From: Candidatus Heimdallarchaeota archaeon
GTDB taxonomy: Archaea > Asgardarchaeota > Heimdallarchaeia > Heimdallarchaeales > Kariarchaeaceae
Length of the DNA: 32,000 nucleotides
Reading direction: 5' to 3'
Assembly (NCBI GenBank): GCA_030149205.1
Contig: JASBSB010000006.1
Span: forward strand, 240,001-272,000
The notes beneath the pieces were generated by a model. That model had not been told where the DNA came from. It did not search any database and saw only the letters and a list, made by a program, of their open reading frames with translations. The translations under genes and the position numbers were made by a program. Shown in pieces: positions 1 through 32,000 of the stretch. Positions within the stretch are counted from its first letter, which is position 1. Each line of letters begins with the position of its first letter.

Positions 1-456
1 ATGATTCAATTTTCAGAATTTTCAATACCTACGCATGAAGGAAAATTACTTACAGAAAAAGACACACTTGGAAAGCGAGTGGTACTGTTTTCATATCCAG
101 AGGCATTTACCCCAGGTTGTACAGCTGAGGTATGCTCAATTAGAGATCAATTTGGAGAGATTTTGAAACACGAAGTACTTGTATTAGGTATTTCCAAAGA
201 TTCTGTAGAAAAGATCAAACAATTTCATGATGAGTATAAGCTAAAATATACTCTCCTTTCGGATGAGAAATCTGATTTTATGGAAAGGTTAGATGTCTAC
301 GGAGAGAAACTACTCTATGGAAAAAAGGTTATTGGAACCAAAAGAGAGATTATTTTTCTAGACGAAAAAGGAACTGAGGTAGATAGAATTAAGGGAGTCC
401 GAACAAAATCAACGGCAGAGCAAATCTTAAAGAAGTTTGATAAGCTGGGATGGTAA
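1..456 (+). CDS. bcp: Peroxiredoxin, BCP/PrxQ family
   Basis: YPEAFTPGCTAEVC matches the BCP PxxxTxxC-x4-C motif; GISKD and LLSD segments fit the thioredoxin fold. Confidence 0.92.
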   Translation: MIQFSEFSIPTHEGKLLTEKDTLGKRVVLFSYPEAFTPGCTAEVCSIRDQFGEILKHEVLVLGISKDSVEKIKQFHDEYKLKYTLLSDEKSDFMERLDVYGEKLLYGKKVIGTKREIIFLDEKGTEVDRIKGVRTKSTAEQILKKFDKLGW

Positions 457-1019
457 ATCTGATGAAAATCTACACAAAATCGGGAGATACTGGAAATACA
501 TCACTAGTCGGTGGTTCAAAAACCCCCAAAGATGATGAAAGAGTAGATGCCTATGGTGAAATTGATGAATTAAACTCATTCATAGGGTTAGTAGTAAGCA
601 GAATTGAAGATAAACCTTTACTTGATGAGCTGAAAGACAAACTTACATTCATACAAAACCTTCTCTTTGAGGTGGGAACTGGTTTAGCAACTCCAACACT
701 GACGGAGACAATCAAAAAAGAAGATATTGACACAATAGAGAAATGGATTGACACTTACAGTGAAACATTACCAGCTTTACAATCATTTATCCTTCCAGGC
801 GGAAGTGAAGTCGCAGCAAGGTTTCATGTGCTCCGAACCATCACAAGAAGAGCAGAAAGGAGAATTGTAAAGTTAAACAATGACCAACCCATTTCCTCTC
901 TTATGATTCCGTTTATTAACAGACTCTCAGATCTCTTCTTTGTGTTGGCTCGATACTCGAACTTTAGGTTGGGTTATAATGATGTAGTTTGGACAAGCCG
1001 TCAGAAGAAGGAATCATAG
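450..1019 (+). CDS. pduO: ATP:cob(I)alamin adenosyltransferase, PduO type (likely start ATG 462)
   Basis: N-terminal MKIYTKSGDTGNTSL, plus AYGEIDELNS, FILPGG, RTITRRAER and INRLSDLFF, all PduO/MMAB signatures. Confidence 0.93.
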   Translation: MVNLMKIYTKSGDTGNTSLVGGSKTPKDDERVDAYGEIDELNSFIGLVVSRIEDKPLLDELKDKLTFIQNLLFEVGTGLATPTLTETIKKEDIDTIEKWIDTYSETLPALQSFILPGGSEVAARFHVLRTITRRAERRIVKLNNDQPISSLMIPFINRLSDLFFVLARYSNFRLGYNDVVWTSRQKKES

Positions 1020-1040
1020 CTTGGAAGGTTCAAACATATT

Positions 1041-1439
1041 CTATGAAGAGGGAAATAGAAATTTATAAGAACGAAGAGAAAATCCTCTTCTGATTGAAAA
1101 ATAAGCTGATGATAATTGTGTAAATCCTTTACGTGTCCAAAACAACAGCTCCGTGTCTTTGGATTTTGTTTCATTCACATCTCGGTATAGCTCACACATC
1201 TCTGAAGAATATTTAGAAAGTGGCATATAATCTTCAAAGTAGGCAGCTGTTCCCTTCAGAGTGTGAAATATTCTAAATATCGATTTGTATGCCTCAAGAA
1301 CCTTTTCACTGTCTCGTAAAAATCTCAGATTGCGCAAAGATTCAGAATAAAGATCCATCATGTCATTGAATTCTTGTAAAAACACACCATGAAATTCATC
1401 ATAGGATGGGTCATTTCTCGCAATCCAACTATCTTCCAC
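1041..1439 (-). CDS. Stand-alone histidine phosphotransfer (HPt) domain protein
   Basis: All-helical 132 aa; IFRIFHTLKGTAAYF matches the HPt/CheA-P1 signature FRxxHTLKG. GTG start. Confidence 0.78.
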   Translation of the reverse strand: MEDSWIARNDPSYDEFHGVFLQEFNDMMDLYSESLRNLRFLRDSEKVLEAYKSIFRIFHTLKGTAAYFEDYMPLSKYSSEMCELYRDVNETKSKDTELLFWTRKGFTQLSSAYFSIRRGFSLRSYKFLFPSS

Positions 1440-1515
1440 AATTTGGTGTTAGAATTTACCTTTTTATCTCTTAGTCATGACTTTAAGAATATTGAATAGG
1501 TATTTGGGGATTATT

Positions 1516-1875
1516 TTAAGTTGTCCATTCCAAATCTGGAATCTGCTCATCGGGAGCTTTACCTGGGTCATCCCACGACTCATTTCTAACAAGCTTTAGT
1601 GGTTCAACAACCATGTCATGGTCACATAAAATTTGACATGAAAGACGGTATTGTCCAAGTCTATCAGTTTCGGTGAGCTTAGTTCGTTCTGCCACCGACA
1701 TCTTTTTGGGTTCTCCTTCATGAAATTTCACTCGACAGGTTGTACATTTTGCATGACCCCCACACCTGTGTGAGACATCAACACCTGCCCTTTCTATAGC
1801 TAATACCAACCTAGTATCAGAATCTACATCTATCACTTTATTTGATCCATCTACTTTGATAGTTATCTTTGGCAT
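1516..1875 (-). CDS. [2Fe-2S] ferredoxin
   Basis: CGGHAKCTTC (Cx5Cx2C) plus a distal RLSCQ cysteine. Confidence 0.92.
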   Translation of the reverse strand: MPKITIKVDGSNKVIDVDSDTRLVLAIERAGVDVSHRCGGHAKCTTCRVKFHEGEPKKMSVAERTKLTETDRLGQYRLSCQILCDHDMVVEPLKLVRNESWDDPGKAPDEQIPDLEWTT

Positions 1876-1941
1876 AGGATGCGATAAAAGAAAGAGATAT
1901 TTATTGCTTTGCTCTGTTGAAAGTAACTGACACGTACCCCG

Positions 1942-2391
1942 TTAGCTTCCTGAGTTTTGAATACTTTCTACTGTCTTATCAATTACTTTATGCTGTAGAT
2001 TAACCTGATTTGTTTTTAGGTGTTCTACATCTACTTTAAATTGCTCAGAATGGAGAAGGTAGACGTCTGTGGCTATTTCTAGAAACGAAATTTGGTTAAG
2101 TTTAGCCCCAACCTGTAGACTTCGGAGAAAATTATTTTTCATGTACGGAGCTGTTCTCATTCTTTTCGTGTTTAAAAAAATTGATCCAGTTTCTAAGACT
2201 TTCTGAAAGATGAGGTCAACATCTACATCATCTTCAACTGAGATAAACTTCAGACTTGGGGACGGTTCCATCTCATCAGAAACGATCTCTGGTAATTCTG
2301 CCTTTTTTGATTTCCTAAAAACAGATGTGACCTTGCTCAACACCAATCCCGTTGCACCACTAGCTATTGCAAGAGAAATAGGTTCAACCAT
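1942..2391 (-). CDS. Divergent SepF-like protein with N-terminal hydrophobic anchor (tentative)
   Basis: The core LKFISVEDDVDVDLIFQKVLETGSIFLNTK...FLRSLQVGAKLNQISFLEIATDVYLLHSEQFKVD follows the archaeal SepF hydrophobic pattern. The N-terminus (PISLAIASGATGLVLSKV) is hydrophobic and followed by RKSKK. Confidence 0.5.
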   Translation of the reverse strand: MVEPISLAIASGATGLVLSKVTSVFRKSKKAELPEIVSDEMEPSPSLKFISVEDDVDVDLIFQKVLETGSIFLNTKRMRTAPYMKNNFLRSLQVGAKLNQISFLEIATDVYLLHSEQFKVDVEHLKTNQVNLQHKVIDKTVESIQNSGS

Positions 2392-2448
2392 AAACTATTG
2401 AAGACATTAGATGATTTATAACAAAGTGATACGTGGGAAACACCTAGG

Positions 2449-3474
2449 TTATCTCCATAATATTGAGACTTCTTCTGGTCGAAAGTGTTGCCGAACTAAA
2501 GTATCGTCTAAGGATTGCTTGTGACCTGTGAGATGCATTAATAAACCTGTCCAAGCTATCATAACACCATTGTCGATTGCGGTCGCTGCAGGTAACCCAG
2601 AAAACTTTGCCCCGTGCTCTTTTGCCATTAGGTTTAACATTTCCTGTAATCGCTTATTTGAGGCTACACCTCCAGTTACCAGAACCTCATCCTTGTCGAG
2701 ATGAGTAAGAGCTCTTTCAGTTACCTCAGTTAGCATTGCAAAACAAGTTTCCTGTAAGGAATTTGCAACAACCTCCGTAGTATAACCCTCTTTCTTACAT
2801 TTCCTTTTTGCAGCGGTTAATATCCCAGAAAATGACAGATCCATCCCTTTCACCGTATAAGGTAATTCAACATATTCATCAGTTAACTTTGCATAGTCCT
2901 CAATCACCTTCCCCATAGGAGCTTTTGAGGCATCTAAAGAGAGTGATCTCCCAAAGACATCAAGACAATTCCCAACAGGTATATCTAATGTTTCCCCAAA
3001 CACCCTATATCTATTATGAGAATACCCAATTATCTGTGAATTACCTCCCGAAACATACAAAACTATCGGGTCATCAAGGTTTCCCTGTAGACGTCCAATT
3101 TCAACATGGGCAATCTGATGGTTTACACCAACTATTGGTTTGTTCAACTTTTTTGCAAGAGTGCGACCTGTGACAGCATCCACACGTAAACAGGGGCCCA
3201 TTCCGCTACCTTGGGTGAAAGTGACCAGATCAATCTCTTGAGGTGTAATCTTTGCTTCTTCAAAAGCAGATTTCAACAACCCAGGGATAACCTCTGCATG
3301 ATGTTCTGCTGCGTCTCTTGGGATAACCCCCTTCCCTAACTCTGGTTTATAGGTAGCTCTTTGATTTGCCAAAATTTTGCCGTCGGAGTCAATGATTCCA
3401 ACCCCAACTTTATCTGCAGAGCTTTCAAATCCTATGGCAATTAGTGTAGTATCAGATTTGGGAAATATTACCAC
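2449..3474 (-). CDS. kae1: tRNA N6-threonylcarbamoyladenosine synthase Kae1 (not fused to Bud32)
   Basis: GFESSADKVGVG, PRDAAEHH, GVNHQIAHVE, LYVSGGN, GETLDIPVGNCLD, DLSFSG, GGVASN and IDNGVMIAW. Confidence 0.97.
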   Translation of the reverse strand: MVIFPKSDTTLIAIGFESSADKVGVGIIDSDGKILANQRATYKPELGKGVIPRDAAEHHAEVIPGLLKSAFEEAKITPQEIDLVTFTQGSGMGPCLRVDAVTGRTLAKKLNKPIVGVNHQIAHVEIGRLQGNLDDPIVLYVSGGNSQIIGYSHNRYRVFGETLDIPVGNCLDVFGRSLSLDASKAPMGKVIEDYAKLTDEYVELPYTVKGMDLSFSGILTAAKRKCKKEGYTTEVVANSLQETCFAMLTEVTERALTHLDKDEVLVTGGVASNKRLQEMLNLMAKEHGAKFSGLPAATAIDNGVMIAWTGLLMHLTGHKQSLDDTLVRQHFRPEEVSILWR

Positions 3475-3516
3475 AATTCCTTAATCAGTATTATTAAATT
3501 AAATCTTTAGAAACGT

Positions 3517-4875
3517 TTAAAGTTTTTCTCCGATAAGTTTATCTCGTTTCTTTCGCCAATCAGCCAACTCAGAATGTTCATCTGGATAGGTTTTATAATG
3601 GTCTCTAACCACTTCAATCTCTTTGAGAAGCCTGTTTAAAATAATTGGTACTTTGAAATCTGGAAGAATTCGTAGCAGTTTTTTGATAATTTCTACAACG
3701 GAGAGATTTAATGGCTCCCCTAGAAAGATTTTTGTTAATTCCTCCTCTGTAAGAAATTTTTTCTTTAAAATTTCATCAATTTTTTCAGGCCCCAAGATTC
3801 TTAGATACTTAAGCACAACATAGCTCATTGAGTTTCTTACTCCGTAATGAGCCATTATTAGCCGGTTATACTCCCACAACCCTTCTCTGGAGACGTCCCC
3901 CTTATCTAATGCTTCATTTAGGACTAATCCAGCATAATATCCTCCAACTAAAGCAGGTCCGTGACCTTCTGCTGTCGTAGGATCGACCAAACAACCAGCA
4001 TCTCCCACTACAACCCCTCCATTGAAGGTCATACAATCAAATGGGGGTCTAATGGGTATTTGACCTCCTCCACTAACGTCGACAGTATAACTCTCTGGTG
4101 AATAAGTTTTGTGCAAGGCATCATGAAATACCTCTTTCATCCCCTTACCGTTTCCAACTGGATCTGATTTTAGCCATCCTGTACCAACATTCAAGGCTTT
4201 TTCACCTTTTGTAAAATACCAGATGTAACCCGGGGAGGGGATATCCTTATCATACTCCAGCACAATTTCATGTCGGAATGGATGTTCCTCTTTGAGTGAG
4301 ATAATCTCCCTATAAGAGGCAGCTATATGGTGATCGTCGAGTTTTGCATAAAGACCTTCTGAAAAACCTTCAGGTAATAACTTTCTTACAGCCGCCCAAG
4401 TTCCAGAACAGTCAACAACAACTTTTCCAAATATAGACACTAAATCTGACCCGTTCTTGTATTTAACTCCAACCACATACCCATTATCTATTATTACATC
4501 TCTAACTGGTGCAGAGTCAATGACCCTCACACCAATATCAATACATTCTTTTAACAACCTCTGACCATACTTATGCCTATCTACTGTATAACCAGGAGCA
4601 GGTATTGAGAGGCGAGAACTCATAGATGCAACTGTAAGGAGGTTGAGATCATCGGAGACTTCCTCACCAAATGGCATGGGAAGATTCATTGATTCAAATA
4701 AAAATATTGGACTGCTCTCATCAAGAGCATCACCGCAGGTTTTATTTCCTATCTGGTCATGTTTTTTCTTATCTAACAGCACCACAGATTTACCATGATA
4801 TGCCAAAGTATAAGCAGTGATAACACCAGCAGGTCCCCCACCTACAATAATTGCATCGAACTTCTCATCACTCAT
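3517..4875 (-). CDS. Geranylgeranyl reductase family flavoprotein (digeranylgeranylglycerophospholipid reductase-like)
   Basis: FAD motif IIVGGGPAG right after ATG 4875 (MSDEKF); KTCGDA, VDRHKY, GYIWYF, NVGTG, GDAGCLVDPTTAEGHGPA. The start is moved from 4947 to avoid overlap with the divergent ORF. Confidence 0.88.
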   Translation of the reverse strand: MSDEKFDAIIVGGGPAGVITAYTLAYHGKSVVLLDKKKHDQIGNKTCGDALDESSPIFLFESMNLPMPFGEEVSDDLNLLTVASMSSRLSIPAPGYTVDRHKYGQRLLKECIDIGVRVIDSAPVRDVIIDNGYVVGVKYKNGSDLVSIFGKVVVDCSGTWAAVRKLLPEGFSEGLYAKLDDHHIAASYREIISLKEEHPFRHEIVLEYDKDIPSPGYIWYFTKGEKALNVGTGWLKSDPVGNGKGMKEVFHDALHKTYSPESYTVDVSGGGQIPIRPPFDCMTFNGGVVVGDAGCLVDPTTAEGHGPALVGGYYAGLVLNEALDKGDVSREGLWEYNRLIMAHYGVRNSMSYVVLKYLRILGPEKIDEILKKKFLTEEELTKIFLGEPLNLSVVEIIKKLLRILPDFKVPIILNRLLKEIEVVRDHYKTYPDEHSELADWRKKRDKLIGEKL

Positions 4876-5009
4876 TACTGTTAACCAATTATAGCATACA
4901 AATAAATTGCTTTCTATTTCATACAAAATGCCGTGAAAAGAGACCAAATTTTCACGTATTAATCACATTGAATCAAGTAAATTATAAAGCAAAAAACAAA
5001 CCACAGGAT

Positions 5010-5798
5010 GTGATAAATAGAATTGAGGCATTTGCCATTCAAAGTAAGAGAATAATCGGTTTTGGTGATTCTGTTTGGGAGAATCTCGAAGAAAGCCTTA
5101 AAGAATTTGAGTTCAAATTGGGTGATATTTTAATTGTTGCATCAAAAGTTGTTTCTATGGAACAGAATGATGCTGTTAAGTTAGATGATGTGAGTCCCTC
5201 AGAATGGGCAATGGAACTGGCAAAAGATGCAGACCTCGATCCGAGGGTTGCTGAGTTGGTCATTCAAGAATCTGGGGGGGAAATCTATGGCTCAGTTTGG
5301 AAGGCAATCTTAGCAAAAACAAGTTTTGGACTTGGGGCAAACGCTGGAATTGATTTATCAAATGTGCCCAAGGGTTATGCCCTTCTTTTACCAAAAAACC
5401 CAGATAAATTTGCTCTTGACATTCATCTAAAGTTAAAACAAAAATATAATTTGTCGATTCCAGTGATTCTCGCGGATTCGAGGACTATCCCCCTAAGAAG
5501 GGGAACCTCAGGTGTGACAATAGGGTTGGCAGGAATGGAGCCAATCATTGATGAGAGAGGGCATAAGGATTTATATGGATACAAGATGCAAATTACAACT
5601 AGAGCCATAGCAGATAATGTCGCAACAGTTGCTAACCTTTTAATGGGTGAGACTGATGAAAGAATCCCTTTCTCAGTGGTCAGAGGTGTAGAATTTATTC
5701 AAAGCGAGCAGTCTGGAATTCAAACAGCTCTAATGCCACCTGACCAATGCATCTATTTTGCCCCTTTCTTAAAGACCAGGAGAAAACTAGATGGGTAA
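5010..5798 (+). CDS. cofE: CofE/COG1478-family gamma-glutamyl ligase
   Basis: IVASKVVS, ANAGIDLSNV, LLPKNPD, VILADS, PLRRG, G.AGMEP and AIADNVATVANLLMGE. In-frame GTG at 5010 with AGGA just upstream; the ORF-track start at 4851 overlaps the GGR gene. Confidence 0.85.
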   Translation: MINRIEAFAIQSKRIIGFGDSVWENLEESLKEFEFKLGDILIVASKVVSMEQNDAVKLDDVSPSEWAMELAKDADLDPRVAELVIQESGGEIYGSVWKAILAKTSFGLGANAGIDLSNVPKGYALLLPKNPDKFALDIHLKLKQKYNLSIPVILADSRTIPLRRGTSGVTIGLAGMEPIIDERGHKDLYGYKMQITTRAIADNVATVANLLMGETDERIPFSVVRGVEFIQSEQSGIQTALMPPDQCIYFAPFLKTRRKLDG

Positions 5799-6636
5799 AT
5801 TTGCTGGGATTGAGTTTAATAGCTTTAACCCTATCCTTTCTGGAATCATTAACCTTTCACCTGAAAGCTTTTACAAAAATTCCTCTATGACTTCATCAGA
5901 GATGATAAATGAGGCTCTGCTAAACAATCATAAATTTGAGAGCAAAATCATCGATGTCGGGGCACGATCCACCAGACCGGTTACTTTATATGGAAAATTA
6001 GTTGAGATTAGTGTTGATGAGGAACTTAATCGTGTCAAGAAATTTCTCCCTTCAATCCAAGCATTTTGTTCAAAACATGAACTACTGGTTTCTATAGACA
6101 CACAATACACAAAGGTTGCAAGATATGCAATAGGAGAGGGAGTTGAGATAGTAAATGATATAAGTGGATTTACGACTGATCCTGAGATGTTAGGGTTATG
6201 CAAAGATGAAAAAGTTTCGGTGGTTGTTATGGCATCAAAAGAAAAACCTGGAGATGTTGTATCATTTGATGACACTTTTCAAACCCTTAAAAGAATAATT
6301 GAAAACGCAAATTCAAAGGGTTTACCTTCATCGAAACTGGCAATTGATCCAGCTTTTGGTGGATGGCAGGGGAGGTCTCAAGATATAGACCTTGAATTGA
6401 TACAAAGATTCACAGAGTTAACAACATTAAATTCTCCAATTTATGTTGGAGTTTCAAGAAAATCAACAATTAAAACTTTAGGAGGGGGAGTTGAGCCAGA
6501 GAAAAGGTTGAGTGGGTCATTGGTTCTCACTGCACATCTTATCAAACAAGGAGCTAACATCATAAGAACACATGATGTGGAAGAAACAAGGTATGCAATA
6601 AACGTTAACTCGAAAATATTAGAATTGTCTGAGTAG
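5791..6636 (+). CDS. folP: Dihydropteroate synthase
   Basis: GIINLSPESF, IIDVGARSTRP, VSIDT, IVNDISG, IDPAFG, VGVSRKS, IIRTHDV. Confidence 0.92.
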   Translation: MGKFAGIEFNSFNPILSGIINLSPESFYKNSSMTSSEMINEALLNNHKFESKIIDVGARSTRPVTLYGKLVEISVDEELNRVKKFLPSIQAFCSKHELLVSIDTQYTKVARYAIGEGVEIVNDISGFTTDPEMLGLCKDEKVSVVVMASKEKPGDVVSFDDTFQTLKRIIENANSKGLPSSKLAIDPAFGGWQGRSQDIDLELIQRFTELTTLNSPIYVGVSRKSTIKTLGGGVEPEKRLSGSLVLTAHLIKQGANIIRTHDVEETRYAINVNSKILELSE

Positions 6637-6731
6637 AAGTTTACCTTAAAATAATTGAATATAGAATTTCCATCAATTCAGAGATTACATGAAAAGACAT
6701 TTTTTATATTAAGAGTAAACTGTTAACCTAA

Positions 6732-7706
6732 ATGTATGAGCTGTTCTATAAGGGAGTTATCTCTAAAATGCCTGAACAGGTAGTTGAGGTGATGGGAGAA
6801 CCTTTCTATAGAGCATACTCAGCATTTCTTGGAAAGAGATTACCTACGCATACGTTTAATGTGGAACAGTTTGAATTCTCGAACCCAATTGGGATACCTA
6901 GTGGTTGGGCAGATACCCCTGGTAAGGCGAACTTGCTTGCGAATATAAATCTAGGTGTGATCGTTCTTAAAACCATCACTGTTCATCCCCAAAGAGGAAA
7001 TCCCTATCCTCGAATAATCAGAAAGGGAAAGTCATTGATCAATTCCATGGGGCTTCCAAATAAGGGCTTACAATGGTGGAAGGAGAATATTGATGATGTT
7101 AAGGTCAACCCAAAAATTTTAAGTGTTAAAGGGAATACATTATCTGAATGGAAGCAGCTCATAGATGCGTTCTCTAACAAAGTAGACATTTTGGAGCTGA
7201 ACTTTTCATGTCCGAACGTTTCCAAAGGAGTCATGGATATTGACAATAGTATAAAACTCCTAAAAGAGATTTCAAAGATTAGTAACCGCAGATACTGGTT
7301 AAAGTTAAGCCCCGAACACACAGCAGAGCAAAACTTAGAGCTAGTGCAAAAATTACGATCAGACATTCTTGGTGTTACATTGATAAATACCTTGCCTGTT
7401 AAAAATCCTAAGTTGGGAAATAAATTGGGTGTAGGAGGATTTAGTGGTCCTGAGATCTATCCTCTACTAATTCAACAGCTAACTGTATTTAGAGAATATT
7501 ATAGAAATTTTAATGATTTACCAATCTTTGCAACTGGTGGGGTCGATTCCTCAAATTACCTGAACATATTAAAGAATTTTAAATCAGTACCACTTATGTT
7601 AACTTCATTTCTTACACAGGGTTTGGGAGTATATGGAAGCACACTATCTACATTTGAAAAAGAGTTTGATGGCCTATCGGTAAATTCAATTCTGAACCTT
7701 GAATAG
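6732..7706 (+). CDS. pyrD: Dihydroorotate dehydrogenase
   Basis: NPIGIPSG, KTIT, NSMGLPNKG, ELNFSCPN, KLSP, INT, GGFSG, ATGGV. Confidence 0.88.
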   Translation: MYELFYKGVISKMPEQVVEVMGEPFYRAYSAFLGKRLPTHTFNVEQFEFSNPIGIPSGWADTPGKANLLANINLGVIVLKTITVHPQRGNPYPRIIRKGKSLINSMGLPNKGLQWWKENIDDVKVNPKILSVKGNTLSEWKQLIDAFSNKVDILELNFSCPNVSKGVMDIDNSIKLLKEISKISNRRYWLKLSPEHTAEQNLELVQKLRSDILGVTLINTLPVKNPKLGNKLGVGGFSGPEIYPLLIQQLTVFREYYRNFNDLPIFATGGVDSSNYLNILKNFKSVPLMLTSFLTQGLGVYGSTLSTFEKEFDGLSVNSILNLE

Positions 7707-7789
7707 TTGAACTGAATCTAGGTAATTCTTCCGAACTATATGTTGACTAAAGACAAACTTATAAGAGAGAGCAAGTACCATAAGAAAAT

Positions 7790-8143
7790 ATGACAGAGGA
7801 TATTAAAGAAGTTCTGGAACAACTACTCAACGAAGGTAAGAACTGGGCAAAACTAGCCACACCTGTCAAAGGAGTTCATATCGTAAAAATGCCAGCTAAA
7901 GGCAAGTTAAAAGCCAAACTAGCGTTAGAGATTAACCCTCCTTTAAAAGGTACTGAAGAACCTAGTAAGAGGAAAGGGCTATTTATCACAACACAGGCCC
8001 AGCTAGAGGCTTTTTTTGAGGCTTTTAAGGAAAGAGGTCTTCTAGAACTGATGGGAAAGGTTGATGAAATCAATGAAATTGATAAATATAACTCTGAACC
8101 CAAGACCTCAAATGTGGTTGGTACAATTGATTTTCCAAAATAA
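7790..8143 (+). CDS. Hypothetical protein, possibly a PC4-like nucleic-acid-binding fold
   Basis: Clean 117-aa ATG ORF. Beta-beta-beta-helix pattern, with KRKGLFITTQAQLEAF resembling the PC4 (G)RKGISL.xQ(W) segment. Confidence 0.4.
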   Translation: MTEDIKEVLEQLLNEGKNWAKLATPVKGVHIVKMPAKGKLKAKLALEINPPLKGTEEPSKRKGLFITTQAQLEAFFEAFKERGLLELMGKVDEINEIDKYNSEPKTSNVVGTIDFPK

Positions 8144-8213
8144 CAAAACTCAACAAAATTAATTTAGAAGGCAAATAACCTAAAATAATGAGTGAGACTA
8201 TTTGATATAGTCA

Positions 8214-8975
8214 ATGTTTGGAAAAACCCTCTCATTTCAAATCAGACCTATCAATCCCCAATCAATAGTAAGGTATTCAAACAAGCTGCTCAGAACTTTC
8301 ATTTTTGGCTCTGTTTTATTGGTCTCTAATTTTGGAATTGGACTATTCTTACGGAGATCTGGTGAGCTATTCCCTTTTTTTGGTCACTCATCTGTCGCAT
8401 ATTTTGATAACTGGTTGTTCGGTTTGCTCATCACAGGTATCATTACAACCCTTTACTTCATGTTAGATAAAACCGACAGTGAAATTTCAAATAGAAGGTT
8501 CCTGAGTGATTTTTATAAAATTATCAAATTAAATTATCAAGAAAATGTTTTTAACGAGGATGAATCATTTGGGAAGGCTTCTCAATTCAAACTTGATCTA
8601 ATTTTAGACATAGCTCACGGAATTTTATTAAACGTTCTGATCTCAATAGCAATTTTGGTTTTAGGATTTCCAATTTATTCTTTCCTTAGTTTGATGATTT
8701 TCCTGATAATTTTCTACTTTGTACAAAGTATTTTATTAGGAATGTATGTTTCTTTTGTTCTAGCTATCTTTACAACAACAATGATTGTTTTAAAATTTAT
8801 ATTCAAAGAAAGAGAAATTGAGGAGGATAATGAATCATTTGTTAGCCCTATATCAAAAAGAGTCCTTGATATTTATAAATCAGAGAACCCTGCGATTTTA
8901 TGTCAAGAATGTGGGAGCTTTAACGCAGCAGAGAGAGAATTCTGTTCTGTGTGTCTGACCACACTTGAAAAATAG
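8214..8975 (+). CDS. Membrane protein with C-terminal zinc ribbon
   Basis: About four hydrophobic helices; terminal CQECGSFNAAEREFCSVC (CxxC-x10-CxxC). Confidence 0.72.
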   Translation: MFGKTLSFQIRPINPQSIVRYSNKLLRTFIFGSVLLVSNFGIGLFLRRSGELFPFFGHSSVAYFDNWLFGLLITGIITTLYFMLDKTDSEISNRRFLSDFYKIIKLNYQENVFNEDESFGKASQFKLDLILDIAHGILLNVLISIAILVLGFPIYSFLSLMIFLIIFYFVQSILLGMYVSFVLAIFTTTMIVLKFIFKEREIEEDNESFVSPISKRVLDIYKSENPAILCQECGSFNAAEREFCSVCLTTLEK

Positions 8976-9048
8976 CGCCTGCAGGACTTGAACCATGCGA
9001 TCTTTGGGTTATGAGCCCAACGAGTTAACCAAACTACTCCAAGGCGCT
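8973..9048 (-). tRNA. Initiator tRNA-Met (CAT)
   Basis: Minus strand reads AGCGCCT-TG-GAGT-AGTTTGGTTA-ACTC-G-TTGGG-CTCATAA-CCCAA-AGATC-GCA(T)GG-TTCAAGT-CCTGC-AGGCGCT-A. It has A1:U72, A11:U24 and three G:C pairs in the anticodon stem, all archaeal initiator hallmarks. CCA is not encoded. Confidence 0.93.
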
Positions 9049-9093
9049 TGCTTAGTGTACAAATTGTACGCACACATCGGTAATTCTCCTCTC

Positions 9094-9100
9094 TTTTATA
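9094..9100 (-). promoter_or_regulatory. Candidate TATA box for tRNA-iMet
   Basis: TATAAAA on the minus strand 46-52 nt upstream of tRNA position 1; no convincing BRE. Confidence 0.3.
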
Positions 9101-9160
9101 TCTATGCGAATTGACACTTCTCTATTGTAAAAATATCTAATTGACAGGAGCGTAGAAACT

Positions 9161-12145
9161 TCATGTTACCCTCAGGATTTTCTCGATTGATTCATTTTTT
9201 ATTCTAAAAAAGGGAACTGATGCCATAACTATTGAAAGGCTAAACAATAGCATGGATTCAATAAAGAGAAGACCAAAATCAAATACAAATGCAATTGGAG
9301 GTATTGTCGTTATTCCGATCTGATATCCTAATAATATGTAATAAGTTAAAATGAGCCCTACTGGAATCCCAAGAACCAAGGGTAAGAGTAAAGTTAAGAG
9401 TGATTCCGTAAACATTAAATTCCAGATCGTTTTCAATTTCATTCCCAGAGATCGTAGAATTCCAAACTCTCTCTTTCTCTGATCTAAAATTAAGAATGAA
9501 TAAAAAACTGTACTTGCTAAAGTGAGTGCCAAGACAAATCCTATATCGGTTAAGAACGTCAGAGAGTACGCTCTACCATCAAGACCATTTTTAGTTTTAT
9601 GGAGTTCTGAAATGCTGTCATCAAACTTTAGGATGCCAGGAAATTTGGACACTAAAATCGATCTCAGTTGGTTTGTATCTGTTCCCTGTTTAATTTTAAT
9701 GAATTGGTAATAGGAGAGTGAAAAAAATAAGAGAATTTCTGATTTGGGAACTTGACTTACATTGAACACCGAATTAAAAGTCTCAATTGAAGTTAAGAAA
9801 AACACATTCAGTGCGCTTAGACTTGTTTCTGAAGTTATTAGTTTAGGTAAATAGTGAAATGTCCCAATAGGATTAAGAACTTTATAACTATTAAAAAAAT
9901 CCATGGTGAAGTTTCTTCCAACTTTGATGGACCCTGCGTCTGTTGAACCGGTATAAACATAAGTATTTCCCTTTGTATTTAATGTCTGTTGTATTTCAGG
10001 TAAACCAGTCGAAGAAAACCAAGGTCTCCAGTAGGCTGATGAATTATAACTTAATGGATCAATTCCCATCATACTGTAAAACTTATCTGAACGATAATAC
10101 CCTAAGCGGATTGGAGTTGATGCAACAATTCCAGGGATATTCATTAATTCTTTGGTTTCATTTTGAGTTAATGGAGCAACTAATCTTAAGGATAAATCAG
10201 AACCACTATTGTAATACACTGTACGAGTTTGTGTGGCTGATAGGGAAGATGGAATCAACGAGTAACTAGTTAAGAGCACGGTTGAAAGGAACACTAATGC
10301 GATAAACTTGCTTGTGTAATGACGGTGATATTTGAGGTTTTTGGATACAACTTCGACTTCTACCTTATTCAGGTTTCCAAAGATTTTCTCAAATATTATT
10401 GGTAACAGGGAATAGTAATTAATTATTAATAGAATTGACCCAAGAACAAAGAGCAAAATTCCAATAGGAAAGAAGTATTGAAGGTAAGTTCCTAATACTT
10501 GATTGCTTGAAGTTATCTCTAACGTACTAAAAACAAGTGGTAACGATCCAAAAACCACCAAAATAATATCCAAATTCATTGATTTCCACAAAGGAACTCT
10601 GTCAGAAAGTTCAAAGTTTGTCTGATATTCCCCAAAATTTACCAATTCGGGGTCTCTAAACAAACTTAAGTTCAAAAAAATCGTAAATGTTAAGATCAGT
10701 AATTGATAAAATGTCTCCGCCCTCAGGTATTTTGCACCACCTAAACCAAAATTAGCAAACATAATACTAACAAGTGGAAGACTCACCAGCAGAGAAAAAA
10801 GAATTACGAGAGTCGAAAGTAAGATGGTTTCCAAATAATAGCTAGTTTGTACAAAATAACTTTCAGTCCCTCTTAATTTTAATATATTAAGAACCTGTCT
10901 GATGCGATGTTCAGTTAAAACCGTAGAAAAATATAACAAAAAGAGGCTTAACCCGAATAAGGGGACTGTAAACAGAAGAAGGATAACCTCTAGTCTATTA
11001 AATGAATCTTGTAATTTCAACAGCCTTGGATAAATCAAGTTTTCCACAAGCAAAGGCCCATCTCTGGAATTGATTGCTGTCACAAGTACCGATAATTCTG
11101 AATTCAAGCGTCTTGTGTCAGTAATTAATTTAAAAAGTGGTTCTTCTCGAAACAGATGATTTTGAGTTAAGAATACAATGGTATAACTAACAAATGGGAT
11201 ATTTGGAGATATATCCGCCTTTGCTAAATCATCTGAAAACATTAGATGATGTAACTTTATAAAAAGCTCAGGGGCTAAAAATAATGCATACTCACCTAAA
11301 AAGTTCAAATTAAAAAATTTATATGCAGTAGAATAAAGTATCTTCCCATTAAACTGGAAATTGAACTCTGATGAATTAAATGATTTCAACCCATTCTTGG
11401 TTTCAAACTTAATAAGTGGGAAGTGTTCGCTTGAACTATTAAATTCATCAAAGGATGATAACAGAGCAACTGAAGAATTAGAGCCATAAGTCTTAGAACC
11501 ATTGTAGTTTGGATCCTTTGTTAATTCATCAAAAATGAATTTATCCATTGCAAAAATTTTCAACACTGGGTTTTGATAGGTATGAGGTGAAGATGTAACC
11601 ATTTTAGATAGATTAAATCTTATCTCATAAAGTATTTCAACAAGTGTTTGAGAAACCTTAAATTCAGTTGTGTTTAAATGTCCACCCACCTTTGATACAA
11701 TCTCTGTTCCTAGTACACTAAATCCTTCCAATGAAAGAGAGTTGTTTGTCATTTTTGGTTTATTAGTAGATATACTAAAAATTGGACTTGAATTACTATC
11801 TGGGTAATTGTTCAATACGTTTTGAGTGTAAAAGCCATTCAAGGAGAGAAAAAACTGGGTTGCAAAAAATGTTGCTAGAAATAGAGTGAACAAAGATAGT
11901 AGAAGACTTCTTTTTGTGACTTTAAAATAAAATTTGGTTATCCAAAGATGCTTTTTAATCTTTTTTGCACCTGATTTTGTAAATTTCACTCTAGGGATAA
12001 AGTAAACTGTGTAAAATATAATTGAAAATGTTAGTAAAAGACGTATGAAATCGTTTGGAAAAAAAAGATAGAGGCTGTACAAATTAAGAGGTATAAGATG
12101 AACGATAAGAGTCGGATATCCTATTCTATTCAAAATTGTTAACAA
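9161..12145 (-). CDS. ABC transporter permease, FtsX/MacB-like with two FtsX domains
   Basis: Two FtsX-type TM modules (RQVLNILKLRG...YYLETIL and RKREFGILRSLGM...MFTESLL), each preceded by a large extracytoplasmic domain. The TTG start is uncertain. Confidence 0.85.
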   Translation of the reverse strand: MLTILNRIGYPTLIVHLIPLNLYSLYLFFPNDFIRLLLTFSIIFYTVYFIPRVKFTKSGAKKIKKHLWITKFYFKVTKRSLLLSLFTLFLATFFATQFFLSLNGFYTQNVLNNYPDSNSSPIFSISTNKPKMTNNSLSLEGFSVLGTEIVSKVGGHLNTTEFKVSQTLVEILYEIRFNLSKMVTSSPHTYQNPVLKIFAMDKFIFDELTKDPNYNGSKTYGSNSSVALLSSFDEFNSSSEHFPLIKFETKNGLKSFNSSEFNFQFNGKILYSTAYKFFNLNFLGEYALFLAPELFIKLHHLMFSDDLAKADISPNIPFVSYTIVFLTQNHLFREEPLFKLITDTRRLNSELSVLVTAINSRDGPLLVENLIYPRLLKLQDSFNRLEVILLLFTVPLFGLSLFLLYFSTVLTEHRIRQVLNILKLRGTESYFVQTSYYLETILLSTLVILFSLLVSLPLVSIMFANFGLGGAKYLRAETFYQLLILTFTIFLNLSLFRDPELVNFGEYQTNFELSDRVPLWKSMNLDIILVVFGSLPLVFSTLEITSSNQVLGTYLQYFFPIGILLFVLGSILLIINYYSLLPIIFEKIFGNLNKVEVEVVSKNLKYHRHYTSKFIALVFLSTVLLTSYSLIPSSLSATQTRTVYYNSGSDLSLRLVAPLTQNETKELMNIPGIVASTPIRLGYYRSDKFYSMMGIDPLSYNSSAYWRPWFSSTGLPEIQQTLNTKGNTYVYTGSTDAGSIKVGRNFTMDFFNSYKVLNPIGTFHYLPKLITSETSLSALNVFFLTSIETFNSVFNVSQVPKSEILLFFSLSYYQFIKIKQGTDTNQLRSILVSKFPGILKFDDSISELHKTKNGLDGRAYSLTFLTDIGFVLALTLASTVFYSFLILDQRKREFGILRSLGMKLKTIWNLMFTESLLTLLLPLVLGIPVGLILTYYILLGYQIGITTIPPIAFVFDFGLLFIESMLLFSLSIVMASVPFFRIKNESIEKILRVT

Positions 12146-12246
12146 TGAAATTTTATGAACTCTTTATAAAAACTGTTAGATTGAAAACCGAAACTAATTC
12201 CCTCATAGTTTGATTTAACAATAATTTAAAAACCTATAAATTGCGT

Positions 12247-13086
12247 TTATAATCGGTATTCATCTGGAATCTCTCCATCTTTTGGAACATGAAGTAATTT
12301 TGTTTGAGCTAACCACCTACCTGTTGTTCTGATGGCGAGTGGGATTCCATATCTTGAAATTCCTAGCACTGAGGGTATTCCATGGTTTTTCGCCCATAAG
12401 TCAGTTCCAATATCTGGTTCAATTACATGAGAGAGCAATCTCTTAGGCCTATGTTTAAAGGTGTTTTTCTCAGTCTCATCAAACAATTTTATGTAAGTCT
12501 GCTTAGACAGAGTAATAGGTTGATAGAAAATTGACTTCTTGGTGAGAGGTATATTCACTGAGAGCATTTTTATCTCTTCATGCTTATGAGTGATGAATTT
12601 ATAAAGCAATTTTGGAAAAATCTTTAGAGCGGATTGGAACTCTTCAGTGGTTCTTTTTTCTGTCGTATAGGGACAGCTAAGTGCTAAACTTGGAATTCCT
12701 GAGATTAGGCCTTCCATTGCACCTCCCACAGTTCCTGATGATAAGAAATGCCCCCAACTCACGTTGCTCCCCACATTTGCACCCGAGATTACAAAATCTG
12801 GTTTGTTGTTGAAATTATAAACACCTATATTCACACAGTCTGCAGGAGTACCTGTGAGAGTTGAGATTGGATGGTCAAGACCTTCCAATTTTACATTTTC
12901 TTCAAGATGTAATTCATCAAAGATTGAAATTTGCTTAGATATCCATGACCGTTGTCTGTCTGGGATAATTACTCTAAGTGATATATCCAAATTATATGGT
13001 TCCTCCTTCAGATGTAAAATTGAATTGATTGTTGGTATAGTTGCAGGAGAGATACCATCATCATTCGTCAGAAGGATGTTGATCAT
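12247..13086 (-). CDS. surE: 5'/3'-nucleotidase SurE
   Basis: ILLTNDDG, GTPADCV, VISGAN.GSN, SGTVGGAMEG, PSLALS. Confidence 0.93.
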   Translation of the reverse strand: MINILLTNDDGISPATIPTINSILHLKEEPYNLDISLRVIIPDRQRSWISKQISIFDELHLEENVKLEGLDHPISTLTGTPADCVNIGVYNFNNKPDFVISGANVGSNVSWGHFLSSGTVGGAMEGLISGIPSLALSCPYTTEKRTTEEFQSALKIFPKLLYKFITHKHEEIKMLSVNIPLTKKSIFYQPITLSKQTYIKLFDETEKNTFKHRPKRLLSHVIEPDIGTDLWAKNHGIPSVLGISRYGIPLAIRTTGRWLAQTKLLHVPKDGEIPDEYRL

Positions 13087-13232
13087 TATTTTCTATAAAA
13101 TCACCATAACATTAAGTCTTCTGTATGATAAACGATTATCTGGTACTTCGAATCATATTCTGTTTTCATAGATACAAATTGTGATTAGGGATGTGAAAAG
13201 ACTAATATTTGTTCTTTCTTCAACTATTGAAT

Positions 13233-14738
13233 ATGAATTCTTTCAATCAACTCCTGTCAAGGTATAAAGAACAAACGATCTTAGGCTCAATTGGTTCTGT
13301 GCTTGCATGGGACACTAACACAAGCTTACCACCTGCAGGTGTTGAATACCGATCAGAACAGGCTTCTTTTATAAGTAGACTTTCTCATAAGATGCTTAAG
13401 GATCCTGAATACAAAAAACTTCTTGAAAATGGGTCAAAAGACCTTAGTGATGATATAGAACGGAGGGATTATGAGATCTTAGAGAGGAATTTTAAAATTT
13501 CAACTGCGTTTGATGACAGCTTCGTTAGCAAAATAAGTAAACAAGCAAATCTTACCTTTAACATATGGAGAAAAGCCAAACAAAAGAGTGATTTTTCATT
13601 GGTTGAGACAGATCTTTCAAAGCTCTTCAATCTGACAAAAGAGAGAGGAGAGGTCTTAATGGATGTTTTAGATCTCAATGATCCATTTGAAGCATTAATT
13701 CAGGTTAGAGAGCCAAAATTCTCTAAGTCAAAAATCACCCAACTTTTTAATGAGTCTAAAGACTTTCTAATTCCAATGGTTGATAAATATTCAACAAAAT
13801 CATCAGAGTATGACTTTAGCTTCTTAAATCGACCTGTTCCCAAAAGTACACAAGAAGAACTTGTGAAGGAGGTTGCTAGATTATTTAATTACGATTTTGA
13901 GAGTCAAAATTCCTATGGGCGAATCGGAGAAGTGGAACATCCACTTACAATAACTTGTGGCCCAAGAGATGTGAGAGTCACAGTCTCATACAATGAGACT
14001 GATGTCCTAAGGAGTGTGTCAGCCATGGCTCATGAGCTAGGTCATGCAATAGATAAATTAGGGAGAAACAACGATTGGTTGGATAGACCAATCTATAACG
14101 CATCATCCCCAAGTATAGCTGAATGTTATTCAAGGTTCACAGAAAATAAGATTGGAAACTCTTTAGAATTCTGGAAGGCTTATTTTCCGAGATTTCAAAA
14201 GATAACAGGTGACACCTTTAAAGATATTGACTTTGAAAGATTCTATTTAGGAATTAATCGAATTAAACCTGATGTTAGCAGAATGAGAGCTGATGAGTTA
14301 ACCTACCTTCTTCATATAATAATCAGATTTGAGCTTGAACAGGAACTATTTTCAGAAAAGTTGACAATAAAGGAAGCTCCTGCTGTATGGAATGAGAAAT
14401 ACCAAAAATATCTTGGAGTAACGGTAAATAACGACACCGAGGGGATCATGCAGGATCTTCACTGGTTCAGCTATTATTGGGCCTATTTTCAAGGTTATGG
14501 ATTAGGAGATATAGCAGGATCCCAGATTCATCATACTCTATTGAATGACCAACCAGATGTATATGAAAAACTGTCACAGGGTGACAGTTCTGAATTCAGA
14601 TCTTGGCTTGATACTAAGGTATTTATCAATTCCGGGCGATATGACCCCCTTGATTTGTTTAAGAAGATAACTGGAGAAGAGTTACAAAGCAAATATCACA
14701 AAAATTATTTGACCAACAAGTTTGAGAAATTGTTTTAG
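13233..14738 (+). CDS. Carboxypeptidase, peptidase family M32 (Taq-like)
   Basis: LAWD, HELGH (HExxH), RMRADELTYLLHIIIRFELE, GIMQDLHW, YFQGYGLG. ATG 13233 is preferred over TTG 13209. Confidence 0.93.
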   Translation: MNSFNQLLSRYKEQTILGSIGSVLAWDTNTSLPPAGVEYRSEQASFISRLSHKMLKDPEYKKLLENGSKDLSDDIERRDYEILERNFKISTAFDDSFVSKISKQANLTFNIWRKAKQKSDFSLVETDLSKLFNLTKERGEVLMDVLDLNDPFEALIQVREPKFSKSKITQLFNESKDFLIPMVDKYSTKSSEYDFSFLNRPVPKSTQEELVKEVARLFNYDFESQNSYGRIGEVEHPLTITCGPRDVRVTVSYNETDVLRSVSAMAHELGHAIDKLGRNNDWLDRPIYNASSPSIAECYSRFTENKIGNSLEFWKAYFPRFQKITGDTFKDIDFERFYLGINRIKPDVSRMRADELTYLLHIIIRFELEQELFSEKLTIKEAPAVWNEKYQKYLGVTVNNDTEGIMQDLHWFSYYWAYFQGYGLGDIAGSQIHHTLLNDQPDVYEKLSQGDSSEFRSWLDTKVFINSGRYDPLDLFKKITGEELQSKYHKNYLTNKFEKLF

Positions 14739-14782
14739 GTGGTCTCCACTAAATTCTCAAGCCTACAGGCTTCAACAGAGGG

Positions 14783-16096
14783 TTAAATGGTTATAGGAAT
14801 AGACTTTAATGCTATGGTTAATGGAAAGCTGTCAGTTTTTGTGAAAAGGGTTAGATGCAAATAAGGGATGTTAATTAATTTATCTGCTTTAATTTTAAGT
14901 AAGACAAAGGGGGTAGCCTGGATCAGATACCCGCTAATGTTGTACAATGATACTACTTCTGATTGACCAATAAAAAGTGGTTTGGTGGCTACCCAACTTA
15001 GGTTTCCAAATATGACATCATCGATTGTTGCAAACCTCATTGATACACTTGAAGTATTCAAATCAATTAGAAAATCATTTCTTAGGCTTAGATTTAAGGT
15101 AAAATTACCATTTCCGGTAGATTGATCTAAGCCTGTTATATTGAAATTAGAGATTGAGAATCCAAACGCATCTATGGTTGAAATATTTACCCTTACTGAG
15201 GTAAGTACAGGTATAGGTAAGCCCAGAATTTTAATGGTTCCATTTATTAAGACATGAATAGCCTGTGGAGAAGAGTTTATGAGAAATGCAACTGTTTCAT
15301 TAAATTTTTCAACCATGGTAATTGGTAATGTGTAATTGTGGGAATTGGGGGATAGAAATAATTCGAGTGATTTATTAGAGACGCCCAGTAACCTATTCAA
15401 GATAATGAATTGTAAATCGCCAACAAAGGTGGGAGAAATCCCAAGTGTGTTATTTATCATTAAGGACATCAGAGTGGTTCTGTTATTAGAATTAGTAGGT
15501 GTTTCAATGCGATTGATCTTAAATTGTAATGTATTTTTATTAGTGATATGGAGAATATTGTTGAAGTTTATCTGTTGTGAGATTCCATAAATACTAAAAT
15601 CTATTATACCCTTAAAGGGGATATTAAGAGTTTGACCTGCCAATAATTGACTGAAAAGTAGGACTGTAAACCCATCCTGATTAGAAAGTGTGGGACTAAT
15701 TTCTATGTCAAAGCTAATTGGAATCTTGAGTATGTTTCCTGAGATTGAGTTTGTTATTTGCTTTATCCCTGTGAAATTATTGAAGATGAAGGTTCCTAAG
15801 GATTTTGACTGATTTGTTGTAAATTCAACCGTTAGTTTATTTAGGTGAATGTTCCCTCCGGATGTTGATGTGCTCAAATTATAGATCAGAAGATTCGAGT
15901 GGACAGTTAATGCACCATTTGACTCTGAAAGTAGGATATCTCCCAATTCAAATCTTGCAGCATTTAGTTCGTTTGTAAATTGTGATTGACTATTTTGTAG
16001 TTGAACAAATTGGTACCCCAAAACGCTTGCCAGTAATATTATGACTCCTATCGCAATGACCTTTAAGTTGAGTTTTGAGTTAAGCAAAGATTTCAA
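14783..16096 (-). CDS. Membrane-anchored secreted beta-rich protein with probable tandem LEA_2/WHy-like domains
   Basis: One N-terminal TM helix (KVIAIGVIILLASVLGY), then three segments with an l.l.l.i.N...i.l..l pattern; many N-x-S/T sequons. Confidence 0.55.
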   Translation of the reverse strand: MKSLLNSKLNLKVIAIGVIILLASVLGYQFVQLQNSQSQFTNELNAARFELGDILLSESNGALTVHSNLLIYNLSTSTSGGNIHLNKLTVEFTTNQSKSLGTFIFNNFTGIKQITNSISGNILKIPISFDIEISPTLSNQDGFTVLLFSQLLAGQTLNIPFKGIIDFSIYGISQQINFNNILHITNKNTLQFKINRIETPTNSNNRTTLMSLMINNTLGISPTFVGDLQFIILNRLLGVSNKSLELFLSPNSHNYTLPITMVEKFNETVAFLINSSPQAIHVLINGTIKILGLPIPVLTSVRVNISTIDAFGFSISNFNITGLDQSTGNGNFTLNLSLRNDFLIDLNTSSVSMRFATIDDVIFGNLSWVATKPLFIGQSEVVSLYNISGYLIQATPFVLLKIKADKLINIPYLHLTLFTKTDSFPLTIALKSIPITI

Positions 16097-16192
16097 TATC
16101 CCTTGCTATTTAAATTTCTCTTAAAAGTTAGGTCTCAAGATTAAGAAAATGTAAGTTGTAAACACTTTTTAATTGTCAAGAAATACACAGGT

Positions 16193-16933
16193 ATGGATCA
16201 GGATAGACTGAGTTGGGAACAAAAAGCAGAGGATTGGCACAAGCAGGTGATGTACGACGGAGATAAATCAAGAAAGTATTTTTCTGATCCATGGATATGG
16301 AAGCTTCTAGGAAACGTTAAGGATAAAAAAATCTTAGATCTTGGGTGTGGTACAGGTTATCTCTCTATCCGGATAGCTTCAAAGGGAGCTTCGGTCATAG
16401 GAGTTGATTTTGCTGAGACAATGATACAAAAAGCCAAGCAAATCTCTCCTGAAAATCTCGATATTGAGTTTATCAGAAGTGAGAGCCATAAACTTTCGTT
16501 TATTCAGAATGAATCTCTTGATTTTGTTGTGTCGAACTTTGTGTTCATGGATATAAAAGAGATTGAAAAAACAATGGATGAGCTTTACCGAGTGCTCAAT
16601 GATAGAGGGAAGGTAATCACTGTGTTTTCTCATCCCTGCTTCCCTTTGGATCAATGCCAAGAGACTGAAGAAGGAGTGGTTTTTAATTGGGAACATCCTT
16701 ATTTTTCTAAAAGAAGAGTCACATCACCACCTTGGGCTCATCATAAGAGTGACTTCATTCACTATCATCGTCCACTATCATACTATTGGCAGATATTTAA
16801 AAAATCAGGATTTTCGGTTTTGGATTTTATAGAACCTGTTGCTTCAGAAGAGTTAAAGGTACAGTCACCACAGCTGTATGAGAATAGTCTGTTTAAGCCT
16901 GTTATGGTGTTATTTCAACTCTCAAAAGACTAA
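16193..16933 (+). CDS. Class I SAM-dependent methyltransferase
   Basis: Motif I ILDLGCGTG, GVDFA, LDFVVSNFVFMD, LNDRGKVI..FSHPCF. Confidence 0.9.
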   Translation: MDQDRLSWEQKAEDWHKQVMYDGDKSRKYFSDPWIWKLLGNVKDKKILDLGCGTGYLSIRIASKGASVIGVDFAETMIQKAKQISPENLDIEFIRSESHKLSFIQNESLDFVVSNFVFMDIKEIEKTMDELYRVLNDRGKVITVFSHPCFPLDQCQETEEGVVFNWEHPYFSKRRVTSPPWAHHKSDFIHYHRPLSYYWQIFKKSGFSVLDFIEPVASEELKVQSPQLYENSLFKPVMVLFQLSKD

Positions 16934-16936
16934 AAA

Positions 16937-17320
16937 TTAATTATCTTCCCACTCCACATCATAGTCAATTTCATCATCATCAAAATCATTTTCATCACTA
17001 TCAAATTCTACATTGAACTCATCGTCAAAATCATCAAAGTCCGAGTCAAACTCTTCATCCCAACTGAGAGGTGAATCAGTATCATTATCGTCAATTTCTT
17101 TGTAAGAATCTGTTTCTATATCATCTTCGACCAAATCAACATCATCAAAAGAATTAAAGTCATTTTCTGCGTTGAACTCTTCAACCAAAAAGTACTTGCC
17201 TTTTGAGTTTTTTTCTATTGTCAAGGTACTTTTACATTGATAACAAAGAACCTGATCTCCTTCATATGCCCTCTTTAAACGTATTTCGTTGTCACAGATG
17301 GGGCAAGTCATTACAAACAT
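16937..17320 (-). CDS. LysW-like zinc-ribbon protein with long Asp/Glu-rich tail
   Basis: CPIC-x16-CYQC ribbon (TCPICDNEIRL...GDQVLCYQCKSTLTI), then about 75 aa dominated by D/E. ATG 17320 has an AGGTGA Shine-Dalgarno 4 nt upstream. Confidence 0.65.
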   Translation of the reverse strand: MFVMTCPICDNEIRLKRAYEGDQVLCYQCKSTLTIEKNSKGKYFLVEEFNAENDFNSFDDVDLVEDDIETDSYKEIDDNDTDSPLSWDEEFDSDFDDFDDEFNVEFDSDENDFDDDEIDYDVEWEDN

Positions 17321-17324
17321 AGGC

Positions 17325-17330
17325 TCACCT
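17325..17330 (-). promoter_or_regulatory. Shine-Dalgarno site for the acidic Zn-ribbon gene
   Basis: Minus strand reads ATAGGTGAGCCTATG; GGTGA is the archaeal SD core. Confidence 0.6.
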
Positions 17331-17395
17331 ATATTTCTCAAATTAAGTGCTTATTAAGAATTTATCGAACCGTTACTTGAATCAATGTGATAATC

Positions 17396-20300
17396 TCAAA
17401 GAAAGAATTTCTGTTCTGTAAGTTTGAGGTAAGAAGCATGCATCTGTGGATTGTCTGGATACTGTTTGTAAGCATTATGAATAAAATCCTCAAAAAGACT
17501 GAAGATTTCGTAATGGTTATTTGATAAGAAGGTGACTATTTGTGTAAGATCTGTCTCAGTGAGAAGAGGAATAATACCGGTTATGTGGTCTCTCAGTGAA
17601 AGGAAAGTTGTACTGAAGGCTATTTTTTCAATCTGGTTATCATCAGATCTTATCTCAAGATTTTCAAGGGTTTCTATTATTTTCACTCCATTAGGGTTTC
17701 TCCAATTAGAAAAGGCATGATTAAGAACATAAAGGAGGTTGATAAGATGTTTTTCAGGTTTAGAGGATTTAATACCCGTGAGGTACAGACTAAAGATCTT
17801 AATTGTGAGTAGAACTGAAAGGATTGGGTAACCTCTCTCTGGATCAGCTACTTTATCAAATTCTGAAAACCAGTATGAAAGAATTTCTTCTTTCTGATTT
17901 GAGACGGTAATTAGATGGTTTTCAGTGACAAATTTAGAAAACATCAAAGTCGAATATATTTCAGAATGAAGCTCTAAGGGTAAACAATAGTTTTCAATAA
18001 ACTTCTCAAAATCATTCAAATTTATCAATAAATGATAAAGGTCAGGAGATACATTCAATAACAATTCGCACTTGCTCTTTGGTTCACCTAGATAACCGAT
18101 AAACAGAAACGAATTATAGGTATCATCTAGATTAATCTTCATCTCTAATGTTTTGCTGACGAGTTTAAAAATCAAAATTTTTGTCTTAATTATGACGGGT
18201 TTATTGCTCCTATATCTTCTCAAAGAGCTCAATAACTCATATCCAAGAGATTTCTTGTTCAATAACCCTTCGACAATAAGTTTTGTAAGGTTAAGAACTG
18301 TTTTAAGCTGAATCTCCGACAGATTTTGCTTATCCACCCATTCAGTTAAATCTGTAATTAATTCCAAATAGTTCTGAGTCCTAATCTTTCTCAAATGTAC
18401 AAGGGTCTGTGGATAAAAGGTTGAGCTTTCATGGATTAGTGGGAGTAGGTTTTCAGACAATTCAGTAACAAGAAACAAGAAATCATCAACTGTCAGCCTT
18501 TTAAAACTTAAACCGATCACTAATAAGGCATAAATTTCCCTTAATTTGCGAGAATCTTCAATGAGGTATAGGTTAATTAAATTTAAAAGATTGAGCTTGT
18601 CAATCAATTCCCCTAGCACCCCAATCTCAACCTTGAAGATATCTAAAACTATCTCCGAAATTGAAGAATATGTTGTATCCTTAGAATTTTTAAATTGAAG
18701 ATCTGCAATCATTTTAACTAAGGTGGAAGGCGTACTTACTAGATAATTTGCTAACTCTTTTAATGAGCTAAACCCTTGTTCTAACTTAGAAGAGTTTAGT
18801 ATTAATCTTACAACAGTGAAATCATGCCTTGGAATGATCGGCTCAAGTGGTTTTAACACTGATAAATTTTGTAGTAGAGCAGATTCTTTGGGATAATTAC
18901 TCATAATCAATTCAGAAAGGTCATCTGCAAGTGTGGATTTATTATCTCCTACTTCGAAAAGTAAGAATTGCAGTAGATGACTGAAAATCAATTGATCGAA
19001 GGATACTTCTAAGTCTATGGAAGCGATCTTATAATACAATAACCTATGATATTTCCGAACTGGACTGAGTAGCATGTTACTTGAATATACTAAGAGCCGA
19101 TTATATAGTGAAAATTGGTTTGATGATGTTATCTCAGAATAAGATTGCTGAACCAGTTCTATTAAACTATTTAATATTTGTGGACCTTTAATTTCCAAAT
19201 TAGGATTGAAAACCAAATCGAAAATAGAACGTCTCTCTTGAGAGGGTAAAAATCTGAGGAAGGGGAGGAATAATTCTGGGAATGCTAAGTACTGTGAATT
19301 TACACTTATTGTGTTTAATATAGTAACTGCTCTTTTTTCTAAGAAACTTTTATTTTCTTCATGAGAAGTAATCAGTTTGTTGAATTTTGAAACTAAATCA
19401 TTGGTTATAACCCATTGATTTTCTGTTGTTAACTTCAATAGGTCAATATTTAATGGTTCACCTTCCATTAGAAGTAGAACCTGCAAGTAAACTATATTCG
19501 TCATCTCTGGTTGTAAATCAATAAACCCAGATCTTGCCTTGATCAGATACACCAACTGTTCCTGGTCTAAAGTTGCTTGATTTATTACATCTCTATTAGG
19601 TTCAAAAATTTGCTGATTCTTTTCAATAAGTTGAAAATAAAGGTTTACAAGGTCTAAAAATTCAAAGAGCTTTAATTCGCTGTCTTTTATCTCCAATTCT
19701 TGAAGATTTACAAGTATTGAGTTCAAAATGGTCTCACTTGTAAACATGAATCCATAACGATTCACAGTAAATAAGGGTAATTTAACAGATAACTCCTGGA
19801 ATACCGACAACGAATCTTTCTCTAATTCCTCAAAATATACAAAACAATTTTTCAACGTGTCTCGACTCAAAAAATCATCATTAGGTTTCCTTCCTTCTAA
19901 TTTGTTTCGGAATATCAAAATTAAATATTCTAACAATTGAATAGATTCTAAATTTAGACCATGGAAAAGAGAAATTTTCCTTTGGGTACTTAGATTGACA
20001 TTTTGAAGGTTTGAAGGTTGCGAAATTTCTTGAGGTAGAGTGAGGGTCATTTTTTTGAAAACTGCTAAATAGGGAATCAGTAACTCATGAGGAACATCTG
20101 GGTAATCTGCTCTATATATCCCTTTAAGATTTTCAACAAAACTTGAATAATAGTTTGCATAAAGAGAGGGCAAGAGATGTAGGGTTTCAGGACTAAGGAT
20201 TACATACAAGTTTGAGATGATGATCGACCCTATTAATTCCTTTACCAGACCTGATGGGAGGTTAATGGTTTCAACAATACTAAGTTTCGGGTCAAGCTCA

Positions 20301-21340
20301 ACTTCTAACGCTAGCTCATAGAAACTTAAAGGACTTTCAACAAAGAAAACCAATTTCAGATCTAGACCTTTAATGGATTTAAGAAAACTCTTTATCTCAG
20401 CTTGTGACTGCTGTTGTATATAGGCAAATCCTGAAAGAAAAATTAACAAAGGTCTTTTGATTTGAGATTTAACAGATTGTAGAATCTCTTCAGGTGAATC
20501 ACTTTCTCTTTGTAAATTTAACTCTAAGGATTTCAGATCAAGCTGGTCAAGAATTTGATCTGTTACTTGTTTTATGATTGGTTTATTTTCATCAATCATT
20601 ATCAAGTTAATTTGAATTACAGGAGCATGTTTCTCAATTTGTAATATAAGCATAGATCTTATAAAAGAATCTGAATTAATAATCACGGTAGCATTTAACA
20701 AAGATTGATCCAAGAGATTTGATAGAATGCTGGGGTTATATTTTAGAAAGATTTCTAACAATACAGTTGAAGAAGGATTTAAATCAAAGGTTAAATCATG
20801 CCCACAATGAGTTGCATCAAAGAATTGCAGTGCTAATACAAACCCCTCCCGTTTAATAAAAACTTCTGACCATGAATTTTTTGCTGTTGATATCACAATC
20901 AGATTTAACTCTGCAAGGTACCTTAGTTTTTCTAACTTAAATAACTGTCTAAACTTCTTTTTTTTTCCAAATACTTTATTCCATTCGTCTTTAGATCCTG
21001 TAACATCCCTTTCGTAATGAATCTGCTGGACTTCCTCCCTGTTAACCAGACGGAAAGGTTGTTCAGGTATTAAAACCTCAGATCGTGCGGTTTTATTCTC
21101 ATTCTCAGATATCAAAGTTTCGCTTTGTTTCCTTCGGGAAGCGACTGCGAGATGAATCAAAATCTGTTGTAAATCAAAGTCATCTGTTAGTACCTCTCTT
21201 GAATTAAAAAAATTCTCCAGTGATATTTGATTAAGTAGATTTTCAAACAGGTTATCCTCACCTAATAGAACCCTCTTTTCGTTGATCGAATGATGCTTTT
21301 TGAAATTTTCTAGATTAGATTTTAGGTCCTTAAAGGTCAC
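17396..21340 (-). CDS. Large hypothetical protein: probable wHTH + degenerate P-loop NTPase (STAND/AAA+-like) + helical repeat region
   Basis: Uninterrupted 1314-aa ORF with a GTG start. Domain assignment is by secondary-structure pattern only (see findings). Confidence 0.5.
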   Translation of the reverse strand: MTFKDLKSNLENFKKHHSINEKRVLLGEDNLFENLLNQISLENFFNSREVLTDDFDLQQILIHLAVASRRKQSETLISENENKTARSEVLIPEQPFRLVNREEVQQIHYERDVTGSKDEWNKVFGKKKKFRQLFKLEKLRYLAELNLIVISTAKNSWSEVFIKREGFVLALQFFDATHCGHDLTFDLNPSSTVLLEIFLKYNPSILSNLLDQSLLNATVIINSDSFIRSMLILQIEKHAPVIQINLIMIDENKPIIKQVTDQILDQLDLKSLELNLQRESDSPEEILQSVKSQIKRPLLIFLSGFAYIQQQSQAEIKSFLKSIKGLDLKLVFFVESPLSFYELALEVELDPKLSIVETINLPSGLVKELIGSIIISNLYVILSPETLHLLPSLYANYYSSFVENLKGIYRADYPDVPHELLIPYLAVFKKMTLTLPQEISQPSNLQNVNLSTQRKISLFHGLNLESIQLLEYLILIFRNKLEGRKPNDDFLSRDTLKNCFVYFEELEKDSLSVFQELSVKLPLFTVNRYGFMFTSETILNSILVNLQELEIKDSELKLFEFLDLVNLYFQLIEKNQQIFEPNRDVINQATLDQEQLVYLIKARSGFIDLQPEMTNIVYLQVLLLMEGEPLNIDLLKLTTENQWVITNDLVSKFNKLITSHEENKSFLEKRAVTILNTISVNSQYLAFPELFLPFLRFLPSQERRSIFDLVFNPNLEIKGPQILNSLIELVQQSYSEITSSNQFSLYNRLLVYSSNMLLSPVRKYHRLLYYKIASIDLEVSFDQLIFSHLLQFLLFEVGDNKSTLADDLSELIMSNYPKESALLQNLSVLKPLEPIIPRHDFTVVRLILNSSKLEQGFSSLKELANYLVSTPSTLVKMIADLQFKNSKDTTYSSISEIVLDIFKVEIGVLGELIDKLNLLNLINLYLIEDSRKLREIYALLVIGLSFKRLTVDDFLFLVTELSENLLPLIHESSTFYPQTLVHLRKIRTQNYLELITDLTEWVDKQNLSEIQLKTVLNLTKLIVEGLLNKKSLGYELLSSLRRYRSNKPVIIKTKILIFKLVSKTLEMKINLDDTYNSFLFIGYLGEPKSKCELLLNVSPDLYHLLINLNDFEKFIENYCLPLELHSEIYSTLMFSKFVTENHLITVSNQKEEILSYWFSEFDKVADPERGYPILSVLLTIKIFSLYLTGIKSSKPEKHLINLLYVLNHAFSNWRNPNGVKIIETLENLEIRSDDNQIEKIAFSTTFLSLRDHITGIIPLLTETDLTQIVTFLSNNHYEIFSLFEDFIHNAYKQYPDNPQMHASYLKLTEQKFFL

Positions 21341-21406
21341 ACAACTCTTTAGTAATCTTTAGTATTATGGTTTATCAGGTTTTGGTAATTGTCAGATTAT
21401 TATTAA

Positions 21407-21958
21407 TTACTCTACACTTTCTGAAGCCTGTATCTCTTCAACCAACTCTGTAAATACCTTGTCCACATTTAACCCTAAAAGTGCGGATGTTTCAATATAT
21501 GAGACGTCGTAACCAGACCATTCTGATAATGTTTCTGCATAACCCTTTGCAATATCAGCAGGTACTGCCCATTTGCCTTCTTTTGTTCTTAAGTCCACTT
21601 TGTTACCAACAACAATGAATGGTATGATCTTTCCAACATTTCTTATGGTTTCATCAATCCAATATGGGAGGTTTTCATAGGTCTGTGGTCTGGAAATATC
21701 GAAAACTAGAATTGCACCCGTTGTTCCCTTGTAATAGCCTTCTCTTACCACATCAAAGTTTTCTTGACCTGCAAGATCCCATATTTGGAATACAACATCC
21801 TCAACCCTTTTAACCCCAAAATCAGCACCTATCGTCATCAGGTAATTGTAATCAAATCCTTGTCCAAGGTACCGTCTCCTTAGTGATGTCTTTCCGACCA
21901 TTGGATCACCTATCAAGACCAATTTGTAAACCTGCTTTTGATTGTAATTGAATGACAA
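21407..21958 (-). CDS. Ras-superfamily small GTPase, Rab-like
   Basis: G1 GDPMVGKT, G2 T, G3 WDLAGQ, G4 NKVD, G5 ETSAL. RabF-like IGADF, QIWD, YYKG and LVFDIS. No C-terminal cysteine. TTG start. Confidence 0.93.
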   Translation of the reverse strand: MSFNYNQKQVYKLVLIGDPMVGKTSLRRRYLGQGFDYNYLMTIGADFGVKRVEDVVFQIWDLAGQENFDVVREGYYKGTTGAILVFDISRPQTYENLPYWIDETIRNVGKIIPFIVVGNKVDLRTKEGKWAVPADIAKGYAETLSEWSGYDVSYIETSALLGLNVDKVFTELVEEIQASESVE

Positions 21959-22007
21959 ATTAATTATATATGATTTTCTCTCTTTTAACTATTTTCATTT
22001 CTAAGAG

Positions 22008-22013
22008 TATAAA
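22008..22013 (-). promoter_or_regulatory. Candidate TATA box for the Rab-like gene/operon
   Basis: TTTATA on the minus strand, preceded by purine-rich GCAAAGA (BRE-like), 50 nt upstream of TTG 21958. Confidence 0.35.
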
Positions 22014-22144
22014 TCTTTGCGGAAGCTAAAAATTTTGAGAGTTGTATATCAAAAAATCGATTTTATTACCTTTTTTATTACCATAGCAAAGTAGAAACAA
22101 TTAATCCAAGAACACTTTATATAAAAAGAAGATGAGATAATGAT

Positions 22145-22912
22145 GTGCTACAAGCAATATCTACTGATCAGATGAAACTTGTCGATCAAATTATGACAAA
22201 TAAATTTCAGATTCCTGTGGAATTGATGATGGAACATGCAGGGTTAAATTTGGCAAAATTAGCGTCAAGGGAAATATCCTCTTATAACGTTGTAGTTTTT
22301 GTTGGTAATGGAAACAACGGGGGAGGTGGATTGGTCTGTGCAAGACGGTTAATAGCTTGGGGGTATCAGGTATCACTTTACTCACCCTCATTGTTTCAAA
22401 AGTTTAAAGAAACCCCATACAATCAATTTAAACGTACTATAGCTATTGATCCTGGTATCCATCTCCTAAAGTCAGAGGAAGATTTTTACAATTACAAGAA
22501 TGAGTCCGACCACCCTCTCCTAGCAGTTGATGCCTATATAGGTTACGGATTCTCGGGGATCCCCTCTGAAATTGCTAAGAAGACGATACAGTTAATAAAA
22601 AGTTGCGACAAAATAATTTCGCTTGATGCTCCATCTGGATTAGATACAACGACTGGTCAAAATACCCTAAATCTTATCCCAGACATAATAGCAACTTTGG
22701 CATATCCAAAAATTGGATTGTTAAAAATTTCTCAGCTCGATACAGAGATATTTTTAGTTGACATAGGTGTTCCCATGTCTGTATATCTAGATAACTTGGG
22801 ATTAGAGTGGGAAAACTCTACTAAAAGGGAATTAAAAAAGGTTTATTTCAAACTTAAAAATACGTCTTTCATTTCAATAAGACTTGATAATAACGGGTGG
22901 ACTACGAAATAG
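22145..22912 (+). CDS. nnrE: NAD(P)H-hydrate epimerase (YjeF_N), stand-alone
   Basis: LMMEHAG, GNGNNGGGGLVCARRL, VDAYIGYG, SLDAPSG, TLAYPKIGL. Confidence 0.88.
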   Translation: MLQAISTDQMKLVDQIMTNKFQIPVELMMEHAGLNLAKLASREISSYNVVVFVGNGNNGGGGLVCARRLIAWGYQVSLYSPSLFQKFKETPYNQFKRTIAIDPGIHLLKSEEDFYNYKNESDHPLLAVDAYIGYGFSGIPSEIAKKTIQLIKSCDKIISLDAPSGLDTTTGQNTLNLIPDIIATLAYPKIGLLKISQLDTEIFLVDIGVPMSVYLDNLGLEWENSTKRELKKVYFKLKNTSFISIRLDNNGWTTK

Positions 22913-22916
22913 AAGC

Positions 22917-24587
22917 TTAATCAAATCTATCTAGATATTTTTGATTCTTTCGTTTCAATGCTGCCTCGACAAAGGAGAAGTAGGGTGGAGAGGGTCTCCA
23001 GGGATTAGATTTAAACTCAGGATGAAATTGGGTCGCAATAAAATAGGGGTGGTCAACAATCTCTAGAGTTTCCATGAGTTCATTCCAAGTTCCTGTAAAT
23101 TGGAGACTTTTTTCATCAAATACATAGAGCAATTCTGGATTTACCTCATACCGATGTCTATGTCTTTCCTGAATTTTTAGCTTTTTGTAAATCTCATATA
23201 TTTTGGTATTAGGACGCAAAGTAACTTCATAACTCCCCAATCTCATGGTTCCACCTTTTTCAGAAACAGATCGTTGTTCTGGAAGTAAATCAATTATGGG
23301 GAATTTTGCATTGGGATTAATTTCTGTTGAGTAAGCATCTTGTATCCCTAGTACATTCCTGGCATACTCAACCACGGAGAGCTGAAATCCTAGGCAAATT
23401 CCCAAAAAAGGGATCTTATTTTTGCGTGCATATTCTATGGCCTTGATTTTACCCTCTATTCCTCTGGTTCCGAATCCCCCAGGAATAAGTATCCCATCAA
23501 CCTTATCAAGTAAGGACAATGAAGCTTCATCCTCCTCAAATCGTTCTGTTGGTAAGAGGTGTAATTCAACATCAACACCTTGATTCCATCCTGCATGTTT
23601 TAAAGCCTCAGTGACTGAAATATACGAATCACTTAGTGAGGTGTACTTTCCGGGAATACCAATCTTGACCTTTTCTTTCAGACTTTTAATTTCCTGAGTT
23701 AAATTTACAAATTTTGTCCAGTTTGGTGGAGTAACACGAGAATGAATTCTAAGCTGATCTTCAAGCAAATTACCAAGTCCCTGGCGTTCCAATGCACGAG
23801 GTACTTGAAAGACATTAGGTAAATCTGGAAGGTCTAAAACAGCGTTCTCAGCAACGTTCCCAAAATTTGATATTTTTTCAAGGGCTTTTGATGATAGAGG
23901 GATAGAACTTCGACAGATTATAATGTTTGGAGACATTCCCGCAGCTTGTAACTCTCTTACAGAATGTTGAGCTGGTTTAGTTTTATGCTCTTTTAAATGT
24001 TCAGGGAATGGTACATAGGTCAGCAGGACAATAGAGGTAAGGTGACCATTTTCTTTTCGCTTCAGTTGACGTATAGCCTCCAGATAAGGTTGTGATTCAA
24101 TATCCCCAATTGTGCCACCTACCTCAACAAGCATGACATCAGGAGTAAATTTTTTTCTTTGCTCCTCTATTCGTCTCAGTATCTCATCTATGATATGTGG
24201 GACAATCTGAACAGTTTGACCAAGAAAATCTCCTCTTCTTTCTCTACTGATTACCTCAAAATAAATTTGTCCTGTGGTGATATTCTGTTCCTTTGAAACT
24301 TCTATTTCCAAAAAACGTTCATAGTGACCGAAGTCCACATCAAGCTCACCACCGTCGTTTGTTACAAAGGTTTCACCGTGTTCGGTAGGATTCATTGTCC
24401 CCGCATCTAAATTCAGATAAGGATCTATTTTAATGATGTGAACTTTAAGTCCTCTCGCTTGGAGTGCGGCTCCTATGGAACAGGTAACAATTCCTTTCCC
24501 TAATCCTGACAAGACAGAGCCTAAAATAAAAACTGTTTTTGATTGAACCTTATTTTCACTCAAACTTGATGTGTGTAATGTAGACAC
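22917..24587 (-). CDS. pyrG: CTP synthase
   Basis: SGLGKG, KIDPYLN.DAGTM.P..HGE, EVGGTIGDIES, KTKPAQHS, PGGFG.RG, GICLG, ERHRHRYE, QFHPE. Confidence 0.99.
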   Translation of the reverse strand: MSTLHTSSLSENKVQSKTVFILGSVLSGLGKGIVTCSIGAALQARGLKVHIIKIDPYLNLDAGTMNPTEHGETFVTNDGGELDVDFGHYERFLEIEVSKEQNITTGQIYFEVISRERRGDFLGQTVQIVPHIIDEILRRIEEQRKKFTPDVMLVEVGGTIGDIESQPYLEAIRQLKRKENGHLTSIVLLTYVPFPEHLKEHKTKPAQHSVRELQAAGMSPNIIICRSSIPLSSKALEKISNFGNVAENAVLDLPDLPNVFQVPRALERQGLGNLLEDQLRIHSRVTPPNWTKFVNLTQEIKSLKEKVKIGIPGKYTSLSDSYISVTEALKHAGWNQGVDVELHLLPTERFEEDEASLSLLDKVDGILIPGGFGTRGIEGKIKAIEYARKNKIPFLGICLGFQLSVVEYARNVLGIQDAYSTEINPNAKFPIIDLLPEQRSVSEKGGTMRLGSYEVTLRPNTKIYEIYKKLKIQERHRHRYEVNPELLYVFDEKSLQFTGTWNELMETLEIVDHPYFIATQFHPEFKSNPWRPSPPYFSFVEAALKRKNQKYLDRFD

Positions 24588-24658
24588 AATCTGATAGAAA
24601 TTCCTTTTTTTAAAAGGTATTGGTCATTTTAGGGAACAGAGAATCTTTAGAGAAATGC

Positions 24659-25117
24659 CTAAAATCTAGTACGGTTAGCAGAAATGGCTAGCTTCGCCTT
24701 GACACCATTGCCACCGAAACTTTCATACTCTTTACCTTGTCCTAATTTTATAGTCAACTTCACGTCTATGAGTTTATCATCTTTTCCTAAATCTTTGTCA
24801 TAGACCCTAAAGGGTACTTCGATACTCCCGCCATCTTTCTTCTCAATAAACTCAGAATATAATGATAGCCCATCGGACGGTTTAAAAACTTCATTTCGAT
24901 CAATTTCTATCTCACCATGGTCAGGAGTTCTTTTTGATCGTAATCTACTTCCCATCTCAATATAGATCTCAGAAGTCCGACCTATATGATCAGTTTCTTC
25001 CTCAACCTTGATTGATACTAGTGAGATATGAACAAAATATCTCCATCCTTCTATCGGAGTTCTGTCTCCTTTTGCACTTGTATCTGTGTATGTTTTTACT
25101 ACTCTTTTTCTGCCCAT
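24659..25117 (-). CDS. Stand-alone C2-domain-like protein (tentative)
   Basis: All-beta pattern. ETDHIGRTSEIYI resembles the C2 D..G.SDPYV loop, and RVYDKDLGKDDKLI resembles V.D.D....D.iG. The start could be ATG 25117, 25141 or 25165. Confidence 0.5.
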   Translation of the reverse strand: MGRKRVVKTYTDTSAKGDRTPIEGWRYFVHISLVSIKVEEETDHIGRTSEIYIEMGSRLRSKRTPDHGEIEIDRNEVFKPSDGLSLYSEFIEKKDGGSIEVPFRVYDKDLGKDDKLIDVKLTIKLGQGKEYESFGGNGVKAKLAISANRTRF

Positions 25118-25255
25118 ATCGTCAAATTTGAGTTCCCACATAAAAAGATTAGGTGTGAAATTCATTTGAGTTTTTATAGCTATTGAACAAAACCTTCCAA
25201 ATAAATCATGTTTTTAAAACCCAATAATTTTAAATGATAAATACTACTATTACCC

Positions 25256-25723
25256 ATGGCTGTGCAAAACGTTCGACAAAAATGGTTTGAGTTAGATTCG
25301 ACTCATGGAAAAATAGATCTACATGAAGAGGTCAAAAAACACAAATTTACCGTATTAGTGTTCTACAGGGGTGGCTGGTGCCCAAATTGTAATATGTATT
25401 TGAAGAGTCTCAAGGAAAGTTACAATAAATTCACAGAAAATGGTGCTGTATTGTTGGCTATCAGTAGTGATAAACCTGAAGAACTAAGAGAAACAGATTA
25501 CCCCTTTCCGTTGTTGTTTGATGAGAACTGTGAAACCATTATAAATTATTGTGTTTTTGTTGAAAACGTGGATAATTGGGCTCTAAAAAACAAGAAACAA
25601 GATTTCGCAATACCGTCTGTGTTTATTTTGGACATGCAGGGAAACATCATTTGGGAGCAAATTAGTAATGAGGATTTCCACAATAGACCTAGCCCAGATG
25701 AAATAATTTCACATTTTGGTTAA
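25256..25723 (+). CDS. AhpC/TSA-family peroxiredoxin-like redoxin
   Basis: VLVFYRGGWCPNC (CxxC), LAISSD, FPLLFD, AIPSVFILD, RP. Confidence 0.88.
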   Translation: MAVQNVRQKWFELDSTHGKIDLHEEVKKHKFTVLVFYRGGWCPNCNMYLKSLKESYNKFTENGAVLLAISSDKPEELRETDYPFPLLFDENCETIINYCVFVENVDNWALKNKKQDFAIPSVFILDMQGNIIWEQISNEDFHNRPSPDEIISHFG

Positions 25724-25735
25724 AATCATGTTAGA

Positions 25736-26653
25736 TTAAATATCTTTGTTGATATTTTCTGTAGATGGTTTTCCGTTTTCCTCAAAGGGTAACCACAGCT
25801 TCTTTATTCTTACCTTCCCAGGAGAACGCTGATTTAACAGTTCATATAACCTTAGATAGATAAATCGGAGAGACTCCACATCCAACCGGTTATACAAAAC
25901 TAGCAGGTCTTTAAGTTCTCTAGTTAAGAGCCTCTGCTCGTATAGCATCCCAAAAAGGTAGCCAAGATGAATGTTTGTCTTTTTCTTATTGATTGGACGT
26001 CTGTATTGTACCTGAGGGAGAGCATCTACCACCTCGGAATTAATTAGCAGAGATTCAAAATCAGGATAGCCTAAAAAATGTGAAAGTTTTTTGACACTAA
26101 ATCCCACAGGAGAAACAAGAGATTTTCTGAATAGCTTTAATAGATCTATAGATTGGTAAAGATTCTTAAAATCGGGGATGCTATCACGGGTCAGATCAAC
26201 CAGTCTCTTGAAATCATAATCTGTGCCAGAGGAGGCAACGATTATTGATTTGTCTTCATCCTTGAGATAAGTGCCGACTTTATTTTTAAAGCTTGAGAAC
26301 TTGTTTTTATAAACTGAATAAGGTTTATTTGTGCTGTCAGAAAAAGTAACCAAGAATGGTCTGTAAGTTTTTGAAGGTTCAGCCTCTATATCACAGAAGA
26401 TGATTTGGTCTGGTGGAGGGAGTGTTACAGGACTCTTTAAGAGGAAAGATTTTTCGAAATACAATTGGACGTTTTGTTGAATTGAGATTGCTGCAAATTG
26501 GTTATTCGAATTAAAAATAATCTCATCTATGCGGTCAACTGAGATTTCACGAAGTTGATGTAGATCCGTAATCCCTGCTGTGGACAAAGCCTTAGCCCCT
26601 TTACTTGAGATCCCGTCGATCTGTTCTAAATCTGCAAAGGTCTTTGTTTCCAT
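25736..26653 (-). CDS. Helix-hairpin-helix + YprB-like RNase H-fold (DEDDy) 3'-5' exonuclease
   Basis: HhH: LEQIDGISSKGAKALSTAGI. ExoI CDIE, ExoII GTDYDF, IDLLK, FSVKKLSHFLG, ExoIII YNRLDV. Confidence 0.75.
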   Translation of the reverse strand: METKTFADLEQIDGISSKGAKALSTAGITDLHQLREISVDRIDEIIFNSNNQFAAISIQQNVQLYFEKSFLLKSPVTLPPPDQIIFCDIEAEPSKTYRPFLVTFSDSTNKPYSVYKNKFSSFKNKVGTYLKDEDKSIIVASSGTDYDFKRLVDLTRDSIPDFKNLYQSIDLLKLFRKSLVSPVGFSVKKLSHFLGYPDFESLLINSEVVDALPQVQYRRPINKKKTNIHLGYLFGMLYEQRLLTRELKDLLVLYNRLDVESLRFIYLRLYELLNQRSPGKVRIKKLWLPFEENGKPSTENINKDI

Positions 26654-26705
26654 AATTGAACTCCTACCTTAAATTAAATAATGTTTGTCGTAATTCTCAA
26701 TCAAT

Positions 26706-27836
26706 TCAAAACGGAAAGTATCTTCTTTTTCTTAGATACTCTAAATTCACTCCAAATGTTACAGATATTTGGTTTAGGATCTCATCTAAATACTCACCTG
26801 AGAGTTTAGCCCTCTCATCTGATTCTATGATGAACGAGGGTAAAGCAACGCCTAACCCATGTTGAGTAGTAACATAAAGAACAGACAACATAATCGGAAG
26901 AAGCTCCTGAAACCAGTTCCTCTCTGGATATGCTAGGAGCTCTGTTTTAATTGCTGTGTCTTCATTCAATTTAATCAGGCTTACCCAAACCTCTACTGGA
27001 GGATGAGAGGGAACCCAACTTGGAGCTGAGCTTCGATACCATGCAGTTCTACTAGAATTCTTTAGAATAAGTGTTGCTAACTCAGAATCCAAAATGTTTG
27101 TCATAATTGCCCGATAGCCTTTAATGAGTACAGTATCAATAGATTTTGCTCGTATCCATTGGACTATGGTTTCAACTAAATTTTTGCTGAAATCTCTAGA
27201 CCTAGTGTCTTTGATAACACCAATTAGAAGAGTCTCAGATTCAAAGGCATACATTACTAATCGGTTATAGACAGACTTAACTTCATCAATCATCTGTGAA
27301 ATTAATTTTGTTTGATTTGGGTTTTGAAAATCTGTACTATGTGGGTGAACCGAGCCATCAATAAAGAAAATTTTTGGCCCATAGACCTTGATGGAGTGAT
27401 AAGCTGCCAAATATTCGTCTCTTAGTCTGAGCAATGTTGCAAGTCTGTTTAAATCATGTCTGCTATTCAGAGAGGGTGTCAAAAACACATTTGGTGAGGG
27501 ATCAAAGTTTGGATAGTATTTTACATCAACGTTCTCCCCAATACCTGAAAACACAGGTGAAACAGCTCTAGAAATTACCAGGTCAAACCCTCTCAGTTCT
27601 TCGGTAATAAGGCCACCATCCACAGCCCCAATCTTAACAAATCTTACGGGTATTGGTTCGAGAGGGACAACTATTTGTTCGTCAACCCAGAGGTCTTGCG
27701 GAAGACTTGGAAGTTCAGGGATTACCTGCTGCCATTTGGTCAGCCATTGTCTCTGCTCAGTTAATCTCTGCTGTTCTTTCTTAAGAATATCAGCTAGTTT
27801 TTGATCAAAGAAATCTGAAATGGTAACCTTCTCCAT
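26706..27836 (-). CDS. nurA: DNA double-strand break repair nuclease NurA
   Basis: GAVDGG, FFIDGS, IGVIKD and C-terminal LPSFIIESDERAKL (the P..l..a[HD]..aki motif). Confidence 0.85.
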   Translation of the reverse strand: MEKVTISDFFDQKLADILKKEQQRLTEQRQWLTKWQQVIPELPSLPQDLWVDEQIVVPLEPIPVRFVKIGAVDGGLITEELRGFDLVISRAVSPVFSGIGENVDVKYYPNFDPSPNVFLTPSLNSRHDLNRLATLLRLRDEYLAAYHSIKVYGPKIFFIDGSVHPHSTDFQNPNQTKLISQMIDEVKSVYNRLVMYAFESETLLIGVIKDTRSRDFSKNLVETIVQWIRAKSIDTVLIKGYRAIMTNILDSELATLILKNSSRTAWYRSSAPSWVPSHPPVEVWVSLIKLNEDTAIKTELLAYPERNWFQELLPIMLSVLYVTTQHGLGVALPSFIIESDERAKLSGEYLDEILNQISVTFGVNLEYLRKRRYFPF

Positions 27837-27890
27837 ACATTGTATACTTGAATACTATATTTAACCTCCCTTGATTTTGATAAGTCATGC

Positions 27891-29804
27891 TTACTTTACT
27901 CTTTTAAATTTTCTGCGTCGTTTTTCTCGGAGCTCTTGTGCATCGATAAATTGCCTTGATCTAAGAATTATCTCAGAAGCAACATTTTGAGGAATTTTAA
28001 ATCTCTGAGAGAGGGTTTCTGAACTCTCTTTTGCAATGTTAGAAAGAGACTTGTATTCCTTCATAAGGATTGACTTCCTTTTTTCTCCAACCCCTGAAAT
28101 TTCATCAAGAAGTGTTTTTAAGCCATCTTTCATTCGGCGTTTTCGTTGATAGGTTACTGCAAATCTGTGTGCCTCATCTCTACCTGCTCTTACCAAAAGC
28201 ATCCCTGGTCTATTTTTATCAAACTGAATTGGTTCCTCCAAATTTGGTCTGTAGACCTCTTCAAGTTTTTTGGCTAGACCGATAACTGGAATACTAAGCC
28301 CTAGCTCATCAAGTGCTGTCTTTGCCCTTTTCAACTGCTCTCTCCCTCCATCTATTACAATTAGATTTGGGAGCGTCAATCCGAACTTATCCAAAGAATC
28401 TATCCAGTCACTGTACCGCCTATAAACTACCTCATACATAGATGCAAAATCATCCTGACCTTCTACAGTTCTGACCTTAAATCTCCGATATCCTTTCTTG
28501 AATGGCTTACCATGAACAAATCTTACTGATGATCCAACGTTATTTGTTCCCATGAGAGTTGAAATATCAAAAGTATCAATTATGACAGGGGGCTCATCTA
28601 GAGTTAAAATCTTTTGAAGGTCAAGAACTTGATTGGAAAAAGTTTTGGCCATTGCAAAATCACTCTTCTTTCCTAACATCACCTTTCTTCGAATAAATTG
28701 CTTGAGGTTCTGTTCCAACAGTACAACTACCTGTTTTTGATTTGCCTGCCTGTGAACAACCCGATATCCTATCTCATTCAGTATTCCATCCATACTGTCA
28801 AAGTTTGTTGCGTTCAGGACTCTGTTGAACCGATATCGCTTAGGGTCACGGCCAATAATACTAAGCGTTGTAGATAAGACAAAATCCAAGTAAATATCTC
28901 CATCAGAGCTCTCAGATTCTAGCTCTTCGATCGATATAAAAACAGGGTTTTGTTGAACCAAGTGGTTGTTTTCGACTCTTGCTACATTTACACCAAAATA
29001 TGTTTCATTTTTGTAGATTACAACTATGAAAGTGTCAGGAGAATCAATAATGACAGCCTGTTTTTCTAATGTCCTATTTAGAGACTTGAGAAGATCACGA
29101 TACTCAGCAGCTCTCTCAAACTCTAGTACATCGGCAGACTCTTTCATCAGATTTTCAACCTCCTTTTGTACTTCAGGTAGCCTACCGTCCAGAAAATTGG
29201 TTACCGCATTTATCTGTTCTCTGTAATCAACTGGATTAATGGGAACCTCACATGGTTTTAAACATTGATTGGTTCGCCTTCTAATGCATGTTTTTGCCCA
29301 GGTTTTTGCATCTCCAAGATGTATCTCATGATCACAATTTGCTACAGGAAATGTTTGCAGTATGTACTTAATGGATCTTCGAACTGCACCCACATCACTA
29401 AAAGGGCCAAGATACACCGATTCTTTGTTCTCTGTTTCTCTTGTGACAATCACTCTAGGGAATTTTTCTCCAGTTGTTATCTCTACAAAGGGGTAGGTTT
29501 TGCCATCTCTCCATTTTGAATTGATTGAAGGTTTGTGCTCTTGGATTAGATTGTATTCAAGCAGGAGTGCTTCTTTCTCAGAGCTAACCTCTACTACCTC
29601 TATATCTTTCCCCTTTTCTCTTATTACACGTGATGCAGCAAAATCATTTGAGGGGGTAAAATGGTTTCTTAACCTATTCCGAAGATTCTTTGCCTTACCT
29701 ACATATATAATTCTTCCATACTCATCTTTTATCATGTAGACCCCTGGGTTAGTTGACATGCTTTTCAAGAGCTTCTCAATTCGGGGAAGACGAACCTCCA
29801 TCAT
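27891..29804 (-). CDS. uvrC: Excinuclease ABC subunit C
   Basis: GIY-YIG (PGVY..KD..IIYVGKAKNLRNRL), YLGPF, four-Cys region, UVR domain (LEFERAAEYRD), RNase H domain (FDISTL, DDFASM, IDGG, GLAK, RDEAHRFA) and HhH (ISGVGEKR). Confidence 0.97.
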   Translation of the reverse strand: MMEVRLPRIEKLLKSMSTNPGVYMIKDEYGRIIYVGKAKNLRNRLRNHFTPSNDFAASRVIREKGKDIEVVEVSSEKEALLLEYNLIQEHKPSINSKWRDGKTYPFVEITTGEKFPRVIVTRETENKESVYLGPFSDVGAVRRSIKYILQTFPVANCDHEIHLGDAKTWAKTCIRRRTNQCLKPCEVPINPVDYREQINAVTNFLDGRLPEVQKEVENLMKESADVLEFERAAEYRDLLKSLNRTLEKQAVIIDSPDTFIVVIYKNETYFGVNVARVENNHLVQQNPVFISIEELESESSDGDIYLDFVLSTTLSIIGRDPKRYRFNRVLNATNFDSMDGILNEIGYRVVHRQANQKQVVVLLEQNLKQFIRRKVMLGKKSDFAMAKTFSNQVLDLQKILTLDEPPVIIDTFDISTLMGTNNVGSSVRFVHGKPFKKGYRRFKVRTVEGQDDFASMYEVVYRRYSDWIDSLDKFGLTLPNLIVIDGGREQLKRAKTALDELGLSIPVIGLAKKLEEVYRPNLEEPIQFDKNRPGMLLVRAGRDEAHRFAVTYQRKRRMKDGLKTLLDEISGVGEKRKSILMKEYKSLSNIAKESSETLSQRFKIPQNVASEIILRSRQFIDAQELREKRRRKFKRVK

Positions 29805-29954
29805 TTATTCTTAGATTTCAAATACATAAATTAGTTTGGATTTACTCCACCTCTAAAAATTATTCATCACTTTTTGACTTTTGTGAGTACCTAAAGAAAG
29901 TCATAAAAACAAATTTGGTGACTTAAGGTTATCCTATTGAAGGACTAAAGTATT

Positions 29955-30057
29955 GACACGGTTCTAGAGCCTGGTACTAGGCTGGACTGCTAATCCAGTG
30001 CCATTTTGGCGCGCGGGTTCAAAAGGATCCCTGATCCTGAAATTCCCGCCCGTGTCA
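29955..30057 (+). tRNA. tRNA-Ser (GCT) with a 20-nt intron at position 59/60 (30024-30043)
   Basis: GACACGG/CCGTGTC acceptor stem, CTAG/CTAG D-stem, CTGGA-CTGCTAA-TCCAG anticodon arm, long variable arm GCCA/TGGC and T-stem GCGGG/CCCGC. The 27-nt T-loop collapses to TTCAAAT after removing a BHB-bounded intron. Confidence 0.92.
30024..30043 (+). other. Archaeal tRNA intron with strict bulge-helix-bulge motif
   Basis: Central helix TTCA(30018-21)/TGAA(30038-41), 3-nt bulges AAA(30022-24) and ATT(30042-44), inner stem GGATC/GATCC. Confidence 0.9.
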
Positions 30058-30086
30058 TCGTTTTTGTTTTAACTCAAATTCATTTT

Positions 30087-30431
30087 TTATTTGATTTCAT
30101 ACTGCTCAAATTTATCAAGATATCTTTCATCTCTGAGAATGAGAATATCATCTGATTTATCTGCTGTCTCCTTATCATTTATAATTCCCACAATCTTCTT
30201 CTCAGTGATCAACTTCAAAATTCCGGAGGTAATCTTCTCAAAATCCATGTTGATTTTGTCACTTAGCTTTGTAAACTCGATTTCGTTGCCTAACTCATTT
30301 TTTAGACTTAGAATGGTAGAATGTAGCTCACTTAGTTCATCCTCACTCACTTCTGGCAAACTTCCACTCTCCACGGTCTCTTTAGCCTTTGTGTATATAT
30401 TCTTTATTGATTCGGGATCTTCAAATGACAT
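30087..30431 (-). CDS. Small hypothetical protein with PCI-like winged-helix pattern
   Basis: EIEFTKLSDKINMDFEKITSGILKLITEKKIVGIIND fits the i.l..la..l.l....ve..l..li..g.i.g.id winged-helix pattern. Confidence 0.5.
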   Translation of the reverse strand: MSFEDPESIKNIYTKAKETVESGSLPEVSEDELSELHSTILSLKNELGNEIEFTKLSDKINMDFEKITSGILKLITEKKIVGIINDKETADKSDDILILRDERYLDKFEQYEIK

Positions 30432-30578
30432 TTGATAATTATTATATAATTCTCGTAATAAAGGTTTTTCTCGAAAAAATTATTTATACGCAAATTATTC
30501 GGAAAGATACTGATAATTTACTTTCAAACACCTCTGTTCTTTTTTAAATATCAGATTGTTAGAAAAAAGGTGTTCACA

Positions 30579-32000
30579 ATGAGTTTGGGTACAGTAATTG
30601 CAACTGAGTTTGGTCCGACTCCAACTTTATTTCAGTTTGTCATCTCTTTAGAAGAAGCAAGAAGAATCGCTGAAACTGGATTGTTCATCCAAGTGAAAAA
30701 TGATGATGGGCATATTACATTAGGGGTTATCCAAAACCTAAGAAGAACCAACAGATACTTTTCCTCACCTGATGTTATTCATGGTACCTCGACCAATTTT
30801 AAACCACCTCAATTGTTTCCATCAGAAAAATGGGATTATCTAATTGCTGAATGTAAGGTTTTAGGAACTTTTGAAAATAACTTAAACTCAAGATCAACAA
30901 AACCTGTGACTCCAGGTTCTGAGGTCACGTTAACTGATTCCATGCTTCTCCGCCGGTTTTTAGGGTTAGATATATCCCAAGGAATACAACTTGGAAAAAT
31001 TAAACAGATGGATCTTGATGTACAAATCAATTTAGACAGGTTATTACAAAAACATCTTGCAATCCTTAGTATATCAGGAGGAGGAAAATCTTATACGACT
31101 TCGGTCTTGATTGAGGAGTTACTGAAACGACCAAAAAACATCGGAAGACCAGCAATAGTCCTTTTTGATGTCCATGGAGAGTATTCACAACTCACTGAAC
31201 TCTCAAGACTCAAAGAGTTTAAGCATGCAGAGGTTAATCTAATTCGAGCAGACTCAATTAAAATTAATGCTTCAATGTTATCCTCTAGAGATTTTGCCAC
31301 ATTACAGCCTTCAATGAGTCATGCACAACAAAGAGAACTAAGTGCCATCATCAGTGAACTTAAGCACAAAAAACAAAAAATTACAATAGGAGCCATCAAA
31401 AACCTGTTAATTTCTAAAGAAATAAATCAAATGGTAAAAGAAGCGTTGGTTGGTTGGTTAACTGTTCTTGAAAACTCTAACCTATTTAGCTACTATGAAA
31501 GTCCAAATCTTCAGGAAGAGGTGGTTCCCGGGTCTTTGACAATAATTGATCTTTCTCCAATCATCTCATTGTGGTCCAAACAGGTAATCGTATATTATTT
31601 TTTAAACAGAATTTTCAACTTAAGAAGAGTTAAAGATATTCCCCCTGTAATCACATTAATTGAGGAAGCACACCAATTCTGCCCCGAACAAACAACAAGT
31701 CCAACGAAGAAGATCATTGAGACGATTGCCAGAGAGGGGAGAAAATTCCTGACATCTTTGGTGCTGATTTCCCAAAGACCCGTGAATCTTTCTACCACAG
31801 CACTCTCTCAATGTAATTCCCATTTGATTATGAGAATATTGAACCCACATGATTTAAATTACATTGCCAAAACCTCAGAGGGAATAACTACTGAAACATT
31901 GCAGACAATTACATCATTAGGTGTCGGAGAGGGTTTGCTAGCAGGTAATGCGACGAACTATCCCATTTTTCTGCAAATCAGAGAGAAGATGCTTCAGACC
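30579..32000 (+). CDS. herA: HerA helicase/ATPase (runs off the window end; absent from the ORF track)
   Basis: Translated by hand from ATG 30579 (MSLGTVIATEFGPTP...). HAS-barrel-like N-terminus, KHLAILSISGGGKSYT (Walker A), LFDVHGEY, LIEEAHQF (Walker B), IAREGRKF, LISQRP, SQCNS. Confidence 0.92.
   Translation, partial: MSLGTVIATEFGPTPTLFQFVISLEEARRIAETGLFIQVKNDDGHITLGVIQNLRRTNRYFSSPDVIHGTSTNFKPPQLFPSEKWDYLIAECKVLGTFENNLNSRSTKPVTPGSEVTLTDSMLLRRFLGLDISQGIQLGKIKQMDLDVQINLDRLLQKHLAILSISGGGKSYTTSVLIEELLKRPKNIGRPAIVLFDVHGEYSQLTELSRLKEFKHAEVNLIRADSIKINASMLSSRDFATLQPSMSHAQQRELSAIISELKHKKQKITIGAIKNLLISKEINQMVKEALVGWLTVLENSNLFSYYESPNLQEEVVPGSLTIIDLSPIISLWSKQVIVYYFLNRIFNLRRVKDIPPVITLIEEAHQFCPEQTTSPTKKIIETIAREGRKFLTSLVLISQRPVNLSTTALSQCNSHLIMRILNPHDLNYIAKTSEGITTETLQTITSLGVGEGLLAGNATNYPIFLQIREKMLQT

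Follow-up and report, generated by a model that had tools for sequence, protein, structure and literature searches.

A Rab-like GTPase gene paired with the gene for an inactive STAND-type protein in one lineage of Heimdallarchaeota

In a Candidatus Heimdallarchaeota genome, the gene for a Rab-like small GTPase sits beside the gene for a 1,314-amino-acid protein whose core is of the ORC/STAND type and has lost its P-loop. We analysed a stretch of 32,000 nucleotides that contains both genes (the window), together with related loci. Five observations bear on the pair: the architecture of the large protein, the loss of its P-loop, the adjacency of the two genes through rearrangements, the clade-specific co-occurrence of the two families, and a contrast between their rates of evolution. 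On balance, we lean toward the explanation that these genes form a two-gene module of one family-level lineage of Heimdallarchaeota, in which the GTPase would act as the nucleotide switch for an inactive STAND scaffold.

The locus and its GTPase

Three open reading frames lie on the minus strand of the window: those for the GTPase, the 1,314-amino-acid protein, and a small Zn-ribbon protein. As an earlier note on this DNA described, they are co-oriented, with gaps of 66 and 75 nt if the Zn-ribbon gene starts at its ATG. We read the 66-nt spacer between the GTPase and large genes (21341..21406, minus strand) directly: its coding strand has no oligo-T run, so there is no such terminator between them. 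The earlier account of the flanks was also accurate, with a convergent gene for a class-I SAM methyltransferase on one side (16193-16933, plus strand) and a divergent gene, which encodes a YjeF_N protein, on the other. The 186 nt between the divergent gene and the GTPase gene (21959..22144) are AT-rich, are common to both genes, and contain TATA-like TTTATAC and ATATATAA elements 5' of the GTPase start; this is a putative promoter region. We considered the methyltransferase as a conserved neighbor and rejected it: in relatives, the proteins that match it best are encoded on other contigs, and the P0012 locus has a methyltransferase with no more than a generic relationship to it. An Rfam scan of positions 16000-23000 gave zero family matches. 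The locus is surrounded by housekeeping genes (CTP synthase, SurE, M32 peptidase, UvrC, and NurA/HerA), and its chromosomal position is stable.

The GTPase (21407..21958, minus strand; 183 amino acids from a TTG start) matches Pfam Ras at 1.8e-40 and scores 138.6 bits, where the cut-off is 21.6. It had been described as an intact Rab-like GTPase, and we agree, as all of the motifs from G1 to G5 are present: G1 is GDPMVGKTS, switch I has Thr42, G3 is WDLAGQ (with Q65), G4 is NKVD, and G5 is ETSAL. Its best relatives of solved structure are a Rab from Thorarchaeota (7ezb, 1.5e-34) and then Rab11, Ypt31/32, Rab1, and Rab7, while the Arf model scores it far lower (7e-10). The C-terminus reads EEIQASESVE and has no cysteine, so the prenylation motif of eukaryotic Rabs is absent. 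Among Asgard Rab-like proteins, this absence is usual.

The GTPases that adjoin the large gene form one clade (support 98/96), apart from the other Ras-like genes of these genomes, which number 30-50 per genome. The G1-G5 motif set is invariant across 8 members of the clade. The nearest GTPases from the sister family do not have the large gene as a neighbor. One GTPase of the clade (in G009) adjoins the gene for a 792-amino-acid protein instead of a member of the large family; this protein has no Pfam match, and profile comparison with each half of the large family showed no similarity.

The large protein

The large protein (P0002; 17396..21340, minus strand) has no Pfam match over its whole length, and none of the STAND and ORC models in Pfam scores it above the cut-off. 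Alignments and predicted structures show that it consists of an N-terminal domain that is specific to the family, an inactive ORC/STAND-type AAA+ core, and a C-terminal solenoid. It had been labeled a pseudo-NTPase/solenoid protein, and the label holds because the NTPase-type core in the middle lacks a P-loop and the C-terminal 775 residues are predicted to be all helical.

The N-terminal domain (amino acids 40-185; 20786..21223, minus strand), which we delimited with family alignments and which is modeled with a pLDDT of 75-92, is the best-conserved part of the large family. It has eight invariant residues (H63, R97, H108, F130, R131, W157, G166, and C179) and a basic patch, GKKKKFRQ. In the model, its topology of two helices and a beta hairpin looks like a winged helix. 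It has no match in Pfam, in PDB sequences, or among Atlas features, and it matches no known effector family.

The AAA+/STAND-type core (amino acids 188-362; 20255..20779, minus strand) was recognized by structural alignment (VIA-align), by Foldseek, and by the family profile. With VIA-align, matches range from Z 9.7 to 12.4. The best are ORC3 (7jgr_C, Z 12.4), ORC2 of A. pernix (1w5s, Z 11.9), and PAB2304 (2qen, Z 11.8), and MalT, NRC2, CED-4, and Avs3/4 are at Z of about 10. Foldseek finds ORC4/5 and Cdc6 at E = 6e-6, the profile of the large family matches a Cdc6 sequence at 2.1e-6, and the Atlas neighbors of the core carry AAA_22, AAA_16, nSTAND1, and ATPase_2 domains. At the position of Walker A, where relatives have GESGAGKS, a motif alignment gives NSDSFIRS for P0002, and at the position of Walker B is a strand, LLIFLSGF, without any acidic residue. 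Because both Walker motifs are lost, we predict that the AAA+ core of the window's copy can no longer bind nucleotide.

The resemblance to Orc1/Cdc6 is limited to the AAA+ core. The Orc1/Cdc6 model TIGR02928 does not match P0002 and scores its relative P0008 at 17 bits (cut-off 181), and neither Cdc6_lid nor WHD_Cdc6 has a Pfam match in the large family proteins that we examined. Beyond the core is a helical region (amino acids 363-552; 19685..20254, minus strand) that is poorly modeled, mostly with a pLDDT below 50 (this is so for residues 355-463). A few alignments to APAF-1, Dark, and STAND-TPR proteins extend to amino acids 525-549, and this region may correspond to the lid plus the winged-helix part of ORC/STAND modules.

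The rest of the protein (amino acids 553-1314; 17399..19684, minus strand) is an all-alpha, HEAT-like solenoid of about 43 helices in the AF2 model (pLDDT 77). Foldseek matches it to condensin Ycg1 (3.4e-4), TRRAP, RRP12, and importin-beta (8.4e-4), all with low TM scores, and its Atlas matches are to an importin-13 cluster (TM 0.45) and also to HEAT/TPR clusters. We rejected the idea that this is a membrane protein because it has no convincing transmembrane segment: the maximum 19-residue Kyte-Doolittle mean is 1.78, and that is inside the solenoid.

Conservation of the pair

The family of the large protein comprises 11 proteins among 1.84 billion representatives, and all of these are from Heimdallarchaeota-type contigs; the organism titles of the family's loci read Candidatus Heimdallarchaeota. 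Within the order, the large protein is found only in family f1. A word-index search for homologues with the large protein returned only the query itself, and we detected no eukaryotic homologue.

Of 10 distinct loci of the family whose flank could be read, 8 have a GTPase gene of the clade directly beside the large gene. (The flank in G002 is unreadable because its contig stops 61 nt upstream of the large gene.) In five loci, the GTPase gene is upstream and co-oriented, at 66 nt in the window's genome (G000), 7 nt in G001, 19 nt in G003, and 7 nt each at the P0009 and P0010 loci. In the other three (G007/P0007, P0011, and P0012), the two genes are divergent and 125-151 nt apart. The flanks around the pair differ in part between loci, and at the P0012 locus they have changed completely. 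Also, members of the GTPase clade and of the large-protein family occur in the same genomes. These patterns make the two genes a conserved pair, which is probably co-regulated. The earlier note had proposed that the large protein could serve the GTPase as an effector or a scaffold, and this is the most economical reading.

The note had also taken it as established that the genes for Asgard small GTPases often lie beside those for their regulators. For Prometheoarchaeum MK-D1 the opposite was reported: GTPase genes are generally not linked to regulators or effectors (PMC10933270). Because Asgard GTPases are generally unlinked to partners in that organism, the pair that we describe is unusual.

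Some other genes recur near the pair. The divergent gene in the window (22145..22912, plus strand; Pfam YjeF_N at 8.8e-27) encodes a stand-alone YjeF_N paralogue of the NAD(P)HX-epimerase type. A YjeF_N gene adjoins the pair, on either side, in G000, G001, and G003 and at the P0009, P0010, P0007, and P0011 loci, so it is a more constant third neighbor than the Zn-ribbon gene is. G000 also has the canonical 543-amino-acid form of YjeF_N elsewhere, and two genomes of the sister family that we searched have the long form only. It is possible that YjeF_N is a third component of the pair. NUDIX genes likewise recur nearby. In congeners, the gene after the large gene encodes a 624-amino-acid Ig/macroglobulin-like protein, and an Eco57I-type methylase gene lies a few genes downstream.

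These neighbors bear on the simplest alternative, which is that the adjacency is inherited synteny without any functional coupling, so that the two proteins act in unrelated processes and a young lineage has not yet separated their genes. We think this unlikely, and yet there is something to be said for it. All of the linked loci come from one family-level clade; what speaks for a functional link is all genomic and all from this one narrow lineage, so the loci are not independent. YjeF_N looks unrelated and is nearly as constant a neighbor, so plain synteny does persist in this region, and the recurring NUDIX genes point the same way, as does the general absence of operons that join Asgard GTPases to their partners (PMC10933270). 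However, the adjacency outlasted at least two rearrangements (the change of orientation and the switch of YjeF_N from one side to the other) as well as the complete change of flanks at the P0012 locus. Over equal divergence, the Zn-ribbon, methyltransferase, and surface-protein neighbors were all exchanged. The gaps of 7-19 nt between the two genes in four loci indicate an operon, and the two families co-occur across genomes.

P-loop loss and divergence

Intact, K-to-L, and fully erased stages of the P-loop coexist among the living relatives of the large protein. Two of the three relatives that are not linked to a GTPase have an intact Walker A (GESGAGKS in P0008 and GEYGQGKS in P0013), and P0008 also matches Pfam AAA_22 at 1.8e-6. 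The third (P0014) has the change from K to L even though no GTPase gene is linked to it. Conversely, Walker A is degenerate or absent in all of the GTPase-linked members except P0012 (GDSGAGKN). The association of P-loop loss with GTPase adjacency is imperfect, and the cases are few. A tentative idea, about which we are rather doubtful, is that the GTPase took over the role of the STAND/ORC-type switch in trans after a stepwise decay of the P-loop in one lineage. The phylogeny of the large proteins is an unresolved star, so it does not demonstrate that the linkage arose once. The window's copy is on the longest branch, a position that could also reflect relaxed constraint.

The two proteins evolve at very different rates. 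Between the G001 and P0010 loci, the GTPases are 98.9% identical, the YjeF_N proteins 56%, and the large proteins 40%; between the G007 and P0011 loci, the corresponding values are 96%, 60%, and 40%. In other words, the GTPase is strongly conserved (96-99%) where its partner is only about 40% identical.

Such fast divergence of one protein beside a near-invariant partner might be expected of a system for antiviral defence or conflict. In that case, the large protein would be a sensor of the Avs/NLR kind, with a solenoid that detects molecules of the invader and an N-terminal domain that serves as effector. The GTPase would act as a switch for regulation or sensing, comparable to inactive-STAND ternary systems or AP-GTPase systems. 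An N-terminal domain, a STAND-type core, and a long repeat sensor do make up the plan of Avs and NLR proteins, in keeping with the Z scores of about 10 for Avs3/4, NRC2, and CED-4. The lineage-restricted distribution and the Eco57I-type methylase gene in congeners would fit as well, and bacterial conflict systems that combine an inactive STAND protein with a separate NTPase are documented (PMC8195603). Nevertheless, we consider this improbable. PADLOC had no matches for P0001, P0002, P0003, P0008, P0012, or P0013, with a library that dates from 2023 and is based mainly on bacteria. The locus sits stably among housekeeping genes, there are no mobile-element hallmarks, and the large gene is single copy per genome. 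The N-terminal domain does not match any effector family that is known, and P-loop loss removes the usual step of NTP-driven oligomerization.

The Zn-ribbon gene

The third gene of the cluster (16937..17320, minus strand) encodes a Zn ribbon (CPIC...CYQC) and then a tail of 82 residues, of which 41 are D/E and 1 is K/R. This confirms the Zn ribbon with a polyacidic tail that had been reported here. The open reading frame can be extended to a TTG (16937-17341, minus strand); a likelier start is the ATG at 17320, which comes after an AGGTGA and gives 127 amino acids. There is a 21-nt tandem repeat within the part of the gene that encodes the tail.

The claim that all three genes form one co-oriented system fared less well than its parts. 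The GTPase and the large gene do belong together by adjacency. The Zn-ribbon gene is outside the conserved unit and adjoins the pair only in the window's genome. Its homologues are confined to the same genus. In G003 and G001, the gene shares a contig with the pair at a distance of 10-18 kb, and in G002 it is on a separate short contig, so gene order in relatives, which the earlier note had proposed as a refuting test, is not conserved for this gene. In G003 and G001, which are the only loci with a visible upstream flank, it lies directly downstream of a gene for a type IA topoisomerase. The comparison suggests that it is an unrelated neighbor, brought here by a rearrangement that is specific to the window's genome.

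It is therefore very improbable that the three genes are a proto-eukaryotic trafficking or signalling module with the acidic protein as an adaptor or a nucleic-acid mimic: the genes are co-oriented with short gaps here, and the only oligo-T run in the cluster follows the stop codon of the third gene, so read-through transcription of all three is possible, but congeners carry the Ig/macroglobulin-like gene after the large gene, the Zn-ribbon gene has an AGGTGA ribosome-binding site and a TATA-like stretch of its own, and longin, roadblock, TRAPP, and coat domains were not found. The large protein also argues against the proto-eukaryotic trafficking label, as its architecture is of the ORC/STAND type, no eukaryotic homologue of it is detectable, and it occurs in only one archaeal family.

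A proposed mechanism and its significance

Under the explanation that we favor, a GTPase switch for an inactive STAND scaffold, the small GTPase would supply in trans the nucleotide-dependent on/off switch that STAND proteins normally carry themselves. In its GTP-bound form, it would dock on the large scaffold, probably at the solenoid, and would thereby control the conserved N-terminal output domain. This domain may bind nucleic acid. The physical binding, which of the two proteins is the regulator and which is regulated, and the output in the cell are what we infer from the genomic evidence.

Ras-, Rab-, and Arf-like GTPases number in the dozens in Asgard genomes, and to our knowledge, almost none of these has been matched to a partner. 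This locus offers a rare candidate pair of GTPase and partner. Because the pair is specific, is anchored in genomes, and exists in several natural orthologous versions, it is directly testable. Also, the graded decay of the P-loop in a STAND/ORC-type protein should be useful for studying how pseudo-NTPases originate. If the more doubtful idea is correct, and the GTPase did take over the switch in trans as the P-loop decayed, then this would be a previously undescribed signalling module of a GTPase plus an inactive STAND protein. The pair would also illustrate, as a natural case, how a GTPase and a solenoid effector, with the logic of Ran-karyopherin or Rab-LRRK2, can come together in archaeal relatives of eukaryotes. 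The finding has limited weight: since only one family of Heimdallarchaeota has the large protein, and no eukaryotic descendant of it is detectable, the finding bears on cell signalling in Asgard archaea and not directly on eukaryogenesis.

Comparison with known systems

The ORC/STAND-type architecture is a prokaryotic plan for signalling and immunity. Like the STAND NTPases (MalT, AfsR/large SARP, Avs/NLR, and APAF-1/CED-4) and like ORC/Cdc6, the large protein has an N-terminal output domain, a P-loop type of core, and C-terminal helical repeats. The structural matches of its core (Z of 10-12) and the canonical Walker A of its relatives P0008 and P0013 strengthen the likeness. In contrast to these proteins, the window's copy has neither Walker A nor Walker B, and its N-terminal domain is of no known family. 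Furthermore, the putative partner here is a separate small GTPase gene, and we know of no such partner gene that has been described for STAND proteins.

A further parallel, which we compare by description, may be the bacterial MoxR-vWA ternary conflict systems, in which iSTAND modules with eroded NTP-binding motifs work with a separate active NTPase (PMC8195603). As with iSTAND and iSTAND2, we see an eroded STAND protein and a separately encoded NTPase that is active. However, the NTPase here is Rab-like rather than MoxR, there is no vWA and no effector-associated domain, and the context is archaeal and housekeeping. We found no MoxR AAA+ or vWA genes in the window or in any related locus.

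A Rab-like GTPase gene beside the gene for a large HEAT-like solenoid also recalls Ran and the karyopherins, Rab and the ARM domain of LRRK2, and Arf and coat adaptors, if the two proteins do pair. Karyopherins are among the nearest shapes to the solenoid (the importin-13 cluster in the Atlas, and importin-beta with Foldseek at a TM of 0.22). Nevertheless, this is a likeness of fold class only, with a TM of 0.25 or less to solved chains. A Pfam search detected no IBN_N or other signature of karyopherins in the large protein, and its solenoid forms one polypeptide with an inactive AAA+ module.

The Zn-ribbon protein resembles the carrier proteins LysW and ArgW in that it has an N-terminal Zn ribbon of four cysteines with a similar pattern and an acidic C-terminus. 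We rejected this identity, as the scores are far under the cut-offs (18.6 versus 27 bits in Pfam and 20.4 versus 75 bits in NCBIfam). Also, its tail has 82 residues rather than about 10 and ends in DVEWEDN rather than in an EDWGE-type sequence, and its visible conserved neighbor is the topoisomerase gene, not genes of lysine or arginine biosynthesis.

Finally, the GTPase is like the Rab from Thorarchaeota, with the same set of motifs and without a prenylation tail. It belongs to a distinct clade from a single family of Heimdallarchaeota that is tied, in the genome, to a partner gene, and ties of this kind were reported to be generally lacking in MK-D1 (PMC10933270).

The gene cluster

Three co-oriented open reading frames on the minus strand of the window, just where they had been reported, encode a 183-amino-acid Rab-like GTPase (21407-21958), a 1,314-amino-acid large protein (17396-21340) and a Zn-ribbon protein with a polyacidic tail. 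The last of these genes spans 16937-17341 from a TTG or 16937-17320 from an ATG. To judge from the sequence, the ATG, which is preceded by AGGTGA, is more likely to be the start, and with this start the reported gaps of 66 and 75 nt are reproduced. No oligo-T run is seen in the sequence between the GTPase gene and the large gene. The cluster is flanked by two genes on the plus strand: on the divergent side a stand-alone gene for a YjeF_N protein (22145-22912), and on the convergent side a gene for a class-I SAM methyltransferase (16193-16933). Elsewhere the window carries housekeeping genes (M32 carboxypeptidase, SurE, CTP synthase, peroxiredoxin, NurA, UvrC and HerA). The genes for NurA (26706-27836), UvrC (27891-29804) and HerA (from 30570) lie near one another (window 26706-32000), and a gene for an RNase-H-fold protein (25736-26653) is close by. 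Two other open reading frames on the minus strand (437 amino acids, 14783-16096, and 168 amino acids, 24659-25165) had no match in Pfam or NCBIfam.

An inactive AAA+ protein of the ORC/STAND type

The large protein (P0002) had no match in Pfam, NCBIfam or PADLOC, and when 5.8 billion proteins were searched by word index, only the query itself came back. Searches of related genomes, and then of 1.84 billion representative proteins with a profile, yielded a family of 11 members, and we read the architecture from the family alignment and two AlphaFold models. The best-conserved part is a family-specific N-terminal domain (amino acids 40-185; pLDDT 75-92) with eight invariant residues (H63, R97, H108, F130, R131, W157, G166 and C179) and a basic patch, GKKKKFRQ. 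Its modelled topology, helix-helix-beta-hairpin, resembles that of a winged helix, and its sequence matches nothing among Pfam or PDB entries. Next comes an alpha/beta core (188-362) that aligns structurally with ORC3 (Z = 12.4), archaeal ORC2/Cdc6 (11.9) and PAB2304 (11.8), and with MalT, NRC2, CED-4 and Avs3/4 at Z of about 10. Foldseek related the core to ORC4/5 and Cdc6 (E = 6e-6), and the family profile matched a Cdc6 sequence at 2.1e-6. A poorly modelled helical stretch (363-552) leads into a solenoid of about 43 helices (553-1314; pLDDT 77), whose nearest shapes are HEAT solenoids (condensin Ycg1, TRRAP, RRP12 and importins), with the weak scores that solenoids typically give.

Across the family alignment, the Walker A position is graded. 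It is intact in P0008 (GESGAGKS) and P0013 (GEYGQGKS), reads GDSGAGKN in P0012, has leucine in place of lysine in P0014, P0011 and P0007, and is not recognisable in the window's genus (NSDSFIRS in P0002). The Walker B strand of P0002, LLIFLSGF, has no acidic residue, and P0008 still matches Pfam's AAA_22 at 1.8e-6 and NACHT weakly. The large protein is therefore a pseudo-NTPase joined to a solenoid, as the earlier note had labelled it.

The GTPase

The GTPase matches Pfam's Ras family at 1.8e-40, and its closest solved structure is a Thorarchaeota Rab (7ezb, 1.5e-34), followed by Rab11, Ypt31/32, Rab1 and Rab7. The protein has the five G motifs in intact form, with the catalytic glutamine of WDLAGQ (Q65) in place, and these motifs are unchanged across 8 members of its clade. 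As is usual in Rab-like proteins of Asgard archaea, there is no cysteine at the C-terminus. Candidate Ras-like genes number 30-50 in each related genome, in keeping with an Asgard archaeon. In a tree, the GTPases that adjoin large genes form one clade (support 98/96) apart from other paralogues, and the nearest GTPases from the sister family have no adjoining large gene. A further GTPase of this clade, in the related genome G009 (L065:948-4145, G009:C220), is divergent from a 792-amino-acid orphan that had no Pfam match and that showed no likeness to the large-protein family in profile comparisons; the orphan may be a non-homologous partner or one that has diverged beyond recognition.

Conservation of the pair

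What persists of the three-gene order in relatives is a GTPase beside the large gene; in congeners the Zn-ribbon gene is elsewhere. A Ras-family GTPase gene directly adjoins the large gene at 8 distinct loci. It is upstream and co-oriented in the window's genome (66 nt), in the congeners G001 (7 nt) and G003 (19 nt), and at the loci of P0009 and P0010 (7 nt each), and it is divergent, with spacers of 125-151 nt, at the loci of P0007 (genome G007), P0011 and P0012. In the congener G002 the upstream flank is 61 nt, up to the contig end, and this locus is outside the count. Three family members (P0008, P0013 and P0014) have no GTPase neighbour. The genes for P0013 and P0014, the most distant members, adjoin an aIF5A gene instead (L054:5471-10269; L055:5290-9654), co-oriented once and divergent once.

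It is unlikely, we think, that this adjacency is plain inherited synteny. The pair stayed together through a change of orientation, through a shift of YjeF_N from beside the GTPase gene to the 3' side of the large one, and through complete replacement of the flanks at the P0012 locus. The proteins evolve at sharply different rates. Between G001 and the P0010 locus, the GTPases are 98.9% identical, the YjeF_N proteins 56% and the large proteins 40%; between G007 and the P0011 locus, the values are 96%, 60% and 40%. P0002 shares only about 22% overall identity with any relative and is on the longest branch of a star-like tree. According to PMC10933270, the GTPase genes of MK-D1 do not, as a rule, share operons with candidate regulators.

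Other neighbours

A search of related genomes found no homologues of the Zn-ribbon protein beyond three congeners. In G003 and G001 its gene directly follows one for a type IA topoisomerase (Topoisom_bac, 5.7e-89) and is separated from the pair by 10 and 18 kb, and in G002 its neighbours are a fragment of a helicase and a small conserved protein. The topoisomerase gene of the window's genome is 55 kb away. The proteins (window 16937-17320; L018:1198-1854 and L019:1402-2235 in related genomes) have 127 to about 230 amino acids, with tails of 82 to about 180 residues, and the tail-coding part of the window's gene contains a 21-nt tandem repeat (16957-17005). Likeness to LysW is confined to the Zn ribbon, with scores far under the cut-offs. 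The protein might mimic DNA, or it might be an acidic protein that associates with topoisomerase or histones.

A more constant third neighbour is a stand-alone YjeF_N paralogue, which lies beside the pair, on either side, at 7 loci. The window's copy is NAXE-like (255 amino acids), with GNNGGGG replacing the usual GNNGGDG. The same genome has a second, canonical YjeF_N-containing protein of 543 amino acids elsewhere (G000:C4:82547-83098), and in the 2 sister-family genomes searched the long form alone turned up. We regard this association as a lead rather than a finding. Downstream of the large gene, congeners (L006:2-5702; L014:1390-7128; L050:8506-14247) carry genes for a conserved 624-amino-acid Ig/macroglobulin-like protein and for a surface protein of 1,030-1,290 amino acids that has many Ig-like domains and the N-terminus of an archaeal type IV pilin, and then one for an Eco57I-type DNA methylase. 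The window's large gene is not followed by such a block.

What the pair might do

Given the genomic linkage, the architecture and the decay of the motifs, we lean towards the view that the GTPase and the large protein are a functional two-component module. The GTPase would be the nucleotide switch. The large protein would be an inactive-STAND scaffold or effector whose solenoid offers a surface for docking or sensing and whose conserved N-terminal domain gives the output. An Avs/NLR-like conflict system would suit the architecture and the fast evolution of the large protein, and there is a published precedent in which inactive STAND modules act together with a separate NTPase (PMC8195603), but the locus lacks a defence-island context and has no PADLOC match, and we rate this quite unlikely. 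The earlier note's three-gene trafficking module, from which the Zn-ribbon gene drops out in congeners, seems very improbable.

The pair occurs in a single lineage, and any tie to trafficking or to eukaryotic descendants would be hypothetical. It offers a concrete, testable case of a GTPase and its partner in the closest archaeal relatives of eukaryotes. In the literature searched, we found no description of a small GTPase that is genomically coupled to an inactive STAND protein, and the libraries searched contain no description of the large-protein family or of its N-terminal domain. Each part taken singly belongs to a familiar type: a Rab-like GTPase, an ORC/STAND AAA+ core and a HEAT-like solenoid.

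Follow-up and report, generated by a model that had tools for sequence, protein, structure and literature searches.

The 32,000-nucleotide stretch of DNA analysed here (the window) comes from a Heimdall (Asgard) archaeon and carries two genes that concern us. P0001 (17396..21340 (−); GTG start, stop at 17396–17398) encodes a protein of 1314 aa, and P0002 (21407..21958 (−)), 66 nt upstream on the same strand, encodes a Rab/Ras-like small GTPase of 183 aa. The reading frame of P0001 is open over 1314 aa from its GTG start, as the first-pass annotation had it, and the motif strings quoted there all occur at the residues given (EKLRYLAELN...FVLA at 137, ATVIIN at 217, SDSFIRS at 223, VIQINL at 241, PLLIFLSG at 297, LKLVFFVES at 328 and ELSVKLPLFTVNRYGFMF... 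at 516). The GTPase noted next to it is equally real, with a match to Pfam Ras at 1.8e-40. Other neighbours are YjeF_N, CTP synthase, a methyltransferase and a Zn-ribbon protein, with SurE also in the surroundings; the locus lies among housekeeping genes, is syntenic across genera and is no island. YjeF_N also occurs near the big gene in two lineages.

Searches of Pfam, NCBIfam, PADLOC and PDB sequences with P0001 returned no match. Judged by its conservation, this is no chance reading frame, because full-length relatives exist in other genomes: six of them (1286–1376 aa; three more genomes of the same genus, a second genus and two metagenome assemblies) plus one partial, all from Heimdallarchaeota. 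A clear family match was obtained in 5 of 400 Asgard genomes, and the family is restricted to two genera and a few metagenome contigs. Identity across the family is 22–28% (24–27% between P0001, in genome G000, and the proteins of the other three genomes of its genus), with good conservation only at residues ~90–195.

P0002 has no C-terminal Cys prenylation motif (C-terminus ...IQASESVE), an absence that has been described in other Rab-like proteins from Asgard archaea (PMC10933270). Its nucleotide-binding and catalytic motifs are intact (G1 GDPMVGKT, switch-I T42, G3 DLAGQ with the catalytic Gln, G4 NKVD and G5 ETSA), and in an alignment of five P0002 orthologues all of them are invariant.

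Asgard archaea encode dozens of Rab/Ras-like GTPases, whose partners are, to our knowledge, essentially unknown. The GTPase genes generally do not sit in operons with candidate regulators, and context cannot match them to partners (Tran et al. 2024, PMC10933270). At the present locus a GTPase of ~182 aa adjoins the big protein at each of the six loci whose upstream DNA is available, an adjacency seen only in related genomes and with some of the synteny shared by descent. The two genes are co-oriented in G000, G001 and G003, with gaps of 7–66 nt, and divergent in G007/L024, L023 and L047. P0002 orthologues (62–74% identity) were found only in G001, G003 and G007, all of which carry the big protein, and the best match in every other genome is at most 58% identical, the level of paralogues. 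Between G001 and G003 the GTPase is 92% identical, compared with 47–62% for the flanking genes and 28% for the big protein. Nine of the 22 Ras-like GTPase genes in this genome have a neighbour of at least 600 aa, and such adjacency is therefore common by chance. The other eight large neighbours are unrelated to P0001: the seven that were scanned comprise an M3 peptidase, a subtilase, a class I aminoacyl-tRNA synthetase, EF-2 and three proteins without a confident family, and the eighth is a Clp-like AAA protein. What ties one GTPase orthologue to one large protein is adjacency in two orientations together with co-occurrence. The pair is therefore expressible and directly testable, a rare candidate GTPase–partner pair among the archaea most closely related to eukaryotes.

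By conservation profile and alignments, the family is most strongly conserved in the domain at residues ~90–180 (20801..21073 (−)), where R97, R101, H108, G115, D118, F130-R131-Q132, F134, W157 and G166 are invariant. AF2 predicts a helix (136–144), a β-hairpin (148–153/156–162) and a second helix (164–173) at pLDDT 61–75, and by this predicted secondary structure the domain is probably a winged helix. In wHTH DNA-binding domains a β-hairpin wing follows the recognition helix of a three-helix bundle, and the wHTH of P0001 would lie at 137–170. Matches to wHTH-like proteins were weak (eS25 at E 1.1), a Pfam search of these residues returned no family, and no nuclease, TIR or protease signature was recognisable. 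Using hhalign, the domain weakly matched (prob 23%) a 121-aa ORF of the same genome; this ORF has no Pfam family of its own, and its sequence pattern was read as wHTH-like.

Residues ~215–380 (20201..20698 (−)) form a putative degenerate P-loop NTPase core. The AF2 model of residues 85–580 has low confidence (mean pLDDT 46, pTM 0.35; 56–79 within the α/β core). It places strands at 218–222 (β1), 241–245 (β2), 299–304 (β3), 329–334 (β4) and 353–356 (β5), with helices between, coinciding exactly with the strand/loop/helix unit, the Walker-B-like strand and the later strands proposed from the sequence. A P-loop NTPase fold around residues 215–340 had been set beforehand as the test of that proposal; the model contains a βαβ core, and nearly all structures that resemble it are AAA+/STAND P-loop ATPases. 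Such chains occupied 49 of the 50 top rows in VIA-align (Z 6–8.7 over 130–205 aligned residues). The best was 2qen (179 aligned residues, rmsd 4.7), at a Z of 8.7 that is close to the level the tool calls common; others were Cdc6/Orc1 (Z 7.0), SSO1545 (Z 6.8), Avs4 (Z 6.8) and Apaf-1 (Z 6.4). The top Foldseek rows were ORC2/3/4/5, Pex1/6, ZAR1, Apaf-1/Dark and 2qen, with E-values of only ~1e-3, those of ORC2/ORC3 included. ESM Atlas models matched by the core carry AAA_16+GerE, WHD_MalT, NACHT, ATPase_2+DUF234, BTAD+AAA_16 and KAP annotations, and the language-model features of residues 195–640 of the orthologue P0010 scored 0.96 against NPHP3_N, nSTAND3, nSTAND_NTPase4 and NACHT clusters. Sequence and profile searches found no link from the P0001 family to any P-loop, STAND or AAA+ family; with the Pfam STAND families (NACHT, NB-ARC, AAA_16, nSTAND) P0001 gave nothing and P0010 only AAA_22 at E 2.4.

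In STAND NTPases (Leipe, Koonin, Aravind 2004) the Walker A motif GxxxxGK[ST] reportedly follows strand 1, and the Walker B motif hhhhD[DE] is said to lie on strand 3. When aligned with P0010 and P0012, the β1–α1 junction of P0001 (residues 217–236; 20633..20692 (−)) reads ATVIIN-SD-SFIRS, is six residues shorter than in its relatives and contains neither Gly nor Lys; neither GxxxxGK[ST] nor GK[ST] occurs anywhere in P0001. At the aligned Walker A position P0010 has GDSGAGKN, two relatives have GxxGxG with Lys replaced by Leu (P0012 GRVGAGLP, L047 GKSGIGLS), and three have only a Gly remnant (P0006 ..DGSS, P0013 ..DGST, P0005 ..DGGS). The Walker-A Lys is missing from at least five of the seven family members. 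At the Walker-B position (residues 297–304, PLLIFLSG; 20429..20452 (−)) the predicted strand 299–304, LIFLSG, has no acidic residue and offers Ser-Gly instead. Strand 3 of the relatives ends in Asp (LVNFIDFD, IFAIDHAD, LVLDHAD), an equivalence that is our own reading, the MAFFT alignment being unreliable there. The first-pass annotation had asked whether orthologues keep GKT/DE, and the P-loop kept in P0010 and partially kept in others is the strongest support for its view that the motifs were lost. The alignment shows P-loop decay across orthologues, caught at several stages and useful for studying the origins of pseudo-NTPases. Conservation across the family is lowest in the NTPase-like region and highest in the N-terminal domain, a pattern that fits a loss of catalysis.

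Deviant motifs are tolerated by some P-loop relatives, and P0010 retains its Walker-A Lys as well as a strand 3 that ends in Asp, so that P0001 might still bind or hydrolyse nucleotide through a non-canonical site and be no pseudoenzyme. The loss of the P0001 loop itself, the Ser-Gly at its Walker-B position, the frequency with which the Lys is missing and the low conservation of the region make this very unlikely.

Downstream of the core, residues ~381–555 (19676..20200 (−)) may form a helical lid-like region with a winged-helix end. AF2 predicts a hairpin (524–527/530–533) followed by a helix (536–548), with pLDDT only ~30–40 across the lid and winged helix; the relatives have VRFQHDIF or IGFKHSQI at this end, reminiscent of the STAND ‘MHD’ position, and the Atlas row with WHD_MalT covers residues 116–472 of the model. 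Residues 560–1314 (17399..19663 (−)) are predicted to be a HEAT/ARM-like all-α solenoid of ~42 helices and no strands (pLDDT 72; Leu content 17.9%), in line with the C-terminal repeats anticipated earlier. Foldseek matched it to Ycg1, SF3B1, CAND1 and importins (E 2e-4 to 3e-3, prob ~1.0) and Atlas to importin-13 (TM 0.51 over 593 residues), and VIA returned helical-repeat matches only (Z ≤ 9.3). Conserved patches lie at 646–720, 1021–1065 and 1186–1230, the last with LxxLNHAFSNW and an invariant W1213.

The solenoid is the only confident model, its best shape matches include binders of Ran or Arl2 (importin-13, importin-β, exportins, TBCD), and no sequence profile detects a P-loop family. P0001 could accordingly be a plain α-solenoid effector or regulator of the GTPase (GEF, GAP or cargo adaptor), with a Rossmann-like insert of unrelated origin as its α/β part and with P-loop-like strings that are coincidental. 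However, one orthologue has GxxGxGK and two have GxxGxG exactly at the predicted β1–α1 junction, a hydrophobic Asp-ending strand follows these motifs at canonical spacing, and three independent methods converge on AAA+/STAND. The solenoid shape matches, in turn, are generic (TM 0.17–0.51). We therefore regard this explanation as improbable.

The language-model features of the whole of P0001 scored 0.89 against ORC3-like clusters, which is below the trust level of the tool (recognition 1871) and a lead only. Together with the ORC2 and ORC3 rows in Foldseek, this raises the idea of a degenerate ORC3/ORC2-like AAA+ subunit related to replication initiation. We disfavour this identity and give it almost no weight: P0001 has no ORC3_N, WHD_ORC or other ORC Pfam match, the P-loop-bearing P0010 points to STAND families, ORC has neither a 750-aa solenoid nor a GTPase partner, and ordinary Orc1/Cdc6-sized AAA proteins are encoded elsewhere in the genome. 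STAND is a better fit to P0001 than Cdc6/ORC.

STAND proteins are said to combine an ASCE/AAA+-type core with a helical lid and winged helix (together the NOD), followed by C-terminal superstructure-forming repeats. The models show a comparable layout for P0001 at fold level: an N-terminal output domain (~90–180), probably a winged helix; a nucleotide-binding domain (NBD) fold (~215–380) without P-loop or acidic Walker B; a putative helical/winged-helix module (~380–555); and a HEAT-like solenoid of ~750 residues. The first-pass interpretation of a dead STAND/AAA+ scaffold is thus supported. On balance we lean towards P0001 being a STAND-type (AAA+-related) pseudo-NTPase scaffold that forms a two-gene module with a dedicated, intact Rab/Ras-like GTPase. 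The scaffold would no longer be able to use an ATP/ADP cycle of its own, and from the conserved adjacency and co-occurrence alone we infer that nucleotide sensing was handed over to the GTPase. The docking site for GTP-bound GTPase would be a conserved surface on the N-terminal domain or a patch of the solenoid, and docking would switch the scaffold between a closed state and an open or assembled one. This would expose the N-terminal domain to its target, which might be DNA or a partner protein, and GTP hydrolysis would reset the scaffold. This scheme presumes that the two proteins bind physically, which of them controls the other and what the N-terminal domain acts on.

Active STAND NTPases with repeat sensors are the structural neighbours of the P0001 core, and MalT, AfsR/SARP, Avs3/4, Apaf-1 and plant NLRs share its order of output domain, NBD, helical/winged-helix module and long repeats; in AfsR/SARP types the N-terminal domain is a winged-helix DNA-binding domain, as it may be in P0001. 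In contrast to P0001, active STANDs bind ATP/ADP through both Walker motifs, and their sensors are TPR, WD40 or LRR rather than HEAT-like. The best-matching structures, the archaeal ‘Walker-type ATPases’ PAB2304/SSO1545 (PDB 2qen, 2fna; ATPase_2 + DUF234), align over residues ~200–412 and likewise have an AAA+-like core together with a winged helix, but are only ~350 aa long, with an intact P-loop and no solenoid. An ATPase_2 profile search of the genome did not detect P0001.

Another comparable group is the iSTAND proteins of bacterial vWA-MoxR ternary systems described by Kaur, Burroughs, Iyer and Aravind 2020 (PMC7159879). They too pair an N-terminal output domain with a catalysis-less STAND-derived core, and their genes lie next to that of a distinct, active NTPase, the presumed source of the switching. 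Their partners, however, are MoxR and vWA rather than a Rab/Ras-like small GTPase, and the N-terminal domain of P0001, unlike theirs, is not TIR, caspase or Death-like. PADLOC and Pfam searches gave no iSTAND sequence match to P0001, and no MoxR AAA+ ATPase or vWA partner occurs among its locus neighbours. If the favoured scaffold–GTPase module is correct, it would represent a second, independent route to an inactive STAND with an external NTPase, an arrangement so far known from bacterial MoxR-vWA.

Conflict systems include inactive STANDs that rely on another protein as their NTPase (PMC7159879), and P0001 might itself be a sensor in immunity or conflict, comparable to Avs, NLR or iSTAND proteins. 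The fast-evolving solenoid would sense an invader protein, the N-terminal domain act as effector or adaptor and the GTPase serve as threshold or timer. Effector, NOD and repeat sensor, in this order, make up the classic STAND plan; the families that P0010 resembles by language-model features often occur in conflict systems; between G001 and G003 the big protein has diverged faster than the flanking genes; and its distribution is narrow and patchy. Against this, no PADLOC model matches any family member or GTPase, the locus is a syntenic one amid housekeeping genes, and the most conserved part is an N-terminal domain without effector-type signatures. Moreover, in a ~99% identical vent-metagenome strain the big gene shows no excess variation (differing by 0.7–1.1%, its neighbours by 0.6–1.7%). 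An immune role is accordingly a minority possibility for us.

Two further known systems link a repeat protein with a GTPase. The karyopherin-β/Ran system (importin-13, importin-β, exportins) resembles the P0001 pair in overall solenoid shape and, if the two proteins bind as we infer, in pairing with a Ras-superfamily GTPase. Karyopherins lack an N-terminal NOD-like module, though, the likeness is of the generic HEAT-solenoid kind, and P0001 has no IBN_N or other importin Pfam match. That a Rab-like GTPase took over the switching of a STAND protein without an ATP site specifically by binding its importin-like HEAT solenoid is a rather long shot; if true, it would illustrate, in archaea of the lineage nearest to eukaryotes, how Ras-superfamily GTPases gain large solenoid effectors. 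ROCO proteins (LRRK2, bacterial Roco) also combine a Ras-like GTPase with a very large repeat-containing scaffold, as proposed for P0001/P0002. Their order is Roc GTPase, COR and repeats, whereas P0002 is encoded by a gene of its own and Pfam detected no COR domain. P0002 also matches Pfam Roc, at 2.8e-28.

The large gene of the window (17396-21340, minus strand, GTG start) encodes the 1314-aa protein P0001, which the first-pass annotation had described as a seemingly catalytically dead STAND/AAA+ NTPase (STAND, AAA+-related switch NTPases) with an N-terminal winged helix-turn-helix (wHTH) and C-terminal helical repeats. That observation was confirmed overall: each string quoted from P0001 was found at its assigned residue, and the P-loop is indeed absent, with no GK[ST] in the entire protein. 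The dead-STAND interpretation was also supported, with caveats on how well the N-terminal half is modelled, on the assignment of the wHTH and on binding of the adjoining GTPase. The latter, P0002 (21407-21958, minus strand, 183 aa), is encoded 66 nt upstream on the same strand and matches Pfam Ras (1.8e-40) and Roc (2.8e-28). Further neighbours have housekeeping functions (YjeF_N, CTP synthase, SurE, M32 carboxypeptidase, SAM methyltransferase), and the GC content of the window (G000:C2:240001-272000) is 32-39%. Pfam matched neither of two further window ORFs, 14783-16096 (minus strand, 437 aa) and 24659-25165 (minus strand, 168 aa), at E <= 0.001.

P0001 had no sequence match in Pfam, NCBIfam, PADLOC or the PDB. 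Nor did any other family member belong to a family in Pfam, NCBIfam or PADLOC; the sole above-threshold row of these scans, NsnC on the relative P0012 (E 0.0094), was judged noise. PDB sequence-profile searches with A3 and A6 returned nothing significant, and a word-indexed protein search returned the query alone, with single P0001 and with the alignment alike. Exhaustive phmmer against 1.84 billion representatives recovered three relatives only, a scan of genome contigs gave three loci, and a metagenome scan one more. Genome searches located full-length copies in each of the three remaining genomes of the genus, and also in a second genus belonging to this family. Clear copies were present in 5 of 400 Asgard genomes; five more rows, at E 3e-4 to 3e-3, are probably noise. 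Within its own genome (G000) P0001 has no paralogue, as judged by a family HMM search of all ORFs. The working set comprised six full-length proteins (P0001, P0005, P0006, P0013, P0010 and P0012) and L047, an additional partial copy from a JGI metagenome. Pairwise identity within the family is 22-28%. Residues 91-195 stand out as the main peak of conservation; smaller ones lie at 646-720, 1021-1065 and 1186-1230, and conservation is lowest in region 226-500.

The expected site of Walker A had been placed at ATVIIN-SDSFIRS (217-229) of P0001, and the loop of the relatives, or its remnants, aligns to this same junction. The junction residues are LKIYGDSGAGKNTTMQLL in P0010, LYPICGRVGAGLPSFLRLL in P0012, LMIVAGKSGIGLSSVIRDM in L047, MISQHNDGSSAF in P0006, LLSNHNDGSTMV in P0013 and LLHDPFDGGSWL in P0005, and P0001 is six residues shorter. 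One lineage keeps the Walker-A lysine, two keep the glycines with leucine replacing lysine, three relatives have a single glycine left, and in P0001 the loop is deleted. Because the junction alignment displays graded loop remnants among relatives, these sequences argue that the P0001 family descends from an ancestor with a GxxGxGK loop. Further on, the relatives carry Asp-ending hydrophobic strands (LLVNFIDFD, VIFAIDHAD, IWLVLDHAD, LVLIYDH). We take P0001 PLLIFLSG as their likely counterpart, an equivalence that is our own reading because the MAFFT alignment is unreliable here.

The AF2 model of P0001 residues 85-580, made from a six-row alignment, was poor (mean pLDDT 46; 56-79 at model residues 140-270). 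Its order, beta(218-222)-alpha-beta(241-245)-alpha-alpha-beta(299-304)-alpha-beta(329-334)-alpha-beta(353-356), places the five ASCE/AAA+ core strands where the first-pass annotation had put them. In VIA-align against 48,161 PDB representatives the top match was 2qen (PAB2304 Walker-type ATPase; Z 8.7, rmsd 4.7, 179 aligned), followed by Cdc6/Orc1 (7.0), SSO1545 (6.8), ORC2, Avs4, ORC5, Avs5, TnsC, NRC2, ZAR1 and Apaf-1; AAA+/STAND P-loop proteins made up 49 of the 50 rows. Foldseek was headed by ORC2/ORC3 (E~1e-3), the rest of the list being similar in kind, and ESM Atlas shape matches (TM 0.32-0.39) were to AAA_16+GerE, WHD_MalT, KAP, NACHT, ATPase_2+DUF234 and BTAD+AAA_16 clusters. Single fold scores are marginal, and it is the uniform AAA+/STAND lists that give the predicted fold its weight. 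A COR/ROCO reading of the N-terminal half, though it may still hold, drew no ROCO or LRRK2 chain among the Foldseek and VIA-align matches listed.

Independent support for a STAND fold came from protein-language-model features, in which residues 195-640 of P0010 reached 0.96 to NPHP3_N, nSTAND3, nSTAND_NTPase4 and NACHT clusters, a level attained by ~1 in 100 shuffled whole proteins, the calibration being for whole proteins and not for parts such as this. Whole P0001 lay near ORC3-like clusters at 0.89, a lead only, and we therefore read the NTPase-like module as STAND-derived rather than ORC-like. With hhalign, the family profile reached probabilities of <=0.5% against Orc1/Cdc6- and AAA_16-type proteins of G000, no higher than unrelated controls, a result that carries no information for six divergent sequences without a P-loop. 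At the proposed winged-helix end (516-543) a hairpin and helix were modelled, but with a pLDDT of ~30. Relatives have VRFQHDIF or IGFKHSQI at this site, from which we infer a possible echo of the STAND 'MHD' position.

The C-terminal helical repeats were borne out by the AF2 model and by shape matches. Residues 560-1314 (mean pLDDT 72) form about 42 helices and zero strands, and Foldseek matched them to HEAT solenoids, namely condensin Ycg1, SF3B1, CAND1, transportins, importin-beta and CRM1 (E 2e-4 to 3e-3, probability ~1). Importin-13 was top in the Atlas search (TM 0.51 over 593 residues), and VIA-align returned helical-repeat proteins only (Z <= 9.3). Such matches to a predicted model indicate no specific kinship of the solenoid to any protein.

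At the other end of P0001, residues 136-173 were modelled as helix, beta-hairpin, helix (pLDDT 61-75), which fits the recognition helix and wing proposed earlier, but no Pfam family matches the domain. KKFRQ, at the beginning of the putative recognition helix, is among the invariant residues. A language-model search with this domain alone gave no usable match, and eS25 at E 1.1 was one of two sequence hints. We consider a winged helix plausible, with slightly better than even confidence. The second hint, L055, is the best in-genome match to the domain but a weak one (HMM E 0.007, hhalign probability 23%). This 121-aa ORF (G000:C8:390425-390790) has no Pfam family, and its pattern ...ALEELENENIINIQ... 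was read as wHTH-like.

A gene for a ~182-aa Ras-like GTPase adjoins the big gene in 6 of 6 loci with upstream DNA, all from kin genomes with residual synteny; G002, whose contig stops at the big-gene start, was left out of this count. The two genes are co-oriented in G000 and in two other genomes of the genus, G001 and G003 (gaps 66, 7 and 19 nt), and divergent in the second genus (G007, L024), on the P0010 contig (L023) and at L047. Five GTPase orthologues possess all G motifs and the catalytic Gln. Of 41 related genomes, only G001, G003 and G007, all of which encode the big protein, have a GTPase match exceeding 60% identity; the best match in the remaining genomes is 51-58%, and the next paralogue within G000 53%. 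Between G001 and G003 the GTPases (L022:7161-7721 and L006:6708-7259) are 92% identical, compared with 47-62% for flanking genes and 28% for the big protein, and the excess over flanking genes points to unusually strong constraint on the GTPase.

Adjacency alone is weak evidence, because 9 of the 22 Ras-like small GTPase ORFs of G000 have a neighbour of >=600 aa within 400 nt, and the eight such neighbours besides P0001 are unrelated proteins. We rejected 'GTPase plus giant neighbour' as a recurring theme of this genome: none of these eight is a P0001 relative. Seven of them, on scanning, were an M3 peptidase, a subtilase, a class I aminoacyl-tRNA synthetase, EF-2 and three proteins without a confident Pfam family (689, 768 and 775 aa); the eighth (G000 C2:302650-305277) is a Clp-like AAA protein. 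The weight of the link lies in two things combined: the adjacency survives an inversion, and a single GTPase orthologue group co-occurs with the big protein. The 768- and 775-aa proteins, L051 and L053 (G000:C4:105745-108051 and G000:C1:189190-191517), which lack a Pfam family and adjoin small GTPase genes, showed no kinship to P0001 in an HMM search; they may represent further GTPase partners. Complex prediction with residues 85-195, the solenoid (650-1314), GTP and the GTPase (protein chains given as alignments) yielded ipSAE 0.01 in both runs, the tool's 'no answer', which neither supports nor opposes binding.

The layout of output domain, NOD-like module (nucleotide-binding domain, lid and winged helix) and repeat region is probably that of a STAND protein whose nucleotide site is dead. 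Bacterial inactive STANDs depending on a separately encoded NTPase have been described (iSTAND with MoxR-vWA; PMC7159879). P0001 and its GTPase resemble these in pairing a probably dead STAND with a separate NTPase, but differ in the Rab-like GTPase and the archaeal host; they look like an archaeal variant of an inactive STAND with external NTPase. The GTP-bound GTPase would dock on a conserved patch of the P0001 scaffold and thereby toggle it. The fast divergence of the big protein, and STAND neighbours of a kind typical for conflict systems, mean that P0001 may instead be an immune sensor; its locus, however, is syntenic and lies amid housekeeping genes, PADLOC was empty, the N-terminal domain is conserved and variation relative to a ~99% identical vent strain is of the ordinary strain level. 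Fragments of that strain span 15000-24000 of the window in a hydrothermal-vent metagenome of a different study (run X2), and the organism is thus not restricted to the source sediment sample. Public sequencing runs listed as holding the locus included none of RNA. P0001 and P0002 are chiefly valuable because they offer a GTPase-partner pair from Heimdallarchaeia that can be put to the test.

Downstream of the P0001 gene by 54 nt lies a Zn-ribbon gene (16937-17341, minus strand, 134 aa). Its LysW-like product (Pfam Zn_ribbon_LysW at E 0.0014 and NCBIfam carrier_LysW_Arch at E 3.9e-4, neither reaching the cut-off) has an Asp/Glu-rich acidic tail of ~80 residues ending ...DVEWEDN. The G001 and G003 homologues are on the big-gene contig but 10-18 kb away, placing the gene outside the conserved pair, and none was found in G007. 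It was rejected as a third module member on these grounds and because a surface protein takes its place. In the genus's three remaining genomes, the gene that follows the big gene (L022:1254-3128, L006:828-2702 and L005:728-2599) encodes a surface-protein-like product of ~624 aa, rich in Thr, Ser and Val, which begins with a signal-like segment and has a TM anchor at its C-terminus.

Follow-up and report, generated by a model that had tools for sequence, protein, structure and literature searches.

Non-canonical BHB introns at position 59/60 of archaeal tRNA genes were reportedly described by Marck and Grosjean in 2003 and by Sugahara in 2007/2008. The site is also among the listed positions of non-canonical archaeal tRNA introns (Yoshihisa, 2014, PMC4090602). 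For the Asgard archaea, Kaneta et al. (2018, PMC5829648) described an (alpha-beta)2 EndA with an L1 loop together with non-canonical introns, and predicted hidden disrupted tRNAs, and Valentin-Alvarado et al. (2024, PMC11291895) found introns in 92-95% of Atabeyarchaeia and Freyarchaeia tRNA genes, often at non-canonical positions. A 2026 preprint on 90 Asgard genomes (bioRxiv 10.64898/2026.10.13.758758) reports that called introns cluster at 37/38 and within the T arm and have canonical BHBs, that 44 of 60 Asgard genomes have two EndA paralogues, and that intron gains were repeated and patchy; according to the same preprint, splicing has not yet been shown in any Asgard cell.

The gene analysed here lies in a 32,000-nt stretch of an archaeal genome (the window, to which coordinates without a contig name refer). 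It is very probably a functional, single-copy tRNA-Ser(GCU) gene with a BHB intron at 59/60 that is spliced by EndA and RtcB. With the known 59/60 introns it shares the site, the hBHBh' geometry, a T arm that mimics an anticodon arm, a short intron and, by prediction, processing by a protein endonuclease.

The tRNA-Ser(GCU) gene and its T-loop intron

The gene occupies the intergenic gap between a uvrC-like gene (27891-29804, - strand) and an ORF of 114 aa (30087-30431, - strand), and comprises the following features:

29955-30057, + strand: tRNA-Ser(GCU) gene, class II, 103 nt unspliced (cloverleaf read from sequence)
29955-30023, + strand: 5' exon, tRNA positions 1-59 (sequence; ARAGORN after excision)
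30013-30049, + strand: complete hBHBh' motif (sequence; found by the strict BHB scan)
30024-30043, + strand: 20-nt BHB intron between tRNA positions 59 and 60 (excision lets ARAGORN call tRNA-Ser(gct))
30044-30057, + strand: 3' exon, consisting of T60, CCCGC, CCGTGTC and discriminator A73 (sequence; ARAGORN; orthologues)
30061-30070, + strand: T-rich run TTTTTGTTTT, 4 nt past the tRNA (from sequence)

The 5' exon holds the 5' strand of the acceptor, the D arm, the anticodon arm, the long variable arm, the 5' strand of the T stem and T-loop bases 54-59 (TTCAAA). As read from the sequence, the acceptor stem is GACACGG/CCGTGTC (7 bp, with U8), the D stem is CTAG/CTAG (with G18 and G19), and the anticodon stem CTGGA/TCCAG closes the loop CTGCTAA, with the anticodon GCT at 29988-29990 (+). 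The variable arm forms a hairpin, GCCA-TTT-TGGC, and the gene thus combines a long variable arm with its own stem, a serine anticodon and an intact cloverleaf, as in a class II tRNA-Ser. At the 3' end, the discriminator A is at 30057 and CCA is not encoded. Archaeal RNA polymerase is known to terminate at oligo-T, and the T-rich run downstream is likely a transcription stop. The surroundings include several DNA-repair genes, with nurA-like (26706-27836, -) and herA-like (30570-32000, +) genes in addition to uvrC, and further away two ORFs of 1314 aa (17396-21340, -) and 437 aa (14783-16096, -) had no Pfam match.

The T stem, GCGGG (30013-17) paired with CCCGC (30045-49), encloses 27 nt (30018-30044) instead of 7. 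It provides the exon helix h (5 bp) of a motif which continues with a 4-bp central helix, TTCA (30018-21) with TGAA (30038-41), two bulges on opposite strands (5' AAA, 30022-24, and 3' ATT, 30042-44) and an inner hairpin, GGATC-CCT-GATCC (30025-37), as the 5-bp intron helix h'. All 14 of these pairs (5+4+5) are Watson-Crick. Removal of 30024-30043, with cuts after the second base of each bulge, leaves the T-loop TTCAAAT, which was obtained from this deletion only among five 20-nt deletions tried (starts 30020-30024). The predicted spliced T-arm product is GCGGGTTCAAATCCCGC, and the junction predicted for the spliced tRNA reads GCGGGUUCAAAUCCCGC.

Across both strands of the 3.3-Mb genome, a strict BHB scan (3+4+3 bp, G-U allowed, intron lengths 10-130) gave 70,643 matches, or ~9e-5 per pair of sites, whereas the pairs of the tRNA-Ser motif number 5+4+5, are all Watson-Crick and stand in exactly the register by which the loop is restored. 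In isolation, the BHB conformer of the T arm is 2.3 kcal/mol less stable than the MFE fold (-14.2 vs. -16.5 kcal/mol), which lacks the 4-bp central helix and favours a 6-bp inner hairpin; the whole precursor folds with z = -4.9.

A preliminary description of this DNA had proposed that a non-canonical intron, set in a perfect BHB, interrupts a tRNA-Ser(GCT) at 59/60, and that its excision would restore TTCAAAT exactly. The sequence, the strict scan and ARAGORN all bear out the first point, and intron-less orthologues, which carry the predicted product (see below), the second. Its warning that standard annotation could miss the gene was equally sound, as assessed with ARAGORN and Rfam: ARAGORN made no call on the unspliced gene and called tRNA-Ser(gct) once 30024-30043 was excised, and the Rfam tRNA model RF00005 missed the unspliced gene at its gathering threshold. 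At a permissive threshold, the tRNA-Sec model alone aligned, scoring 22 bits and placing a 22-nt insertion in the T-loop.

The same description had raised the possibility of another, intron-less tRNA-Ser(GCT) serving AGY codons, and none was found: the assembly holds a single GCT anticodon arm in a tRNA context, its completeness of 93.5% leaving a small chance of a second, intron-less copy. In 808 long open frames, the codons AGT and AGC have a combined frequency of 22 per 1000. As the only Ser(GCU) gene found in a genome that uses AGY codons, this gene must work, and for annotation it means that neither ARAGORN nor the Rfam tRNA model detects the sole gene found for these serine codons.

Orthologous genes and turnover at 59/60

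When the gene was compared by BLAST with 60 relatives of the present genome (G000), every alignment ended at the predicted 5' splice site, and the 5' exon was 93-94% identical to two intron-less orthologues (L002 and L003). The insert is absent in G001 and G003, which belong to the same genus, and in G007 and G011, which belong to the same family; these genes carry the sequence predicted for the spliced product, GCGGGTTCAAATCCCGC (CCGGGTTCGAATCCCGG in G011). On RF00005, the intron-less genes of G001, G003, G011 and G067 score 55-58 bits and that of G007 only 29.1 bits, a partial match that barely passes the cut-off of 29 bits; the intron-bearing orthologues were all missed by this model at gathering.

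Four other relatives (G002, G004, G008 and G009) have inserts of 30-46 nt at 59/60, 30 nt in the case of G002, with unrelated sequences, and the inserts that two more (G055 and G058) have there also differ in length and sequence from that of G000. The central helix is perfect in G008 (TTCG/CGAA), includes one G-U pair in G002, and has an A.G mismatch in G004 and in G009. A class-wide survey of Ser(GCT) genes for this site, one of the checks advised in the preliminary description, was run as a pattern search over 83 genomes followed by reading of the loci, and placed an insert at 59/60 in seven of 34 genes, the sequences again being unrelated. Some of the 27 genes without it carry a D-loop insert instead. 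Inserts of ~20-25 nt in the D-loop region, with no T-loop intron, occur at L006, L007 and L009 (in G014, G016 and G018) and in most loci of family f5 (L024, L026-L029, L032, L033 and L035), so that the place at which the Ser(GCT) gene is interrupted varies from family to family.

A single-gene tree of pyrG places G000 as sister to G001, G002 and G003, which, combined with the distribution of introns, implies at least 3-4 gains or losses within the family. In G000, G001, G002 and G007, pyrG and the Ser gene share a contig and are 2.6-13 kb apart. This loose linkage supports orthology, though the immediate flanks are not conserved: in 14 relatives, no homologue of UvrC, HerA or the 114-aa ORF was found within 1.5 kb of the Ser(GCT) gene. 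Stops in pyrG of G015 and G020, which had been suspected to be mRNA mini-introns, are natural stop codons.

The site is empty in the genus mates G001 and G003 and filled by an unrelated 30-nt intron in G002. We tentatively suggest that, in this Asgard family, tRNA-Ser(GCU) may have a hot spot of recurrent insertion at position 59/60, and that the 20-nt intron of G000 may be a recent, lineage-specific gain. If so, such filled and empty pairs could help to reveal the route by which BHB introns come to lie in tRNA genes, the open problem named in the 2026 preprint (bioRxiv 10.64898/2026.10.13.758758).

T-loop introns across the genome and the means to splice them

In a genome-wide census, in which T arms interrupted after position 59 by an insert of 10-130 nt were collected and ARAGORN was run on the spliced sequences, 24 tRNA genes carried inserts of 17-30 nt at 59/60, and half of these genes (12 of 24) also had an anticodon-loop intron. 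The central helix is paired at all four positions in 22 of the 24. Base 57 and intron base -6, the sixth from the end of the intron, covary, the pair being A-T in 15 genes, G-C in seven and G.A in two, and the bulges are mostly AAA and ATT. The two introns whose central helix has a G.A mismatch at its inner end are those of tRNA-Pro(TGG) and tRNA-Leu(TAA) (C2:480740-480769 and C4:455919-455948), relaxed BHBs that would need an EndA of broad specificity. The interiors of the 24 introns, when compared with each other, are unrelated, and no second copy of the Ser(GCT) intron was found in the genome; these two results contradict intron transposition, which had been considered.

In total, 24 T-loop and about 24 anticodon-loop introns are distributed over about 45 tRNA genes, or ~1 per gene, and only about nine tRNA genes are uninterrupted. 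One of these nine is in the window, a tRNA-Met(CAT) at 8973-9048 (-) that scores 62 bits on RF00005. Only 23-26 tRNAs of this 3.3-Mb, 93.5% complete genome are visible to ARAGORN -i or RF00005, and about half of its tRNA set is hidden by the same cause as the Ser gene. Such hidden tRNAs will make tRNA-based estimates of completeness and codon capacity wrong for Asgard genomes of this kind unless BHB-aware tools are used.

The genome also contains a relatively GC-rich repeat of ~140 nt, in at least 11 copies with 90-100% identity, including the following:

Copies at contig ends: C1:1-141, C2:1-141, C8:633487-633630, C9:1-149, C10:1-151, C12:1-140 and C12:82211-82350
Internal copies: C2:282813-282951, C2:371998-372137 and C3:803-942

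Its presence at the ends of six contigs indicates that it evidently breaks the assembly. An Rfam search with this repeat gave no match, and the gene next to it in C2 is a glycosyltransferase rather than a transposase; the repeat could be a MITE or a structured RNA.

As for the splicing machinery, the genome has two PF01974 genes, at C4:500233-500883 and C2:623193-623813, and an RtcB gene (555 bits). The first PF01974 product, an alpha-like EndA of 216 aa, has the catalytic subunit of Aeropyrum pernix as its best match (3p1z_B, E 3e-31). Against the A. pernix (APE) residues named in PMC3241643, its Y153, H161 and K192 align with the triad Y125/H133/K164, its R185 with R157, and its K72 and K74 with K44 and R46 of the L1/CSL loop, across which there is no gap. 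This Crenarchaea-specific (L1) loop gives EndA a broad substrate range. The second paralogue (206 aa) matches the EndA of M. kandleri and M. jannaschii; in one pairwise alignment, a Ser takes the place of the catalytic His, which fits a candidate structural, non-catalytic beta subunit. These alignments make an (alpha-beta)2 heterotetramer, with a crenarchaeal-type L1 loop in its catalytic subunit, the most likely form of the enzyme. The EndA typing proposed in the preliminary description thus gave a catalytic alpha with an L1 loop plus a candidate beta. The Asgard host, also proposed there, agrees with the presence of a Vps28 homologue, which is absent from 14 control genomes, and with the nearest EndA cluster in the Atlas belonging to Promethearchaeota; on these two grounds we take the host to be an Asgard archaeon.

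The T stem, the intron hairpin and T-loop bases 54-57, which pair with the intron TGAA, would together give the precursor a strict helix-bulge-helix-bulge-helix, with the geometry of an anticodon arm that holds a canonical 37/38 intron. EndA would cut after the second base of each 3-nt bulge, and RtcB would join the exons and so restore the T-loop UUCAAAU. That cleavage and ligation take place in vivo we infer from the motif, the match of the product to the orthologues, the enzymes encoded and the recurrence of the arrangement through the genome.

A tRNA-Ser pseudogene, killed by the 20-nt insertion in its T-loop, would likewise go unrecognised as a tRNA by ARAGORN and Rfam and be uninterrupted in the nearest relatives, as this gene is. 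However, this is the sole Ser(GCU) gene found, where AGY codons are common; its stems are all intact, its exons keep 93-94% identity to working orthologues, and the insert forms a BHB of 14 pairs, all Watson-Crick, in precisely the register that allows splicing. As 23 other tRNAs have the same kind of insert, many of them the sole gene for their anticodon in the census, we hold a dead gene to be extremely unlikely.

It is very unlikely, too, that the insert is never spliced and that the mature tRNA keeps it, as an extra hairpin or a larger T-loop. In favour of this, the inner hairpin is stable by itself, but a retained insert would disrupt the conserved T-loop, and the intron-less orthologues identify the 7-nt loop as the conserved product. 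Moreover, the covariation of base 57 with i(-6) in 24 genes preserves a helix needed only for recognition by the endonuclease, and the genome has both an EndA with an intact catalytic triad and RtcB. With a draft of 12 contigs, an error of assembly or sequencing might be suspected as the source of the insert, yet the site lies 270 kb into a contig of 669 kb, six other species, assembled independently, have inserts at the same position, and 23 other loci of this genome have the same architecture, which leaves an artefact a negligible chance.

Comparison with known introns and endonucleases

The tRNA-Ser(GCU) gene is an ordinary further instance of a trait that earlier work on Asgard archaea has described. 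The preliminary description had treated the intron as unusual and as carrying weight for the origin of eukaryotic tRNA splicing. Neither view is supported, since 24 tRNA genes of this genome have introns of the same type, and both the 59/60 site and the interrupted tRNAs and EndA of Asgard archaea are already published; by itself, the intron has no bearing on that origin. What the locus adds to a documented Asgard phenomenon is one clean example of a strict BHB for which both filled and empty orthologous sites are available.

Known 59/60 introns have Thermoproteales and other crenarchaeotes as hosts, whereas the host here is an Asgard archaeon, and the similarity from intron to intron that has been reported in Thermoproteales has no counterpart in the intron interiors of this genome. 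The load of ~1 intron per tRNA gene in our census is below the 2.0-2.4 reported for Jordiarchaeia and Atabeyarchaeia. With the EndA of A. pernix (PDB 3P1Z; PMC3241643), the alpha-like protein shares a gap-free L1 loop and the Tyr-His-Lys triad, whereas the second paralogue is closer to the enzymes of M. kandleri and M. jannaschii than to crenarchaeal beta subunits. The Asgard survey of 2026 matches the observations at this locus and in this genome: it, too, describes many non-canonical introns, mainly at 37/38 and within the T arm, BHBs of canonical form, a pair of EndA paralogues, and gains that are patchy and repeated.
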